Below, piece by piece: positions 1-64,000 of a stretch of DNA of 64,000 nt; position 1 is the first letter of the stretch; each line of letters starts with the position of its first letter. The stretch covers positions 32,001 through 96,000 of IMG/VR virus record IMGVR_UViG_3300037475_000240; one strand, written 5' to 3'. The DNA comes from a virus. The position numbers and the translations under genes are program-made. The notes under the pieces are model-generated. The model searched no databases. It had not been told where the DNA came from and was given only the letters and a program-made list of their open reading frames with translations.

Positions 1-339
1 AATAAAATCATTGAAAGATTTTTTAGATTGTTGTACTGGCTGAGCTGCCTCTTGATGTACTACATCTTTGTTTTTTAATGACATAGTGGCAGAATTGGCA
101 TCATGCATAACAGATTCAGCAAGATCTTGCATAGCAAGTTGCATCTCTCTAACAGCAGGATTAGATGGTCCTTTTACTGGACCCCTAACAGATGGCTTTG
201 CATCAGTTGGTGTATTTTTATGAAAGAATGAGTTTTGTGGTGGAACTATTCCAGCAGCTGGTGCAGTTGGAGCTTTAGATCCAGGTACTGCCGCCAATTT
301 CTCAATTTCTTCTTTCAAATTCTTTAAGTTATTTGTCAT
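1..339 (-). CDS. hypothetical virion-module protein, N-terminal part (runs off window start)
   Basis: Not in ORF track. ATG at 339 just after the stop of the upstream gene; open to base 1: MTNNLKNLKEEIEKLAAVPGSKAPTAPAAG... Confidence 0.75.
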   Translation of the reverse strand, partial: MTNNLKNLKEEIEKLAAVPGSKAPTAPAAGIVPPQNSFFHKNTPTDAKPSVRGPVKGPSNPAVREMQLAMQDLAESVMHDANSATMSLKNKDVVHQEAAQPVQQSKKSFNDFI

Positions 340-340
340 A

Positions 341-1462
341 TTAACCTAACCAAGCTTTAAAACCAGCAAATGAGTCATCACTACCATCAGGATCTTTTGC
401 GGTCTCAACTCCCTTTAATCTTGTAATGAAAACTTCAGCATTGCTTAGCTTTTGTTCATCATTTTCCATTCTATCAAAATTATCTTTAACAAATTTAATT
501 TCATTTGCTTTTTTATCAATCCACTTTAAGCCTTCAGCTTTATCTGCTTGCGATTTTGCTAAAATTGGAACTCTGGCGCGCCATGCTGACAAGATGTCAT
601 TTAGTCTTTTATATTCAATGTTAAATTGATCTATTAAACTAGTAGAAGCGGCTGGAGCAGGAGCCTTTAAAGCTTTTAATGCACTAGAAGTAAATCTCTT
701 TAAATTATTAAAATGAGGAAGCATACCTTCCCAAGTTACTTCATCAACACCACCAAGTAATGTTCCTAACATACCTGATTTTAAATCACTCATTGATTTA
801 TCTGCAAGAGTTAAAACGTATTTTAAATTATCTTCGCTTGGATCATTTTGAGCTTCAGTTACTGCAGGTAATAATTTTTGCGTAGCCTGAGATCTCGGTC
901 TTTCGATCCAACTAATATCATTAAACTTAGCACTAATATTAGTTGCAGCTTTTAACATTTCTTGTAAAGAAGTTTTTAAATCTACTTGTTGTGCAACTAC
1001 ATTTTTAACTGCTTTTAAAATATCTAAACTTGTTGCAAGTTTACCTGTTGGTTTTTTATTTACAACATTAACCATTTTTAAATGTTGATCTAAAATTGTT
1101 TCAACAACAGCATCGCCTTCAATATCAGAAATCTTATGTGAACCATCTGGATGAGCCATATCAATGACATCTTCTCCAGTTTCACCATGAGCATCATAAA
1201 GATGTGCTGCTCGTTTATAATCAACAAATTTACCTTCTAATTCATTGGCTGCCTTTTCAAGACCCAATGTTCTTAGACCGGCACAAAGAGTAAGAACATT
1301 TTCCATTAAATTACCAGAAATAGTGTAATTTTGGTTTTTATTAATTGTTGAAGCTGTTTTAACCATTGAAGGCTCTTCTTTAATTAGACCCTTTTCATAC
1401 GCTACCTTTATAAGTGAACGTCCTATAGAAGAATCTTCAAGTTTAACATGTTTATAAGTCAT
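341..1462 (-). CDS. hypothetical virion (internal head?) protein
   Basis: 373 aa, GAGG RBS; carries VKTA/YKRA motifs and a helical LCAGLRTLGLEKAANEL motif shared with neighbours. Confidence 0.7.
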   Translation of the reverse strand: MTYKHVKLEDSSIGRSLIKVAYEKGLIKEEPSMVKTASTINKNQNYTISGNLMENVLTLCAGLRTLGLEKAANELEGKFVDYKRAAHLYDAHGETGEDVIDMAHPDGSHKISDIEGDAVVETILDQHLKMVNVVNKKPTGKLATSLDILKAVKNVVAQQVDLKTSLQEMLKAATNISAKFNDISWIERPRSQATQKLLPAVTEAQNDPSEDNLKYVLTLADKSMSDLKSGMLGTLLGGVDEVTWEGMLPHFNNLKRFTSSALKALKAPAPAASTSLIDQFNIEYKRLNDILSAWRARVPILAKSQADKAEGLKWIDKKANEIKFVKDNFDRMENDEQKLSNAEVFITRLKGVETAKDPDGSDDSFAGFKAWLG

Positions 1463-1490
1463 TTTGCCTCAAAATTATATTACCCATAAT

Positions 1491-1504
1491 AATGCGATAT
1501 TATA
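1491..1504 (-). promoter_or_regulatory. candidate late promoter motif (TATAATATCGCATT)
   Basis: Matches the xATAwwwwwGCATw element also found upstream of 13300, 17136, 18769, 47075 and 60675. Confidence 0.4.
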
Positions 1505-1542
1505 GAAAGCTTACTATAAATAAAAAAATATGCCGTAAAGCA

Positions 1543-2453
1543 TTATTTATTAATATTCTCATTTCTAATACGCTTAATAACCTTTTCAGTATATCCAAAT
1601 TCTCTTGATAAACTTTTAATTGAACGAGATGTATCAAGAATAATTTTGATTTGGTCTTCAGAAAATTGTATTTTATTAGCTGGTGTTCTCCCCCTTAATT
1701 TAACTAAAACTTCTTCTGATGTTGATTTTCCTTTATTATGCGATGTTCTTGGCAATAATTCTAAACTATTAGTTCTAATTAATCGTAAACTATGTTTATT
1801 ACAATATCTAATTCCTTCTATGATATGATATGAATTACCTGTTCCTACAACATCACAACCAGGAGCAAAACATCTAATATCTTCTTTTAACATTCTTTCA
1901 GAATTACGAATTTCCCAAGCTTTTTTAATCCCCGTTGACATTTTTTGTCTTTGTTCCTCTGATATTATATTCCCTATATGAGCTTCAGACATATTATTTC
2001 TAATCTCATCAGTGTAATTTATAGGATTCTTTAGACGGGTTTCTCGCATTTGAGCGCGCTGTTCATCAGAACGCTTTTTACCAAGAGAAGGATGACCTTG
2101 TTCGGCAATTTGTTTAAACGTAGCTTTACTCATTTTCTCTCTAGTTTCTTCGGAAGGAGAAGAAACATTGCCGCCAGGCTGAATATTATATCCAAATTCT
2201 TTATTTCTACTATTATATTGGATAATTAAAATTTCTTCCGTATAATCAACATCTTCTTGTGTAATACAAGTAGCAATCACTTCATAAGTAAAATTATCTA
2301 CACCATATTTATTTATAGCTCGACTAATATATTGAGGGGATTTTCTGCTTTGGCTTTTGATTTATGTGCTCCCCAACGAGATTTATAATTTACTGTTTGA
2401 CCAATATAAATTTTGTTATTTAATATATTTGTAATTCTGTATAAGTAATACAT
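1543..2453 (-). pseudogene. GIY-YIG homing endonuclease with NUMOD3-like repeats, frameshifted (or sequencing indel)
   Basis: ATG at 2453 gives MYYLYRITNILNNKIYIGQT..RWGAH; the frame changes at the G4 run 2336-2339 into QYISRAINKYGVDNF and continues as ORF 1543..2280 (GYNIQPGG, SEETREKMS). Confidence 0.8.
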
Positions 2454-2460
2454 ACTTACA

Positions 2461-2469
2461 ATTATATCA
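2461..2469 (-). promoter_or_regulatory. extended -10 promoter TGATATAAT, 7 nt before ATG (predicted leaderless)
   Basis: Minus strand GTGATATAAT-TGTAAGT-ATG; perfect TGnTATAAT. Confidence 0.6.
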
Positions 2470-2526
2470 CAACTTAAATATTTTTATTAAGAAAACTTAA
2501 AACATCAATGATTTCAATGACTTCCC

Positions 2527-3216
2527 TTAATACCACATAACTTCTAAATTTACATTCATCGGAGTTGGAGGAGCAGTAACCATTCCTACAGCTGGATGAG
2601 ATGCGCTTGGTTTTCTAGTAGTTAAGAATCCAGTTTCACTAACAAATAAATTAGCTCTAACTGGATAAATTTGATTAGTTTCATATTGATCTGTTTGAAA
2701 AAACATTCTCTGAAACCATACGGTCATTCTTCCAGAACCAGAAACACTATCATCTCCAGGAATATTAGCTACATAATAAGTATAATTTACAATTGTTCTA
2801 ATTGCATTTGGAGTACCAGTTCCAGTTAAATCAAAATTTAATTGAGTACCAGCAACAAATGTAATAACTCCATTAACTGGATTAAGTTCAACACTAACTG
2901 TTGAAACAAAAGTATTGCTAAGAATATTCGGTTTTTTTAATTCCGCTTTAACATCAATTGGAGTTACTAATGTATTATTAGGTCCAGCCACACCCACAGC
3001 TGGTACAATAATTACTTCATTCCAAGAAATATTGGTAAAAGCTTTTGTTCTAATTTCATCAATAACACCAATAGGAGCAGTGCCATTACTGACAGTACCC
3101 ATTACTTGATTTCCAATAACAGTTAATTCGCAAATTTGACCTGGCTGAAATTCGGCGCTAGGATCACAAATAAAAGAAATTGGTAAACTATTACCGGGCT
3201 GAATTAAACGTAGCAT
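2527..3216 (-). CDS. putative virion structural protein (head decoration/cement-like, beta-rich)
   Basis: 229 aa rich in G/P/T/V beta-strands, downstream of the protease-scaffold, GAGG RBS. Confidence 0.55.
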   Translation of the reverse strand: MLRLIQPGNSLPISFICDPSAEFQPGQICELTVIGNQVMGTVSNGTAPIGVIDEIRTKAFTNISWNEVIIVPAVGVAGPNNTLVTPIDVKAELKKPNILSNTFVSTVSVELNPVNGVITFVAGTQLNFDLTGTGTPNAIRTIVNYTYYVANIPGDDSVSGSGRMTVWFQRMFFQTDQYETNQIYPVRANLFVSETGFLTTRKPSASHPAVGMVTAPPTPMNVNLEVMWY

Positions 3217-3315
3217 TAAACCTCACGATTATACGAATTAAACCACAAAAAATATACTCTCTTAGTAATATATCTACTAAGTAAGCAAAATTCCAAGGCT
3301 TTATTAATATATAAT

Positions 3316-3732
3316 TTATACTTCGTCTTCAAAGTCCATATCAGAAAGAATTTCATCTTCTAATACTTCTAAGTCAGCATCATTAATATCTAAATTTAAT
3401 AAGTCATCAACTTGACCATCATCTGCCATATTAAATTCTGTTCCATGATCTAAAAGATTCTTTACCATTTTGTCTGGAGTTAATCCTTTAGTATGTCTAT
3501 CAAAAACTTTTGTAGGATTCTTTGGTTTTTTATGTTTAGCTATACTAGTTAATACATTAAGTACTTCATCAGCGTTCTTTATTAAACCCATATCTTCAAA
3601 AATTTCGGCTGCAGAATTTAAATATTCAACAGCCGTTTCTAGTTTGCTAGAAGCAGATTTAACCAGTGGTGAACTCAAAGATTGGTTCATGTTGATTAAA
3701 ATTTCCTCTTCAAACATCTTTTTATTAATCAT
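3316..3732 (-). CDS. hypothetical head protein (paralog of 3732..3953)
   Basis: KLETAVEYLNSAAEIFEDMG matches KLAKAADYLNSAASIFENAG of the adjacent gene. Confidence 0.7.
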   Translation of the reverse strand: MINKKMFEEEILINMNQSLSSPLVKSASSKLETAVEYLNSAAEIFEDMGLIKNADEVLNVLTSIAKHKKPKNPTKVFDRHTKGLTPDKMVKNLLDHGTEFNMADDGQVDDLLNLDINDADLEVLEDEILSDMDFEDEV

Positions 3733-3953
3733 TATTTGGAACTTAATTGATCTGCTAAGTCTTTTAAAACTTGAGTTATTTGGTCAGAAATTTCAGGCAT
3801 ACCTGCATTTTCAAAGATTGAAGCAGCAGAATTTAAGTAATCAGCAGCTTTGGCGAGTTTATTAAAGCCGTGAATTTTTTCAATTGAATTAGTTTTTAAT
3901 TCTTTTTCCATATCACTAACAATATCATTTTCAAAACTGCTGATTTTAAACAT
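3732..3953 (-). CDS. small hypothetical head protein
   Basis: 73 aa, AGGT RBS, translationally coupled to its paralog. Confidence 0.7.
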   Translation of the reverse strand: MFKISSFENDIVSDMEKELKTNSIEKIHGFNKLAKAADYLNSAASIFENAGMPEISDQITQVLKDLADQLSSK

Positions 3954-3975
3954 ATTACCTACTTATTTAAGAGAA

Positions 3976-4671
3976 TTATTTTTTAGCTTTGTCTTTAGCT
4001 GCTTTATCTTTAGCAGCCTTTTCTTTAGCGGCTTTTTCTTTCTCTTTTTCCTTCTCTTTTTCCTTAGCAAGCTTCTCTTTTTCTTTAGCAGCTTTTTCTT
4101 TCTCTTTATCTTTAGCTGCCTTATCTTTAGCAGATTGAGAATCCTTAGCAGCTTTCTCTTTTGCTTTTTCTTTAGCGGCTTTTTCTTTTTCCTTGGCAGC
4201 CTTCTCTTTATCTTTATCCTTATCTTTCTTCTTAGCTTCAACAACTAAAGAAGCAATCTTAAGGCTTAAAGCGGCAGTTTTTTCCATACCAAGATTATCT
4301 AAGGCGGCAGATGCAGTTAACAAGCTGTCAATAGCAACATCAAAGCCTGCAGAAGCATCTAAGTCATCAGCACTTGAAGAATCACTGTCACTTGAAGAAT
4401 CATCTTTTTCAAAATTATATTTCTTCTTTTTAGCATCATTATCATCAGCACTTGAAGAATCGCTGGAAGAAGATTCTTCCTCTTCTTTTTCTTTCTTCTT
4501 GCGTGCATCGTTATCATCTGCTAATGAACAATCCTCTTCTTTATGATCGGAAGCAAGCAACTCATCTGAAGCAGTCTTGTAATGAGTTCCGAATAGTGTA
4601 TTATGAGCTTCACTCTTTAATACTGCATCCATTGTTGCGGCAACAAAATCTGATACGCTGTTATTTTTCAT
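3976..4671 (-). CDS. hypothetical head protein with Ser/Asp tracts and Lys/Glu/Ala-rich repetitive tail
   Basis: 231 aa, GAGG RBS; DDNDA(R/K)KKK twice, SSSSDSSSADD tracts, (KAAKEKE)n tail. Confidence 0.75.
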   Translation of the reverse strand: MKNNSVSDFVAATMDAVLKSEAHNTLFGTHYKTASDELLASDHKEEDCSLADDNDARKKKEKEEEESSSSDSSSADDNDAKKKKYNFEKDDSSSDSDSSSADDLDASAGFDVAIDSLLTASAALDNLGMEKTAALSLKIASLVVEAKKKDKDKDKEKAAKEKEKAAKEKAKEKAAKDSQSAKDKAAKDKEKEKAAKEKEKLAKEKEKEKEKEKAAKEKAAKDKAAKDKAKK

Positions 4672-4684
4672 ATGTCCTCGTTAA

Positions 4685-7600
4685 TTAAAAGTTTCTTTTG
4701 TTAGAGGTGGAAAGTGCAGAAGATAATTGACTAAACAAGTCACCTTCATCAGCTGCAGTATTTACTTCACCAGAACCAATCATACCAACTTGAGGCATAC
4801 GACCGGCAGTTTTGACATTGTGTTTAGCTACTACTCTCTTAAGTGAATCAAAAGAGTTATCATTAAAGTTCATTATTTCTTCGACTTGAGCATCAACAGA
4901 AGCTCTGTCATCTAAACATAAACCACGAGCAACCATGTCATAAGCTAATCCATAAGCTCTACCTAATTTGACTTTATAGGTATTAAGCTCTTGTTCTAAG
5001 GCAGCTTTAGTGTGCTCTTTAACAAGTTCACTTGCAAACTCAGAACCACCATCAACTTGACTGTAGAATTTCTTGTAATAAGAAACTGCATCTTTATCCA
5101 AACCTTCAGCAACAAGTGCATCTAAGTCTGTTACATCCAATTTGCCTTCAGAAACTAATTTGTGAATAGCTTCAGCTTCTTTACGAACCTTTGGAGGAGC
5201 ATTAGCTAAGTCCATCATAGCATCATGAATCTCTTCAAGATCTTCAACTTTAGCTAAATCACCAGTTGGCTTGACATCAAGTTGTGTGGTGAAACCGCCC
5301 TTTGGATGAGCATCATGTAGAAGTGGGCTCACTTTAAGAGTATCAGCAGCTAATTTGGCACGAAGAACAGCGCGTCCCTCTTTACTGTCAAAATCAGCGG
5401 AAGCTACTACGTGAACTTCAGTCCCTGGCTTAACTTCAAGGTTCTTAAGTTCTTCTGGTTTTGCATCTAAATCATTATCATCTGATAATTCTTCTAATTC
5501 ATCAAGAGCAGACTCATCTTCAAGTGCTCCATCAACATCGCAGTCCTCATCAAGCATATCTTTTGCTGCATCTAAGTCAGCATTAGTGTCTTGGATAAGA
5601 CTCATTAAATCGTCACTTGAGTGACTATCATGTTCATCGTTCATAGAATCTCCCTCGGCTAATGCCTCAAGTTCAGCCTCAAATTGTGCACGCTTGACAA
5701 TAGCTTTAGTTCCACGAGCATATTTGACAAATGCACTTAGTAAATTAAATCCTTCTCCAACAGCAGTCTTGGCTTCCTTAATAACATCATCAGATACTGC
5801 TGCAACTAAATCAGCATTAGAAGCAGAAACTGCATCTTTATCATATAATCCTGTAATAAGATTAAGCTCTTCTTGATGTTGATCTAATTCAGCAATTACT
5901 TCTTTCATTGCAGTTGTTAATGCAGAATTAAGTTCTTTTCTAATTGTAGTTAATGATCCTGAAGCTGCTGTAGCCATTCCATTATCTACATCACCCATCT
6001 CAGCTTGTTCGCCAGTTAAGGCTCTAACTGCCTCAACTAAATCAGAACTTAAATCTCTTACTTTTTCAGAAAGTTCAGTTACGTTAGCTTTTGGATCGCC
6101 TTCTGCACCTGTATCTTCAGCTGGAGCTGCCCCCATATCTGGTGACGCTGGAGCTGGTTCTGCTGCTGGTTCAGCGGCAGGAGGTGGCATCTCTTGAGCA
6201 CTCTTAACTAAGCTACGTACTTTATCAGCACCTTGTACTTTAATTTTTTCAATTAACTTAGATCCGAATTCTTTGGTTGCAATACTGTCATACAACATTT
6301 CTGCACGTTGACCAGAAAGATCATTAACAGAAGCTGTTAACAAAAGTTTGTCACCCAAGAATACTTCCCACGCACTTTTACCAATATTTTGTGTACCATC
6401 AGCATTAGCGGCTTTAACAAATCTAGCTCTTAAAGATGCTCTTTGTAGTAATTCTTTACGTTTCTTTTCATCAGCAATATCAGCTGAATCTGGACTTGGA
6501 TGCAATCCATCAACAGATCCAACACCTGGGAATGGTTTTTGACCAACCATGTGTTTATCTTCGTGATCGCGAAGTTGATCATTCAATTTCTCAGCCGGAT
6601 ATTTTACTTTACCTGGAGTTGGCTCATTAACACCGCCACCACCTTGAAAATAAGCTTCTTTGCTCTTAAGAGCATCTTTAGCTAAACCAAGAATAGCTGT
6701 GCGACGCATAGCTCTCTCTTCGGAAGTTGCACGAGCTAACATTTTTTTGCGCTCTAACTCAGACATAGGAACGGAATCAACGCCTGGGTGCATTCCATCA
6801 ACAGGACCCATATCTTGAGCCTGCATATGTTTATCCTCATGATCACGAACTTTTTCGTTCATTGGATCTGCTGGATATTGTTTTTGGCCGGGTTTTGGCT
6901 CTTCGGTACCTTGGAAATAACCCTTTTTATTAAGTTCTGTTCCTGACATATTTTCCTCTTGTGTGTTTGAATTATTTGCTAACTTATCTAAACTTACCTT
7001 CATTTGACTCAACTTTTCTTCAATCACCTTAGTTACATCACGAAGTTCTTGAATAGATTCTGTTTCTAAGTTAGCAGAAGCGTATCTTTCGTGTGGTGGA
7101 GCCAATCCTGAATCTGTGTTTGGGTCTGCGGAATTTTCCATCGCAATAGAACCCGACGATTGATTAAATGCAAGATCATTAGTATCTTTTTCAGAAATAT
7201 TTGCAGAGGCTTGAATCTCTTGTAACTTCTGAAAAGCATCTTCCATATCAATCTTAAATTTATTTAAATCTGAAGCATCAATAGTAATTTCTGAAACCTT
7301 ATTATCTTTGCCAGCTCCATCACTAACTGTAATTTTGCCACAAAAATGCTGTTCTGAAATCTTTTTTAATTCATTAGATTTACTTTCTACATATGAATTA
7401 AGAGTATTTGCTGCTGCAATAATGTGCTTAATATTAGCTTTTGGATCTGCCCCATTTACAACAATAGATAATTCTATTGGATTTAAATCTACGTTAATTT
7501 CACCATAACCAGATTTTCTTCTCATATGGTCACAGAAATCTTGTTCTGTTTTAGCAACAACAGCACAATCACTACAAATTGCTTTGCCAACAGCTGTACC

Positions 7601-8152
7601 CATTGATACACAGTTAGAAACACCAGTAGATACTTGTCTTGCTAATTGAGGATATCCTGCTTTATCTAAAGCACATAAAGCAATAACTCTCTTTAAATTA
7701 CGATCATAATATGTATCAACAATAAAACCTCTTACGTGGTCTACTGAACTTGATTTATGATCCACACAAAGAGGCTTTCCTACCCATTTTTTATAAGCTT
7801 TTACTAATTCTTCTTCCGGAAAAATATCTCCATTAGAATTTCTATAAGGTTTAACAGAACTATCAGTTGTTGTCCAGCGCCAAGTTCCACCAGATTTATT
7901 CCAACCTACTTGAACTGGTTCACCTTTTACAGTGAGACGTGGAGTTCCATCATCATTAAGAGCAGCTGCTTCAGCAGCATGCATCATAACAGCAGAGAAA
8001 TATAAAAAGTCTTCTGCTTTTGGTGCTATTTTCTTAAGATTAGTAGCAAATTTTCTAAAATTATCTAATATTTCCGGACTAACAGCTGGAAGACAGGAGT
8101 CTGTATTCTCTACTCTGCTAATCTCTATTAATTCACCAAGTTTAACAAACAT
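4685..8152 (-). CDS. prohead maturation protease fused to scaffolding protein
   Basis: N-terminal NSNGDIF..ELVKAYKKWVGKPLCVDH..RGFIVD..VSMG..CSDC..HM..EIN..ELSIVVNGADPKA fits a phage prohead-protease domain; long acidic coiled-coil C-terminal part; lies near portal and terminase. Confidence 0.75.
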   Translation of the reverse strand: MFVKLGELIEISRVENTDSCLPAVSPEILDNFRKFATNLKKIAPKAEDFLYFSAVMMHAAEAAALNDDGTPRLTVKGEPVQVGWNKSGGTWRWTTTDSSVKPYRNSNGDIFPEEELVKAYKKWVGKPLCVDHKSSSVDHVRGFIVDTYYDRNLKRVIALCALDKAGYPQLARQVSTGVSNCVSMGTAVGKAICSDCAVVAKTEQDFCDHMRRKSGYGEINVDLNPIELSIVVNGADPKANIKHIIAAANTLNSYVESKSNELKKISEQHFCGKITVSDGAGKDNKVSEITIDASDLNKFKIDMEDAFQKLQEIQASANISEKDTNDLAFNQSSGSIAMENSADPNTDSGLAPPHERYASANLETESIQELRDVTKVIEEKLSQMKVSLDKLANNSNTQEENMSGTELNKKGYFQGTEEPKPGQKQYPADPMNEKVRDHEDKHMQAQDMGPVDGMHPGVDSVPMSELERKKMLARATSEERAMRRTAILGLAKDALKSKEAYFQGGGGVNEPTPGKVKYPAEKLNDQLRDHEDKHMVGQKPFPGVGSVDGLHPSPDSADIADEKKRKELLQRASLRARFVKAANADGTQNIGKSAWEVFLGDKLLLTASVNDLSGQRAEMLYDSIATKEFGSKLIEKIKVQGADKVRSLVKSAQEMPPPAAEPAAEPAPASPDMGAAPAEDTGAEGDPKANVTELSEKVRDLSSDLVEAVRALTGEQAEMGDVDNGMATAASGSLTTIRKELNSALTTAMKEVIAELDQHQEELNLITGLYDKDAVSASNADLVAAVSDDVIKEAKTAVGEGFNLLSAFVKYARGTKAIVKRAQFEAELEALAEGDSMNDEHDSHSSDDLMSLIQDTNADLDAAKDMLDEDCDVDGALEDESALDELEELSDDNDLDAKPEELKNLEVKPGTEVHVVASADFDSKEGRAVLRAKLAADTLKVSPLLHDAHPKGGFTTQLDVKPTGDLAKVEDLEEIHDAMMDLANAPPKVRKEAEAIHKLVSEGKLDVTDLDALVAEGLDKDAVSYYKKFYSQVDGGSEFASELVKEHTKAALEQELNTYKVKLGRAYGLAYDMVARGLCLDDRASVDAQVEEIMNFNDNSFDSLKRVVAKHNVKTAGRMPQVGMIGSGEVNTAADEGDLFSQLSSALSTSNKRNF
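6437..6930 (-). repeat. tandem ~70-aa internal duplication in the scaffold region
   Basis: YFQG..EP.PG...YPA...N...RDHEDKHM....G.VDG.HP..DS.....RK..L.RA occurs twice. Confidence 0.85.
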
Positions 8153-8310
8153 TAATTACTCCCAGCGTCCTGTTTATCAGTTTCGTCTGTTTTTGATTGC
8201 TTCATTTTGCTTGCAGATATATTTTTAGCGGCTTTTTTCTGCTCATCAGTAAGCTCTTCTGTTTCTACAACAGCTACTATTTTTCCATCACCATGCTTTA
8301 TAAAAGCCAT
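8152..8310 (-). CDS. small hypothetical protein
   Basis: Likely start MAFIKHGDGK at 8310 (AGGA RBS); stop overlaps the protease start. Confidence 0.65.
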   Translation of the reverse strand: MAFIKHGDGKIVAVVETEELTDEQKKAAKNISASKMKQSKTDETDKQDAGSN

Positions 8311-8436
8311 ATTTTTGTTCCTAATAGGAGACCACAACTTGTTATTTATTATAATGAATTATTACCACAATTTATCCACTGAATGGATTAAACAGTAACT
8401 ATATATTTAATTATTACCATTTAATGATGTCAAAAT

Positions 8437-9090
8437 TCACTCACCAAGCTGTGACTTCTCCTTTATTATATCGTTTAATTGATTTTGTCTTTTATTAAAC
8501 AAGTCTAAAATCAATGGAGTCTTTTTTTCTATCTTCATTTGAATTTCATCTCCAACAGTATCAACCCAACTAGTGGCTAAAATATTGTTTTGAATATGTC
8601 TTTTAATTCTTTCTTCAACAATTTCTTCAATATCATGACATTCAGATTGAATATCTTCAATATTTTTAACTATATTTGGAGCAAAATCTTTTGATTCTAA
8701 ATCATTAAATAAATCACTAAATTTATTTACATTATATTCTAAATCATCTATTGATGCAATGAAAGATTTAATTAATTTTACGGTTTGAGTATCAAAGGAG
8801 AAACTCTGCATAGCATTAACGCATTTAAATGCTGCTTTTTTAAATTCATTAAAATTTTCAATAGATTTATCTCTAAATCTTCTAAGAGCAGCACGTGCTT
8901 TCATTACATCATCTTCACTCATTCCAGGATTATCCTTGAAAGGAGTTTTCATGATATCTAAATGATCGGCTGATAAATGAAGTAATTTCAAAGAATGATT
9001 AAAAAATACAAGCGCACGGGATGCTTGGATTTTCTCCACATCCGAAACTTCATATGTCATATTGACTATATATGCTTTTTTCTTAATCAT
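8437..9090 (-). CDS. hypothetical helical virion-module protein
   Basis: 217 aa, begins MIKKKA|Y; overlaps the phosphatase stop. Confidence 0.65.
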   Translation of the reverse strand: MIKKKAYIVNMTYEVSDVEKIQASRALVFFNHSLKLLHLSADHLDIMKTPFKDNPGMSEDDVMKARAALRRFRDKSIENFNEFKKAAFKCVNAMQSFSFDTQTVKLIKSFIASIDDLEYNVNKFSDLFNDLESKDFAPNIVKNIEDIQSECHDIEEIVEERIKRHIQNNILATSWVDTVGDEIQMKIEKKTPLILDLFNKRQNQLNDIIKEKSQLGE

Positions 9091-9838
9091 GGATAAATCC
9101 GCCTACACTTTCACTTGGACCAGCACCAGCAATACCAGCACTATTATCATATTGTCCTACTTGAGGTATATGAGAAGTCACTAAAGAATGTTCTTTTATT
9201 GGTTTATCCATATAATTTTCACGAGTTGGACTTTGATTATTTATAGTACTATAAACTGGATCGTCCCGATCCATTAAATTTTTGCCCATATAAGCTTCAA
9301 AAGATGATCTATTAGCTTCATCTAAAAATGAATCTCTACTGTCTCCAGTATATTCTCTTTCATTAGAAACTATATCTGCATTATTATTATCTGTATTAGG
9401 TTTCGATGCCCTAATTAATTTTTCAAAAATATTAATATATTTAGGATCTACTCCAACACCAAACCCCAGCATTTTGGCTTCTTTAATAGCTTCTTCGGGA
9501 TCTTTACCTTTATATTTACATTCATATAAAGCTACTACAAGACCCGTTCTATCTTTTCCATGCCAACAATGAATAAATGTTGGTCCACCATTGATTAATA
9601 AGTCTTTTAAATCATAAGACATTAAATTAATTAATGATTGCATTGTGCCATCTAAAGGAATTACTACTTGTTTAATATTTAGTAATTTACAGGTATTTGC
9701 AATTTGATCTGCAGCTGCCTGATCTAAACTAACAATTTTATTAATACCATATTTTTCTTTTAGATATTGAACGTCTTTAGGACTTGGCGCCGATCCTCTG
9801 TATAATCCATTGTCCACTTGAATGAACTTGGAAATCAT
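9083..9838 (-). CDS. protein tyrosine / dual-specificity phosphatase family protein
   Basis: LYRGSAP near the N-terminus, active-site loop FIHCWHGKDRTG (HCX5R); ~100-aa low-complexity C-terminal extension. Confidence 0.85.
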   Translation of the reverse strand: MISKFIQVDNGLYRGSAPSPKDVQYLKEKYGINKIVSLDQAAADQIANTCKLLNIKQVVIPLDGTMQSLINLMSYDLKDLLINGGPTFIHCWHGKDRTGLVVALYECKYKGKDPEEAIKEAKMLGFGVGVDPKYINIFEKLIRASKPNTDNNNADIVSNEREYTGDSRDSFLDEANRSSFEAYMGKNLMDRDDPVYSTINNQSPTRENYMDKPIKEHSLVTSHIPQVGQYDNSAGIAGAGPSESVGGFIHD

Positions 9839-10569
9839 TACAAATTCCTTACTAAATTATTTAATACTTCTCTAATATAGGTTGAGTTATGGTTAAATAG
9901 GACGTGCTTAACGAATGTTATAGATTGTCCTATAGCAGATGATGCAGGCATTTTCTTACTTGCTATCTCTGTTTCATTAAGGGAGTATAACTTATTCTTT
10001 AAATTTTCAAGCGAACCTGGTCTTTTCTCAGGAGAAATTCTTTGTAAAGTAAATTTAACAATATTAGCTAAGTAAGCACCAACTGCTGCTGCATCACCTA
10101 ATTCACTAATAGCAGCATTCTTAACCATTTTCTTAGGAAATTTTATTTTGAATTTTTTACTAAATTTAACTACTGCATTTTGTAATGCAACTTTTTCTGG
10201 TTTTTGCAATTTATCTTTTACAGCATTATCAAAATGTTTTTTATATAAAGTTAAAAATAATCTCACTTGCTCTTTATCCGCTTTTTCTCTAAGCTTACGC
10301 ATAATAGCGGAATAAGAAAATTCTTCAACATCAGTTAAATCTAGTTCTTTATCTTCTGCAGAGTGTTGATCTCTATGTTTAAAATATTCAACTTGTCTTA
10401 ATCTTTTTTCAGCTCCAGCCTTAGAGTCTGATTCGCCCAAGTTTTTGCCTTTTTCAGATACAACGCGATATTTGCCCTTCATCTTCATGATGCGGGCTTC
10501 TTTTAGTAATTCAATGCATTCATTATGATATGCATTAGCTAACTTTAGAATATCGTTAGTATTAGTCAT
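9838..10569 (-). CDS. hypothetical virion-module protein
   Basis: Likely start MTNTND at 10569; contains the small phage-type domain KYRVVSEKGKNLG..SKAGAEKRLRQVEYFKH. Confidence 0.65.
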   Translation of the reverse strand: MTNTNDILKLANAYHNECIELLKEARIMKMKGKYRVVSEKGKNLGESDSKAGAEKRLRQVEYFKHRDQHSAEDKELDLTDVEEFSYSAIMRKLREKADKEQVRLFLTLYKKHFDNAVKDKLQKPEKVALQNAVVKFSKKFKIKFPKKMVKNAAISELGDAAAVGAYLANIVKFTLQRISPEKRPGSLENLKNKLYSLNETEIASKKMPASSAIGQSITFVKHVLFNHNSTYIREVLNNLVRNL

Positions 10570-10966
10570 TTTTCTTAGCAAAATCCTTATATATTCCTAG
10601 TGATTCAGAACCACTCTTAATAAATAGATCGTTAATAGTACCATTACCATCAACTTCTTTTAAAGCTCTAATAGCTCTTTCATTTACAAAAATTAAATTA
10701 CCTAATTGTTTAGTACCTTTAGAGTCAGCAGAATAAAATGAATTAAGAATTATACACTCTTTAAATGCGCCAACTACTTTTCCACAAAATACTGCAGGAT
10801 ATGACATACTTGTTTGTTCTAATTTAATTTCTTCAAAAGAATCTCCTAAATAAAGTTCTATAAATTTATCTTTAAGTAATTCTCCAATAAACTCAGCAAA
10901 TGTTTTGCTTCTATGATGCTCATTAAAGTTACTAATTAAATCGCTTATTTCTTTGGGTTGACGCAT
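10562..10966 (-). CDS. hypothetical protein, possible Sm/LSm-like fold
   Basis: FCGKVVGAFKECIIL...IFVNERAIRAL resembles the Sm1/Sm2 strand pattern. Confidence 0.5.
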   Translation of the reverse strand: MRQPKEISDLISNFNEHHRSKTFAEFIGELLKDKFIELYLGDSFEEIKLEQTSMSYPAVFCGKVVGAFKECIILNSFYSADSKGTKQLGNLIFVNERAIRALKEVDGNGTINDLFIKSGSESLGIYKDFAKKND

Positions 10967-10975
10967 TAGAAGTCC

Positions 10976-12052
10976 TTAAACAAATTTTAGTAAAAATTTT
11001 CTGTGTTCTGATTCTGCCAATTTTAAGTTAACAGTTTGATATGATGACTTTTTATTGGTAATTAATTGTGTTTTTATGCTAATACCACCAATTTTCTTGG
11101 TAACGTCAAAAAATACTTCAGCTAAAGAATTAGCTAATTGATCTATAGCATTAAAAACATCTTCTTGAGGACCAACGGCATCACATTCTACTTCTACATA
11201 ACCATTACCTAAATGTGTACTTACTTTAGCTGAAAGCTCTTCATCTAATGCTAAAGATAATATTCTAGCAAATTCTAAAGCTTCATTAATATTACTGGCA
11301 TTAATTTTAATCAAAGAAGAGTTATATGGCAAATATTTTTTATGCATTTTATTTAAACTAGAATTATCAGCAACTAAAGCTAAATAACGAGACAAAACAG
11401 TATCAACACTTGGAGAAACTTGTTTTGTTTGTTTGTTATTTAAATATTTGTCAAAAATAGATTCTTGTGAATTTCCTTTTGATGAGTCTATTTGTGCAAT
11501 TGCTTCACGATAGGCTGATTTGCCACGGGCTCTTTTTAAAACAGCCTGAATGTCACCATAAGTAATTTCTCCACTATGGTCAGCATCTAAACCAACATTA
11601 GATTCATAAAATTTCTTTTCTCTTTCAACACTTACACCAGGTAAATGTGGAGAAGTTGGATTTTTAGCTACAATTACAGTTTTAGGATCACCTTGACGCA
11701 CTCCTGGAAGTTTTAATGCAACAGGCAAGAAATTACCAATATAATATTGTTCAGCAGAAGTTAATGGTCCGCCATTAACTCTAATCATATTTTGAATTAA
11801 TTTTTCAACATAATCTAATTGATCTGATGCACTTGTTTGTCTAAACTCTTCATGAGTTCCTTTAAAACCAAGTGATGGTAAAAATTTTGGCATAATTTGG
11901 ACCAATCCAGACGCATTGCCATCTTTATTATGAGCAGACGGATCTAATCCAGACTCTACAGCCATAACATTGAGAATGTCCTCAGGCTTCATACCTACTT
12001 TGGTAGAAAGCTGAAGCAATTTCTGGTAAAAATTGGAGTCCAATTTAGACAT
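10976..12052 (-). CDS. lytic transglycosylase (SLT/lysozyme-like) domain protein, probably virion-associated
   Basis: VMAVESGLDPSAHN...ASGLVQIMP (catalytic ES, GLxQ), DQLDYVEK. Confidence 0.8.
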   Translation of the reverse strand: MSKLDSNFYQKLLQLSTKVGMKPEDILNVMAVESGLDPSAHNKDGNASGLVQIMPKFLPSLGFKGTHEEFRQTSASDQLDYVEKLIQNMIRVNGGPLTSAEQYYIGNFLPVALKLPGVRQGDPKTVIVAKNPTSPHLPGVSVEREKKFYESNVGLDADHSGEITYGDIQAVLKRARGKSAYREAIAQIDSSKGNSQESIFDKYLNNKQTKQVSPSVDTVLSRYLALVADNSSLNKMHKKYLPYNSSLIKINASNINEALEFARILSLALDEELSAKVSTHLGNGYVEVECDAVGPQEDVFNAIDQLANSLAEVFFDVTKKIGGISIKTQLITNKKSSYQTVNLKLAESEHRKFLLKFV

Positions 12053-12055
12053 CTA

Positions 12056-13300
12056 TTACTCCTCGATTGATTTAGCTAATTTGAATAATTGAACTGCAGT
12101 CGAAGTATCAGTGGCTTGAATAGATTTTGCATATGCACGGATACGCATAGCCATTAACGCAGGGCTTTCGTTAGCCATCGCTTCAAGCGAGTCCATAAAC
12201 TTTTTGTGGGCGCTTTTAGGAGGAGGAGGTATTTCTTCTAACTCTTCTTCATGAACTTCATCATGAGTTTCAGGAACTGGAGCAATAGGTGTTTTAGCGA
12301 CCAAATCACTTGGAAGTTTACCTGGAGCAAAGGTTCCAGACCCTGGTTGAATTGCATCTTCATAAACATCTTCTACGGGTGGTGGAGATGGTTGAGTTTT
12401 TGAAATCATAGGAATTGCATCATTTTCTTCATGTACTTCTAAATCTGAAACTTCTGATGTAGGAGGTGTTGAAGAAGATGGTATTACTTCTTGTTTACCT
12501 AAACTGGCTGCATCCTCTACTTTTTTAGTAGGAGCTAATAATTCTTGTTTCTCTAAAAATCCTTTAACATTTGATGTATAATGATCTCTAAACAATTTAT
12601 CATAATTATTATAAACAGAAGTTATTTTTCCTGCAGCTTTAATATAATCATCAACTTTTCTGGTTGCTCGAGCGGCAGCCATTTCTTTTAATGTAGAAAG
12701 TAATGAAGATAAAATACTTTCTGATTTTGTAATCAAATTAGATGTATCTTTCTTTAATTTACCAACTTGTTTTGGATATCTTTTTTCCCAAGCAGCTAAA
12801 GCTTTGCCACGCTCAGAAGAAATATTATGTAAAAAATCCATAATTCCAGCCTGAGAAATTAAAGAAGAACTTCTAGCAACAGCAAATCTACTTTTCATTT
12901 CAGAAAGATGTTTTCTTTGATCTTCATCTAAATCTTTAAATAAGAAATCATGATGTACTTGATCAACATCACCATTAAGATTATCAATAATTTTAACTAT
13001 ATCATAAAGTTTTTTATGAAATCTTCCTAAAAAAGCAACAGAAGTCATATATTCTCTTCTGTTTAAATTTGATTTGGCTCCTTTAATTAAATCCTTAAGA
13101 GAAGTAGAATCACTTCCAGGGTCTTCTCCTTCAATTTCTGTACCAGAAGCTATTGATCTTATTTTAGCATCTGCTGTTCGTAAGCTATTCATAACCCTTT
13201 CAAATTCTGGATTAAAGAATTTTTCGGCAGCAATACCGCTAACATTGCTCATTTCTCTGAGTTTATTAAGAATGCTTCTCTTTTGGGCAGTTTTCTGCAT
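12056..13300 (-). CDS. hypothetical virion-module protein
   Basis: Likely start MQKTAQ at 13300 (GAGG RBS); helical body with Pro/Glu-rich linker. Confidence 0.7.
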   Translation of the reverse strand: MQKTAQKRSILNKLREMSNVSGIAAEKFFNPEFERVMNSLRTADAKIRSIASGTEIEGEDPGSDSTSLKDLIKGAKSNLNRREYMTSVAFLGRFHKKLYDIVKIIDNLNGDVDQVHHDFLFKDLDEDQRKHLSEMKSRFAVARSSSLISQAGIMDFLHNISSERGKALAAWEKRYPKQVGKLKKDTSNLITKSESILSSLLSTLKEMAAARATRKVDDYIKAAGKITSVYNNYDKLFRDHYTSNVKGFLEKQELLAPTKKVEDAASLGKQEVIPSSSTPPTSEVSDLEVHEENDAIPMISKTQPSPPPVEDVYEDAIQPGSGTFAPGKLPSDLVAKTPIAPVPETHDEVHEEELEEIPPPPKSAHKKFMDSLEAMANESPALMAMRIRAYAKSIQATDTSTAVQLFKLAKSIEE

Positions 13301-13379
13301 GATATTCCTCTTAGTACGGACAATTAACAAATAAATACTAAATTATACATACGTAACATTATTACTTATTTGATTTTAA

Positions 13380-15212
13380 TTAGGCTAATGGTGTTCCACC
13401 ACTTGGAGGTGGTGAACTTCCACTGCCAGGTGGACCGGGAGGAGGAGGATTTGATAAATCTAGCCCTGGCAATCCAGAAGGTGGAGCTTCAGGTCCGCCA
13501 TTAGGTGGGGCGCTGGGAGATTCTCCTGGAACAGAAGCATTATTTTTAGCATCGGCTGATGGTTCTGGAATTTCATCCTCATCATCCAAGGCACGTAAAG
13601 TATTCAAGTCCATAGTATCCAAAGAAACTTTTTCTTTTTTAGAGATAGCATTTTGAATTGCTTCTTTTCTAATTTTTCTTTGTTCATCCGCATATTCAAG
13701 ACCCATAGAACGATAAAGCGTATGTACAGACACTCTCTTTTGATCATCTTGCCCTTGAGACAAAGTGACTAAATTATTAATATAGTCTCCTGCATCAAAA
13801 ATAGACATATGATTCCAATCAACTTCAGGAATAATAAGTTGTTTTTCTCCACCACTATAATCATAAAATCCTTGAATTTTAGAAATAGGAGCAAAAATCT
13901 TTCTCTTTAACCAAGAAGATAACATATTACGAAATTGCATATAACGTTGTCTTAAAACATCTAATGCAACACCACCATTAGCATAAGTAGTATCAGCCCC
14001 ACCATCCATCAAAACTGGTGGTACTTGTAATCCAACATAAATTTCTTTAATAATTTGAGTAATATCACCAGAAATATCATAAATACCTGAACCATAACCA
14101 ACTCTAGTTACATCAACGCCTTCATGAGTAAATACTTTAAAATCTTTATCATTTTGAGCTTGTTCAAAAGTTTGTCTCCAAGCTTCTAAGTCAGCTACAG
14201 TTGGTTTAAAATCAGCCGAACCAATTTTAACCAATGTCAAAGGATTAATCATATTATCTGCTTGAGCATATTTAGATTCTCTTAATTTATCAAATAACAT
14301 TAATTGTCTAAAAATACAAACTGGCAAACCAGTTCCTCTAATTTCATATGGACTAATTCTTCTAGCTAAATGAGAAATATTAAAACTATCCAATGGAATA
14401 TCACCGCCACGCTTAATACAATCAATTATATGTTGATTTAATTGCTTGCGCTGTTCAATATCAGAAGGTTTATTAGAATTAACTATTCTTTTTAAATTAG
14501 AATCGGGACGTAACATAATAACAGATTCATGTGCAGATACAGTTGCCTTTACTAACATATGATCTGGATTTTGAATTACTAAACGACTCCACTTTCCTTT
14601 ACTTTCATCTAATTCAGCATAAACAAATGTTTCACCTAATAACCAATATTCTTGAGCTATTTGAACACAAATATTCATTAAATCAATTTCTTCAATCATA
14701 TCATTAAAGAATTTTTCAATATCTTTATTTGGACATTTAATATTTAATTTACTAATTGGATATGTACTATGTAAATTAATAGCATTATGTACAAATGGGT
14801 TTAAAGCATAAAAACTTCTACACCAAGCATTAATAGTTGCTCTATCACGAGGTAAATTTAGATTGCTATTTAACCATAATGGAGAATAAACTTCCGGACC
14901 TTGTTTAACTGTGTCGCCCATACCACCACGAAATCCTCCGCCGCCACCACTTACAACTTGAGCAAATTTATTTACTCCAACAGAAGATGTAACATAAGAA
15001 TTTTGTGTTAATTCATTTTCAGAAGCTTTAGAATTATCAGTACCATCTCTATATAATCCTTGTTCAACTTCTCTTCCTAGAGCTTCTTTTCTGGGTTGAG
15101 AGATATTATGTGCCATAATAGCACTAACTTGTGGAGCTTGTGATCTATTATTTAAATAATTATCAGAATTGGATGGTCCAAACCATTTTTTCCCAGTTTT
15201 ATCAATAGGCAT
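13380..15212 (-). CDS. portal protein
   Basis: 610 aa directly downstream of the terminase; portal-like pattern (FVHNAINLHSTYP, EYWLLGETF, YEIRGTGL, GLQVPPVLM, TYANGGVAL), Pro/Gly tail. Confidence 0.75.
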   Translation of the reverse strand: MPIDKTGKKWFGPSNSDNYLNNRSQAPQVSAIMAHNISQPRKEALGREVEQGLYRDGTDNSKASENELTQNSYVTSSVGVNKFAQVVSGGGGGFRGGMGDTVKQGPEVYSPLWLNSNLNLPRDRATINAWCRSFYALNPFVHNAINLHSTYPISKLNIKCPNKDIEKFFNDMIEEIDLMNICVQIAQEYWLLGETFVYAELDESKGKWSRLVIQNPDHMLVKATVSAHESVIMLRPDSNLKRIVNSNKPSDIEQRKQLNQHIIDCIKRGGDIPLDSFNISHLARRISPYEIRGTGLPVCIFRQLMLFDKLRESKYAQADNMINPLTLVKIGSADFKPTVADLEAWRQTFEQAQNDKDFKVFTHEGVDVTRVGYGSGIYDISGDITQIIKEIYVGLQVPPVLMDGGADTTYANGGVALDVLRQRYMQFRNMLSSWLKRKIFAPISKIQGFYDYSGGEKQLIIPEVDWNHMSIFDAGDYINNLVTLSQGQDDQKRVSVHTLYRSMGLEYADEQRKIRKEAIQNAISKKEKVSLDTMDLNTLRALDDEDEIPEPSADAKNNASVPGESPSAPPNGGPEAPPSGLPGLDLSNPPPPGPPGSGSSPPPSGGTPLA

Positions 15213-15279
15213 ATTTCCTCGTTCTCTATTCTACCTACCTACTATGCTTTTTAAATAATATATCAATGAAAAGACATAG

Positions 15280-17136
15280 TTAGAATTTTCGAGGAATATA
15301 TCCTGCAATCACAAGAGGTTTTTGATTAAATCCTACTTGTTGTAAAATAGGATTATTATTAGTAAATCCACCAGTTAATATAAATTTATATGCAATATAA
15401 GCATTTAATAAAGCCATAAATCCATCGTTTGGTGTCCCACCTTTAATATAATGAATGCTTGGATCTCCAAATTTAGAAATAGATGGCTTAATTTCCATAC
15501 TAGCACAATGAGCCACTAACCAAGCAATTTTTTCATAATCACCAAATGGAAATTTAATATTTCCATTTTTCATTAAACCATAAAGTTCTCCAATATAATG
15601 ATCTCTTTCAAAAATAATTTCTTTTGGATACGCATCTTGATTATATTTAATATGATTATTAATTTTATTATGTGCTCTAGACACCAAATATTTATCACCA
15701 TAAGATGTGTGCATCATTTCAGAAAAATCATTAGAAAAACCAATATCTCCAATAGTTAATTGTAAACTATATTGCCTCATAAGCTGATCAATAATTCCTT
15801 TTTTGCTTTCCATATCATTTCTTTTAAATTTAGTAGCAAATTCTATTGATAATAAATTAGGTCCTTTAGCAGTTAATACTACTGCCGTACTGTAAGATTG
15901 TCCAGCTGCTTTAGCTTTATTTGGATTAGCTAATTGTTCTAAATCATTTCTAGCACCATAGTCGATTCCACAAACAACTATTGGTTCTTCGCCCGGAGCA
16001 ATAGATGCTCTAAATTTTCTACCAACATCGCCACATTTTTCTCTAATTTCTTCAATTGTAATTGGAGAGGTATCGCCTTGAAAAAATTCTCCAAGAACTT
16101 CATTTTTATAAACACGATCAGTATTAATCGGATGAACGCCAGGCTTTTCACCAAGAATATCTTCTTTAGTAAAAGTAGGCATGTATAATTGATTAATATG
16201 AAAACCAATCATCTGACAATCATCGTCATCAGTATCTTTAGTAGCTACCCATTTACCACGTTCAGCTGCTTGACGTTTATCCTGTTCATGACCACAATGG
16301 GTACATTTAACAATAAATCCAGTAATCCAAATTTTTTCCCAATCATCAGATTCTGGAGTATAAAGCGGAAAATGTTTTTCACAACTTTCACATCCTAAAT
16401 GATAATATTGTTGTGAAGACACTTGCCACATTTTATGAAAATCTGATCCCTTACGACGAGGAGTTCCAAAAAATACCTGCACACCTTTACCAGCTTTACC
16501 ATATTTAGCTGTAGTTAAAATCTTAAGGGAATTACCCATAGCTTCACTAGTCGTGTCCTGACATTCGTCGAAGAATATAATATCGGCAGTACGACCTCTA
16601 AGTCTATCACCAGTTAAACCAGTAGACTCTACCCAAATATGATTACCACCAACGAATTGTTTAAAATGTAATGAATCATTAGTTGCACTAGTTTGATCCA
16701 TAAGAGAGTGCATGTAAGATTTTATTTTGATACCAGGTTTTTTTTCTGGGTCATCCATTTGAATAGATGACATAATCATTGGATTAAGTTTTGTCTTAGA
16801 ATAAGCGGCAGCTAACTCTAATTGTGGAAATGCATGAATAATTCTGATTGGAGACTTTTCCCCAACTCCAAAAATTCCAGAACCCATGAAATACATTTCA
16901 AGAGCACTTGCCATAGTAGTTCCACCAACCTGACGACCTTTAACTAAAATAACAGGTTTAGCATTTGGTTCTAAAGCTTTAATTCCAATGTAACGATATA
17001 TGTCGGCGAAGGGCTTATACCCATTATTGTGCAGTCTAAATGGCTTTCCATCTAATGTTAAATAATTTTCTACGAATGCAACTGGATCTAAATTTAATAA
17101 AGACTTTCTTAATTTATGAAAAACTTCCGATGACAT
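15280..17136 (-). CDS. terL: terminase large subunit (lambda GpA-like)
   Basis: Walker A KGRQVGGTT, LRGRTADIIFFDE Walker B, GTP coupling motif, CESC/CTHC Zn finger, GFHINQL, nuclease GIDYG. Confidence 0.85.
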   Translation of the reverse strand: MSSEVFHKLRKSLLNLDPVAFVENYLTLDGKPFRLHNNGYKPFADIYRYIGIKALEPNAKPVILVKGRQVGGTTMASALEMYFMGSGIFGVGEKSPIRIIHAFPQLELAAAYSKTKLNPMIMSSIQMDDPEKKPGIKIKSYMHSLMDQTSATNDSLHFKQFVGGNHIWVESTGLTGDRLRGRTADIIFFDECQDTTSEAMGNSLKILTTAKYGKAGKGVQVFFGTPRRKGSDFHKMWQVSSQQYYHLGCESCEKHFPLYTPESDDWEKIWITGFIVKCTHCGHEQDKRQAAERGKWVATKDTDDDDCQMIGFHINQLYMPTFTKEDILGEKPGVHPINTDRVYKNEVLGEFFQGDTSPITIEEIREKCGDVGRKFRASIAPGEEPIVVCGIDYGARNDLEQLANPNKAKAAGQSYSTAVVLTAKGPNLLSIEFATKFKRNDMESKKGIIDQLMRQYSLQLTIGDIGFSNDFSEMMHTSYGDKYLVSRAHNKINNHIKYNQDAYPKEIIFERDHYIGELYGLMKNGNIKFPFGDYEKIAWLVAHCASMEIKPSISKFGDPSIHYIKGGTPNDGFMALLNAYIAYKFILTGGFTNNNPILQQVGFNQKPLVIAGYIPRKF

Positions 17137-17198
17137 CTAAACTTCCTTACACAATAATGTTTAAATATGTAAGGTTAATTATGTCATTCTAAATAAAA

Positions 17199-17852
17199 TT
17201 AATTGTTAGAAGATGGCATCAAAATATTAAAAGCATCTGTATTAGAAGGATTTAAGTCACTATCACTTACTTGATCCATTGTGCCTAAATTATTATGTTG
17301 TTCATAATTCGTTGGATTTTGTTGTTTAGCTCTTAAATTAAGTTGACTAACTAATCTAACAAAACTATCTTCATCCCAATCTTTATCTTCAGAAACATCA
17401 TTATGATGAATTCTTTTCACTCTTTCAATAATAGCTGGAATTGAATTATTACCTTTAGTATCTCGAATAATATTTTCTAAAGTGTTTTTTATTTGTGGAC
17501 ACTTTTTAATTACCATTGGCACTTTTAAAGATTTTTCTGGTGCTTGCTCTTGTGCAACCTTAGTGTTGACTTTTTCTTCTTCAGAAATCTTATTCATCTT
17601 ACTTAAATAAGCAGTTAATCCACTACGAGCTTTCATATCTTCAACTGCAGCATCTACAGAAGTATATTTTGATTTAGTTCCACCATTCATGATATCATTA
17701 ATTTGATGAAATAATGAATTATCAACACTTCTTGGTTGAACTGCATCTTTAGTTAAAGATTGCTCTAATTTATTTACCCAATTATCTTCATCTTGTTGAG
17801 AGTCAGAATGTTTGGAAATAACTGATTGATGTCTATTATATTTTTTGGACAT
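17199..17852 (-). CDS. hypothetical virion-module protein
   Basis: 217-aa ORF in a tightly packed operon. Confidence 0.65.
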   Translation of the reverse strand: MSKKYNRHQSVISKHSDSQQDEDNWVNKLEQSLTKDAVQPRSVDNSLFHQINDIMNGGTKSKYTSVDAAVEDMKARSGLTAYLSKMNKISEEEKVNTKVAQEQAPEKSLKVPMVIKKCPQIKNTLENIIRDTKGNNSIPAIIERVKRIHHNDVSEDKDWDEDSFVRLVSQLNLRAKQQNPTNYEQHNNLGTMDQVSDSDLNPSNTDAFNILMPSSNN

Positions 17853-17854
17853 AA

Positions 17855-18769
17855 TTAACCTTTGTAATTTGCCATAAAATCAAAATTATCAGAAGATGAA
17901 AGATCATAATCTTCACTTAAATAACCACGATCCTGTCTCATTGGAAAGCCCATATCTTCAAGTAATTGTTGAACTTCGGCTTGTTCACGATCATTTAGCT
18001 TATATTTTTTAACTTGTCTTGAATATAAATCTTCAATATCATGACCAGCAGAAACTGTTCCATTAATACAAATTCTGGCAATTCTAGAAATCAATAATGG
18101 AACAGTTACAAAAACGCCTTGAACACCAGTAATTTTTTGTCCCTCTTTAACTAAAGAAGACTCAGAATCGGATTCTGCGCTTTTCTTTCTCTTGGACTTT
18201 TTCTTACTTTGCTTAACCTTATCTAATCTATCATGAAGTTTTGCAATACCATTTTCAATTTGGGCGCGAACTTCCTCAATTTTATTGGCATCTAATTCGC
18301 CATCAACATCTAATCTCATAGCTTTAGAAATTTCCGAATCCAATTTATCTAAATAAGAAACAGCTCTCTCTAATCCTGCTGTATCATAACCTGAATGTTT
18401 TGGAATGCTATCAATTCTTTCTTTAACCCAAGAAATAAAACCCTCAGATCCTTTTGAAGACCAATCCCATTTTTCTGGCTTCTTAGATTTTGCTTCATTT
18501 TCATCTTCTTTATCTTTTTTATCATCTTCCTCAATAACCTCTAATAAAGGTTCTGGATCAGAAGTGCCTCTTGGAGCACCAGGCAGATCATCAATAACAA
18601 TAGAAATTTCACCAGGTTCATTAACTTCTAATGGGCTCATGTCAAAATGAGATCCTACTTCAGCAGGACCATCTATAATTTCTAATGGAATCATAGACAT
18701 CTCATGATTATTCATGTCTGGTGCTGGTTCAAGTACTATTAATTCTTGGGCGGTGGTTTCAAATGACAT
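17855..18769 (-). CDS. hypothetical virion-module protein
   Basis: 304 aa, GAGG RBS, acidic N-terminus, K-x-A/G motifs. Confidence 0.7.
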   Translation of the reverse strand: MSFETTAQELIVLEPAPDMNNHEMSMIPLEIIDGPAEVGSHFDMSPLEVNEPGEISIVIDDLPGAPRGTSDPEPLLEVIEEDDKKDKEDENEAKSKKPEKWDWSSKGSEGFISWVKERIDSIPKHSGYDTAGLERAVSYLDKLDSEISKAMRLDVDGELDANKIEEVRAQIENGIAKLHDRLDKVKQSKKKSKRKKSAESDSESSLVKEGQKITGVQGVFVTVPLLISRIARICINGTVSAGHDIEDLYSRQVKKYKLNDREQAEVQQLLEDMGFPMRQDRGYLSEDYDLSSSDNFDFMANYKG

Positions 18770-18832
18770 TTATGGTACCTCAAACAAAATCTTATTCTTT
18801 CATATGCATTTATATGTACAAATAATATTTTG

Positions 18833-19420
18833 TTAAAATGATATATTATCGAACAAAGTGTTACCAGAATCGGTTATTCCATAGTCAGCAGACCTATCGC
18901 TAATAGTTTTATCAGCATCTAATTCTGCAGGGTCCATGCCATCTGGAAGTCCTAACAAAGGTGTCTGAGTGGGTCTAATGACCTTCTCTAATTTTTCTTC
19001 TATATTTTTTGGATCAGATTCATCATTTTGATAATCCCTTCCAAAATCCAATTTATCTGGACTTTTATCTTCTTGATCATTAAATGGAAGATATTCATCA
19101 GCAATTCCACCAAATGGTAAAGAAACCTGTATTATACCTGATTCATCAGGAGTAATAGGATTTTTTATTGATTCATCTAAAGGAAAATCAATAGCTTGCT
19201 TTAAAATTGCTTTTAATATTTTTATCCTTAAAGCAGCTTTCTTTTTCCCCTTATTTCTTTTTCTTTTCTTTTTAAGAAAATCAGCTACACTTTTGTATTT
19301 ACTCATATTTTGATAAAGACCGGCACCTGGACCAGTATTATTTTCATATAGATCGTAATTTTTAAATAGAGGCTCATCAAAACGTGCTTTATCTAATTCA
19401 TGATTTTTATTTTTTGGCAA
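18833..19420 (-). CDS. hypothetical protein (basic N-terminus, acidic C-terminus)
   Basis: 195 aa, TTG start with GGAGG RBS, overlaps the nucleotidyltransferase stop. Confidence 0.65.
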   Translation of the reverse strand: MPKNKNHELDKARFDEPLFKNYDLYENNTGPGAGLYQNMSKYKSVADFLKKKRKRNKGKKKAALRIKILKAILKQAIDFPLDESIKNPITPDESGIIQVSLPFGGIADEYLPFNDQEDKSPDKLDFGRDYQNDESDPKNIEEKLEKVIRPTQTPLLGLPDGMDPAELDADKTISDRSADYGITDSGNTLFDNISF

Positions 19421-20180
19421 GAATACCTCCTTTTACATTTTTTATATAATATGGATATACAATTTCTGTAATAGGAATATAATTCCATAAATTCATTTTA
19501 GTTAAATAAAACGAGGCTTTATCAGGATTTTTAGCAAAAGCTTCATTTAATTTTTCTGACATTACTTTATTTGTAGAAATTTTAACAGATTCAGGATGTT
19601 GTTTGACATATTTAACTATACTTTCATCAATATTAAAATCTAATTTACAAGCTAAATAAATGGCTCTAATAACCCTATTCCTATTTGTAGTTAAAGTAAT
19701 TTCTGGATCTAAACAAGTTTTAATTAATTTAGCGTCAATATCCTTAAATCCTTTATGTGTTGGATCAATAACATTTTTTAAATCTAAAGATAATAATAAA
19801 GAATTACAGGTAAAATCTCTACTGAACATTTCTTTTTGCATTTCAGTAGGCTTATTTATACCTATTTTATTTAAATAAGTATTAATATTAGGTACATTAT
19901 AATTTGATGAAAAATCTATTTTTAAATTACCAATAAAAATAGTGCTATGTCCATCTGACATAGTTTTTCTTTCTACATTATATTTTTTCTTTAATTCAGC
20001 ACTAAATTCTTGCGAAAGATATTCTACAGTTTTATCACCAGTAGTTAGATCAATATCAGCAATATTTTCTAAATGTTTTAAATAACGATCACGAGGCGTA
20101 CCGCCACAAATGTAGCAAGGAGATGCTCCAGTTTTTTCTTGCACGCTTTGTAGTTGTGAAAGTAGTTCTTTTAATTTCAT
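19407..20180 (-). CDS. class II (CCA-adding / poly(A) polymerase family) nucleotidyltransferase, short form
   Basis: Motif A CGGTPRD..DIDL, motif B SRDFTCNSL, GFKDI; motif D altered (TNRNRVIRA); only 257 aa. Confidence 0.85.
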   Translation of the reverse strand: MKLKELLSQLQSVQEKTGASPCYICGGTPRDRYLKHLENIADIDLTTGDKTVEYLSQEFSAELKKKYNVERKTMSDGHSTIFIGNLKIDFSSNYNVPNINTYLNKIGINKPTEMQKEMFSRDFTCNSLLLSLDLKNVIDPTHKGFKDIDAKLIKTCLDPEITLTTNRNRVIRAIYLACKLDFNIDESIVKYVKQHPESVKISTNKVMSEKLNEAFAKNPDKASFYLTKMNLWNYIPITEIVYPYYIKNVKGGILAKK

Positions 20181-20190
20181 TCATCATCGC

Positions 20191-21960
20191 TTAGACTGGT
20201 GGTGCTGGAGGAATTTTTGGAGCTGGTGGCTTGATAGGAGCTTCAGGTACAGCTAAATCTTCACTTATCTCTACTTCAGGTGTTTCTTTTTGTGCATTAT
20301 CAAGCTCAGAATTTTGTTGTTGTTTTCTTTGCTCTTTGCGTGCTTTTTCCTTATCTTCATTTTGTTTAAGTGTATTTTTAATGCCTTGAACAGCTGGATT
20401 ATTTTCTTGTTCATTACCTCTTAAATCAATATCTTTAGTTTCCATCGCACCACGTAATTTAGAGATAATATCTTCTACACGAGTAGAAATATAATTATTA
20501 GATTCCAATGCCTTATTAGTTGCCTCAGAAAGTGAAGGGAAAAATGAAGCTAACCCTAAACTATCCAACATCATATCAACAATAGATAATTGTCTTGGAA
20601 CTTCTCTAGTTTTAAAAATTTTAGCTAAATCTTCTAATTTAGCAACAACATCATTAATAGATAAATTAGCAAAGGCTGCATCAATCATATGATCGAAATC
20701 TTTTGCTGTTGCGGCTGGTGTATCTGTTTTACTTACTACATCATCTTCATTTACTTCTAATGGTGCCTCTCTTTTAACAACATCTTTTGGTTCAGCACGT
20801 GGAGGAGGTATTTCTTGAGCTTCAGTAATTAAAATTTCATCATTTACTTCTAAATCATCAACATCACTTACATCAGCAATGTCATTTTTATCTTCTTTAG
20901 TAGTAATTTTTCCTGTGTCCAAATTTTCTAAAAATTTATCAATAGCCTTTGATTTTGGAGGATTATTGGGAGCACTATCTGGGGGATTTTGTGGCATACC
21001 TGGTCCAACTGATGGTAATCCGCCGGGTGCACCAGAAGCATTACCTGGAGGAGCAGGAGGAGTCACAGGAGGTGATTTGTCCGTTGGTTTGGCTGATGGG
21101 GCTCCTTCTTCCTCGGCAACAGAATATAATAACTCAGAAGCTTTTACAAAGCCCTTTTTATTAAGCATATTAGCTTCACGAATAATCATATCTTCATAAA
21201 GTTTAGTTGATGTACTTAACTTATTAACAAGTTGAACTTTTTTCTTTAAATTATAAATAGCTTCCATTAAAGATTCTAATTCTTTGCCTGCAAACATTTG
21301 ACCATCTTGCGATCTTAATAGTTTTTCAGCAGAATCTAATCTTCCAATAATTTTGTGTCTTTGTTTTTCAATTATTTTTTTCTTTTCGGAAGTGGGCATT
21401 TGTTCGGAAGCATCATCACGTGCAAAATCAATATCTTTACCACTAACAGTAGGTTCTGGTTCTTTTGGTTGATCTTTTTTAATATGTAAAAAATAACCGG
21501 GCTCGCCATTTTCATACCATAATTGAGCTGTTTTATATTTCAAGTGAGTGCCCTCTTCATAGAATTTAAGCCAGTTAAGAAAGTCATAAGTCTCCATTAA
21601 GTTCCAACCAGATGTTATATGGCGAATAGCGTGGCGACGATTAATGCCATCTCTTTCTTTACTATATACGTCTTTAACGGCTTGTAACCACTTTTGAGTA
21701 TTATGCTGACCAGGCACATACATATAATAATCATTATTTGGATAAGCATCTTTTTTATTAAAATTTAATTTAGGTATTTCATCTGGATTATATTTTTCAT
21801 AATCCATTCCGGTTTCATTAAAAAAGTTTAATAATTTTTCAATTTTAGCTTCTAAATGAGCTGGAACATCTGCTGAGCTAGGCTCTGATAATACATTATC
21901 AAAATCCTCAACTGGAGATTCCCAAACATTAATATTTTCAGTAGGCGATGTTTTAGTCAT
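20191..21960 (-). CDS. hypothetical virion-module protein
   Basis: 589 aa with Pro-rich linkers, KKDA/YKTA motifs and a helical EANMLNKKGFVKASELL motif. Confidence 0.7.
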   Translation of the reverse strand: MTKTSPTENINVWESPVEDFDNVLSEPSSADVPAHLEAKIEKLLNFFNETGMDYEKYNPDEIPKLNFNKKDAYPNNDYYMYVPGQHNTQKWLQAVKDVYSKERDGINRRHAIRHITSGWNLMETYDFLNWLKFYEEGTHLKYKTAQLWYENGEPGYFLHIKKDQPKEPEPTVSGKDIDFARDDASEQMPTSEKKKIIEKQRHKIIGRLDSAEKLLRSQDGQMFAGKELESLMEAIYNLKKKVQLVNKLSTSTKLYEDMIIREANMLNKKGFVKASELLYSVAEEEGAPSAKPTDKSPPVTPPAPPGNASGAPGGLPSVGPGMPQNPPDSAPNNPPKSKAIDKFLENLDTGKITTKEDKNDIADVSDVDDLEVNDEILITEAQEIPPPRAEPKDVVKREAPLEVNEDDVVSKTDTPAATAKDFDHMIDAAFANLSINDVVAKLEDLAKIFKTREVPRQLSIVDMMLDSLGLASFFPSLSEATNKALESNNYISTRVEDIISKLRGAMETKDIDLRGNEQENNPAVQGIKNTLKQNEDKEKARKEQRKQQQNSELDNAQKETPEVEISEDLAVPEAPIKPPAPKIPPAPPV

Positions 21961-21963
21961 AAT

Positions 21964-22719
21964 TTACTCGTTTAGTTTTTTACTAATGTTTTCATTAAGT
22001 AATTTAGCTTCAGCCAACCTGACTTCAGTTGGAATAATAGCTCTCTCGCTAGGTGGCTTTAATTTAGCCATTTTATCATTAAAAACTTCCATGAAATATA
22101 GAGAAGTTTCAAGATCCATTTGAGATAAAACTTCCTTAATTACATCATGAAATACCGTAATATGCTGATCTACTACTTGTAATGTAACATTATGTTGTAC
22201 GACTTGATCCGCTGGAGATTCAGTAAATTTATAATATTTTTCTAAAATATTACCAAGAACTTCAGTATATTCTATAAGAAGTCTATCTATTCTAGTATTT
22301 ATATTTCTAGGATCTTCTTGAATTTCATCGAAAACTTGTGCTAATCTAGTTTCAATAGCAACACATAAGCTTTTAATTGTTTTTCTAATATCTAATTCTT
22401 GACCAGCCGTTTTAAGCATAATATCTTTATAGGCTTGAGAATTATTTACAGCAAATTCTAATTGATCTTCAGTTGATTTATTAACTGCTAATTTGGTTTT
22501 AGCTATATCTTCTTGAATAATTGAATAAATATCTAAATAGTTATCTTGAAAAGATTTAATACTTTTCTCGGCAATAACAAATTTAGATTCACTTACATTT
22601 GTATATTTAGATGATAACCAATCATGCACATCCTTCGGGGAAAACCCCATAACTAATTTAGAAATAAATTCGTCTTTGTCAGGATGTTCTAAAATACGTT
22701 TCATTGAAGGTTTAGACAT
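21964..22719 (-). CDS. hypothetical protein (candidate small terminase / DNA-binding)
   Basis: Likely start MSKPSMK at 22719; HTH-like N-terminus followed by helical oligomerisation-like segments; function is inference only. Confidence 0.5.
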   Translation of the reverse strand: MSKPSMKRILEHPDKDEFISKLVMGFSPKDVHDWLSSKYTNVSESKFVIAEKSIKSFQDNYLDIYSIIQEDIAKTKLAVNKSTEDQLEFAVNNSQAYKDIMLKTAGQELDIRKTIKSLCVAIETRLAQVFDEIQEDPRNINTRIDRLLIEYTEVLGNILEKYYKFTESPADQVVQHNVTLQVVDQHITVFHDVIKEVLSQMDLETSLYFMEVFNDKMAKLKPPSERAIIPTEVRLAEAKLLNENISKKLNE

Positions 22720-23617
22720 TTTTCCAATCACTTTCCCATATAGAAATAACATTAAATCCATTATTTTTCAATGTTATTTCTCTTTTTATTGTTTTTTCAT
22801 ATAAAAATTCAAAAGTTGTATTTGTACTTAAATTTATGTCTTTACTATTAAATTTTATAGGATTGCCGTGCCAATAATCTCCATAAAACTCATAAACAGT
22901 ATTTGTGTCTGGATTAAATCCATCAACCTTATAAAGTTTTTTATCAATATAAATATTGTATTGCCTATTTTCTTTTGAAATACTTAAACTATCAAGCCAT
23001 AGTATTTCTGATTTTGAGATATAATTTATACAAAATGGGCATCCTTGTCCTTGTAAATGATTACAAGGATTTTGATTAAAATAATTATTACATTTATTAC
23101 ACAATATATTAATTTTAATTTTACTGGAAATATAAATTATATTATCATAATTAAAATTATTTTTATGAACTATAATAGCTTGTTTAATAAACTCTTCCTT
23201 ATTTGAAAACTTAGAATTATAATAACATGTGGGACAACCATTACCATGTAAATGATTACCTGGAGTTTGATTAAAAATTTCGTTACATAAAATACAAATA
23301 ATTGGTATTTTAATGTCTTTATTTATAAAATTTTCTTTTGAAACTAATGAATAATTATATTTAAAATTATGAATAATATTAGCTTCATCAATAAAAACAT
23401 TAATATTTTTACGCTTTTTAGCAGAGTTTATTTTTATAGCACAACTTGGACAACCTTTACCTTGAAGGTGATTGTCTGGTGTTTGATAAAATTCACTATC
23501 ACATTGATTGCAAATTATTAGAACTTTTAATTTGCAATTAATATAATTAACCTTATCATAACAATATTTATCATTATGAATATTAATAGCTTTAGTTATA
23601 AATTTTTCTGGAGACAT
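22712..23617 (-). CDS. putative homing endonuclease: three Zn-ribbon repeats plus PD-(D/E)XK/Vsr-like domain
   Basis: (FI.KA..IH..Y.Y...C..C...F.Q.P.NHL.G.GCP.C)x3; C-terminal SKSE..W..KVDGF..EFYGDYWHG..IWESDW. Confidence 0.8.
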   Translation of the reverse strand: MSPEKFITKAINIHNDKYCYDKVNYINCKLKVLIICNQCDSEFYQTPDNHLQGKGCPSCAIKINSAKKRKNINVFIDEANIIHNFKYNYSLVSKENFINKDIKIPIICILCNEIFNQTPGNHLHGNGCPTCYYNSKFSNKEEFIKQAIIVHKNNFNYDNIIYISSKIKINILCNKCNNYFNQNPCNHLQGQGCPFCINYISKSEILWLDSLSISKENRQYNIYIDKKLYKVDGFNPDTNTVYEFYGDYWHGNPIKFNSKDINLSTNTTFEFLYEKTIKREITLKNNGFNVISIWESDWKNV

Positions 23618-23635
23618 TACTCATAATATATCAAA

Positions 23636-24352
23636 TTATGGTTGGTTTGATTCGAGCCTTCCCTCGCGTGTATCAAAAATAGATTCAGTTGGGTTACTTA
23701 ATCCTTGGGTTTGATTTGCAACATCACCACCAGGAACTTTTGTGCCGTTATTTAACTCAAAACCTGTCTCAAAGTTATAAGTTTTCTTATCTAATTCACA
23801 TTGCCAAAAATGCTCACCAATACGAGAAATTTGAACTCCAGCATGATCTGGACAGTATCTTGTACTTAATGGAGCTTCTAAAATTCTATATTCTTTAGTC
23901 ATATTACTTTTATCAATAGCTTTAATTGATTCAGCAACTTTATTATTATCATCTATTTCTTCTTTAGCACTATGATATTTTTTTTTAAGCTCTTCTAATC
24001 TAAGATCTTCAGCAGCTTTTTTATCTTTTAAAGCATTTGGAGGTGCAGCAATTGTAAGTAATAATTCATCTAATACAGAAGCCTGTTTCATAAGTTCAGG
24101 ATCTCCTGATGAATCTAGGGCTGATGCTAAGTTAGCAATTCCTTCAATTGATTCTTCAGTAATTAAAGATTCTTCTGGAGGCTCAATAGATTCAACTTTA
24201 GTGGCAGCTTTCTTTAAAGCAGCAGCAGCGGAAACACATGATTCTGCAACAACTTTTAAGCATTGTTCATCATACTCAGCTAGTAATAAAGCTTCATTAT
24301 CTGGGCTTTCCAACCAAGATGCTATTGAATTTAATAGTTCTGCAATTCTCAT
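23636..24352 (-). CDS. hypothetical virion-module protein
   Basis: 238 aa, GGAG RBS, IANLASALDSSG..KQASVLDELL helical motif, LSTRYCPDH..WQC. Confidence 0.7.
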   Translation of the reverse strand: MRIAELLNSIASWLESPDNEALLLAEYDEQCLKVVAESCVSAAAALKKAATKVESIEPPEESLITEESIEGIANLASALDSSGDPELMKQASVLDELLLTIAAPPNALKDKKAAEDLRLEELKKKYHSAKEEIDDNNKVAESIKAIDKSNMTKEYRILEAPLSTRYCPDHAGVQISRIGEHFWQCELDKKTYNFETGFELNNGTKVPGGDVANQTQGLSNPTESIFDTREGRLESNQP

Positions 24353-24361
24353 AAGTGCTCC

Positions 24362-25252
24362 TTAAACAGTCTCTTCAAAAAGATGTGCATTAGTTGGTTG
24401 TAAATCTTTGTGTCTTTGTAAAATTTGCTTTATTTCTTCTCTGACAGCCAAACCATCTACTGGACTATGCCCTCTATTTAAGGCATTAATAACGCTAGTT
24501 ATTTCTTCTCTAAGAACAGGATCATGCTCAAATACTGTATTCCAGTCTTCTTTTGAAGACAGACCATAATCATCACCATGTTGTCTTAAAAAGTCTATAA
24601 TATCATTATGAGCTAAAGGCGCACGTTGGGGCGCAAATCTTTCAGGATTTTCTTGATTAATATCAACATCAGGAGAATCATGGGTAAATTTCTCTGGAGA
24701 CATAACTTCCAATTGTTTAAGCTCATCTAACATTGTACTAGATAAACTTAATATTCTAGATAAACCTGTTCTCGCTTTTCCTTGCATATCATTTCTAACT
24801 TTAATATCATGTCTTCTAACAACTGGCATCAACTCAAATATTAAAGCAGAAACATGTGGAAACTGTGTGGCAACTAAATCAGAAGGAGACTTTTTAGAAA
24901 GTTTTCCATCAACACCAAAGGTTAAATCTTTATTACCATCAATTAAATTAACAATATGAAGTAATACTTTTCTAATCTCACCCAAACTAAAAGTATGGGC
25001 ATTGTTTTTTAAATACTCAATTAAATCTAATAAGTTTTTACAAAACTTATATCCTGCAATAGCTTTTTTTTCATGAGGAGTTTTGGCTTTCCCGGCTCCA
25101 GAATCAGCACAAGCTTTAAGAACAGGAAATAATTTATTAGGATAATTCCAAAGTACAGAAATTTGCTTGCGCAAGGAATTTTCTATATTTCCTGCATCTT
25201 CCGCAAATTTATATTTAGCAGTAAGTAAAGTTGCTAGTCTATATATTCTCAT
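24362..25252 (-). CDS. hypothetical protein
   Basis: 296 aa; N-terminal ...AKYKFA|EDA. Confidence 0.65.
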   Translation of the reverse strand: MRIYRLATLLTAKYKFAEDAGNIENSLRKQISVLWNYPNKLFPVLKACADSGAGKAKTPHEKKAIAGYKFCKNLLDLIEYLKNNAHTFSLGEIRKVLLHIVNLIDGNKDLTFGVDGKLSKKSPSDLVATQFPHVSALIFELMPVVRRHDIKVRNDMQGKARTGLSRILSLSSTMLDELKQLEVMSPEKFTHDSPDVDINQENPERFAPQRAPLAHNDIIDFLRQHGDDYGLSSKEDWNTVFEHDPVLREEITSVINALNRGHSPVDGLAVREEIKQILQRHKDLQPTNAHLFEETV

Positions 25253-25254
25253 GA

Positions 25255-26856
25255 TTATCCAAAGATTTTGGAGTTCATGAATGTAGCACCATCGTAGGTC
25301 TCATCCATGCCTCTTCTGTAAAGAGGACGGCAATTACCATCCTTGTCTTGATAGACCTTATGAATTGGTAAGTTTGTATGACCGCATACTGGGTGTTGAC
25401 TGCTGGCACTCTTTAAAATCATGCAGCATGTAGACTGTGCAGAAGATTCTTTTTTTCCAGAAAGACCATCCATGTAAATTTGGAATCCTGTTGCATAAGC
25501 CTTTTCATCACCACAATTAGCTAATACATTTAAAGCATCTTCAGCCTTAGCATGATTGCTTTCGCCCAAAGCAACTCTAATATTATTTACTAAATCACTT
25601 GGTTTAAGAGAAAATTGAGGAGATGCAACGGCAGCGGCTTTATAATCTGATGCATTTTTTGCACGTAATTCATTAATAGAGTCAGCGGTAAATGGTGCTA
25701 CACTTCCATTACACAACATAACTGATGGAATCATTACTTTACTATTAGTAATTTTTACTGGTACAGTGAAAGCAATTTTACCACCATCAACAGCTACACT
25801 GTAAAATACAGTATTTTTATCGTTCTTTGCAACAACAACTTGTGGATTCTTAAATCCAAAGCTAAACAATTCTCTATTTAAATAAGAAATGCCTGCAGTT
25901 ACAGCCGTTCCGAATTCAAAATAAGCTTGACCATGTGGTGAAGCTAATTGTTCTTCGAAAGTAGAAAAATCTTTGTGTTGTGGAACACTTACATCAGAAA
26001 CAGATTCTGCAATTGTAAGTCCAACAATTTGATTTGCAGAAAACTCAGTGTTTCCTTCTCTTTTAGCATTTAATCTAGTTAATGCTAATTCAGTATCAGA
26101 AACTTCTCTGTTCTCAGACGCAGCTTTTGTTAATACATCTAAAATATTAGATCCACTAATTTTAAGCTTATTTCCAGCAAAACTAGTTAAATAAGACTTA
26201 ATAGTTACATGATTTAAATCTTGAGGACCAGCATTTCCCATAAATACTGAAGCTTCTACAATTTTATTTCCATTAACTTCAACAGGAACATAAAAGCTAG
26301 TTACGCCTTTTGGGGTTTCATAGTTGGCTTTAATTACTAAAAATTTATCACTACCACTATCAACTTCAAGTTGAGATGGTTTTAAATTCCAAGCATCTAA
26401 AGTAGATGCTACAGATTTAATTGCTTTATCAGCAAGATTTTGTGAATACATCTTAAGAGGACCATCACTAAATACGCTGGTAAGTGCATTAGCTAATATT
26501 GGATCAGCTACTTCATATGCCTTAACTTCAGCAGTAGAGTCATCTCTTTTATAAGTTGTAACTGAAGATGACTCCTCTTGTAAACCTAATTCATCTTGAA
26601 ATAGTTCAGCGAATTTTGTATTGCGAGACCAAAGTTTAGAATAAAGGGACTTTAAATCAGCTTTACGAATAAAAAGGGTATTATTTGATGCCATTTTGTT
26701 AATGACAGTTGCCATAGCCCCTAAAGTTTGATCATGAGGATATGCATCCACACACTTTGCTAATTTGGCAGAAAGAACTGGAGTTGCTAATTTTTCATTA
26801 TCATCTAAGTTCTTAGATATAAAACCAATTAGTTGATTTATTTTTTCGTGGCTCAT
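25255..26856 (-). CDS. hypothetical virion-module protein with duplicated alpha/beta domain
   Basis: 533 aa; SFYVPVEVNGNKIVEASVFM and AFTVPVKITNSKVMIPSVML repeats; C-terminal Cys/His cluster. Confidence 0.7.
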   Translation of the reverse strand: MSHEKINQLIGFISKNLDDNEKLATPVLSAKLAKCVDAYPHDQTLGAMATVINKMASNNTLFIRKADLKSLYSKLWSRNTKFAELFQDELGLQEESSSVTTYKRDDSTAEVKAYEVADPILANALTSVFSDGPLKMYSQNLADKAIKSVASTLDAWNLKPSQLEVDSGSDKFLVIKANYETPKGVTSFYVPVEVNGNKIVEASVFMGNAGPQDLNHVTIKSYLTSFAGNKLKISGSNILDVLTKAASENREVSDTELALTRLNAKREGNTEFSANQIVGLTIAESVSDVSVPQHKDFSTFEEQLASPHGQAYFEFGTAVTAGISYLNRELFSFGFKNPQVVVAKNDKNTVFYSVAVDGGKIAFTVPVKITNSKVMIPSVMLCNGSVAPFTADSINELRAKNASDYKAAAVASPQFSLKPSDLVNNIRVALGESNHAKAEDALNVLANCGDEKAYATGFQIYMDGLSGKKESSAQSTCCMILKSASSQHPVCGHTNLPIHKVYQDKDGNCRPLYRRGMDETYDGATFMNSKIFG

Positions 26857-26875
26857 TTAGCGTCCTATATTATGG

Positions 26876-27361
26876 TTAGACTAACTCAGGGTACTTAATT
26901 AATACCGCATTTTTAGCTGATGGAGTCAATTGACTTAATAAAGCTTTCACTAATTTCTTATTTTCTGCTAATTTAGCAGGTAAGTAAGTTGGAACCTTAT
27001 GGAGTTCGTTGGCTGGTACACCAAGTTTACTGGCAGCTAATTTTACAATTGGCTCGCCTTTGTAAGAAATTTGAAGATCTCCGGCAGTCTTGGAAAGAAA
27101 TACTTCCCAACCAGCATCAGCTTTTAATTCTTCTGTTTCTTCATTATAAATAGAGACAATGTAATCGCCATCCTCTGCGCTCTGGACTTGCCAAAGATCA
27201 GCCGATTTATCACCATCTTTAAATCTTACGATATCAAATGCTACGGTCTCAAGTTGATCCTTAACATCTGATAATCTATAAGCTTTTTTATAGATTTTCT
27301 GCTCAACACCCGTATAATCTACTGAAAACTTTGTCATTACGACTCCCGTAAAATCGAACAT
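26876..27361 (-). CDS. hypothetical protein
   Basis: 161 aa (alternative start 27337 with GGGAG RBS). Confidence 0.65.
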   Translation of the reverse strand: MFDFTGVVMTKFSVDYTGVEQKIYKKAYRLSDVKDQLETVAFDIVRFKDGDKSADLWQVQSAEDGDYIVSIYNEETEELKADAGWEVFLSKTAGDLQISYKGEPIVKLAASKLGVPANELHKVPTYLPAKLAENKKLVKALLSQLTPSAKNAVLIKYPELV

Positions 27362-27439
27362 ATCCCTATCGTAGATAAGAAAATATTGATAATATTCTGA
27401 CTTTATTAATAATTAAAGCCACTTATATTTTCCAAAATA

Positions 27440-27657
27440 TTACCAAAAGACTAAAAGTTTTAATTTTTTAGGAAAATCTGCCTCTGAAACTTGCTCTCCA
27501 TACAAATAATATTTTGCTTTCTTAAAATACTTATGAATATAAGCTGGACCAGTTTCTCTGTGAAGTTTACCTTCCAAATACCAAATCTCTTCTCCATCTA
27601 TATTTTTTAACACTTTGTAAGTTTTATTACCCTAATTGTAGAAATTCTTTTTACCAT
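27440..27657 (-). CDS. small LHRExGPA-repeat-family protein (GTG start at 27613, or ATG 27657 with a one-base frameshift)
   Basis: Not in ORF track: VLKNIDGEEIWYLEGKLHRETGPAYIH...YYLYGEQVSE..KLKLLVFW*. Confidence 0.6.
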
Positions 27658-28091
27658 TTTTCATCACGGGCAGCTTGCATTTTATTAAGGATGTCTTTAA
27701 TCTTGTCATCGTTCTCTATAATTTTCCTAATCTTCTTGCGCGCGCCTCCGTATACCTTTTTCCCATTTTTATAATCTACATTTCCGTTAAGTGACTTTGT
27801 TATACTGCTTTGATTCACATTAAGCATTTTAGCTATCTCCATTTGGGTATAGCCATCAGCGTAAAGTCTAATTACTTCTTTTTGTCTTGGAGTTAATAGT
27901 GTATCAACCACTCTCCAGAACTCTATTTTGAGTTGTTCTTCAAGCTCAATAAGTGTTTCATTATATTCAAATGGATTAAGTCTAGCAGAAATAGAATCTT
28001 CATTACAGAAGGCTTCCATCATGTCATTTGAACATACAGTTTCTAATAATATATATTGGTACTTATCTGAGCGATTCTTTCTCTTTTCCAT
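27651..28091 (-). CDS. sigma-70 region 4 / LuxR-type HTH transcription factor
   Basis: LTPRQKEVIRLYADGYTQMEIAKMLNVNQSSITKSL; no region 2 visible. Confidence 0.75.
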   Translation of the reverse strand: MEKRKNRSDKYQYILLETVCSNDMMEAFCNEDSISARLNPFEYNETLIELEEQLKIEFWRVVDTLLTPRQKEVIRLYADGYTQMEIAKMLNVNQSSITKSLNGNVDYKNGKKVYGGARKKIRKIIENDDKIKDILNKMQAARDEKW

Positions 28092-28101
28092 AATAGTCCT
28101 T

Positions 28102-28800
28102 TTATAATTTTACATTATGTCTTAACAAGATATCTCTAATAGTAGTTTTACCACAATTAAATTGTTTAGCCAAAGCAGTTCTTGTTATACTTTCATTTGC
28201 ATATAATTCACATATCTCTTTTTCTTGATCTAAAGTAAATATATTTCTACCATTAAAATGTCCTATATAATTTGATTGTCTAATAGATATATTTTCTCTA
28301 ATTAAAATATTCTGAATAACACTCCTATAACAATCAAAATTTTTAGCCAAAGCATATGTAGACATCTCTTCTTCCACATATAATCTACAAATTTCCAATT
28401 CAACTTCTTCAGAAAACTTACGTTTATTTAATTTGGGCACACCTGCCGCTGCTTGAGACATATTCAATTTATGCTCATCATCAAATTTCTTACCTAAATT
28501 AGTAGGTCCACCCTCGCCTCCTGGTGTATCATTATACCCACAAGGAGATTTATAAGTATCAAAATAGGCAATCCAATCTATTTCACCTTGAATCATTTTT
28601 TCTTTATTAGAATAAGTTTCAATCATTCTAATATTAAAATTATTTTCACCATATTTTCTTATAGCTTTAAAAAGTGAAGTAGAGCTACTTTGTTTTGCTT
28701 TACTAATATGTCTTTGAAGTCTAACTTCAAGTGGTACTTCAGTGTATCCTACGTACATCTTATTATTAATTTTATTTACAATTACATATACTTTATACAC
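28102..28800 (-). CDS. GIY-YIG homing endonuclease with C-terminal HTH repeats
   Basis: VYVIVNKINNKMYVGYT..RLQRH, AIRKYGENNF, GYNDTPGG. Confidence 0.85.
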   Translation of the reverse strand: MYKVYVIVNKINNKMYVGYTEVPLEVRLQRHISKAKQSSSTSLFKAIRKYGENNFNIRMIETYSNKEKMIQGEIDWIAYFDTYKSPCGYNDTPGGEGGPTNLGKKFDDEHKLNMSQAAAGVPKLNKRKFSEEVELEICRLYVEEEMSTYALAKNFDCYRSVIQNILIRENISIRQSNYIGHFNGRNIFTLDQEKEICELYANESITRTALAKQFNCGKTTIRDILLRHNVKL

Positions 28801-28812
28801 AGCAAGTATATA

Positions 28813-29577
28813 TCAATTCTCAATGCTTAATTCCATATTTTCATACGATACATCTTTTAAATACTCATCTATGTCTTTATATTTTTGTGGAAGATAAAAG
28901 TTTTGTATATTTGCATATTTTCCGAATTTATCTATAATACGTTTTCTTCCCTTTAAACCTGCTTCATCATTATCTAATAACAAAAATACATTTTCTGTAT
29001 ATCTTGTAATTAAAGAAAACTGATATTGTGATAAACTTGCCGAACCAATACCTAGAACATTATTAAATCCTTTCTCATAAGATTTAATAACATCTAATTG
29101 TCCTTCAACTAAAAAGACACTATCTTTTTCTATAATTGATTTTTTATTTTCGTATAAACCAAATATATGATTTGTCTTTGTAAAACCAAAAGTGTTTTTA
29201 TATTTTGAAATACTTTTTTCTTGCCTTTCATGTTCAGATAAAAGAGTTCTTCCTACTAATGCTACAACTGAACCATAACAATCTCTAAATGGAATAATAA
29301 GAGGATAGTCTTCAAAATAACAAAAATTAAGGGTTCTAGGATAAAGAGAATCTTCTATTTCTTTAGTGAAAATTAAAGAAGACTCTTTTAAACAATCCAT
29401 TCCAACCAAAGAAGATATTACATCAATATTATTCATGCCTGGGAAATATCCAAACTTAAATACCTCTTGACAATCTTTACTCACTCTCGAATCTAAATAA
29501 TCTTGACATGCCTGTGCATCAGGATAATTTTGTAATAAGAATCTGCAAGAATCTGAAATTTTTTCAAAATTATTCAT
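28813..29577 (-). CDS. dnaG: DNA primase catalytic core (RNA polymerase/TOPRIM domain, no Zn-binding domain)
   Basis: YLDSR, FKFGYFP, IIPFRD..GR, KYKN, LVEGQLDV, LLDNDEAG, KDIDEYL. Confidence 0.85.
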   Translation of the reverse strand: MNNFEKISDSCRFLLQNYPDAQACQDYLDSRVSKDCQEVFKFGYFPGMNNIDVISSLVGMDCLKESSLIFTKEIEDSLYPRTLNFCYFEDYPLIIPFRDCYGSVVALVGRTLLSEHERQEKSISKYKNTFGFTKTNHIFGLYENKKSIIEKDSVFLVEGQLDVIKSYEKGFNNVLGIGSASLSQYQFSLITRYTENVFLLLDNDEAGLKGRKRIIDKFGKYANIQNFYLPQKYKDIDEYLKDVSYENMELSIEN

Positions 29578-29902
29578 CTGATTGTTTTTTCAATTTTTCT
29601 CTCAACATAATCTTAAAAGGTTCACTCAATTGATCTAGTGGTTTTTTGCAACCTGCACATACTATATCCTTACCCATTAATAGTGGACGATCATCTTTTC
29701 CACATAAATTACACTTAACCCCAAATGCAACAGAATTCTTTTTTCTAAATTGTTTATTTGATTTTAATTGAACCTTAGTAAAATGTGTAACATTTAATAA
29801 TTCTCCATCACAAATAGAACAATAAACTTTATCTGTTTTAGGATCTATATAAGGTTCCATTTGCTTATAACAACCTTTAATTGAACAACTCATAGAAAAC
29901 AT
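29570..29902 (-). CDS. double zinc-ribbon protein
   Basis: Four Cys pairs in 110 aa. Confidence 0.65.
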   Translation of the reverse strand: MFSMSCSIKGCYKQMEPYIDPKTDKVYCSICDGELLNVTHFTKVQLKSNKQFRKKNSVAFGVKCNLCGKDDRPLLMGKDIVCAGCKKPLDQLSEPFKIMLREKLKKQSDE

Positions 29903-29904
29903 TA

Positions 29905-30861
29905 TTACTCCAATGCTTTAATTAAAGGTTCTACATCAACAGGATATGATACATTTAAAATAACTTTATGAGATCCTATTTTATTAATTCCTGCATTAGG
30001 AATAATGACCTCTTCTTTATTTCTAGATAACGGATCTATTTTTATATCTTTATCACCAATAACAGTTCTTATAACTTTAGTGCATCCTTTAATAGCATCT
30101 AATAAAGTAATATTTAAATCACTAATTACAAATTCATCCTCAAGTCTCATATCTTTATCTTTTTCTACATTTAGAACAAGAAAAGCATCAGTATATTGAT
30201 CTATATGTCCAAGATTACCTACAAAATTACCCATTTGATTTAATCTTAATGCATTTTGATCATGAACTCCACCAGGTATAGTTACATTAACAGATGATTC
30301 ACTTTTAATAATTCCATCACTACAAACATCACATTTTTTAGATTGTGCTTTTCCAAAACAAAGATCGCAAGGTTGAACCATAATCATACCACGTTGTTGA
30401 ATCATGACATGACCACTGCCACCACATTTTTTACAACCAGTATTTAATTTAAATTTACCTTGTCCATTACAGGTATTACACTTAATATCTCTAGTATATT
30501 TTATTTCTTTTTTACATCCTAAAATTGACTCAATAAAAGAAATGTTTGTTGAACATTGAATATGTTCTGAGTGCCTAAATCTTTGTACGTTTCCTCCGCC
30601 AGAAAAACCAAATCCACTAAAATCAAAACCTATTCCGCCAGTACCATCGCTAAATTGATCTTCATTTATTTCTCTTGGTCCAGGATTAATAATTCTTTGA
30701 TAAGCCTCATTTATTTCTTTGAATTTGGCTTCGGCATCTTTATTTCCAGGATTTTTATCTGGATGGAGCTTTTTACTAAGTTCTCTAAATTTCTTCTTGA
30801 CCTCATCATCACTTGCTGTCGGATCAATTTCTAACTTTGAATAAGCTTCACTACGATTCAT
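29905..30861 (-). CDS. dnaJ: DnaJ chaperone
   Basis: J-domain HPD, G/F-rich linker, CxxCxGxG repeats, C-terminal domain. Confidence 0.92.
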   Translation of the reverse strand: MNRSEAYSKLEIDPTASDDEVKKKFRELSKKLHPDKNPGNKDAEAKFKEINEAYQRIINPGPREINEDQFSDGTGGIGFDFSGFGFSGGGNVQRFRHSEHIQCSTNISFIESILGCKKEIKYTRDIKCNTCNGQGKFKLNTGCKKCGGSGHVMIQQRGMIMVQPCDLCFGKAQSKKCDVCSDGIIKSESSVNVTIPGGVHDQNALRLNQMGNFVGNLGHIDQYTDAFLVLNVEKDKDMRLEDEFVISDLNITLLDAIKGCTKVIRTVIGDKDIKIDPLSRNKEEVIIPNAGINKIGSHKVILNVSYPVDVEPLIKALE

Positions 30862-31412
30862 TTTTTCTTACCTTTGGGTTTCACTTTGCCAGTCAACAAT
30901 AAAGCATGATAAAGAGCAACAGCAATGCCATCCGCCATATCATAATTTTCTATTTTTATTTTACCTTTTTTGTTAAACTGGTAAGGGAATGTAATTCCTA
31001 AATGTTTAGCGACAAGCTCGGGCATTTGTTCTTTTTTTGGGAAGATATTATTTTCTTTTAATCCGTGCCTAATAGACATCACATTAAACATATCTGGACT
31101 GGCTTTTAAATAATCATAGGCTAATAAACAAACCATTCTATTAAATGTAGTTAACATAATAATTGTTTTAGCAGTACTTTTGCCTTGCATAAATTGAATA
31201 ATTTCTTCAATACCAATATAGTCTGGTTTTATTTCTTCTATAATAGACTTTATCTTATTTCTAGTATCAACTACTCTTTCTATAATAGAACCTTTTTTTA
31301 AAGGCTTTAAATAATTAGCAGAAATAAATTTAATTTCGTTATCATCTACTTCTAATACACAATATCCTATACATGAACTAGAACAATCTATACCTAAAAC
31401 AATTTTACTCAT
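30858..31412 (-). CDS. ruvC: RuvC-like Holliday junction resolvase
   Basis: VLGIDCSSSCIGY, IGIEE, DMADGIAVA RNase-H-fold acidic residues. Confidence 0.8.
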   Translation of the reverse strand: MSKIVLGIDCSSSCIGYCVLEVDDNEIKFISANYLKPLKKGSIIERVVDTRNKIKSIIEEIKPDYIGIEEIIQFMQGKSTAKTIIMLTTFNRMVCLLAYDYLKASPDMFNVMSIRHGLKENNIFPKKEQMPELVAKHLGITFPYQFNKKGKIKIENYDMADGIAVALYHALLLTGKVKPKGKKK

Positions 31413-31431
31413 AGAGTATTATATAACAAAT

Positions 31432-31460
31432 AAAAAAGGGATACATCACTGTATCCCTTT
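31432..31460 (-). terminator. rho-independent terminator after the SSB gene
   Basis: Minus strand AAAGGGATACA-GTGA-TGTATCCCTTT followed by further T residues. Confidence 0.8.
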
Positions 31461-31488
31461 CTTCACACTTCATTTAAGCTATTAAAGC

Positions 31489-32169
31489 TTATTGTCCATC
31501 ATAAGCTGGAAAAGAACCATCCAACTCTTCATCGTCAGTCATGCTAACGGTTGGGGCTTTTACGGCTGGCTTTACAGCTGCAGTAACGGCACCAGTTGAA
31601 CCACCATTAATCTTGTCAATTCTCTTTTGAACCAAATCAGGAGTTGGTGGAGTTACTTTACGCTTCAATTCATCTAAATCAGCACTATCTTTGATAACTT
31701 GATCCGCGGCAGATAATGGCTCTTTTGGTACTGGTTGTACTGAATAGTATCCAGTTGCGCCACCTTGTTTGTCAACTACGATATTAAGATCGTACTTGGT
31801 TGGATCTCCCCATTTTGGATTCTTGGCTAATTTTCTAACTGTAGAAAAAATAGCATAAGAAATATCTAAAATCTTATAGGTATTAGTCTTACGGCTAATT
31901 ACGCCAAGCAACCAACGTGGCTTTGCTTTATCTCCCATATCACACAATGGACAGCTGCCATGAACAGCTGAACAATATACTTTTTGACCAAACTTGTCAG
32001 TTTCGTCTTTTTTGTATTTATGAACTAAGAATTGAAAGGGTTGAGTAATAAGTCTAACCTCATTTTCACCCTCATCTAATTTAAGCCAAATATCCTTATT
32101 TGACTCTTTCTTGTTTCCACCAGTATATACGTCATCACTCCAATTAACTTCACCGAATGTTGTTGTCAT
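31489..32169 (-). CDS. single-stranded DNA-binding protein (gp32-like phage SSB)
   Basis: WLKLDEGENEVRL, C..H.SCPLC Zn site, WGDPTKYDL, acidic C-terminal tail; GGAG RBS. Confidence 0.7.
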   Translation of the reverse strand: MTTTFGEVNWSDDVYTGGNKKESNKDIWLKLDEGENEVRLITQPFQFLVHKYKKDETDKFGQKVYCSAVHGSCPLCDMGDKAKPRWLLGVISRKTNTYKILDISYAIFSTVRKLAKNPKWGDPTKYDLNIVVDKQGGATGYYSVQPVPKEPLSAADQVIKDSADLDELKRKVTPPTPDLVQKRIDKINGGSTGAVTAAVKPAVKAPTVSMTDDEELDGSFPAYDGQ

Positions 32170-32248
32170 TTTATTCTCCTGTTATTATCTATTGTACTAT
32201 AAGTACTTTTCTATTTAACATTAAACGAACTTATTATCTTTTTAACAC

Positions 32249-32566
32249 TTAACGTGAAAATCTAACATAACGAGTACGATTATGATCGGTTGTACGACCA
32301 AACTTTACACTAACTTTATTGTTACGTAATCTGCTAACGACTCTATTCAATACTACTCTAAGAGCACTTGGGGAGCCTGGTAACATAGCAGAATTTTTTC
32401 TACCTAAAGTTGATACTAGTGCATTGGTTAAATCGGTCATTGTACCGGTCCAAGCAGTGCCTTTTCTCATACCTTTTACCACACTTACTACTCCATTAAA
32501 AACAACACTTTCTACGCTGTTTTCAACGGTTCTTCTACGTACATTTTTCTTACTATTAGATGCCAT
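32249..32566 (-). CDS. small basic DNA-binding protein, probable stand-alone winged helix
   Basis: WTGTMTDL..L...LPGSPSALRVVLNRVVSRLRNNKVSVKFGR; strongly basic. Confidence 0.55.
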   Translation of the reverse strand: MASNSKKNVRRRTVENSVESVVFNGVVSVVKGMRKGTAWTGTMTDLTNALVSTLGRKNSAMLPGSPSALRVVLNRVVSRLRNNKVSVKFGRTTDHNRTRYVRFSR

Positions 32567-32597
32567 ATTATGCTCACTTTCTTACTATTTTTGTTAT

Positions 32598-32906
32598 TTA
32601 TTTTGCTTTAAAAAGCAAATTTTTTATTGATAAAACTCTATGTGATGGAAGTAACATTTCAAAAATATTTTCTTTTGAAATTTGAGTTATAAATGTAACT
32701 ATATCTTTTAACGCAACTTCAATTTCAGTTGACGATACAAAGCAACCTTTCACTTGAATAAATCCTAAAAGAAGTTCTGGTTTATCTAAAGACAAGAAAT
32801 AAATTTTATTTTTACCTTCAGTCATTTCCACTAAATGTGGTGGCTTTTTAGATACTCCACCAACATTTGGTATTCCTACTACACTTAATCCAATATCACT
32901 CGACAT
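32598..32906 (-). CDS. hypothetical protein
   Basis: Likely start MSSDIG at 32906, overlapping the recA end. Confidence 0.55.
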   Translation of the reverse strand: MSSDIGLSVVGIPNVGGVSKKPPHLVEMTEGKNKIYFLSLDKPELLLGFIQVKGCFVSSTEIEVALKDIVTFITQISKENIFEMLLPSHRVLSIKNLLFKAK

Positions 32907-34083
32907 GGGCAGCCTTTCTTCCACGCTTTTTTGGAGCTTCATCAGAAGTGTCTTCAACGTCAATGGATTTTGCTAACTTTGCTTGTTGTTCAGCTCTTTT
33001 AAGTTCAAGCCTATTATCACGAGCACTAGAAATTTTTTCTTCTAACTCTAAACATAAAGCAGAATCATTCTGTAAAGCATCACAGAATTTACCAAATCCT
33101 ACCCACTTATAATCCCCATATTCATGAGATACTGTGCTTGGCTTCTTGACAACGTCATAATCAATCGCTAACTGAGCGACTTCGATGTGACGATCTATAA
33201 CACCAATTCCGAAGTCTACTTTAAATTCACATTTTCTTGGCCAAGGACCAAATTTTGATTTTTCTATCGTGGCACGGATAGTTTGACCAATTTTATTTTC
33301 TTTTTCATCAAGAATCTTAGCATCAGCTCTATTAACTGGTTCAAAATAAACGTTAGCGCTCAAAAAGTGAGCATAACTATTTCCGCCAGAGAAAGAATGA
33401 TCAACGCCATATGGATCCATATTGGCTTTTTTATGATTGATAATAATAAAAGGGATATTAGCTTTGCTAACCTCTAGTGACAATTTACGAAAAGTTGTAG
33501 TTAAAAATCTAGCAAGTAAAGCCATATTCATTTTACCAACAGCTGAAACGTCTTCGCCAGGAGGAATAATTGATCCTAATGAATCAAGTACAACAATATT
33601 AATATTGAATTCTCCTGCTACAATTTTATCTAATAATCCTTCTTTAGATTTACCTTTAAGAATATGTGTCTTAGCATCTTCTTTAGGAACACCAAGAACC
33701 ATTTCAAAACATTTTCTACCATTAACGGCAGTATCTCCTTCAACTAAGATAACTCTTGAAGTATCAACACCTAGAGCCTCTGCCCAAGTAGGATCAAAAG
33801 TACCTTCAGCATCAATAAATAGCTGTTGAGATGTTGGATCTTCTGCTTGAGCTTGTTTCATAGCAATCATTGCCATGAGTGTTTTACCTGATCCTGCTGG
33901 ACCATAATATTGAATAAGTCTTCCTTTTGGCAATCCACCTGAAGACAAAGCATCATCTAATAATAAAGAACCGGTTTGAATTACTGGTAGTTTTTGACCA
34001 ATAGTTTCATGTGCAAATTTATAATCTAATTGATCGGCTGAATCTGCATAACTCTTAAAAAACGCATCTAATTTGTCTGACAT
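32896..34083 (-). CDS. recA: RecA/UvsX recombinase
   Basis: TGSLLLDDAL..GGLPKGR, GPAGSGKT, FIDAEG, VVLDSLG, GG..HF, KSKFGP; ATG 34083 with GGGAG RBS. Confidence 0.92.
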   Translation of the reverse strand: MSDKLDAFFKSYADSADQLDYKFAHETIGQKLPVIQTGSLLLDDALSSGGLPKGRLIQYYGPAGSGKTLMAMIAMKQAQAEDPTSQQLFIDAEGTFDPTWAEALGVDTSRVILVEGDTAVNGRKCFEMVLGVPKEDAKTHILKGKSKEGLLDKIVAGEFNINIVVLDSLGSIIPPGEDVSAVGKMNMALLARFLTTTFRKLSLEVSKANIPFIIINHKKANMDPYGVDHSFSGGNSYAHFLSANVYFEPVNRADAKILDEKENKIGQTIRATIEKSKFGPWPRKCEFKVDFGIGVIDRHIEVAQLAIDYDVVKKPSTVSHEYGDYKWVGFGKFCDALQNDSALCLELEEKISSARDNRLELKRAEQQAKLAKSIDVEDTSDEAPKKRGRKAAHVE

Positions 34084-34187
34084 TTTATCTCCCACGCTCC
34101 GGGACTTGATTTCCTACTAGATTATATCTGACCGCTATTTTACTTATTTTATCTTTAAAAGATTTTTAATTAAAGCTTATTTTCTAT

Positions 34188-34694
34188 TTATTCCCAGCCC
34201 TCAGCCGTTTTTTCTGGCTTTAGACCATATCCTAAGATAGTTCTTCTTAATCCGGCAGCAATATCTTTGTAATGATGGTGCGCTCGAATTAATATGTCAT
34301 ATTTTTTTTCTAGTACTACTTTACTACCCTTTGCTTTTGCTAATTTGATTTGTACTGCTTCTACGTCAGTGGAAGATTCACCTGCCCACTTTTTCATATC
34401 AGCTGTTGTTTTTGATCCATCAGGAGCAGTATACTCCAAGGATACTCTATTTTTTGTACTATTTACTTTAGTCTCTAGGTAGCCAACTGTCTTGACTATT
34501 TTACCTAAGTATTCTGTTAATATATCAGCCCCTCTTAAAGATTGTTGTTGCAACATTTCGGCATGTGCCAAATCAATTGCATCTTCAATTTGAAGTTTTG
34601 ATAATACTTGCTGTATTTCAGTTAAATCAAAACTTATAAAGTCTTCTTCTAACTGATCTCCTAACAAATCACCAAGTCTTACTTGTTCACTCAT
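34188..34694 (-). CDS. putative UvsY-like recombination mediator
   Basis: 168-aa coiled-coil protein immediately upstream of recA; inferred from size, helicity and position. Confidence 0.45.
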   Translation of the reverse strand: MSEQVRLGDLLGDQLEEDFISFDLTEIQQVLSKLQIEDAIDLAHAEMLQQQSLRGADILTEYLGKIVKTVGYLETKVNSTKNRVSLEYTAPDGSKTTADMKKWAGESSTDVEAVQIKLAKAKGSKVVLEKKYDILIRAHHHYKDIAAGLRRTILGYGLKPEKTAEGWE

Positions 34695-34747
34695 GGTGTC
34701 TTACCTCTTAATATAAACTGCTGAACTTTTTCTCGACAAATAAATTA

Positions 34748-35071
34748 TTATTTGTTTTTTAATTTTTCGTCATATTCAGCAATTTTTGCTTTCATTTGAC
34801 TACATATATCGGTTACTTGGTCTTGCATTAATCTTAAATGTTGATGCTGCATCAGTGACATTAAAAATAAAAATACTTCAAAACTTGTTTGCCGTTTGCT
34901 GGGTGGTTTTAAAAAAATAATAATTCCACTAGCATCTGTTTCAAACAAATCCATAAATAAATCTTCACCTTTATTAGTTAATGTAGTGTAAGATTTAACT
35001 ATTTTTTCGTACATACCCCATTCGTCTTGAGTCATTTCAAGTCTTTTATTATCTACAACTCTAATTGACAT
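34748..35071 (-). CDS. hypothetical protein
   Basis: Likely start MSIRVVDN at 35071 (AAGGA RBS). Confidence 0.6.
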   Translation of the reverse strand: MSIRVVDNKRLEMTQDEWGMYEKIVKSYTTLTNKGEDLFMDLFETDASGIIIFLKPPSKRQTSFEVFLFLMSLMQHQHLRLMQDQVTDICSQMKAKIAEYDEKLKNK

Positions 35072-35079
35072 AATTATCC

Positions 35080-35400
35080 TTACACATAATATATACAAAC
35101 GGCACATGATAATTCTTCTGGATCATCATAATTAACGTCTCCTACTAAAATTACTTTATCTTCAGGACAATCATCATTCAATTGAATTACAGAATTTATA
35201 TCAAAAGAGCATTCAGCCTTTAATTTTTTTTCTGAAATAGGATTAACAATAACTGTATTTACTTTTATATCCCATCTCTCAATACTTATCCAAGCATCAA
35301 TAAATTTAGTCTTTTCACAATAAACACAATGCGGATGAATATGATTTAATCCTGACTCAGCGAAGTCGATAAATTTTAAAATTTCTTGTTTAGTAAACAT
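35080..35400 (-). CDS. hypothetical protein
   Basis: 106-aa ORF in operon. Confidence 0.55.
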   Translation of the reverse strand: MFTKQEILKFIDFAESGLNHIHPHCVYCEKTKFIDAWISIERWDIKVNTVIVNPISEKKLKAECSFDINSVIQLNDDCPEDKVILVGDVNYDDPEELSCAVCIYYV

Positions 35401-35408
35401 ATTATACT

Positions 35409-36176
35409 TTAACCTGACCTTGAAAAACTATTTTTTCCACGACTGGCGCCGGATTCAAAATTATCTCTAGAATTAGCTACGCGATCGTGCATTTGTTGCA
35501 ATTTTAATAAATCTTTATTTGAAGTTAATCCACCTTTAGAGTTAGCCATAGCCAACACTGCCGCTGGAATTTCATCATCATTAGTATCTAATAAAGAAGA
35601 AGCGATTGGGTTATCATATTGCATCATAGATCCTAATTCAGCTAGCTCTTCAGGATCTGCCCCTTCTCCGTCATTTTCAGATATGAGCGCAGCTCCAGAA
35701 CTTGATCCTGCTTTTTTGATTTGGGCTGCCAAGCTTTTAAGATGTTGAGTTTTGTCGGCAGTATTTTTGAATCCATCAATATTTGGTCTAACTGCTTCGG
35801 CTCTTTTAAAAAATTCATCCGTCTTCTGATCGGATTGAATTTTCTTCACCTCCACTTCTTCCTCTTCACCATTAGCGGATTTTACTTTAACAACAGTTGT
35901 TTTTTCTAACTTAGTATTTAAATCTTCAACTATAGATTTAGGTAAGAAATTAATTAGTGTAGGAGAATCAGTTTTTACATACGAGTGATTTAATAACATC
36001 CAATCATTAAGTTGATCTGGGTATGCAGACAAGCTCTCTATTGTAGCACTTAAAGTTAAGAATAAAGTCTTAAGTTGCTCATCCATAATTTCTGCGCCGC
36101 AAAAAGGACACTTGTTAGTATCAATTGCGTGTTTCCATTTTGGATTAATTTCGGTTTCACAAGATTTACATTTCAT
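35409..36176 (-). CDS. zinc-ribbon protein
   Basis: MKCKSC...CPFCG N-terminus. Confidence 0.65.
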   Translation of the reverse strand: MKCKSCETEINPKWKHAIDTNKCPFCGAEIMDEQLKTLFLTLSATIESLSAYPDQLNDWMLLNHSYVKTDSPTLINFLPKSIVEDLNTKLEKTTVVKVKSANGEEEEVEVKKIQSDQKTDEFFKRAEAVRPNIDGFKNTADKTQHLKSLAAQIKKAGSSSGAALISENDGEGADPEELAELGSMMQYDNPIASSLLDTNDDEIPAAVLAMANSKGGLTSNKDLLKLQQMHDRVANSRDNFESGASRGKNSFSRSG

Positions 36177-36248
36177 TATTCGCTCACTTTATTTATATCT
36201 GCATATAAATTTAATAATTTAGATTTTATGACTTTTAAATTATTCATT

Positions 36249-37136
36249 TTATTTCTTTCTTGGTCTTCCTCTTTTAGGTTTTTCAGACAAAGCTGAATCT
36301 GCTTTATTAAGTGCATTATATAGTCCAACAAATACTGGACTATCATGAAGAGATAATGAAGCGTCTGAAGATCCAAGAAAACTACTGGAGGCATAGTTAG
36401 TAGAGTAGGTATAATTTTGTGGATTTAAATCCGAACATAATTGTACGCCTCCAGTAGATTCTGGAATTCCATTAAATGAAAGACTAGAAAAATTGACTTT
36501 AGTGGGAAAGTCAGAATTTACTATAAATAATTCATTTGATAACGTTTGTTGTAGGTCTTCCACTTCTGAAAAATTAGCTTCTTCCATACTAACTTCAGAC
36601 GTTACGAGGACACCTTCATCGCCGAGGCGAATTTGATTTACCAGCCCTTGGTCAGTTTTTTTTCCTGACTCATTAGTCCCTACAAAAGTTTCTGTGTTGT
36701 CTGTAATTGTTTCCCATACCTCTGGCTCAGGAATAAATGCACATGGAACAGGTTTCTCAACATTAGTTGGAAGAAACTTTTTAAAGTGCTTCTGTACTTC
36801 CTCTGGTTTTGGTTTATTTCTGGAATACTTAGGCTGATCTTGCCCGATTAACTTTAATTGAAAATTAGATAATATATAACCAGCAAAATCTTCTACGGTC
36901 GAATTATTTTTACTAAATTCAATTGTCTTTTTTAGAAAGATGGCTAAACTATTATCTTGTTGAGTTTCTTCTGAAGTAGGAGGTGCAAAAATATCTTCAT
37001 CATCCTCTACTAAAATTGTTCCTGTTTCTGTTTGAAAGGCATTTACTGGCATTTTATCTTTTTTAAACCAACGCCATGCTGTTAAATAGCTGACACCTCT
37101 TTTATCACACCACTCAGATAATTTTATAGTTTTCAT
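36249..37136 (-). CDS. DNA-binding protein: IS607-TnpA/MerR-like N-terminal HTH plus C-terminal AT-hook
   Basis: KLSEWCDKRGVSYLTAWRWFKKDKMP...QTETGTILV; ends PKRGRPRKK; no serine-recombinase catalytic domain. Confidence 0.7.
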   Translation of the reverse strand: MKTIKLSEWCDKRGVSYLTAWRWFKKDKMPVNAFQTETGTILVEDDEDIFAPPTSEETQQDNSLAIFLKKTIEFSKNNSTVEDFAGYILSNFQLKLIGQDQPKYSRNKPKPEEVQKHFKKFLPTNVEKPVPCAFIPEPEVWETITDNTETFVGTNESGKKTDQGLVNQIRLGDEGVLVTSEVSMEEANFSEVEDLQQTLSNELFIVNSDFPTKVNFSSLSFNGIPESTGGVQLCSDLNPQNYTYSTNYASSSFLGSSDASLSLHDSPVFVGLYNALNKADSALSEKPKRGRPRKK

Positions 37137-37212
37137 GTCTTACCTTTGAAGTACCATCTAATAAATTTTGTTTAACAGATAATGGTCTTAAATTGTCTAA
37201 TACCTAACATTG
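37135..37212 (-). pseudogene. remnant C-terminus of an HNH-type homing endonuclease
   Basis: Reads QC*VLDNLRPLSVKQNLLDGTSKVRH (TGG-to-TAG would restore the CW.L.NLRPL...N tail). Confidence 0.45.
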
Positions 37213-37247
37213 TTGCAATATATCATCATTACAATAAATATTGCAAC
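37212..37247. repeat. perfect 10-bp inverted repeat (GTTGCAATAT-N16-ATATTGCAAC), candidate operator
   Basis: Read directly; overlaps the TGATATAT promoter-like element upstream of the HTH gene. Confidence 0.6.
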
Positions 37248-37319
37248 GTAAGCATATCTATATTTCACATTATTGATAGACTTGAAATAAAATCTATTCA
37301 ACATACATCATATATATCA

Positions 37320-38579
37320 TCAATCATTTACATCTTCATCCAAGTCAATTAGCCCTTCATCATACAAGGCATCTTCAATTCTTTCCATTAAGTTAGTGAG
37401 ATCATTAGGATTTTCGATTACATTTTCATTTATTGCGGCGGCACCTTTGGCTTTAGCTAGCTTTAAATTAACTTTTTTAGGCTTTAAATCTGCTGGAACT
37501 GCTGGTTGAACAGATAAATCAAACAATTGATTTAATATAATTCCAATATCATCTTCATAAATATTGGTAGTACCAGAAAAGCTTAATGCAATGCCCGTAT
37601 CAAATTCCGCCTTACTATTTACTTCTTTAATACGCTTTTGTACGTCTGCCCACCTATCTGGGAAAATAGTGCAAGAACACTGCTCACCATTCTTATCTTC
37701 GATAATAGCCTTAATCATTGGCATGCCGTAGTATTTGCTAGTTTCTTTTTTTACCTTAAATTCGAAAAAACTTCTAATAATACAGTTTACTGGCTCAATT
37801 GTAGATTTATTTCCCGCCTTTTTAATATCTTTGATTGTTCTATGATCCCCGGCAAAGAAAGCCTTGTAAGCTTGATATGGCTTACAAATAAAGGACTCGT
37901 TTAAGTAAAACTGTTCTAACGCATATTTTTCTGATAAACTCCAATCTTGTTCGTTTACCCAAGGATAAATAAAATCTTCCTTAGATGGATCATGTTTTTT
38001 CATCCAAACTTGTAGTTTCTTTCTATAATCTGAACAATATAAAAACATATGTTTTCTAGAAATATTAAAACTATCTAAGCAGCCTGAAGCTGCCAAAGCT
38101 TGAATTGTATTAGCTCTTACCTTCTTTGAATCTACTCTTGACATAAAATCTAAGAATGAAGTAAATGGTCTCTTAGTAATAATATCATTAATAGCATCTT
38201 CACCTACATACTTCAATGCATCCAAACCCGTAATTAATTTATCTTCACCTTCCATTGTATAGGACAATAGTGACTTATTTATGTCTGGGGCAATAATTTT
38301 TACTTTATGTTGTCTAATTTCTTTCTTAATTTTTTCAATATTTGCTTTTGCATCTGGAGAATTTGATTTTACTTCCATCATTAAATTAGATAATAAAAAT
38401 TCAATAGGATAATGTGCTTTCAAATACGCAGTTTTATAACTTGTCATAGAGTATAAAACAGAATGTGAATTAGATGTCAGCATCCCATTAGATAAATAAA
38501 ACTGATGATCTGGATGATTAACTTCTAAATCATAAGTTTGAAAATTACCGACTGGTGTTATTTTTTTAATATTACCCAT
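37320..38579 (-). CDS. dnaE: DNA polymerase III alpha, C-terminal half with N-terminal split-intein C fragment
   Basis: IntC MGNIKKITPVGNFQTYDLEV...FYLSNGMLTSN | SHSVLYS..YKTAYLKAHYPIEF, PDINKS, HhH and OB fold; ATG 38579 has an AGGTGA RBS (ORF track uses GTG 38588). Confidence 0.9.
   Translation of the reverse strand: MGNIKKITPVGNFQTYDLEVNHPDHQFYLSNGMLTSNSHSVLYSMTSYKTAYLKAHYPIEFLLSNLMMEVKSNSPDAKANIEKIKKEIRQHKVKIIAPDINKSLLSYTMEGEDKLITGLDALKYVGEDAINDIITKRPFTSFLDFMSRVDSKKVRANTIQALAASGCLDSFNISRKHMFLYCSDYRKKLQVWMKKHDPSKEDFIYPWVNEQDWSLSEKYALEQFYLNESFICKPYQAYKAFFAGDHRTIKDIKKAGNKSTIEPVNCIIRSFFEFKVKKETSKYYGMPMIKAIIEDKNGEQCSCTIFPDRWADVQKRIKEVNSKAEFDTGIALSFSGTTNIYEDDIGIILNQLFDLSVQPAVPADLKPKKVNLKLAKAKGAAAINENVIENPNDLTNLMERIEDALYDEGLIDLDEDVND
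38469..38579 (-). mobile_element. split intein C fragment (~37 aa)
   Basis: Block F YDLEV..H.FY, block G ending SN, followed by Ser+1. Confidence 0.88.
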
Positions 38580-39627
38580 ATACTTCACCTATCTTATAAA
38601 TTCCTGGTTGATTATCATTAAGTATCTTTAATAATCTATCTAAACACTCTTGTTTAAAATATGAATTATCTATTTTTTCTTTATTAATTTGTTTAGTTGA
38701 ATATTTAAATTGATCATGAGATATTCTAATTAATAAATAATTATGTTCTTTAATAAAAATTTCTACTTCTTGATCTCTAGTTTGATTTTTGATTAAAATT
38801 TCTTCACCAAAAATATCTTTAAAATGAATAGCTCCATCAAACTCTATAAATATTTTGTTTGTATTATCTTTAATATCTATTTGTCTTCTTAATGACTTAG
38901 AAGAAAAAGCCTTTGAATTAATAAATTGATTTCTTTTAAAATCAAATCCTGGTAAAGAAACCACAAAATCAAATAATATTTTTTCTGGTTTACTTTGAAA
39001 AGAAGAAATCATTGGAACAATACATTTTTCGTAAAAATCTTCTGGATTTTCATCTCTCCATTTTTGTAATTGTTTAGTTCTTTGTTCTAAAATTTCGGGG
39101 CGGGCAGAAGTTTTTTTAGCAGCTTCAGACGCTTTTGTTTTCATTACATCAGATTGATTAACTTCTGTCATCACTTTAGCGCGCCGTTGGCGCTCTTCTG
39201 GATTATTTATAATGGCAGCTTTTACTCCTATACTAACTTTCTCCCAATATTCTGTTAAATCTGTACCGTTTTCAATAGCTTGATGTAGCCAAGAATTTTC
39301 TGAAGCATTTTTAGCATATTTTTGTGAAGACTTTTCAGAAGTAGTAGTTCCTTCATAATCTTTTGGATTAATATTGTGTATCTTTTTTAAATGAATTCCT
39401 AAATTTTGAGCATGAAAATTACAAATTTTACACACAACAAAATCAATACCTTCTATTAAGTTTTTACTATCTTCAATACATTGTTTTAAATGAACTATTA
39501 TTGTGTCTTTTGATCTACATTTATAGTTGCAATATTGACAATAATAGTCAAGTCTTCCTTTATTATCTTCCACAATGGAAGCATCTCCCCACTCTCCTCT
39601 ACGCGAAATTTGTGGCTCATTGTACAT
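38572..39627 (-). CDS. free-standing Vsr-like/DUF559 homing endonuclease with C2H2-type Zn fingers, between the intein halves
   Basis: CQYC..H, CKIC..HLKKIH; SKPE...QIDI..IFIEFDGAIH..RD...LIRI; likely start GTG 39573 (GGGGAG RBS). Confidence 0.8.
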   Translation of the reverse strand: MYNEPQISRRGEWGDASIVEDNKGRLDYYCQYCNYKCRSKDTIIVHLKQCIEDSKNLIEGIDFVVCKICNFHAQNLGIHLKKIHNINPKDYEGTTTSEKSSQKYAKNASENSWLHQAIENGTDLTEYWEKVSIGVKAAIINNPEERQRRAKVMTEVNQSDVMKTKASEAAKKTSARPEILEQRTKQLQKWRDENPEDFYEKCIVPMISSFQSKPEKILFDFVVSLPGFDFKRNQFINSKAFSSKSLRRQIDIKDNTNKIFIEFDGAIHFKDIFGEEILIKNQTRDQEVEIFIKEHNYLLIRISHDQFKYSTKQINKEKIDNSYFKQECLDRLLKILNDNQPGIYKIGEVYG

Positions 39628-42230
39628 TTAACTTTCTCTCCAGATTCAAGTTCTATTTCTACTAAAGGTAGAAAGCCATGATCATATTTATTAATAATTT
39701 CTACTAAAATATTTTCTTTTGTTTGTTCATCACGAGATTGAATCCAATCACCAATTTGAACATCTTGTAATGTTTTGGTAGATTTAAAATTACCTTCTGA
39801 ATCATATATATCAACTGTTTCAGAAAACAACACCGACTGGTTAAAACCATAACCCTGAAACTTTTCAACTACTTCATCCCAAATACGTTTAGCAATTTCT
39901 TCATTTACTCCACATTTTACAGAATCTGTAATAAATTCTAATCTCCATTGCTGAGCCTTCTTAGGATTCTTTCCCTTTTCTTTAGTTAATTTTCTGAGTC
40001 GATCTGCTGAATGCAAACTCCAGCCCGCAATATCTTGCGCAAGATACATAAGAGACTCTTCATATAATCCGAATCCAAAAGTATTATTAAACGCTCTTGC
40101 CAAATTAGGATGTAATAAACTAAATTTCTTTCTACCATCTTTGGTAGCAATAAAATCTTCTCTCATATCACGAGCTGATGGTCTTGCCAAAGAGTTAATG
40201 TAGCTAATATCATTTACTGATTTTGGTTTAATTTTTCTACACAAATCAATAGTTCCACCTGAAGTTCCTAATTGAAATACACAAAATGTATCTCCTTTAG
40301 AAATTAAATCATATGATTCTTGATCATAAGTATCATAGCTTAGCGCATCTAAAGGTGAAGCATCCTTGCCCGAAGCTTTAATTAATTTAATTGTCTGTCC
40401 AATAATATCCAGTGTAGATAATCCTAAAGTATCCATTTTTACTAAGCCGTTTTCTTCAGCTTTATCTTTATCATATTCAAGAGCTAATGAACCATCTTTA
40501 TCTCGACGTAGTGGAATTAATCCAGTTAATGGGCGTGCTGAAATAATAATACCACCAGCATGTGTCGACCAAGCTCTAAATTTACCGCAAATACTTTTAT
40601 ATTTTTCTAACTGAGGATATTTTTTTACATATTCTGTAAATAATGGAACTTTAATTAAAGCTTCATCAATAGACTTAATGTCTGCTGGTAAACAATCGGC
40701 AACATCAGTTCCTATCTTAACAGCATCTTCACGTGATCCACCCAACTCACATGACCTTGAAATGTCTCGGGCATAAACTTTGGGCGTAATAGTATTGACG
40801 TTTGAAACGTGAGCTACGTGATCTTCGCCATATTTTTTTCTTAAATATTCTTGTACGAGCGCGCGACCAGATGGAGCAAAATCTGTATCAATATCTGGAA
40901 AGCTTGATTTTTCTTTATTATGAAATCTAGCAAAAATTAAACTATACTTAATTGGATCTGCTTGGTGGATACCTAATAAATAAGCAATAAGAGATCCTCC
41001 AACAGAACCTCGACCTTCGCCAACAGCAATATTATTTTTTCTCGCCCAATTAATATAATCAGCAACAATTAACATATAACTGGAAAAATCGTGGAACTCT
41101 AATACATCAAGTTCTTCTGCGACTCTATCATCATATATTTTTTTATCTTCTATAGTTTGTTCACCTATTCTAGCAAAATAAGATTTTTCACATTGAAATC
41201 TTAAATAAAGTTTATCATCAGCTAATTGTTTTATTTGCTCAATTTGACTATTTCTCCAATTAAGAAAATCTGCATAGTCGGGTTCATCTTTGAAAGGGAA
41301 AATAGGTAACTCTTTTCCAGAAGGATTAGAAAACTTCGGGTCGATCCAATCCGGAAATTCACAGAGGCTAGCAAAATGAATAGTATTCTCGCACAAATTT
41401 TTGGAGAAACCTTCACCATATAATGTATCATAGTTTCTGGCAAAAAATGCTTCAACTTCATCTCCAGTTTTTAAATAAAATTCAGAAACAGGATATTTTA
41501 ATCTAAAATTAGAATATACTGGCTGATGCGAGCCGATCGCCAAAAGCACATCATGAACTTCATGATCTTCTTTATTAAGATAGTGTGCATTACATGCTGG
41601 CACAATCTTAATATTGTGTTGCAGACCCAGCTTAATTAATTGTCTATTTAAAAAGAACTGATCGATTTCATCAGTAAAAATATTTCCGCCACGTTTCATA
41701 TTATTTGGTTGAACTTCAATTCCTAAATTATCTCCAAATAAATCTTTTAATCTTAATAAGGCTTTTTCGGCTTCTTCACTTTTACCATTATTTAACAGCT
41801 GAGAAACGATACCGTTTCCACACGCAGTTAAACAAAGCATACCTTCTTTATATTGCTCTAATAATTTCCAATCAACCAAAGGATAAACTCTTTTGCCTAA
41901 AAATGAGCCTTGATCGAAAGCTTTTTTATTAATAGTTAATAAATTTCGATATCCCTCTGCGTTCTTTGCTAATAAAATGATGTGCCTAAATTTGCCTTCA
42001 ATGTTTGAAGCATCATCCACGAAATAACATTCACAGCCCATAATTAACTTAACACCAGTTTCTCTGGAAGCTTTAAGTGCATCCCAAGCAGCAGCTAAGG
42101 TACCATGATCAGTAATTGCAATTGCAGTTTGACCTAAATCTTTAGCCTTTTTAAAAAGATCTTTTGTTGAAATAGTAGAATCTAGAATAGAATAATCAGT
42201 TTGATTGTGCAATGATACAAAATCAGTCAT
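39498..42230 (-). CDS. dnaE: DNA polymerase III alpha, N-terminal half with C-terminal split-intein N fragment
   Basis: PHP (SLHNQTDYSILD, AITDHG), GRGSVGGSL, PDIDTDF, HAGG, KMDTLGL, FQGYGFNQ followed by intein block A. Confidence 0.93.
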   Translation of the reverse strand: MTDFVSLHNQTDYSILDSTISTKDLFKKAKDLGQTAIAITDHGTLAAAWDALKASRETGVKLIMGCECYFVDDASNIEGKFRHIILLAKNAEGYRNLLTINKKAFDQGSFLGKRVYPLVDWKLLEQYKEGMLCLTACGNGIVSQLLNNGKSEEAEKALLRLKDLFGDNLGIEVQPNNMKRGGNIFTDEIDQFFLNRQLIKLGLQHNIKIVPACNAHYLNKEDHEVHDVLLAIGSHQPVYSNFRLKYPVSEFYLKTGDEVEAFFARNYDTLYGEGFSKNLCENTIHFASLCEFPDWIDPKFSNPSGKELPIFPFKDEPDYADFLNWRNSQIEQIKQLADDKLYLRFQCEKSYFARIGEQTIEDKKIYDDRVAEELDVLEFHDFSSYMLIVADYINWARKNNIAVGEGRGSVGGSLIAYLLGIHQADPIKYSLIFARFHNKEKSSFPDIDTDFAPSGRALVQEYLRKKYGEDHVAHVSNVNTITPKVYARDISRSCELGGSREDAVKIGTDVADCLPADIKSIDEALIKVPLFTEYVKKYPQLEKYKSICGKFRAWSTHAGGIIISARPLTGLIPLRRDKDGSLALEYDKDKAEENGLVKMDTLGLSTLDIIGQTIKLIKASGKDASPLDALSYDTYDQESYDLISKGDTFCVFQLGTSGGTIDLCRKIKPKSVNDISYINSLARPSARDMREDFIATKDGRKKFSLLHPNLARAFNNTFGFGLYEESLMYLAQDIAGWSLHSADRLRKLTKEKGKNPKKAQQWRLEFITDSVKCGVNEEIAKRIWDEVVEKFQGYGFNQSVLFSETVDIYDSEGNFKSTKTLQDVQIGDWIQSRDEQTKENILVEIINKYDHGFLPLVEIELESGEKVKCTMSHKFRVEESGEMLPLWKIIKEDLTIIVNIATINVDQKTQ
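39501..39836 (-). mobile_element. split intein N fragment (112 aa, Ser1)
   Basis: SVLFSETV..TLQDVQIGD.IQS; block B VKCTMSHKF (TxxH). Confidence 0.88.
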
Positions 42231-42332
42231 AGTACTTCCTTGCTGTCAAGTATTATAATAAATCACATCTGGCTCATTCAAAGAGCACTAACACTTAAGG
42301 ATAAGTGTCGTGTGTTTGTTAGAGAATACAAT

Positions 42333-42995
42333 TTAGAGTGACATAATAGATTTTAATTTTTTATTGTCAACGTTGCCGTAATTATCTGAAATATAATCAA
42401 TTAACTTAAATTGCTCTTTCCAAAAAGATTTATTTTTAGAATTTTTGCAAAGTAAAGATTTTAGATCAGAATAGTATAATCTTTTTTTATTAAACAAAGA
42501 ATGAGATACAAGAGTTACGTCGTCCCAATATTGTTCTAAAATATTGGAGCAATCTTTAATCATTTTTTGTTTAAAAGCATATCTTTTTTTTCCTGCTGGT
42601 GCAAGATTATATTTTCTAATGAATTCTGAGGCTTCTGAAATATCATCTTCTGACCCATCTTTTAAGAACTTAGGAAACTTATCAGATCCACTAATAGATT
42701 TAAAATAATATCTTTCAGCACAATTTCCTGCATAACATAATCCAATTTCAGATTTTAACCAATAATTGAATAATGTCATGTCTTCTGTAGATTCTTCGAA
42801 GACAGCCTCGTAATTCGTGGTTCCTTCACCTCTAGAACTTTTAGAGTTGTTAAAGACGGTTACAGAACCAATTTTCATGAAATGAAGTAATCCATAAATA
42901 GTATGACCAGACTCATGATAAGATACAGCAATAAGTTCGTGGGTTTTAGTCACCTTTTTACGAAGATTATTGATGGATCCTGAACCATTTGACAT
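42333..42995 (-). CDS. stand-alone peptidase M41 (FtsH protease-domain-like) zinc metalloprotease
   Basis: SYHESGH (HExxH), YAGNCAE (third ligand E), GSEDDISEA. Confidence 0.7.
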   Translation of the reverse strand: MSNGSGSINNLRKKVTKTHELIAVSYHESGHTIYGLLHFMKIGSVTVFNNSKSSRGEGTTNYEAVFEESTEDMTLFNYWLKSEIGLCYAGNCAERYYFKSISGSDKFPKFLKDGSEDDISEASEFIRKYNLAPAGKKRYAFKQKMIKDCSNILEQYWDDVTLVSHSLFNKKRLYYSDLKSLLCKNSKNKSFWKEQFKLIDYISDNYGNVDNKKLKSIMSL

Positions 42996-42998
42996 GAT

Positions 42999-43277
42999 TT
43001 ATCCTATTGTTTGCATTAACACCTCAAAATCAGTTATTTTTTGCTCACAATTAGCATTTTTACACTTAACTTGGAGGCGATCAGATCCAAGCGGACCCGT
43101 TACTATTAAGTCCAAATTATCGGCATATAATATACCTGCCTGTGTAAAATGTTTCGCCTCATTGAACCCTAAATCAACAAAAGCCTTTAAATGTTCAACA
43201 GTTAGCGGCTCTCCAACTTTAAAAATTACTGAGGTTTTACCACAACAAGCTTGTACAGTAAATCGCTCGGTCTTCAT
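42999..43277 (-). CDS. hypothetical protein
   Basis: 92-aa ORF, coupled to neighbours. Confidence 0.6.
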   Translation of the reverse strand: MKTERFTVQACCGKTSVIFKVGEPLTVEHLKAFVDLGFNEAKHFTQAGILYADNLDLIVTGPLGSDRLQVKCKNANCEQKITDFEVLMQTIG

Positions 43278-43592
43278 TTAGTCTGAATCCTTATTATCTA
43301 AATCTTCTCCCTTGCCTTCAAGTAAGAAAAGAGCATATTTAATTTTAGCAGTTTGAGCCTTAATGGCATCTCTATATGGTGCAGAGTATTCTTTTACTAA
43401 CTCTTTTGCTCCATTAAGTTTGGTATCATCATTTTTTTCTTTTTCAACTGTATAAATATTACCTTCGCAAGTAACAATAATTTTTTTCAAATCATCGGCA
43501 CTAGCAGCATCAGCAATATCTTTAAACTCTGGCAAATCTTTTAATACTTTTGCCCACTTCTCTGGAAATGTTACTGGATCATTATCGCTCAT
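43278..43592 (-). CDS. hypothetical helical protein
   Basis: 104 aa, AGGA RBS. Confidence 0.65.
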   Translation of the reverse strand: MSDNDPVTFPEKWAKVLKDLPEFKDIADAASADDLKKIIVTCEGNIYTVEKEKNDDTKLNGAKELVKEYSAPYRDAIKAQTAKIKYALFLLEGKGEDLDNKDSD

Positions 43593-43605
43593 ATTTTATT
43601 TTCCT

Positions 43606-44853
43606 TTATTGTACAATGTTTACATTTTTTGCAACAAAATCTAATGTATATTCATCTTTAATTCTAGAGAATAGAATTTGTAAATATCCTGTTCGATTTG
43701 CTTCTTTTATAATTTCATCTACTGATTTATCAGTCCTAGATTTTGCTATATTTGCTTTAATCATATCAAATACTTCTTGATCGCTTAATTGAGCTTCTGG
43801 TTCTTCTTCTCTAATTTTATCTAGAACAAGAGACAATTTACAATTCTTTTCAGCTAATGCTAAGAATCTTTCTTTATCTTCATCCGGACAAGTTTCCCAA
43901 TTTAAACTAGATTGATGTGCTAAATATTGTGCTTCAGATAATGAAATCCAATTAGGCACATCAATTTTATTATCATCAATTAATCTGTAACTAATTGCCT
44001 CCATAAGAGCTGCTCGTTCGCCCTCAACACTCTTAGCTACGGCAATACCATTAACATATTCTCTTAACTCTTCTATATTATTTTTTTGTAACTTGACTGC
44101 CAACTGATCATCTAAAGGACAAGGAATATTTTTTGATCCCATATTTAAAGTCACTTTAAATTTTACAGTTTTACCTTTTAACGAAGGTAATCCATCTTCT
44201 GGCACAATAATATCAAACTCTCTAACATCACCAATTACCATACCTAATAAATTAGAATCAAATTCTTTGAGTTGACTAAATCCTACTGTAAGCATTTCTC
44301 CCTCAGCAACCAAAGATTCTACTTTCTCTCCGTCAACAGAACCTTCATAATCTAAAATTACGGTATCTCCATCTTGAACAAAATCTGTCTCTGTATATGG
44401 ATTAGTTTCACCTAAACGAACTCTAAGATCTTGCAGCATTTTCTCTGAAAACTCTAAGGCAGATCCTCTTGAAGAAGGCTTTGGAATATCTATCCCTTTG
44501 AAAGGGACAAGTTCAAAGGTAGGTTTAGTTAAAACTTCAAATTCACAAGTAAATTTTCCATCTGCCAAAAGAGCTGAATTAAACTTGGGCGCCCCATGTG
44601 GTTTAATCTTTTTCTCAAAAAGAGTGTTATGGTAAGCATCTTCAGCAAGCGCGCGCTTCAGAGACTCTTCGATTTGAGTATTGTAATGTCTTTTAATAGC
44701 ATCAACGCTTGCCTTTCCCTTACGAAAGCCTGGGACTGGTGCCTTCTTAAACGAAGTTATAATTTCGCCTCGTTTATTTAAAATTTGCTCGGCATCTGCC
44801 TCATAAACAACTGATAGCTTGCACGGTTCTAATTCTGTGACTTGAATTTGCAT
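43606..44853 (-). CDS. tig: trigger factor
   Basis: Ribosome-binding signature VPGFRKGKA, FKBP domain (GDTVILDYEGSVDGE), C-terminal domain. Confidence 0.9.
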   Translation of the reverse strand: MQIQVTELEPCKLSVVYEADAEQILNKRGEIITSFKKAPVPGFRKGKASVDAIKRHYNTQIEESLKRALAEDAYHNTLFEKKIKPHGAPKFNSALLADGKFTCEFEVLTKPTFELVPFKGIDIPKPSSRGSALEFSEKMLQDLRVRLGETNPYTETDFVQDGDTVILDYEGSVDGEKVESLVAEGEMLTVGFSQLKEFDSNLLGMVIGDVREFDIIVPEDGLPSLKGKTVKFKVTLNMGSKNIPCPLDDQLAVKLQKNNIEELREYVNGIAVAKSVEGERAALMEAISYRLIDDNKIDVPNWISLSEAQYLAHQSSLNWETCPDEDKERFLALAEKNCKLSLVLDKIREEEPEAQLSDQEVFDMIKANIAKSRTDKSVDEIIKEANRTGYLQILFSRIKDEYTLDFVAKNVNIVQ

Positions 44854-44862
44854 TTTATTTCC

Positions 44863-45657
44863 TTACCAATTTACTTCACCATTAAAAATATTTGCTCTTT
44901 TTTGTCCTGGTTCACATATATTTACATATGAACAATATGCGCACAATGCAGAAACTGTTGGCTTATATTCAGTTTCATTTAAAATCTTTTCACTATATTC
45001 AAGATAAAGATCTTTTGCTTTCATAGCATCTTCTCTTGTATACTCATATGTAACATACTCAAAGTCATGTCTTAATAAAATATATGAACATCTAACTTTT
45101 TCTGCATCCGGATATTCTTGAGATAACATATAATAAGCATATGTTAATAATTGAAGATCATTATTCTTCAAATATTTTTTGTTTTTTATCGTTTTATAAT
45201 CTCCAACGTGAATGATACCATCGTCATCAAGCTGTACTCTGTCAATCATTCCGTTTAAAATAAGATTTGGAGCGCATTCAAATTCAAATCTTTTTTCACA
45301 AGACAAAACATTTGCTGATAAATTATTTTTCTTATCATCAGATACTATTTTCAAATATTGATTAATAATATCAAAACATTCTTTTTTCATTTCAGAGGTC
45401 ATTTTTTCTTTGTACTCAACTAAAGTATCTTTAAATGCTTTAGACATAACTACATTATATTTTTCTTGAGATCCTGCCAAATATGCTAAATGAAAATCTT
45501 CTAATACTTTATGACAAAACTTACCAAAAATAGTATAAGTATTATCTTTTTGCGGCATCTTTAAAACATATGAAAACTTATATTTTGCTTGACAATCTAA
45601 ATATGTTTTAGTTTTTGATACAGATAAGCGCAAGTCTTTTTTTAATTCTTCTGTCAT
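44863..45657 (-). CDS. PD-(D/E)XK RecB/AddB/Cas4-like exonuclease
   Basis: LSVSK..YLDC, G..H, E, GMIDRV, DYKT, QLLTYA, CAYCSYVNIC (1+3 Cys Fe-S pattern). Confidence 0.85.
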   Translation of the reverse strand: MTEELKKDLRLSVSKTKTYLDCQAKYKFSYVLKMPQKDNTYTIFGKFCHKVLEDFHLAYLAGSQEKYNVVMSKAFKDTLVEYKEKMTSEMKKECFDIINQYLKIVSDDKKNNLSANVLSCEKRFEFECAPNLILNGMIDRVQLDDDGIIHVGDYKTIKNKKYLKNNDLQLLTYAYYMLSQEYPDAEKVRCSYILLRHDFEYVTYEYTREDAMKAKDLYLEYSEKILNETEYKPTVSALCAYCSYVNICEPGQKRANIFNGEVNW

Positions 45658-45763
45658 TTAATTCTAATTTTGTTTGAGTGTACAGAATATATATCCTGCG
45701 TCAAATAAAAACTAATAATTTCGTAATTTTATCTAAAAATTCATCTACGTTATTTTTATAAAA

Positions 45764-46756
45764 TTAAAACAAATGTCTTCTTTGAAATTTTATCCACTCG
45801 AATACATATTTTGCTCCTGGCTGACTATTGCCGGAACTAAACATTCCTGCCATATTACCATCCCAAGTACCGGTTGGTTGATATGGAGATTTAGATATAA
45901 TCCATCTATTAGATGAAGAGTCAAAATAATAATATGTGATGGTATTATCTCTTGGATTATAATGAGATCTTAAAAAGGCGCCGGTTGCTGCTGGTGCATC
46001 AATAGCAGTAGTAAAAAAAGCACTTCCATCTCGAGCACGTTCAGGATTTTCTAAACTAAAAAATTGCCTATTAATATTAGGCGGATCATTAGGATCTTCA
46101 TTAGCAAAGTCTTGAAAAATAACTAAAGCTTTAGGATTAAACATATTACTAAATTGCTCAACTTCTTCGGGTGGAGCTGGTGAAACTTCTACATTTACAT
46201 TTCCAGGCAATGTTCCGATTCCACGACCCATTTCACCTTGAGCATTAGTAGTACTATATACAATACTATAATTTTCAGTATTATATGGCTCATTAGTAAA
46301 AGCTGCTGGATAACCATCAGCATCAAAAGCATTTGAATTTGTATTTAAACTTGGATTATCAACTGTAATACCTGCATCACCAGGACTTAAAAATTCGCCT
46401 GTTGGTTGCGATTCATTTGTTCCAAATGGATACAAAGCCTCTCCAGCCGCACCAACTGGTTGAGTAGTTGCAGAATGAGGTAGTCTTGTATTATCTAACA
46501 TATTAGTTTGATATGTTTCTTCTATAATAGGAGAGAAATCAGAACCATTTGTTGCTAACACTTTTAGTGTAATTGAAATTGTAGAATTTGGAATAGCAAT
46601 TGGTGAAATATAAATATCAGAAGAAAGTGTTGGGTCTGTACCATCTAAAGTATAAAATATACTGCTAGGAATATTTGTAGAAATAGCAACAGTTCTAGGT
46701 ACTCCTGAAACTACTTGTTCTTCTGATGCTGTGATGGTAACACTAATTACTGCCAT
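45764..46756 (-). CDS. Fn3-associated/chitobiase C-terminal-like domain protein, probably virion structural
   Basis: IFYTLDGTDPT..S.IY..PI.I...ITLKVLA. Confidence 0.65.
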   Translation of the reverse strand: MAVISVTITASEEQVVSGVPRTVAISTNIPSSIFYTLDGTDPTLSSDIYISPIAIPNSTISITLKVLATNGSDFSPIIEETYQTNMLDNTRLPHSATTQPVGAAGEALYPFGTNESQPTGEFLSPGDAGITVDNPSLNTNSNAFDADGYPAAFTNEPYNTENYSIVYSTTNAQGEMGRGIGTLPGNVNVEVSPAPPEEVEQFSNMFNPKALVIFQDFANEDPNDPPNINRQFFSLENPERARDGSAFFTTAIDAPAATGAFLRSHYNPRDNTITYYYFDSSSNRWIISKSPYQPTGTWDGNMAGMFSSGNSQPGAKYVFEWIKFQRRHLF

Positions 46757-46757
46757 T

Positions 46758-47075
46758 TTAAACCAAAGTTAGAAATTTTCTATTAGGAGAAGTCATATCT
46801 TTTTTCAACATGATTCTATATATTTTGTGGGCAACTTTTCTAAACAATTTAGCTAGTTCGAGATAAATCTCATCACCCTCTCTTCTATACAGAATTATGA
46901 ACTTATCATGACATTCTATAAACTCTAAATTGGGTAAAATTCCTTTATAATTATCTTTTTCTATTAAAACAAGCTTGTTTAAAGCATAAACTAATAGGTG
47001 TCTATAAAACTTATATGGTCCTATTTCTTTATATTTGGATACAAATTGTACTTTTAAAATATCTACATCTGACAT
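46758..47075 (-). CDS. hypothetical protein
   Basis: 105 aa, preceded by the late-type motif TATATTTTTGCATAT. Confidence 0.55.
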   Translation of the reverse strand: MSDVDILKVQFVSKYKEIGPYKFYRHLLVYALNKLVLIEKDNYKGILPNLEFIECHDKFIILYRREGDEIYLELAKLFRKVAHKIYRIMLKKDMTSPNRKFLTLV

Positions 47076-47100
47076 TTTATAATATGCAAAAATATACTTA

Positions 47101-47682
47101 TTATAATGCTAATTTTATTTTAGCTACTATATTATTAGCTTCAGACTTAAGATCAGTCAATGTCCCATTATTATGAATAATATAATCAAAATCTTTGTCT
47201 AAAATTTGATCTTGTGTTTCACTAAGATGATTAATAACAGGAGAATCATTTCTATATAATCTAATAAGCAAAAAATCTTTATTTTTAAGATAATCTAACT
47301 CATTTTTAAATCTTAAATCTGGAACAATAAATAAACATTTTCTTACATTATAAGAATCTATTTCTTTTAATTTTTGATCAAAAGCTTTAATCCAAATTTC
47401 ATTATCATATTCTCGGGCAGCAGATCCTATATCTATTAATAATTGTCTAACAGATAATGGCTGATTATTCTTAATGGCTCCCTCAATTAATTCTTTTCTA
47501 AAGGAAGATGAACCAAATAAATGTTTTTTAGGAATGTGCGGAAACATTATCTTTGCTATTTTTTTAATAGGGTCTGCGAAAGCTACCTGATAACTGCTAT
47601 CATAACTAATTTGTTTAATAAGCAATTTTGCTAAAGCATTTTTTCCAGAATTTGCTTTTCCGCATATAGCTATTTTAATCAT
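47101..47682 (-). CDS. deoxynucleoside monophosphate kinase
   Basis: ICGKANSGK, FADPIK, RQLLIDIG..R, IW, DLRFKNE, HLSE. Confidence 0.85.
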   Translation of the reverse strand: MIKIAICGKANSGKNALAKLLIKQISYDSSYQVAFADPIKKIAKIMFPHIPKKHLFGSSSFRKELIEGAIKNNQPLSVRQLLIDIGSAAREYDNEIWIKAFDQKLKEIDSYNVRKCLFIVPDLRFKNELDYLKNKDFLLIRLYRNDSPVINHLSETQDQILDKDFDYIIHNNGTLTDLKSEANNIVAKIKLAL

Positions 47683-47691
47683 AAAAATTCC

Positions 47692-49926
47692 TTACCATGA
47701 TGAAACCACTCTTGCTCTTGATATCATATTTATATCTTGCTCAACTAAGATAGCATGTGAGAATTTATCTTTCAATCTATCGTTGTGAGTAATAACTAGA
47801 ATAGTATAGTCTTTTTGAAAAAACTTAACTATATCTGCAAAAGCATCAACACTTGCTTTATCTAAAGATTGATCTATCTCATCTAACATCAAAAACTTAA
47901 TATCTGTACCAATACTCTTTTGAAGTAAAAATGATAATCCTAATTTTAGACTAAAAGTAATAGCAATTTTTTGAGCACCAGAAAGTTGTTCATAATATCT
48001 TTCTTTGCCATTAATATGATAATTAATTTCTAAAGTATCAGCTAAGTCACCCGTTTTTTCAACCGTTTTTTCTACAAAGAAAGAAAGTTGAAGTCCAGGT
48101 TTTAATTGAGTTAATAAATTGTTAGCCTCTACTTGTAAATCATCTAATACGTTTTGAATTATTAGATTTGGTATTCCAGTAGTAGAGAATCCATGAATAA
48201 CATCTGGATACATGTTTACTTTAGCATCAAGCTTAATAAGTTCTTCTTTTATTTCTTTGATCTTTATTTTGTCTTTAATTTTTTGATCAATGTTATGTTG
48301 AATAACCGCTTTACTACTAGTTGCTTGAGTAAGATCTTTATTTAAAGAATTAACTTTAATGTTAAAAACATGTGATTCTTGTTTTAAAATTTCAATATTT
48401 TTCTTGACTGTTTCCGCTTCAATCATTGAAGAATTTTTTAAATCTTCTTCAGCTACTTCTAATTCACCAGTCTTGGCAAGTAAATCAGCTTTAAATTTAT
48501 CTAATAAATTAGAGTATTCTGAGTGTAAAGTTTTTTTATCTTGAATTTCTTTATTCTTTGAAGAAATATTTGTATTAATAGTCTCTAATTGTTTTTTGGA
48601 TAAACTTAAAGAGTTAATGGTTTGTTGAGATTTTTGAACATCATCATTAATATATTTAATTTCTTTTTTTGACGATTCAATTATTTTTTGACAATTGGCA
48701 AGCTCTAAATCAATTTGTCTTTTACATTCTTCTCGATGTTCTTCTGTAGAGACTTGACGACAATGTCTGCATACACTATCATCTGGTAAAGGAATTTTTA
48801 ATTCCTCATATTGATCTAATGTATTTTTAATTAAAACATTAAGATGAGTTAATCTTTCTTTTTTTGTAGAGATATCTTCATTAATAATATCAATTTGAGA
48901 ATAATCTATTTCAACTAATCTTTTTTGATTTTCTTTTAATAAATTAATTTGATCTAATATCTCTTTAGCTGTTCTAGAGGCATTTGCTTTTTTAGACGTA
49001 TATTCTTTTACAGATATTTCTAATTTCAATTTTTCATTTAAAATAGTTTGTTTTTTTGTAAGCAAACCAGAAAATTTACTCTCTAAATTAGAATGTGTAA
49101 CGGTTAATTCATTAATTTTAATATTTAAATCAGAGATATATGATTTAACTTTATTTAAATCATCAGTTTTATCCATTATTAATTTATCTAAAGTTACTAT
49201 TTGACTCTCAAACATTTTAATATCTTCTTTAGGATTACCTAAAGTATCTAATATTGTTTTTAATTTATCAATATCTTTTGATAAAAAATTAAATTTATCC
49301 TTTGCCATTTTTTCTAACTTAGAATAAATCATAATATTTAAAGCATCTTTAAGAATACTTTTTCTTTTTTCTGGTGTTGAGGTGGCGAGCCCCCCAAAAT
49401 CATTTTGAATAAAGTGAATCGTACTTCTAAACGATTTGTAGTTAATTTTAATTAACTTATCTAAATCTCTTTCAGTATCAGATGCTCTAGATCCAGATAA
49501 ATCTTTCCAGAATTTATTATCTTTGTTGATAATATTTGGTTTATAAATTTCTTCAGAATTATCAACTAAAGTATGATATGCTTCTTCTTCAGATCCTGAT
49601 TCTTTTGTTCTAATATAAAGAGAAAAATCTGTGCTTTTTTTGGTGCGCTTTCTAGAAATTCTATATTCATCATCACCAATAGTAAAATCAAGAACAACCA
49701 TACAAGAATCACATCCATCTCTAATTATTTTCTCTAAATTAACATCAGCTTGGTTAAATAAAACATATTCTAAAGCTTTAAAAATGGTGGTCTTACCAAC
49801 GCCATTTGAATAAAGATCATTATTATCTACTTTACCAACAATTAAAGCAGTACTGAATTTAGTAAAATCAATATAACTAACTTCATGGCACATGAAGTTT
49901 TCCAAATATAATCTAAGAGGTATCAC
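47692..49926 (-). CDS. sbcC: SbcC/Rad50-like ATPase (gp46-like)
   Basis: ENFMCH, NGVGKTT, Q-loop, coiled coil with CRHC hook, LSGAQ signature, LDEID, ITH. Confidence 0.9.
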   Translation of the reverse strand: MIPLRLYLENFMCHEVSYIDFTKFSTALIVGKVDNNDLYSNGVGKTTIFKALEYVLFNQADVNLEKIIRDGCDSCMVVLDFTIGDDEYRISRKRTKKSTDFSLYIRTKESGSEEEAYHTLVDNSEEIYKPNIINKDNKFWKDLSGSRASDTERDLDKLIKINYKSFRSTIHFIQNDFGGLATSTPEKRKSILKDALNIMIYSKLEKMAKDKFNFLSKDIDKLKTILDTLGNPKEDIKMFESQIVTLDKLIMDKTDDLNKVKSYISDLNIKINELTVTHSNLESKFSGLLTKKQTILNEKLKLEISVKEYTSKKANASRTAKEILDQINLLKENQKRLVEIDYSQIDIINEDISTKKERLTHLNVLIKNTLDQYEELKIPLPDDSVCRHCRQVSTEEHREECKRQIDLELANCQKIIESSKKEIKYINDDVQKSQQTINSLSLSKKQLETINTNISSKNKEIQDKKTLHSEYSNLLDKFKADLLAKTGELEVAEEDLKNSSMIEAETVKKNIEILKQESHVFNIKVNSLNKDLTQATSSKAVIQHNIDQKIKDKIKIKEIKEELIKLDAKVNMYPDVIHGFSTTGIPNLIIQNVLDDLQVEANNLLTQLKPGLQLSFFVEKTVEKTGDLADTLEINYHINGKERYYEQLSGAQKIAITFSLKLGLSFLLQKSIGTDIKFLMLDEIDQSLDKASVDAFADIVKFFQKDYTILVITHNDRLKDKFSHAILVEQDINMISRARVVSSW

Positions 49927-51125
49927 TTTTCGTTTTCCTCTTTATATTCTTTATAAATTTCCATAGCCAATTCTATGTAATCTGATCGCTTACTATCTTC
50001 TATATAATTTTCAGCATATGCTTTAATAGCTGAAGTTACATCCATCTTAGTATCAATTTTATTATTAATGTTTCTTTTAACTAAAGAAATCTTTTTAGAT
50101 TCTGAGATGGATGAAATATTAAATACGCCCAACTCTAATAAATATTTTTCAATCAAAGATTTATTAACGGAATCAAGCTCTGGAGCAGCCAAAGAAAGTT
50201 CTAACTTAATTATAGATTTATTAAGATCTTCTTTTTTACCCTTAATCTCATCAATAACATATTGAGTTGGATTTTTAGTATCTTTAGGAATTGTTATAGA
50301 ATATTTTTTTAAAGTACGTGTTGGTAAATCAATTAAAACAAAGTCATCTGACTCTGAATCACAATCAAAAATAACTATACTCTTTGTATGATCTGTTTCA
50401 CCAAAATTAGAAATATCCATACTTCCAACATGAGCAATATAAGGTTTCTTTTTTTTCATCACTTGTGGTTTATGGACATGCCCCATCCAAACATAATCAT
50501 AGCCTTCAAACATATCTGTTGGACAAAATAGCTCATTAGTAATATCATCAATTTCATCGCCGACTGGAATTGATCCTTCTATAGCTAAGTGTCCAACTAT
50601 AACTTTTTTATAAGTTATTGGTATACCTGCCAACTCATATACTAAAGAATCCTTTAATAAAACCATTGCTTCTGCATTTGAGGTAGTCCCAAAAGATTTT
50701 CTATCTCTAAACGGCATTAAAGTGAAAGCTGTTGTTCCAATAAAAACAGTATTAATATTTTTATGAACAGTTACGTTTGGTAGATCTACTTCTCCAATGA
50801 TATCTAGACAAGATGTAAATACTGATCCACTACGTAACATATCATGATTGCCTAAAATAATATGCACATTAACACTATTAGTTTCACATTTCTTTAACCA
50901 AGAAATAAAAACTGCAATAAGTGTAGGATGTGGTTTAGGATCTTCAAATATATCGCCAGTAATAATGATATCATCAATATCACGATCAATAGCTTGATCT
51001 AAAGTCCAATCAAGTAAATTTATTTGATCAACAATTCTACTATTTAAATTTGCACCAATACTTGTTTTTCCGATTGAAATCGATTTTCCAAGATGTACAT
51101 CGCCTAAAATTATAACTTGTAGCAT
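49923..51125 (-). CDS. sbcD: SbcD/Mre11-like nuclease (gp47-like)
   Basis: GDVHLG, TGDIF, LGNHD, GH, MGHVHKPQ, GS. Confidence 0.9.
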   Translation of the reverse strand: MLQVIILGDVHLGKSISIGKTSIGANLNSRIVDQINLLDWTLDQAIDRDIDDIIITGDIFEDPKPHPTLIAVFISWLKKCETNSVNVHIILGNHDMLRSGSVFTSCLDIIGEVDLPNVTVHKNINTVFIGTTAFTLMPFRDRKSFGTTSNAEAMVLLKDSLVYELAGIPITYKKVIVGHLAIEGSIPVGDEIDDITNELFCPTDMFEGYDYVWMGHVHKPQVMKKKKPYIAHVGSMDISNFGETDHTKSIVIFDCDSESDDFVLIDLPTRTLKKYSITIPKDTKNPTQYVIDEIKGKKEDLNKSIIKLELSLAAPELDSVNKSLIEKYLLELGVFNISSISESKKISLVKRNINNKIDTKMDVTSAIKAYAENYIEDSKRSDYIELAMEIYKEYKEENEK

Positions 51126-51742
51126 GGTGAATAAGAATCTATTATGTAAATAAATTTACCAATAGTTGACTTTAATCTTTCATTATTAGTTAACTTGTGT
51201 TTATGGTTCATCTGATCATATAACGAGCAAATATGTTCGATAAATACTTCCGATTTTTCGTCAAAATGAGATTGACGAAAAATTCTCACAGCACTAGAAA
51301 ATTTTATCATTAATTCAAGTGTTTCTCCAACATCTTGAATATCTAAAAAATTAGAATCATCAAATGATGATTCGAAAAGTGATAATATTTTATGGGCAGC
51401 ATCTACTTTAGATGTTCCTTCTAATTTACAAACAAAATCTGTTGTCTTACTACCTGCAGTACAACCATAGCAATAAAAACTATTTGTTTCTGGAAAAATC
51501 TGAAATGATGGAGTTTTTTCCCGCCCACCTTTATGACTTTTAAATGGACAAATTATTTTAGTAACGCCTGAAGTTAATTTAGGATTATAATATTTAATAA
51601 CTCGATAAATTGAAACGCTATTAGCTTGAGCTATTAATCTTTGATAATAGTCTTGTCCTGTAAAAGCGCCTGCAAGATCTCCATCCTCCCAAGATGTCTT
51701 GCCTTCACTATCGGATCTTCTGGAGTTTGATAATTCGCACAT
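51110..51742 (-). CDS. CHC2 zinc-finger protein (primase Zn-binding domain)
   Basis: ICPFKSH..EKTPSF.IF...FYCYGC. Confidence 0.8.
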   Translation of the reverse strand: MCELSNSRRSDSEGKTSWEDGDLAGAFTGQDYYQRLIAQANSVSIYRVIKYYNPKLTSGVTKIICPFKSHKGGREKTPSFQIFPETNSFYCYGCTAGSKTTDFVCKLEGTSKVDAAHKILSLFESSFDDSNFLDIQDVGETLELMIKFSSAVRIFRQSHFDEKSEVFIEHICSLYDQMNHKHKLTNNERLKSTIGKFIYIIDSYSPCYKL

Positions 51743-51813
51743 GATTGTGAATATTTACTAAAAATTTCCTTTTCTTCGGCAAAAAGATTTAACAATACTT
51801 GTTTGGTTATCAT
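51634..51813 (-). CDS. 59-aa hypothetical protein overlapping the CHC2 gene start
   Basis: Not in ORF track: MITKQVLLNLFAEEKEIFSKYSQSC...KARHLGRMEILQALLQDKTIIKD*; ATG 6 nt after the upstream stop. Confidence 0.5.
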   Translation of the reverse strand: MITKQVLLNLFAEEKEIFSKYSQSCANYQTPEDPIVKARHLGRMEILQALLQDKTIIKD

Positions 51814-51819
51814 AACAAC

Positions 51820-52323
51820 TTATTCATTAGTTTTAATACCGTCAAGAGGCAACAATTCTTTTACAATAGATTTTAAATTATTATTTTCTAACTTTTTCTC
51901 CAATAAAGAGATTTTATATTCTAAATCATTAATTTTATTATTTTGAGATAAAGAAACTTTTAACAATAAAGTTATCCACCCTAAAGATCCCATTCCCTCT
52001 TGTTCAGCAGGATCATTATTAATATCTATAGCTAACTGTACCATAGAGGTAATAATTTCTTGTTCCATTTCACGAACAAATAAACTTTTATTTTGTTTTA
52101 AAGTTTTATCTTGAAGTAATCCAATATATTTTTTAGATAGCTCCGCACCATCAGCTCTATATCCAGATAATTTATCTTGGGTTTTTTTAACTCTATTGTC
52201 TAAATCTTTCTGAGTAGGTTTTTTAGGCATATCATCAAAAATAGATTTTTGAGAACTTGCTTTTTTTAAACCCGATTTTTTAGGAGGTAAAACTTCTTCT
52301 TGTGATTCTTCGTCAAATGGCAT
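51820..52323 (-). CDS. hypothetical protein
   Basis: 167 aa, AGGA RBS. Confidence 0.65.
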   Translation of the reverse strand: MPFDEESQEEVLPPKKSGLKKASSQKSIFDDMPKKPTQKDLDNRVKKTQDKLSGYRADGAELSKKYIGLLQDKTLKQNKSLFVREMEQEIITSMVQLAIDINNDPAEQEGMGSLGWITLLLKVSLSQNNKINDLEYKISLLEKKLENNNLKSIVKELLPLDGIKTNE

Positions 52324-52331
52324 ATTAATCC

Positions 52332-52616
52332 TTAACCAATTGGTTGTTCAGTATAAGAAATAGCAAGAAATCTTCCTGCATTTTCTACTTTATAAGAAGA
52401 TCCTAAAGCATTTTCAAGAGCAGGTAAAATAGAAGACACTGTATATGTAACATATAATTTACTTGGCTCGATTGATGTTGGAACACAATATTGATTAACT
52501 AATTGATTTGGTAAGGTAAACATATTAATTTGTTTATCCTTAATTTCTTCCCAAATTTTCTCAGCATTTGTCTTTGCTTTACTTTCGCCTTTAACTTTAT
52601 TTTCTTTATTTTCCAT
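52332..52616 (-). CDS. hypothetical protein
   Basis: Likely start MENKENK at 52616 (GGAG RBS). Confidence 0.6.
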   Translation of the reverse strand: MENKENKVKGESKAKTNAEKIWEEIKDKQINMFTLPNQLVNQYCVPTSIEPSKLYVTYTVSSILPALENALGSSYKVENAGRFLAISYTEQPIG

Positions 52617-52641
52617 AATCTCTCCAAAAAAAATGATAGTA

Positions 52642-52950
52642 TCAAGATTTACATATATCAACAAACGCCGCTTTAATTACTGAAGTTAATATTAATCCTT
52701 CTAAACGCTTAATTTCTTTGCCATTATTTAAAATAATGATAGTTGGAATAGAACTAATTCCAAATCTTTTAATAAATGGTTTAAATCCATCAACATCTAC
52801 AGCAAAAAAATCTATATCTTTATATTTTTGTTCCATTTTAGAAACCATATTAACCATCTTTTTATGATATGGCATCCATGATGCATAAAAATATAATGTT
52901 TGAAGTTTTGGTTTTAAAATCAATCCTTCTTCTGAAGATAAGAATAACAT
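52642..52950 (-). CDS. thioredoxin-fold protein lacking CxxC
   Basis: YFYASWMPYHKKM (WCxxC replaced by WMPYH), VDVD, ISSIPT cis-Pro loop, GKEIKRLEG. Confidence 0.75.
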   Translation of the reverse strand: MLFLSSEEGLILKPKLQTLYFYASWMPYHKKMVNMVSKMEQKYKDIDFFAVDVDGFKPFIKRFGISSIPTIIILNNGKEIKRLEGLILTSVIKAAFVDICKS

Positions 52951-53192
52951 TAATTATCCGTATTTTTTTTAGTAATGGTTCCCAAAGTTTCCAATAATTT
53001 ATCTAAGTCTCCAGGTACCTGAGCCTTTTGCAAAATAGCTTTCAATATATTATTGGAAACTTCTTTAATTTCAACAGAAAATTCTTCGTTAGTAAAGTAT
53101 CCCTTACGAACTAAAATATTTTGCATAGATTGCAATCTTAAAATTGCATCAGCAACCAAAACATCACTTGTTGTTTCTTTTTTATCAGACAT
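52950..53192 (-). CDS. hypothetical protein
   Basis: 80 aa, GAGG RBS. Confidence 0.6.
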   Translation of the reverse strand: MSDKKETTSDVLVADAILRLQSMQNILVRKGYFTNEEFSVEIKEVSNNILKAILQKAQVPGDLDKLLETLGTITKKNTDN

Positions 53193-53729
53193 TTAACCTC
53201 GGCAACATTTTTTGTATTTTTTACCAGATCCACAATAACACGGATCATTAGGTCCGATTTTTGATTTATTAATAATAGATTCTGGTTTTTGTAAAATATG
53301 ATCTATAAATAATATTGAGTTTAAGTGATCTATCTCATGTTGACAAACTACACCTAATAATCCGGTAATTATAAGTCTTTCAGATTTAATGAAATTATTA
53401 GTAATATGAACTTCATTAAATCTAGTTGTATCCTCTACTCTTCCAGGAAAAGATAAACATCCTTCTTGCCTAAACATAAGCGGATCAAATCCAGCATCAA
53501 TGATAGGATTAACCAAATTAATATTTAAATCACTAACATTGCCTAATCTAACAATAGCAATTTTTTTAGCAACCCCGATTTGGGGTGCAGCTAAACCAAT
53601 ACCACCTTTACCTAATCTATTGGCATTAGCAAGTTCACTCTCCAAAAGAGCAACTAATTCACCAACTTCTCCTGGTAAAACCTCTTCACATTTTACACGA
53701 AGAGCCTCTTCATTATTTATGATAATCAT
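53193..53729 (-). CDS. def: peptide deformylase with C-terminal SEC-C motif
   Basis: GIGLAAPQIG, EGCLS, QHEIDHL; KIGPNDPCYCGSGKKYKKCC. Confidence 0.92.
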   Translation of the reverse strand: MIIINNEEALRVKCEEVLPGEVGELVALLESELANANRLGKGGIGLAAPQIGVAKKIAIVRLGNVSDLNINLVNPIIDAGFDPLMFRQEGCLSFPGRVEDTTRFNEVHITNNFIKSERLIITGLLGVVCQHEIDHLNSILFIDHILQKPESIINKSKIGPNDPCYCGSGKKYKKCCRG

Positions 53730-53756
53730 ATAAATTCTATATATCAGGCGTTAATT

Positions 53757-53963
53757 TTATCGCTTACACGACCCGCAACCACCAAATTTATGTTTTGTTG
53801 TTACTGAATTTTGAATTTTCTTTAAACATGCAGAACATTGCTTTGCCGTAGCTGAACAAGTATCACAAATTACACAAATAGTATTTGTAACGGATGACTG
53901 GCATCTCATGCAAACTTTGTTGGTATATTGATACGATAACTTAGTACAACCTTGACAAAACAT
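53757..53963 (-). CDS. small Cys-rich zinc-binding protein
   Basis: Five CxxC pairs in 68 aa. Confidence 0.6.
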   Translation of the reverse strand: MFCQGCTKLSYQYTNKVCMRCQSSVTNTICVICDTCSATAKQCSACLKKIQNSVTTKHKFGGCGSCKR

Positions 53964-54009
53964 ATTAAACTCTTATTAATATTATAATATTAATAAAGAT
54001 GGAGGTTAC

Positions 54010-54159
54010 ATGTTTCCGTTTTATCCATTTATTTACGAAAAATATAAAAAAGAAGAATTTCAACAAATCCCACTTTATATAGAGGATTATTTTCCTTTAG
54101 AAGAGATTAAAAAAGAAAATATTGAAGAGGAAACTATAATCATAATAGATTTACTATAA
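54010..54159 (+). CDS. 49-aa hypothetical protein on the opposite strand
   Basis: Not in ORF track; GGAGG RBS; MFPFYPFIYEKYKKEEFQQIPLYIEDY...ETIIIIDLL*. Confidence 0.6.
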   Translation: MFPFYPFIYEKYKKEEFQQIPLYIEDYFPLEEIKKENIEEETIIIIDLL

Positions 54160-54387
54160 TTATTTTTTTATAGAATCAAGAATTTCTTTAGCTTCATTAA
54201 ACAATTTTTCTGGATTTAAAAAATAAGATTCTACAATTTGACGTGCTTGACGATAATCATCAGCTGGGTCAGATTTATCAAGACATGCTTTGCAAATTTT
54301 AAAGTTATTAGACAAAGCTATGCTTTCTAATTCATCAACGTTAAACTCAGAGGCACATACTATGCAATTACAGCTTACTTGTTTCAT
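54160..54387 (-). CDS. small zinc-finger protein
   Basis: CIVC...CKAC. Confidence 0.6.
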   Translation of the reverse strand: MKQVSCNCIVCASEFNVDELESIALSNNFKICKACLDKSDPADDYRQARQIVESYFLNPEKLFNEAKEILDSIKK

Positions 54388-54519
54388 GGTCAGTCCTATA
54401 TATCAGAGAGACTATTTATTATTCGTAAATATTGAATGATATTCAGGATAATAATAAATATGACCATTTTATATATTTCTATTAAAATAGGTAAATTTGT
54501 TTATTATTAAACACTTAAC

Positions 54520-55032
54520 TCAATTTGTTCCCAAAAAATCGTCCCAACCATCGTGCCAATATTCTTGCGGATCAGCAACATAAAGTGCAGAAGAAAAAGA
54601 TGGATGTGTTGCTTTTTTCAATAAAACCATATTTGCTTGTTCTGGAGTTCTATCTGCTTTTGTGTTATTGCATATTTGGCAACAAACTACACAGTTTGTA
54701 AAAGATGTAATTCCACCTTGTGCTCTTGGAAGAACATGGTCAACCGTTACTTGTGATGCAGTTAATTTACGAGCACAATATTGACAAGTTGAACGATCTC
54801 TTTTAACCAAAGCTTTTCTGCTAAAATTAGAGTTAAAGTAATGTCTTTTGACTGGATTCTTTAATCTTATAATCGCTGGATGCATTATCTTCTCTTTTCC
54901 CCAAGCAATACTGTCTTCCCAACTAGAAACGACTTCAACTTTATCTTTAAATAAAAGTTTAAATACTTTTCTTTCTGGAATAAAAGAGATAACTTCATAG
55001 CCTGCGCTTAATAATAACGTTTTTTTAGACAT
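54520..55032 (-). CDS. HNH endonuclease (McrA-like)
   Basis: LLLSAGYE, PAIIRL, FSR..RD..CQYC, TVDHVLPRAQGG, NCVVCCQICNNTK. Confidence 0.88.
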   Translation of the reverse strand: MSKKTLLLSAGYEVISFIPERKVFKLLFKDKVEVVSSWEDSIAWGKEKIMHPAIIRLKNPVKRHYFNSNFSRKALVKRDRSTCQYCARKLTASQVTVDHVLPRAQGGITSFTNCVVCCQICNNTKADRTPEQANMVLLKKATHPSFSSALYVADPQEYWHDGWDDFLGTN

Positions 55033-55077
55033 AATATTTTAATAATTCCTTTAAATTAAAGGTCAAGTGGATCTAAT

Positions 55078-55749
55078 TTATAATAATTTAGCGAGAGAAA
55101 CGGTAATATCTTCACCATTACAGACTTCATTTCCTATACAAGTCCAACCACTAAGCTCACGGCGAGCAAAGATTTCTAATTTTTCAACGTCTGGAAACAT
55201 GATTTCCAAAGAATTTTGAAGATGGTCAGGCTTTTTAGAATGTTTTAAATTCTGATCTAATGATACAGAGCGTTGTGACTTATTTTTTAAAAGCTTATAT
55301 ATTTTGTTATTGCTAACGCCTATTAAACATATTTCATGAGTTTGTCGAAACAATCTTCCCATGCCAAATGCTAAGGTTTCATTTAATGAAAAACCTTTAA
55401 ATATATTTTTAATATCTAATTTTTCTTTTTTTAAATCTTTAATAAGAGATTTTAACAAAGAAATAAGTGGCTGTTTTTTAGTTTTAACCCAGATATAAGT
55501 TTGTTTATGTTTAAATCCCCATGCCTTCATAACATCTAAACCTTCTTGTAATAAAGAAGAAGGAACCCATAAAGCCAAAATGGCGCCATCAGGAGACGTT
55601 ATTTCTTTAACTTTTAAATCTTTAATTTGATTAACAGTCATAGTATTGTAATTAGCCAATGCACCACGTGCTACATCTGACATTTTAAGTGTATCAGAAA
55701 ATGACCAAGCAGGATCTGCAACAATAACTTGAAATTTCTTTTTACTCAT
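55078..55749 (-). CDS. MT-A70 family adenine methyltransferase
   Basis: VIVADPAW (DPPW-like), LALWV, AWGF, WVKT, GMG..FRQTHE, HSKKP, LEIFAR, GNE. Confidence 0.85.
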   Translation of the reverse strand: MSKKKFQVIVADPAWSFSDTLKMSDVARGALANYNTMTVNQIKDLKVKEITSPDGAILALWVPSSLLQEGLDVMKAWGFKHKQTYIWVKTKKQPLISLLKSLIKDLKKEKLDIKNIFKGFSLNETLAFGMGRLFRQTHEICLIGVSNNKIYKLLKNKSQRSVSLDQNLKHSKKPDHLQNSLEIMFPDVEKLEIFARRELSGWTCIGNEVCNGEDITVSLAKLL

Positions 55750-55781
55750 GATCTAATTTATATCAGATCGTCTTAAAGAAT

Positions 55782-56519
55782 TCACTTAATAATCATAACA
55801 GGTAATTCCAAAGGATTAACTGAGCCATCAACTATAATATTGTTTTGAGGTATATCTATTTTATCTTTTGTAATAGGATCTCTTTTTCTTACAATTATAT
55901 TATAAGTACCAATTGGTAAAGATGTCATCCATTTACCAGTACCATTTGTTTTTAATTTTTGAACAACTTCAATACTTGAAGCATCTATAATTTCAACTTC
56001 TGCAAGAAAAACTGATTTTCCATTTTTATCAACAACTCTTTGAACAATAGAAACTACACCAGATCCATGATTAGAAATTATATTGGATGGCGGAATAATA
56101 CTTGGTATTTTTTTATTTAAATTTATTGCCTCTTGTGGTACAACAATTTCAACATGATTTCCTTTAGGAACTTGAACAGGCATTTTTGTATGTTGTTCTT
56201 TTTTATTTGGTTTCTGTAAATAAGAATTATCACCAGAAAATGTTTCTGGTCTTGATGTTCTAGAAAACCCTTTCTCACTTGGATTACTTGCCATGGATAA
56301 AGATTGTTCTGAATTAATTTGTACAGTTGTAGTAGTGTTTACTGTTTCTGCCGTAAATGTAGGAGGAGCTTTATTTTCTGATAAAATAGATAATAATTTA
56401 TTAAGTTTATTTGATAAAATTTTATCAGACAAATCTTTACTTCTAATTAAATTTATTAGAACATCTAATTTTTGTTCAACAGATAAAAGAACATCTGTTG
56501 CTTTTCTTTGTTCTGACAC
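55782..56519 (-). CDS. hypothetical protein with C-terminal prealbumin/carboxypeptidase-regulatory-like beta domain
   Basis: RVVDKNGKSV..AEVEI..KTNGTGKW..LPIGTYNI; GTG start with GGAG RBS. Confidence 0.6.
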   Translation of the reverse strand: MSEQRKATDVLLSVEQKLDVLINLIRSKDLSDKILSNKLNKLLSILSENKAPPTFTAETVNTTTTVQINSEQSLSMASNPSEKGFSRTSRPETFSGDNSYLQKPNKKEQHTKMPVQVPKGNHVEIVVPQEAINLNKKIPSIIPPSNIISNHGSGVVSIVQRVVDKNGKSVFLAEVEIIDASSIEVVQKLKTNGTGKWMTSLPIGTYNIIVRKRDPITKDKIDIPQNNIIVDGSVNPLELPVMIIK

Positions 56520-56528
56520 AAATTCTCC

Positions 56529-57134
56529 TTATCCTAAAAATACTCCAACTTTAATTTTAATTCTTTTAATAACAATTAAATCTTCTTCTGGAACAGGAAC
56601 CCCATCACATAAATTATGCTCTCCAAAAATTAATGCTCTAGTTTCATCTTCAATTTGATCTATTGGACCTGAACAAATTGGTTCACCTTTAACCAAAAGA
56701 AGATAGGAATCAATCTCTAAATCTTCAACAACATTTAACAAATCATCAGAAATAACTTGATTCCTATCTATTCTTGGTGAAATACCAACAGCATTTTCTG
56801 TATAAAATTCATTATTATCAATAAGCTCTTCAGTATCTTGATTAAAAACATCATCTAAAATATTTCCATCTAGTGATGCCCAAGTTTGCCCCATACCAAC
56901 ATTTGGTAATGGAATTTGCTTAGGAATCTCAATCTCTCTGATGCCTGGTTGTCTATTTCGATTGGCAGCTTCAGAAGGAATTGCTATTGGAGTATTTACT
57001 GGAACATCCCCACCCCTATATTCTTGCGGCTCAATACCAAGAATTTGGTATTGAGGAACATATGGCTGAACAAGTTCCGAATTATTTCTCAGCTTATTTT
57101 TATAAATTTTTATACCTTTATTCATAAACTCCAA
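56529..57134 (-). CDS. hypothetical protein
   Basis: ~200-aa acidic ORF. Confidence 0.6.
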   Translation of the reverse strand: MEFMNKGIKIYKNKLRNNSELVQPYVPQYQILGIEPQEYRGGDVPVNTPIAIPSEAANRNRQPGIREIEIPKQIPLPNVGMGQTWASLDGNILDDVFNQDTEELIDNNEFYTENAVGISPRIDRNQVISDDLLNVVEDLEIDSYLLLVKGEPICSGPIDQIEDETRALIFGEHNLCDGVPVPEEDLIVIKRIKIKVGVFLG

Positions 57135-57135
57135 A

Positions 57136-57465
57136 TCAATCTAAAGCGTCATTTTTGAATTTATACTTAAGTCCCTTAAATTCAAGTTCTTTCATTTTTC
57201 TGATAGACTCATTACGCTTTCTTCTGCGTTTATCAGAGGGTTTCTCATATGTCTGTTTATCCTTATAGACTGAGAGTATTCTCTCCTTCTGGACTAGGGC
57301 TCTAAAAGCTTTCAAAGCTTTATCAAAGTTATTATTATACACCTTAACTTCTAATGGGCGAGCTTGCAACGGTTGAATGTGTGCAAACTTATCTTGGCTA
57401 ATAGATTCACCCCCTTTCAATGCCTTTTTGAAGGGTTTCTTACTTCTATAATTTTCTTTACTCAT
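57136..57465 (-). CDS. rpsU: ribosomal protein bS21 with N-terminal extension
   Basis: LEVKVYNNNFDKALKAFRALVQKERILSVYKDKQTYEKPSDKRRRKR; likely ATG 57465. Confidence 0.85.
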   Translation of the reverse strand: MSKENYRSKKPFKKALKGGESISQDKFAHIQPLQARPLEVKVYNNNFDKALKAFRALVQKERILSVYKDKQTYEKPSDKRRRKRNESIRKMKELEFKGLKYKFKNDALD

Positions 57466-57498
57466 TCGTATCAACTAACCTATATTTAACTTTCGTTA

Positions 57499-58866
57499 TC
57501 ACGTCAAATATTTTTCGGTATCGACCGTTTTATCGCTACCTAAAATATTTTTATCTTTAATTAAACACTGTAACACTTTATTCACATCAGCTTTAGTAGG
57601 GGCTTTTCTATTATTAGAAATAACTTCATACATAGAGGAGATGTAAAGCTCTTTTAGATGGACATATGAAAATCCATATTTTACTGAAACTATGGATAGT
57701 CTCTTATACTCGGCATCAGGAAGCAATTTTCCAAACCACTTCTTAAGATATATATAAGCCATTTTCTGATTTGGTAGTGGTATTTCAAATTTTCTATCAA
57801 ATCTTGACGGTCTATCTGTAATTGATGATTTTAATTTTTTAATTTCATTGGCGGTGGCAACAATAAATAATCCATTTTTAGATGCGACACCATCCATTAA
57901 ATTCAAAAAAGAAGATAAATCAACTTTTTGAAATAAAGAATCCAAATCTTCAAAATACAATAAAGCTGGACTTTGATTCTCAGAATAAGAAAATGCTTCT
58001 CTTACAGTATCATCATTTGCATTAGATGTAATCGTAACTGGTTTAAAATTATATACTGATATTAAAGTTCTAATTAAAGAAGTTTTTCCATTACCTGGCT
58101 TACCATACAATAAAATCCCCCTTTTCCAAGGAATCTTTTTAGATAAATAAAAATCTTTACTTGATAAAAATCCTTCAACAACAGACTTTAATTCTGTTTT
58201 AAGATCTTCTGGAAAAAACAAATCATTCCAAGAATGATCTTTAGTATAAGGAATATCGTCTCCATCAATAACTCTAATATGAAGATTGCTTCTATCTCTT
58301 TGTTGCACCCAATCATCAAATTCATTTCTTATTTCAACATAACTATCATAATTGGAATTTGAACAAAGAACAAAAAAGCTTACTTCATCTTCATGCTGAT
58401 TACCCTTATGATAAAGAGCGGCATGAATAAATTCACAATTTTTATATTCAATTTTAAATACACCTTGAACAAAATATTTTTCAAAATTATTATCTGTTTT
58501 CCAGGAAATAATTGCATCCTTATACAGACAAGTAATTTTTACTTTTTTCTCTTTAGCAAAAGCTATAAACTGACCGTCAATAATTACTCTATTGTGCACA
58601 AATCTATTTATATTTGATGTATCTTTTAGATGCTTTTTAAAATTTTCCTCTGTCCATTTCATTAATTCTAAAAAGCTCTCGCGAGGACGAGAAGATTCAA
58701 AATCTAAGTCTCCAGGACTTCTCTTATCTTGAGGCACTCTAAACAAAGAATTTAACGATTCTTTTGATAGATTTTCTTGTTGTTCAACAGTGGTATTTGT
58801 TAGAAACTGCGAAATTTCAGTTTTATTCATTAAAAATAAACTCATTCTTTCTTTAAATTTAAACAT
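57499..58866 (-). CDS. AAA+ ATPase (BCS1/FtsH-like AAA domain)
   Basis: KRGILLYGKPGNGKT, YFEDLDS, LNLMDG, ATAN, DRPSRFD; alternative start 58830. Confidence 0.85.
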   Translation of the reverse strand: MFKFKERMSLFLMNKTEISQFLTNTTVEQQENLSKESLNSLFRVPQDKRSPGDLDFESSRPRESFLELMKWTEENFKKHLKDTSNINRFVHNRVIIDGQFIAFAKEKKVKITCLYKDAIISWKTDNNFEKYFVQGVFKIEYKNCEFIHAALYHKGNQHEDEVSFFVLCSNSNYDSYVEIRNEFDDWVQQRDRSNLHIRVIDGDDIPYTKDHSWNDLFFPEDLKTELKSVVEGFLSSKDFYLSKKIPWKRGILLYGKPGNGKTSLIRTLISVYNFKPVTITSNANDDTVREAFSYSENQSPALLYFEDLDSLFQKVDLSSFLNLMDGVASKNGLFIVATANEIKKLKSSITDRPSRFDRKFEIPLPNQKMAYIYLKKWFGKLLPDAEYKRLSIVSVKYGFSYVHLKELYISSMYEVISNNRKAPTKADVNKVLQCLIKDKNILGSDKTVDTEKYLT

Positions 58867-60640
58867 TCTTAGTATTATAGCATTTCGGATAAGAAGAACA
58901 TGCTAGAAATTTGCTTCCGGTTTTAGAGGTTCTGTTAGACATTGGAGAACCACATTTTTCACATAAAGTTCCACCCTGATTTAAATAAGCTGCATCTAAT
59001 TGATCTTTGAATTTAGGATAGAATTTTTTTAACATATCAATATGATCCACTTTACCACTTTCAATTTCATCCAATAAAAGTTCCATTTTTGCAGTATAAT
59101 CATAATCCATAAAAGAAAAATATTTTGACAAAACATCTGTAACTTTTTTACCTAAATCAGTAGCATAAAATACGTTTCCTTTTTTCTCAACATAATTTCT
59201 TGCACAAATTTTAGAAAGAAGTTCAGCATAAGTTGCAGGTCTACCAATATTTTTAGTAACTAATTCTTTAATTAATTTATCTTCTGAAAATCTTGGTGGT
59301 GCTTGTGTAGACTTTTTTTCCATCTTTAAGTCATTCTTACCTTTAAGATAGACTATGTCACCAATTTTGACGTTTGGAATTTCTATTTTTGAATTATCTT
59401 TGTCATCGTCGGCACTGAATATTTTTAAATATCCTTCAGATTTTAGAGCTTTACCAGTAGCTTTTACTTTTGATTTTACATCATCTTTAGGGTGAGCTAT
59501 AACAGCCAAAGTATCATATACTGCGGGATTCATTTGACTAGCAACAAAAGAGTTCCATACTGCTTTATAAACTGCTTTTTCATCGGAATCAATGATTGCA
59601 AAATTATCCTCGTTTGGTAGCAATGAAAGATCTGTTGGATGAATACACTCGTGCGCGTCTTGAGCCGCTTCTTTATTCTTATAGGCGTTTGGTTTTTTAG
59701 GAACTTCAAACTTATTTTGTTTTAACCAATCTCTAACTCCTTGAATATCTTCATCTGCGACTCTTACTGAGTCTGTTCTAATATAAGAAATATATCCATT
59801 CTCATATAAAGATTGTGCTGCTTTCATAGTTCTCTCTGCATTAAACCCAAAAGACTTTGACATAAATCTTTGTAATGTAGATGTAACAAATGGGGCTTGT
59901 GGAGATTTTTTCTCTTCTTCAGCGACAACATGTAATATTACATATTCGTTGCTATTTAAAGTCTTTTTAACATTCTCTGCAGTATTTACATCAACAATTT
60001 TATTTATATATTTAGCAACAAAAGAACTATCATTAGTGTCAGTTAATTTAACTTGTAAGGTCCAAAAATCTTCTGAAACAAAATTTTCAATTTCTCTCTC
60101 ACGATCTATGATAATTTTAGTTACAACTGATTGAACTCTACCAGCAGAAAGCTTTGGTCCAAAGAAATTCATAAGGAAAGGTGATGCTTTAAATCCAACC
60201 AATCTATCTAAAATACGTCTAGCTTCTTGTGCATGAAAAAGATTCATGTCTATATCTCTAACATCTTTAACTGCTTTTTGTAGTAAATCTTTGGTTATTT
60301 TATTAAAAACCATTCTTTTAATAGGTTTGCCAGTATCAAATAATCTATCTGATAGATGCCAAGCAATAGCTTCACCTTCACGATCGGGGTCGCTTGCCAC
60401 TAAAATTCTTCCAACTTTCTTAGAAGCTGCCAATAAAGAATCCATTACTTCAAGTTTATCGTCAGATAAAATATAGTGAGGCTTAAAATCATTGTCAATA
60501 TCCACGCCAAGACCATGTTTGCCACCTTTTGCTAAATCTGTAATATGACCTTTACTAGCCATTACAATAAAATCTTTGCCAAGATATTCTTGGATTTTGT
60601 GCCCTTTGGCTGGCGACTCAACAATAACTAAAGTTTTCAT
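58859..60640 (-). CDS. topA: DNA topoisomerase I (type IA)
   Basis: LVIVESPAK, GH, DPDREGE, RRILDRLVG, SAGRVQS, ISYIRTDS (catalytic Y), QDAHE, IGRPATY, C-terminal C4 Zn ribbon. Confidence 0.95.
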   Translation of the reverse strand: MKTLVIVESPAKGHKIQEYLGKDFIVMASKGHITDLAKGGKHGLGVDIDNDFKPHYILSDDKLEVMDSLLAASKKVGRILVASDPDREGEAIAWHLSDRLFDTGKPIKRMVFNKITKDLLQKAVKDVRDIDMNLFHAQEARRILDRLVGFKASPFLMNFFGPKLSAGRVQSVVTKIIIDREREIENFVSEDFWTLQVKLTDTNDSSFVAKYINKIVDVNTAENVKKTLNSNEYVILHVVAEEEKKSPQAPFVTSTLQRFMSKSFGFNAERTMKAAQSLYENGYISYIRTDSVRVADEDIQGVRDWLKQNKFEVPKKPNAYKNKEAAQDAHECIHPTDLSLLPNEDNFAIIDSDEKAVYKAVWNSFVASQMNPAVYDTLAVIAHPKDDVKSKVKATGKALKSEGYLKIFSADDDKDNSKIEIPNVKIGDIVYLKGKNDLKMEKKSTQAPPRFSEDKLIKELVTKNIGRPATYAELLSKICARNYVEKKGNVFYATDLGKKVTDVLSKYFSFMDYDYTAKMELLLDEIESGKVDHIDMLKKFYPKFKDQLDAAYLNQGGTLCEKCGSPMSNRTSKTGSKFLACSSYPKCYNTKNV

Positions 60641-60674
60641 CCAAAATCTCTTTCAATATTAATGCATTTAATAT

Positions 60675-61082
60675 ATGTTTGTTGTTTATAATAATGTTAA
60701 TAATTTTTTTAACGAAATATTATCTGACATAGACTGTCAGCGTGATACTAAAGCTTATATCATCAGTATATATGATAAATATAAGTCCAGTCAATTTGAT
60801 TTTTCGAAAAATAGTGTAACATTATTATATGCTGAGGCAAAATATAAACATGATTTTTCAATTTATCAAAATATAGGAGATTGGATATTTTTTAGTAATA
60901 CATTAGTTTCCAATCATCTACAGTGTGCCTCAAAAGATTATTATGATACTATCGCACAATTATCATACTATTCATGCTATCGTTTAATTAATAAACAATG
61001 GAAGCTATTTGAAGAATTAGCTGATAATTTTCAAAACATTGAAATTCAAGTAAAAGACAGACTTCAAAAAATTAATAGCTAA
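60675..61082 (+). CDS. hypothetical protein on the opposite strand
   Basis: 135 aa; QNIGDWIFF..DYY..AQLSY..LFEELADNF; divergent from topA. Confidence 0.65.
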   Translation: MFVVYNNVNNFFNEILSDIDCQRDTKAYIISIYDKYKSSQFDFSKNSVTLLYAEAKYKHDFSIYQNIGDWIFFSNTLVSNHLQCASKDYYDTIAQLSYYSCYRLINKQWKLFEELADNFQNIEIQVKDRLQKINS

Positions 61083-61497
61083 ATTCTTTATTAAAGAATT
61101 TTTTTGACTGTCTCATTGAAATTTCTTTTCTATCCTTTGTTGATTTATAATTAAATTTCCAGCCAGTCTTACCACAATCACAAAATAAAAATTCTTCATA
61201 GTTGTTTTTATTATTAACGCCCTTTGTGCGATGCATTTTTATATTGAATTTATTCAAATCAAGAATAAAAGAGTGCTCTTGAATAGAGGCATGACGACAT
61301 TTAATTATCGCATCATTATGATCATAATTTACATTGTATATTGTTTTATTTTTAAAACAAAGATCTGGAGACTTATACATTTTTTCATTTTTATAAAACG
61401 AATAAAAAACAGGTCCAGAACAACAAAATTTGCACAAAGACCTAGTAGGAAATGTTGTTGATGTTTTTATTTTAGTAGAAAAATTTTTTCTATTCAT
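61072..61497 (-). CDS. hypothetical protein (Cys motifs)
   Basis: 141 aa, CKFC, CDCG. Confidence 0.5.
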   Translation of the reverse strand: MNRKNFSTKIKTSTTFPTRSLCKFCCSGPVFYSFYKNEKMYKSPDLCFKNKTIYNVNYDHNDAIIKCRHASIQEHSFILDLNKFNIKMHRTKGVNNKNNYEEFLFCDCGKTGWKFNYKSTKDRKEISMRQSKKFFNKEFSY

Positions 61498-62818
61498 TGT
61501 TTTTATTTAACAAAATCTTTACTTTATCTATTATTTTTTTTCTTACTCTATTAACGTAAACCATACCACCCATTTGATAATGAGGAGGAACTCTTAAATG
61601 AGTTACAATTACATTTGTTCCTGGTGAAACATCTTTTAATTTTATTTTGGAAAAACTGTATTCTTTTACTTGATGCAAAATAGAATATTTATTATCCTCA
61701 ATAATAACATTAAGCAATTTACCAATATAATATGGTTTTGTGTAAGTGGCTTTTCTTCCACCAATATAAAATTCTTGTGTATTATTTTTTATTTCACCTT
61801 TAGCTGTCACTATTGCTTTAAAAGTAGATATTCCTTCAAATAAGGATAAATTTTCATCTAACAAAGATGTTATATTATAAATATTCTTTTTTTTCTTAAG
61901 AGAGATTGGAAGATTTGATTCTAAAATAGAAATATATTCTTGAAAAATTTTATGTTGAAATCCTCCTGACCTACTGTTATCTAATAAATATGGTACCATT
62001 TCTAATGGATATTTTTCTAATATAGACTTAAATGCTTGATATACAAATATTTTATGTTTAATTGTAAAATTAACACTACTCCAATGAGCAGAATTTACTT
62101 GTTGATCTATTACTTCTTTAATAAGTTTGAGTTTATTATTAAACTCTTCTTCAATTTCTATTTTAGATAAAGCATCAACTTCTTGATATTGAACTTGAAT
62201 TTTACTAGCATTCATTGAAAAATGTTTTATATTAGAAGTTGAATTTGGGTGATTCATCTTATTTAAGGATGAACCTTCTCCTATAAAACAACAATCAATA
62301 TAAGGACAAGTTACATTATCAGATCCATCTAATGGTTTAGGAATAAATCTTTGACAATCAGAACATCTCCAACCTAATTTGGAATGTTTTTTAAAAGTAT
62401 TAAAAAATGTAATCCACTTTAAATCCGTTGTTTTTTTAAGCTGTATAGTGCATTCAACACAAGATAATGTTTTTTCTAGAGTTATGTGATTTTCTTTTCC
62501 TAAGAATAGACATCCGGGGCAAAGATATTCTGTATTCTTTTTTACAGTTAAAATAGCTCTTTTTTTACAAAAAGAATTTGTAATATAAAAAAGATAGGTA
62601 TCTAAACCTTCCACATGATTATTTTTATTAATAAAAGCTATGCATCCAGTTTTTAATACATCAATTAGTTCTTCGACTAAAGCTCTATAAGAAAGTTGAT
62701 CTGTTCCTTTAAACCAATTATTATGTAATTTAACAATTCCTGGCTGCTTGTCAAGCAAGAATTTATTTACTAAATTATCAACATCCATCATATTAAATTT
62801 TAAATTATTAACCGCCAT
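61490..62818 (-). CDS. hypothetical zinc-ribbon protein (possible transcription factor)
   Basis: Likely start 62818; CPGC, CVEC, CSDC, CPYIDC; C-terminal VPPHYQMG. Confidence 0.6.
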   Translation of the reverse strand: MAVNNLKFNMMDVDNLVNKFLLDKQPGIVKLHNNWFKGTDQLSYRALVEELIDVLKTGCIAFINKNNHVEGLDTYLFYITNSFCKKRAILTVKKNTEYLCPGCLFLGKENHITLEKTLSCVECTIQLKKTTDLKWITFFNTFKKHSKLGWRCSDCQRFIPKPLDGSDNVTCPYIDCCFIGEGSSLNKMNHPNSTSNIKHFSMNASKIQVQYQEVDALSKIEIEEEFNNKLKLIKEVIDQQVNSAHWSSVNFTIKHKIFVYQAFKSILEKYPLEMVPYLLDNSRSGGFQHKIFQEYISILESNLPISLKKKKNIYNITSLLDENLSLFEGISTFKAIVTAKGEIKNNTQEFYIGGRKATYTKPYYIGKLLNVIIEDNKYSILHQVKEYSFSKIKLKDVSPGTNVIVTHLRVPPHYQMGGMVYVNRVRKKIIDKVKILLNKNNE

Positions 62819-63800
62819 AATAATTACAAACTTCTGTGGGGGTAGTATAAGCAACTTGAAATCTATCTAGATGTCTAAAATTATCTCTTACTAAGGCATC
62901 GCCACGCCCTAAAAGATTTTCAGCGCCACTCGTGTCAAGCACAACTTTAGAATCTACATGACTTGCAACTTTACAAGATATTCTTGCCGGAAAATTAGCT
63001 TTAATAGTGCCATTAATAATATTAACAGAAGGTCTTTGTGTTGATAAAATAATATTCATTCTAGCTGCACGACATTTTTGTGCTAATCTACATAATTTAT
63101 TATAAAATTGATCTTCTTTATCTTGCATAATCAAGTCTGCAAATTCATCAATTATTAATACAATATATGGTAATTTACTTGCTAAAAATCCTTTTCTTAA
63201 CATATTGTATCTAGAATCCATTATCTCTAATAAATTATCTAACATAAAAATACATTCTTCATATGTGTATGATACTTGAACTTTAGATTTAATCCTTTTA
63301 TCATATTCTGAAAATTCAATATTTTTAGGATCCATTAAAAATAATTGAGCATTATTATAATTAAATAAATTAGCAATAATATTATGCAATAAACTACTTT
63401 TACCCGAACCAGTTGTTCCAGAAATAATCATGTGTGGATTTTGAGATAAATCCATCCACATTCTTTTTCCATCAACTGTTTGCCCTAATAAACAAATTAA
63501 ATCTCCTTTTGGAATATTTTTATTTGTAAAATAATCAAATAAATTTAAAATATCTTTTCTAGGCTGTGCAAACTCCAATCTTACAACACCTTCATTATGA
63601 ATAACTTTTAAAGAAGGTTTACAAGGGGTACGTAAAATTAAAGAAATTTCTTCTATATACTTTATCAAATCTTTTACTTTAGCGCTTGGGTTTAACTTAA
63701 TATCATAGTAAAAATAATTATCTACTTTATTAAAATGAACACATGAGGCTTTAATCTTAAAACTAGTTAAGATTTTATTGAATAAATTAATTTCTTCCAT
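62808..63800 (-). CDS. FtsK/SpoIIIE motor-domain ATPase
   Basis: PHMIISGTTGSGKS, MDPK.IEF, IIDEFADL, LAQKCRAA, TQRPS, IKANFPARI, GAENLLGRGD; no TM or gamma domain. Confidence 0.9.
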   Translation of the reverse strand: MEEINLFNKILTSFKIKASCVHFNKVDNYFYYDIKLNPSAKVKDLIKYIEEISLILRTPCKPSLKVIHNEGVVRLEFAQPRKDILNLFDYFTNKNIPKGDLICLLGQTVDGKRMWMDLSQNPHMIISGTTGSGKSSLLHNIIANLFNYNNAQLFLMDPKNIEFSEYDKRIKSKVQVSYTYEECIFMLDNLLEIMDSRYNMLRKGFLASKLPYIVLIIDEFADLIMQDKEDQFYNKLCRLAQKCRAARMNIILSTQRPSVNIINGTIKANFPARISCKVASHVDSKVVLDTSGAENLLGRGDALVRDNFRHLDRFQVAYTTPTEVCNYYGG

Positions 63801-63883
63801 GAGATGTTAAATAGTATAAATTTATTAAATAGGGGCGCAAGGGGTCCGTATTTTTTTACAATCTAAACGGATTCTCTCGACTT

Positions 63884-64000
63884 TTATTTTTTAAAATTTA
63901 AAGAAGACACAAGCCCAACATCTTGACCAATTTTAATATCAGTTGATGCTACAGTGCCATGAGGAAATTCTATTATTAGATCAGATAAATCATTGGGTCC
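63884..64000 (-). CDS. C-terminal end of a probable DUF192-family protein (truncated by window)
   Basis: ...DLIIEFPHGTVASTDIKIGQDVGLV*-type tail resembles the VLELPAG...I.VGD.V pattern. Confidence 0.45.
   Translation of the reverse strand, partial: GPNDLSDLIIEFPHGTVASTDIKIGQDVGLVSSLNFKK

Follow-up and report, generated by a model that had tools for sequence, protein, structure and literature searches.

Class II nucleotidyltransferases serve as the textbook example of enzymes in which protein side chains form the template that chooses the nucleotides to be added. In the canonical enzymes, the template motif (motif D) reads E-D-x-x-R-x-x-R-A. In the available excerpt of a study on the human CCA-adding enzyme, a library that offered Asn never yielded a replacement of D165 or R168 under selection (PMC11784652). 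For E. coli poly(A) polymerase I (PAP I), the excerpted text reports that D212A retains >90% of AMP incorporation, while R215A becomes random (PMC2532741). Engineered U/G-adding enzymes required that both template partners be changed, as cited in portions of PMC2532741 and PMC3925840. Motif B carries the residues RRD, which are involved in ribose recognition according to part of PMC2910056. Enzymes that do not switch from C to A lack the B/A element, have xRD in place of RRD, and have a non-acidic first template residue, and those CC-adding enzymes that carry QRD use NTPs (excerpt of PMC7947759). As described in part of PMC3925840, the template Asp is retained in the CC-adding enzymes (xDxxR), whose body and tail hold the tRNA.

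The window analysed here is a stretch of 64,000 nucleotides of DNA from a very large, uncultured phage. Its minus strand encodes, at positions 19407 to 20180, a 257-aa class II nucleotidyltransferase of the PF01743 family, P0001, that is predicted to comprise a head and a neck. We have moderate confidence that P0001 is a catalytically competent, minimal, non-CCA class II ribonucleotidyltransferase that tails RNA 3' ends and is tied to head assembly. The protein scores 49.4 bits on the Pfam PolyA_pol head profile (PF01743; gathering cut-off 23; E 7.4e-13), which it matches over profile positions 1-125 of 126. It also matches PHROG 2244 and 24229, both labelled tRNA nucleotidyltransferase (E 8e-14 and 3e-12, respectively). 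A search of a phage collection with P0001 returned no cultured relative, the best match being below 30% identity. Two matches considered as members of the short family were rejected: the enzyme of Aeromonas phage ZPAH1 is 353 aa long, and a 735-kb uncultured phage encodes a canonical enzyme with DDPLR as part of a 1233-aa protein.

The AF2 model of P0001 (pLDDT 86.3, pTM 0.80) matched 53 PDB chains at E <= 0.001 in Foldseek. Class II enzymes account for 28 of the 31 matches listed, and the three weakest are FAM46/TENT5 proteins. The top matches are CCA-, A-, and CC-adding enzymes and PAP I, with TMq of 0.62-0.68. The best of them, 4wby, is of the Aquifex type (3wfo-3wfs; 4wby/1vfg) at E 1.7e-10. 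[quoted passage not shown] These alignments cover ~240 columns of targets that are 340-520 aa long. HMMER aligned P0001 to approximately residues 35-233 of 3h37 (a 441-aa chain) and to residues 142-266 of 6ibp (a 420-aa chain). By HMMER, Foldseek, and MAFFT, the C-terminal end of P0001 corresponds to residue ~260 in canonical enzymes, which are ~410 aa long. Judged by sequence and model, the protein is a head and neck only, without the tRNA-binding body and tail, and the HMMER and Foldseek coverage thus agrees with the original prediction that this 257-aa enzyme lacks them. A separate gene for the body and tail was considered and rejected, as PF12627 has no match in the short gene or elsewhere in two complete relatives (G002 and G003).

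The active-site motifs, whose positions were read by hand from the sequence, are intact as had been claimed. The family search reached 535 representatives at E <= 1e-10, and conservation was counted in the 120 closest homologues of P0001 and in a wider short family of 132 or 137 representatives. The first part of motif A is GGTPRD (residues 26-31; 20088 to 20105, minus strand), in which G26, G27, R30, and D31 are each found in 120/120 of the closest homologues. The same is true of D42 and D44 in the second part, the DxD motif D42-I-D44 (20049 to 20057, minus strand). Motif B is the variant SRDFTCN (residues 120-126; 19803 to 19823, minus strand), where Ser replaces the first Arg of RRD. Its residues are invariant in the 120 homologues, except for F123 (119/120), and Ser occupies the first position in 134/137 wider-family representatives. 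Both BLASTP and MAFFT pair SRDFTCN with RRDLTIN of a canonical paralogue encoded in the same genome. At the B/A (basic-x-acidic) element, which together with RRD flanks the flexible loop, P0001 has DFSSN in place of TTFRxE, an alignment that is approximate, and the loop region is ~6 residues shorter than in the paralogue. The metal-binding residues, the triphosphate residues, and the template Arg, R169, are all kept.

Motif D is the variant TNRNRVIRA (residues 165-173; 19662 to 19688, minus strand) in place of E-D-x-x-R-x-x-R-A. TNRNR lies exactly at 19674-19688, as predicted, and stands opposite E-D-x-x-R in three independent alignments: HMMER against solved CCA enzymes, BLASTP against the paralogue, and MAFFT. 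Among the closest homologues, N166 is found in 118/120 and N168, R169, and R172 are each found in 120/120, which excludes for the close family that P0001 is a degenerate copy among canonical homologues. With N166 and R169 conserved and a dN/dS of 0.13 against the nearest relative (L003), P0001 is not a decayed copy. In the wider short family (n=132), the Asp position is D in 67 representatives, N in 37, S in 10, Q in 6, and another residue in 12; across the family, the residues seen there are D, N, S, Q, K, M, and Y, and a syntenic orthologue of 45% identity has Lys. The template Arg (the R169 position) is kept in 127/132. This drift of the Asp with retention of the Arg looks like the loss of half of a template, its role relaxed or lost, rather than a template that has been re-aimed; since the Asp position varies widely while the Arg stays, we infer no new polarity. 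A switch to U/G addition, suggested from the motif alone, is therefore not borne out, because the template Arg is kept and, in the cited excerpts, both partners had to be changed in the engineered enzymes. The direction of change from Asp to Asn is drawn mainly from the Asp of canonical enzymes; the nucleotidyltransferase tree was built with a quick search and has one outgroup, which occupies no more than 38% of the columns. An Asn side chain is still able to take a hydrogen bond from the amino groups of C and A, which is compatible with ordinary C/A recognition.

In the proposed mechanism, P0001 would extend RNA 3'-OH ends with a single type of nucleotide, neither switching specificity nor measuring tRNA. 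Ordered C-C-A synthesis on a measured tRNA would have been lost with the body and tail, the B/A element, the first Arg of RRD, and the Glu and Asp of EDxxR. Because the tRNA-holding half and the base-reading Asp are gone, the enzyme probably tails RNA ends in another way. The nucleotide added is likeliest to be C or A, since the retained Arg donates hydrogen bonds. In PAP I, specificity is carried by the template Arg and not by the Asp (excerpt of PMC2532741), and this matches the pattern of conservation in the P0001 family. PAP I itself keeps EDxxR and a C-terminal RNA-binding region, and P0001 has neither; the PAP I family models score P0001 at 38.8 against a cut-off of 305.65 bits (TIGR01942) and at 23 against 702 (NF008634).

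With the CCA-adding enzymes, P0001 shares GGxxRD, DxD, motif C, the RD of motif B, and the R..RA of motif D. It differs from them in being ~150 residues shorter, in lacking the body, tail, and B/A element, in having SRD for RRD and T/S-N for E-D, and in an identity of 15-22%. The same contig also encodes the canonical CCA enzyme mentioned above, which is 409 aa long with FRTE, RRD, and EDGLR, and BLASTP finds 19% identity between the two over 104 residues. On the CCA equivalog model NF009814 (cut-off 290 bits), the paralogue scores 324.6 and P0001 scores 56.9, and on TIGR02692, P0001 scores 41.9 against a cut-off of 438.8. It is improbable that P0001 is merely a smaller version of an ordinary CCA enzyme that adds or repairs the ends of host or phage tRNAs. 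The public automatic names and PHROG labels of the short family do say tRNA nucleotidyltransferase, the catalytic core is intact, the short protein is the sole PF01743 protein in two complete relatives, and one phage tRNA gene does not encode its CCA. Yet the template Asp is not kept, whereas the human enzyme tolerated no replacement, Asn included, according to the excerpt of PMC11784652. Moreover, P0001 lacks the B/A element and the half that binds tRNA, its scores are far below every CCA equivalog cut-off, and a true CCA enzyme coexists with the short one in three genomes (G000, G001, and G004). The earlier view that this is not an ordinary CCA enzyme is thus well supported by the loss of the body, tail, and B/A element, by SRD, by the missing Glu and Asp, and by the canonical enzyme in the same genome.

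Of the complete relatives, G002 and G003 carry the short gene alone, and G001 carries both the short and the canonical gene. As two of them do without the canonical gene, the short gene is the core copy of the fold in this lineage of roughly 430-450-kb phages. The absence of the canonical CCA enzyme from these two relatives would also fit a self-sufficient repair of tRNA ends. There is no tRNA gene within the window, and the three tRNAs on the contig are at least 56 kb away, in agreement with the remark that no tRNAs lie nearby. The suppressor tRNA(CUA) gene of the contig does not encode CCA, so infected cells need some CCA addition.

Another reading is that P0001 is a partial tRNA enzyme of the CC-adding type, restoring C74-C75 on damaged tRNAs and leaving A76 to a canonical enzyme of the host or phage, and this we regard as unlikely. 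Three hallmarks described in the excerpt of PMC7947759 are shared, namely the missing B/A element, xRD in motif B, and the non-acidic first template position. The lineage also invests in RNA repair, with RNA ligase family matches in 4/4 genomes and RtcB in 2/4, and one member of the wider family (P0332) is fused to HAD_SAK RNA-repair domains. However, the true CC-adding enzymes keep the Asp and the body and tail, as far as part of PMC3925840 describes them, and the Aquifex-type CC- and A-adding enzymes do so as well, whereas this family has N, K, S, or Q at that position and no body or tail. In addition, G002 and G003 have neither a phage A-adding partner nor a stand-alone PF12627 domain.

The acceptor might also be something other than RNA, with P0001 nucleotidylylating a head or host protein or extending DNA 3' ends, possibly with dNTPs, although we give this a low probability. 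The Ser that replaces the first Arg of RRD in 134/137 representatives, at a motif tied to ribose recognition in part of PMC2910056, is consistent with it, as are the position of the gene among DNA-packaging genes and the lack of an RNA-binding body and tail. Against this, our searches turned up no PF01743 enzyme whose acceptor is a protein or DNA, and none is known to us. CC-adding enzymes also occur with QRD, yet use NTPs (excerpt of PMC7947759). It is highly improbable that P0001 has lost catalysis and is retained for structure or assembly. The place of the gene in the head block and its fusions to disordered tails in relatives would suit such a role, but GG, RD, DxD, and the motif B RD are unchanged in 120/120 closest homologues and almost unchanged in 150 distant representatives. 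Such invariance of the active site is not expected of a dead enzyme.

Our preferred reading, of an RNA-tailing enzyme tied to head assembly, draws on the gene neighbourhood. Relatives share one fixed gene order, g589-NTase-g195-g304-g217-TerL-portal, in a block that continues to a head protein with a protease domain. The large terminase subunit (TerL; 15280 to 17136, minus strand; PF05876 E 6e-17, phrog_675 E 2.3e-55) lies downstream of the nucleotidyltransferase in 19/21 loci; the remaining two stop short of TerL. The portal protein follows at 13380 to 15212, also on the minus strand (phrog_16240 E 2.1e-49). On the upstream side, g589 (20191 to 21960, minus strand) has a Pro-rich and acidic low-complexity middle and adjoins the nucleotidyltransferase in 20/21 loci; locus L023 starts inside the nucleotidyltransferase gene. 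Downstream, g304 and g217 (17199 to 18769, minus strand) are syntenic neighbours in the relatives. None of the four genes nearest to it, which encode proteins of 589, 195, 304, and 217 aa, has a Pfam or PHROG match, and the ESM Atlas models of g589 (pLDDT 0.46) and g217 (pLDDT 0.60) gave no usable match. The gene had been described as lying between virion-module genes; this stands for TerL and the portal, which begin three genes downstream, but not for the immediate neighbours, so the placement rests on the fixed synteny. The same block encodes an SLT domain protein and a DSP-PTPase/PTP-SAK phosphatase whose position is kept in 3/3 complete relatives. All-against-all BLASTP of the contig ORFs found no paralogue of the proteins of this block, and PADLOC on the nucleotidyltransferase and five neighbours gave nothing meaningful. 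Rfam had no match over the whole window at gathering scores, promoter-like sites in a promoter and terminator scan of 12000-29000 were at the level of shuffled sequence (86 against 88.6), and a search of sequencing runs listed no RNA run, which says nothing about expression; it listed one DNA run as a possible source and another with a small share.

The 195-aa protein g195 (18833 to 19420, minus strand) is largely unfolded in its AF2 model (pLDDT 53, pTM 0.19). It starts with TTG in the +1 frame and overlaps the stop of the nucleotidyltransferase by 14 nt. A Shine-Dalgarno-like sequence, AAAGGAGGT (19425 to 19433, minus strand), lies in the last nucleotidyltransferase codons (K-G-G), 4 nt before this TTG. 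In all 10 split loci with g195 in the +1 frame, g195 starts 5-14 nt before the nucleotidyltransferase stop. Fusions of the two are found in 101/106 longer homologues and in 10/22 loci. The two genes are translationally coupled in the window and encode a single polypeptide in about half of the relatives. A frameshift error as the source of the split was rejected because all 10 overlapping loci have a separate start codon within the last nucleotidyltransferase codons, preceded by a Shine-Dalgarno-like K-G-G. A complex prediction for the two proteins scored 0.00; it was run without controls and carries no weight either way. In the proposed mechanism, P0001 would work with g195 as a disordered partner that has a basic patch.

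In most relatives, including the fusions, g195 opens with the peptide K-x-[AG]-Y-F-Q-G...E-P-x-P-G-x-x-[KQ]-Y. This peptide emerged only with a profile built from the tails of relatives. The profile of 66 g195-type tails matches, at E 7.4e-13 among 806 ORFs, a 1155-aa protein (4685 to 8152, minus strand) with a head-maturation-protease domain at residues ~105-215 (phrog_18299 E 1.3e-14). The protein contains two copies of the peptide (domains 406-456 and 493-525; ~6788-6940 and ~6581-6679, minus strand), and its orthologues in G001 and G003 also match the profile. The shared peptide is absent from P0001, from the window's g195, and from the g195 of the closest relative, L003, and tblastn of the window's g195 against its own contig found only K-rich low-complexity matches. 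YFQG occurs only in the 1155-aa protein, and in neither P0001 nor the window's g195; at the DNA level, the exact YFQG-coding pattern is rare, with 2 to 4 places per genome in any frame. Since the relatives' g195 carries a peptide of the protease-domain head protein, g195 probably ties the enzyme to head assembly. Because the window's g195 and that of L003 lack the peptide, this argument applies to the relatives and not directly to the window.

Phage T4 internal proteins carry a capsid-targeting sequence. The peptide on the enzyme tails of relatives, which recurs in the protease-domain head protein, resembles such a targeting or processing tag. It differs in having no sequence similarity to the T4 proteins and in being missing from the window's g195. 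Through g195 and head assembly, the enzyme may enter the virion. A late or virion-delivered role had been proposed for it; the synteny, the fusions, and the peptide shared in relatives lend this indirect support, but the window's copy has neither the fusion nor the peptide. We hold it doubtful that the enzyme is loaded into the capsid, co-injected with the DNA, and adds a non-CCA tail to the 3' ends of host or phage RNAs at the onset of infection. Loading would occur through the disordered partner, and the enzyme may travel with the phosphatase and the transglycosylase of the same block. Such tailing would disarm or pre-empt RNA-targeting defences or mark host RNAs. Searches of the literature on phage PF01743 or tRNA nucleotidyltransferases, CCA-adding enzymes, and virion proteins found no description of the short family. 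An RNA-tailing enzyme delivered with the virion would belong to a class for which the literature searched gives no description in phages.

A truncated enzyme that cannot measure tRNA keeps the Arg half of the template while the Asp half drifts, and does so in hundreds of sequence clusters. The nucleotide that it adds and its acceptor would test how much specificity sits in the Arg alone. If the link to head assembly is true, huge phages carry RNA-end-modifying enzymes in the particle, and the struggle of phages with bacterial defences over the ends of tRNA and other RNA could be approached from a new side. One member of the wider family (P0300) is fused to Peptidase_M15 and phage tail lysozyme domains.

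The gene for P0001, a 257-residue class II nucleotidyltransferase (NTase) called as an open reading frame on the minus strand at 19407-20180, is conserved and selected, and belongs to a large and unstudied family of truncated enzymes of this class. P0001 matches PF01743, the Pfam PolyA_pol head domain (E 7.4e-13, 49.4 bits vs a cut-off of 23), and two PHROGs labelled tRNA nucleotidyltransferase. The original prediction described the catalytic motifs as intact, and GGTPRD (residues 26-31), D42-I-D44, and SRDFTCN (120-126) were all found. Residues 165-173 are T-N-R-N-R-V-I-R-A, and reading of the sequence placed the TNRNR codons at 19674-19688, exactly as predicted. TNRNR, with N166 at the Asp position and R169 at the Arg position, sits opposite the canonical E-D-x-x-R base template (motif D) in three independent alignments: HMMER against solved CCA enzymes, BLASTP against the canonical CCA enzyme of the same genome, and MAFFT with eight family members and three canonical paralogues. 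AlphaFold, run on an alignment of 31 sequences, gave a confident model (pLDDT 86.3, pTM 0.80). In the PDB, this model most closely resembles class II enzymes that add A, CCA, or CC, together with E. coli PAP I, with TM-scores of 0.62-0.68 over ~240 columns at 15-22% identity. By HMMER, structure, and MAFFT comparisons, P0001 is composed of head and neck and ends where the body domain would start, which agrees with the predicted loss of most of the tRNA-measuring body and tail.

The same contig (G000) encodes a canonical CCA-adding enzyme of 409 aa, also a PF01743 protein, on the plus strand outside the window at G000:C1:23998-25227 (= L001:1426-2655). This enzyme has FRTE of the B/A (basic-x-acidic) element, RRD of motif B, and EDGLRLLRVARF (EDGLR). 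It passes the NCBIfam CCA equivalog NF009814 (cut-off 290) with 324.6 bits vs 56.9 for P0001. P0001 fails every test run for a CCA-adding enzyme, as expected from the proposal that it is not an ordinary one. The two proteins share 19% identity over 104 residues and are therefore not recent duplicates. Both genes are also present in the related genomes G001 (complete) and G004 (a fragment). G002 (97% complete) and G003 (100% complete) carry the short gene without the canonical enzyme; therefore, the short gene is core and the canonical enzyme accessory. The canonical gene has a Gly/Ser/Thr-rich repeat protein on one side and an unannotated ORF on the other.

Of 1367 candidates from a word-indexed search, 693 proteins (141-450 aa) reached E <= 0.001, and the best 120 of the 693 (244-260 aa, 65-84% identical to P0001) were aligned. 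N166 is retained in 118/120 of these closest homologues. N168, R169, and R172 are each found in 120/120, as are G26, G27, R30, D31, D42, D44, R121, and D122. Position 165 is Ser in 55, Thr in 52, and Ala in 6. The NTase dN/dS (NG86) is 0.13 against the nearest relative, L003, and 0.27-0.32 against two others. The TNRNR observation is correct and beyond chance. The retention of N166 and the dN/dS of 0.13 exclude, in the P0001 clade, the opposing explanation of a degenerate copy among canonical homologues.

In the wider family, an exhaustive profile search of 1.84 billion representatives gave 7638 matches at E <= 0.001 (535 at <= 1e-10 and 119 at <= 1e-30), the weak end of which surely contains canonical enzymes. 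The best 150 of the 7638 are mostly 240-260 aa and have DGH, DFSSN, and SRDFT[CI]N in common. Motif D is covered by 132 of these 150, with Asp in 67, Asn in 37, Ser in 10, Gln in 6, and others in 12 at the Asp position. A quick tree was made from 108 of these rows, those with >=200 filled columns, P0001 included and the motif D columns excluded. P0001 falls within a supported 33-row clade (SH-aLRT 96) with N in 24, D in 2, and other residues in 7, and a separate 29-row clade (SH-aLRT 100) has D in 27 and N in 2, typically as DDP[RK]R. The direction of the Asp change is read mainly from the Asp present in canonical enzymes, because the sole outgroup is a single sequence that fills only 38% of columns. 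A syntenic orthologue with 45% identity, whose 383-kb contig was binned with a Chitinophagales MAG, has the motif T-K-S-N-R. Based on the family counts, the tree clades, and this orthologue, the Asp position drifts, and N168-R169 and R172 are fixed. C-terminal additions in the wider family include HAD_SAK RNA-repair domains (P0332), Peptidase_M15 with phage tail lysozyme (P0300), PcfJ, and LRV. Only 3 loci were found among 185,579 prokaryote species (one genome each), so the family looks essentially viral.

A switch of base specificity toward U or G, of the kind that the original prediction cited for an engineered bacterial enzyme, is not supported, since the motif D Arg is retained in 127/132 representatives and the Asp position drifts. 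In a study of the human CCA enzyme, three template positions were randomised with a codon set that included Asn, selection for A- or CCA-repair never yielded replacement of D165 or R168, and the first template position is variable in CC-adding enzymes (PMC11784652). For E. coli PAP I, it is reported that D212A still incorporates AMP at >90%, that R215A incorporates randomly among A, C, and U, and that G addition requires a rebuilt motif (PMC2532741). In the Aquifex CC-adder, Asp and Arg hydrogen-bond N4 and N3/O2 of CTP (PMC3925840). CC-adding enzymes are described as typically having no B/A element or flexible loop, QRD for RRD, and xDxxR (PMC7947759). The first Arg of RRD is Ser in 134/137 wider-family representatives. 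P0001 shows these "no specificity switch" hallmarks of CC-adders; unlike CC-adders, it also lacks the Asp. Because the Arg still donates hydrogen bonds, recognition of U or G by P0001 would be unlikely. In our reading, the changed motif means that the template has lost its Asp half, not that it has gained a new base specificity. Judged from its sequence, P0001 is probably active and is best read as a putative, non-measuring RNA 3'-end tailing enzyme.

The window lies at bases 32001-96000 in a viral contig of 126,875 bp (CheckV completeness 29%), with a GC content of ~30% and nearly all genes on a single strand. Relatives are as long as 433-448 kb, with completeness ratings of 97-100%. The phage collection holds no close record; the best tblastn matches are <35% identical for the NTase and ~25% for the large terminase subunit (TerL). 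In transcriptional order, genes for replication (DNA polymerase, UvsX, SSB, RuvC, and primase) come first, and a sigma-like protein, several unknowns, and an HNH endonuclease follow. Next are g265, g589, NTase, g195, g304, and g217 (neighbours named by length in aa), then TerL and portal. Farther along are genes for an SLT-domain protein, a DSP-PTPase/PTP-SAK phosphatase, and a 1155-aa protein carrying a head-maturation-protease domain. The four genes flanking the NTase have no family match in Pfam, PHROG, or PADLOC, and their structure models are poor. Synteny was compared in relatives, as had been suggested, and the gene order around the NTase is fixed across 21 viral-contig loci. g589 lies directly upstream in 20/20 loci having upstream sequence, g195 follows in every locus except L014, which ends first, and TerL is downstream in 19/21, the remaining two ending before reaching it. 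The HNH-type (DUF4379 zinc-finger) endonuclease gene (22712-23617, minus strand) is at the same place in only 2/21 related loci (L008 and L022) and is therefore a mobile insertion. A GIY-YIG homing endonuclease is encoded at 28102-28800 (minus strand). In several relatives (L030:8779-11667; L015, L020, L021, and L022), the TerL match is in two pieces or lies 1.5-3 kb farther from g217 than in the window, which points to an intron, intein, or inserted endonuclease within TerL or ahead of it.

Among 3400 candidates, 106 longer NTase homologues (451-972 aa) were found at E <= 1e-10, and the C-terminal part is a g195 homologue in 101 of them. Across 22 loci, window included, NTase and g195 are fused in frame in 10, of which the pairs L016/L017 and L015/L021 seem to be duplicates. 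In another 10 the two genes are separate; g195 is then in the +1 frame and starts 5-14 nt ahead of the NTase stop. L006 has additional sequence between the two, and L014 ends too early to be assigned. The window g195 has a TTG start codon at 19420, and AAAGGAGGT, contributed by the NTase K-G-G codons, lies ahead of it; with this start of its own, a sequencing frameshift was rejected as the origin of the split. The overlap is translational coupling. g195 has no confident fold (pLDDT 53, pTM 0.19). Its conserved short blocks include one made up of R-F-x-E-P-[LF]-[FY]-x-N-Y-D-L-Y, G-P-G-A-G, and K-Y-K-S-V-x-[DE]-F-L, then a Lys/Arg patch, and fused members that are more distant also have this block in their tails. 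In the best reading, g195 would work with P0001 and tether it to the head-assembly machinery.

A profile of 66 g195-type tails matched one other ORF among the contig's 806, the 1155-aa protease-domain protein (4685-8152, minus strand; E 7.4e-13), at residues 406-456 and 493-525 (~6788-6940 and ~6581-6679). The shared peptide of ~22 residues is K-x-[AG]-Y-F-Q-G-(G-G-G-V-N)-E-P-x-P-G-x-x-[KQ]-Y, and YFQG occurs just twice in the contig's ORFs, both times in this protein. The peptide is at the same two places in the G001 (E 7.5e-10) and G003 (E 5e-5) orthologues; the stretch of G002 examined gave no profile match. The peptide begins most relatives' g195 proteins and fusion junctions and may be a processing or targeting tag. 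The g195 proteins of the window and of L003 begin just past it. Because the window g195 lacks the peptide, the link to head assembly is shown for relatives and only implied here.

Between portal and the protease-domain protein lies a 251-aa DSP-PTPase-type phosphatase (9083-9838, minus strand; Y_phosphatase2 E 8e-10; PTP-SAK 27.7 bits vs 27), ~11 kb from the NTase, a position kept in 3/3 complete relatives. This phosphatase could prepare RNA ends for the NTase. Also in the head block, a 358-aa protein (10976-12052, minus strand) has an SLT transglycosylase domain at its N-terminus; its PHROG matches are lytic tail and baseplate-hub proteins. RNA ligase family proteins are encoded in 4/4 lineage genomes and RtcB only in G002 and G003, where it is carried instead of the canonical CCA enzyme; both lie elsewhere in the genome. 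A tRNA of amber suppressor type (anticodon CUA; Pyl according to ARAGORN) lies outside the window at G000:C1:108596-108671 (minus strand) and has no encoded CCA, and two tRNA-Thr genes at 113829-114068 encode CCA. In LR756501.1, a 735-kb uncultured phage, a 1233-aa multidomain protein (L034:3670-7371) ends in a canonical CCA-type enzyme with an HD domain, and its modules are separated by repeated D-P-Y-G-E-E-[DR]-W-E peptides.
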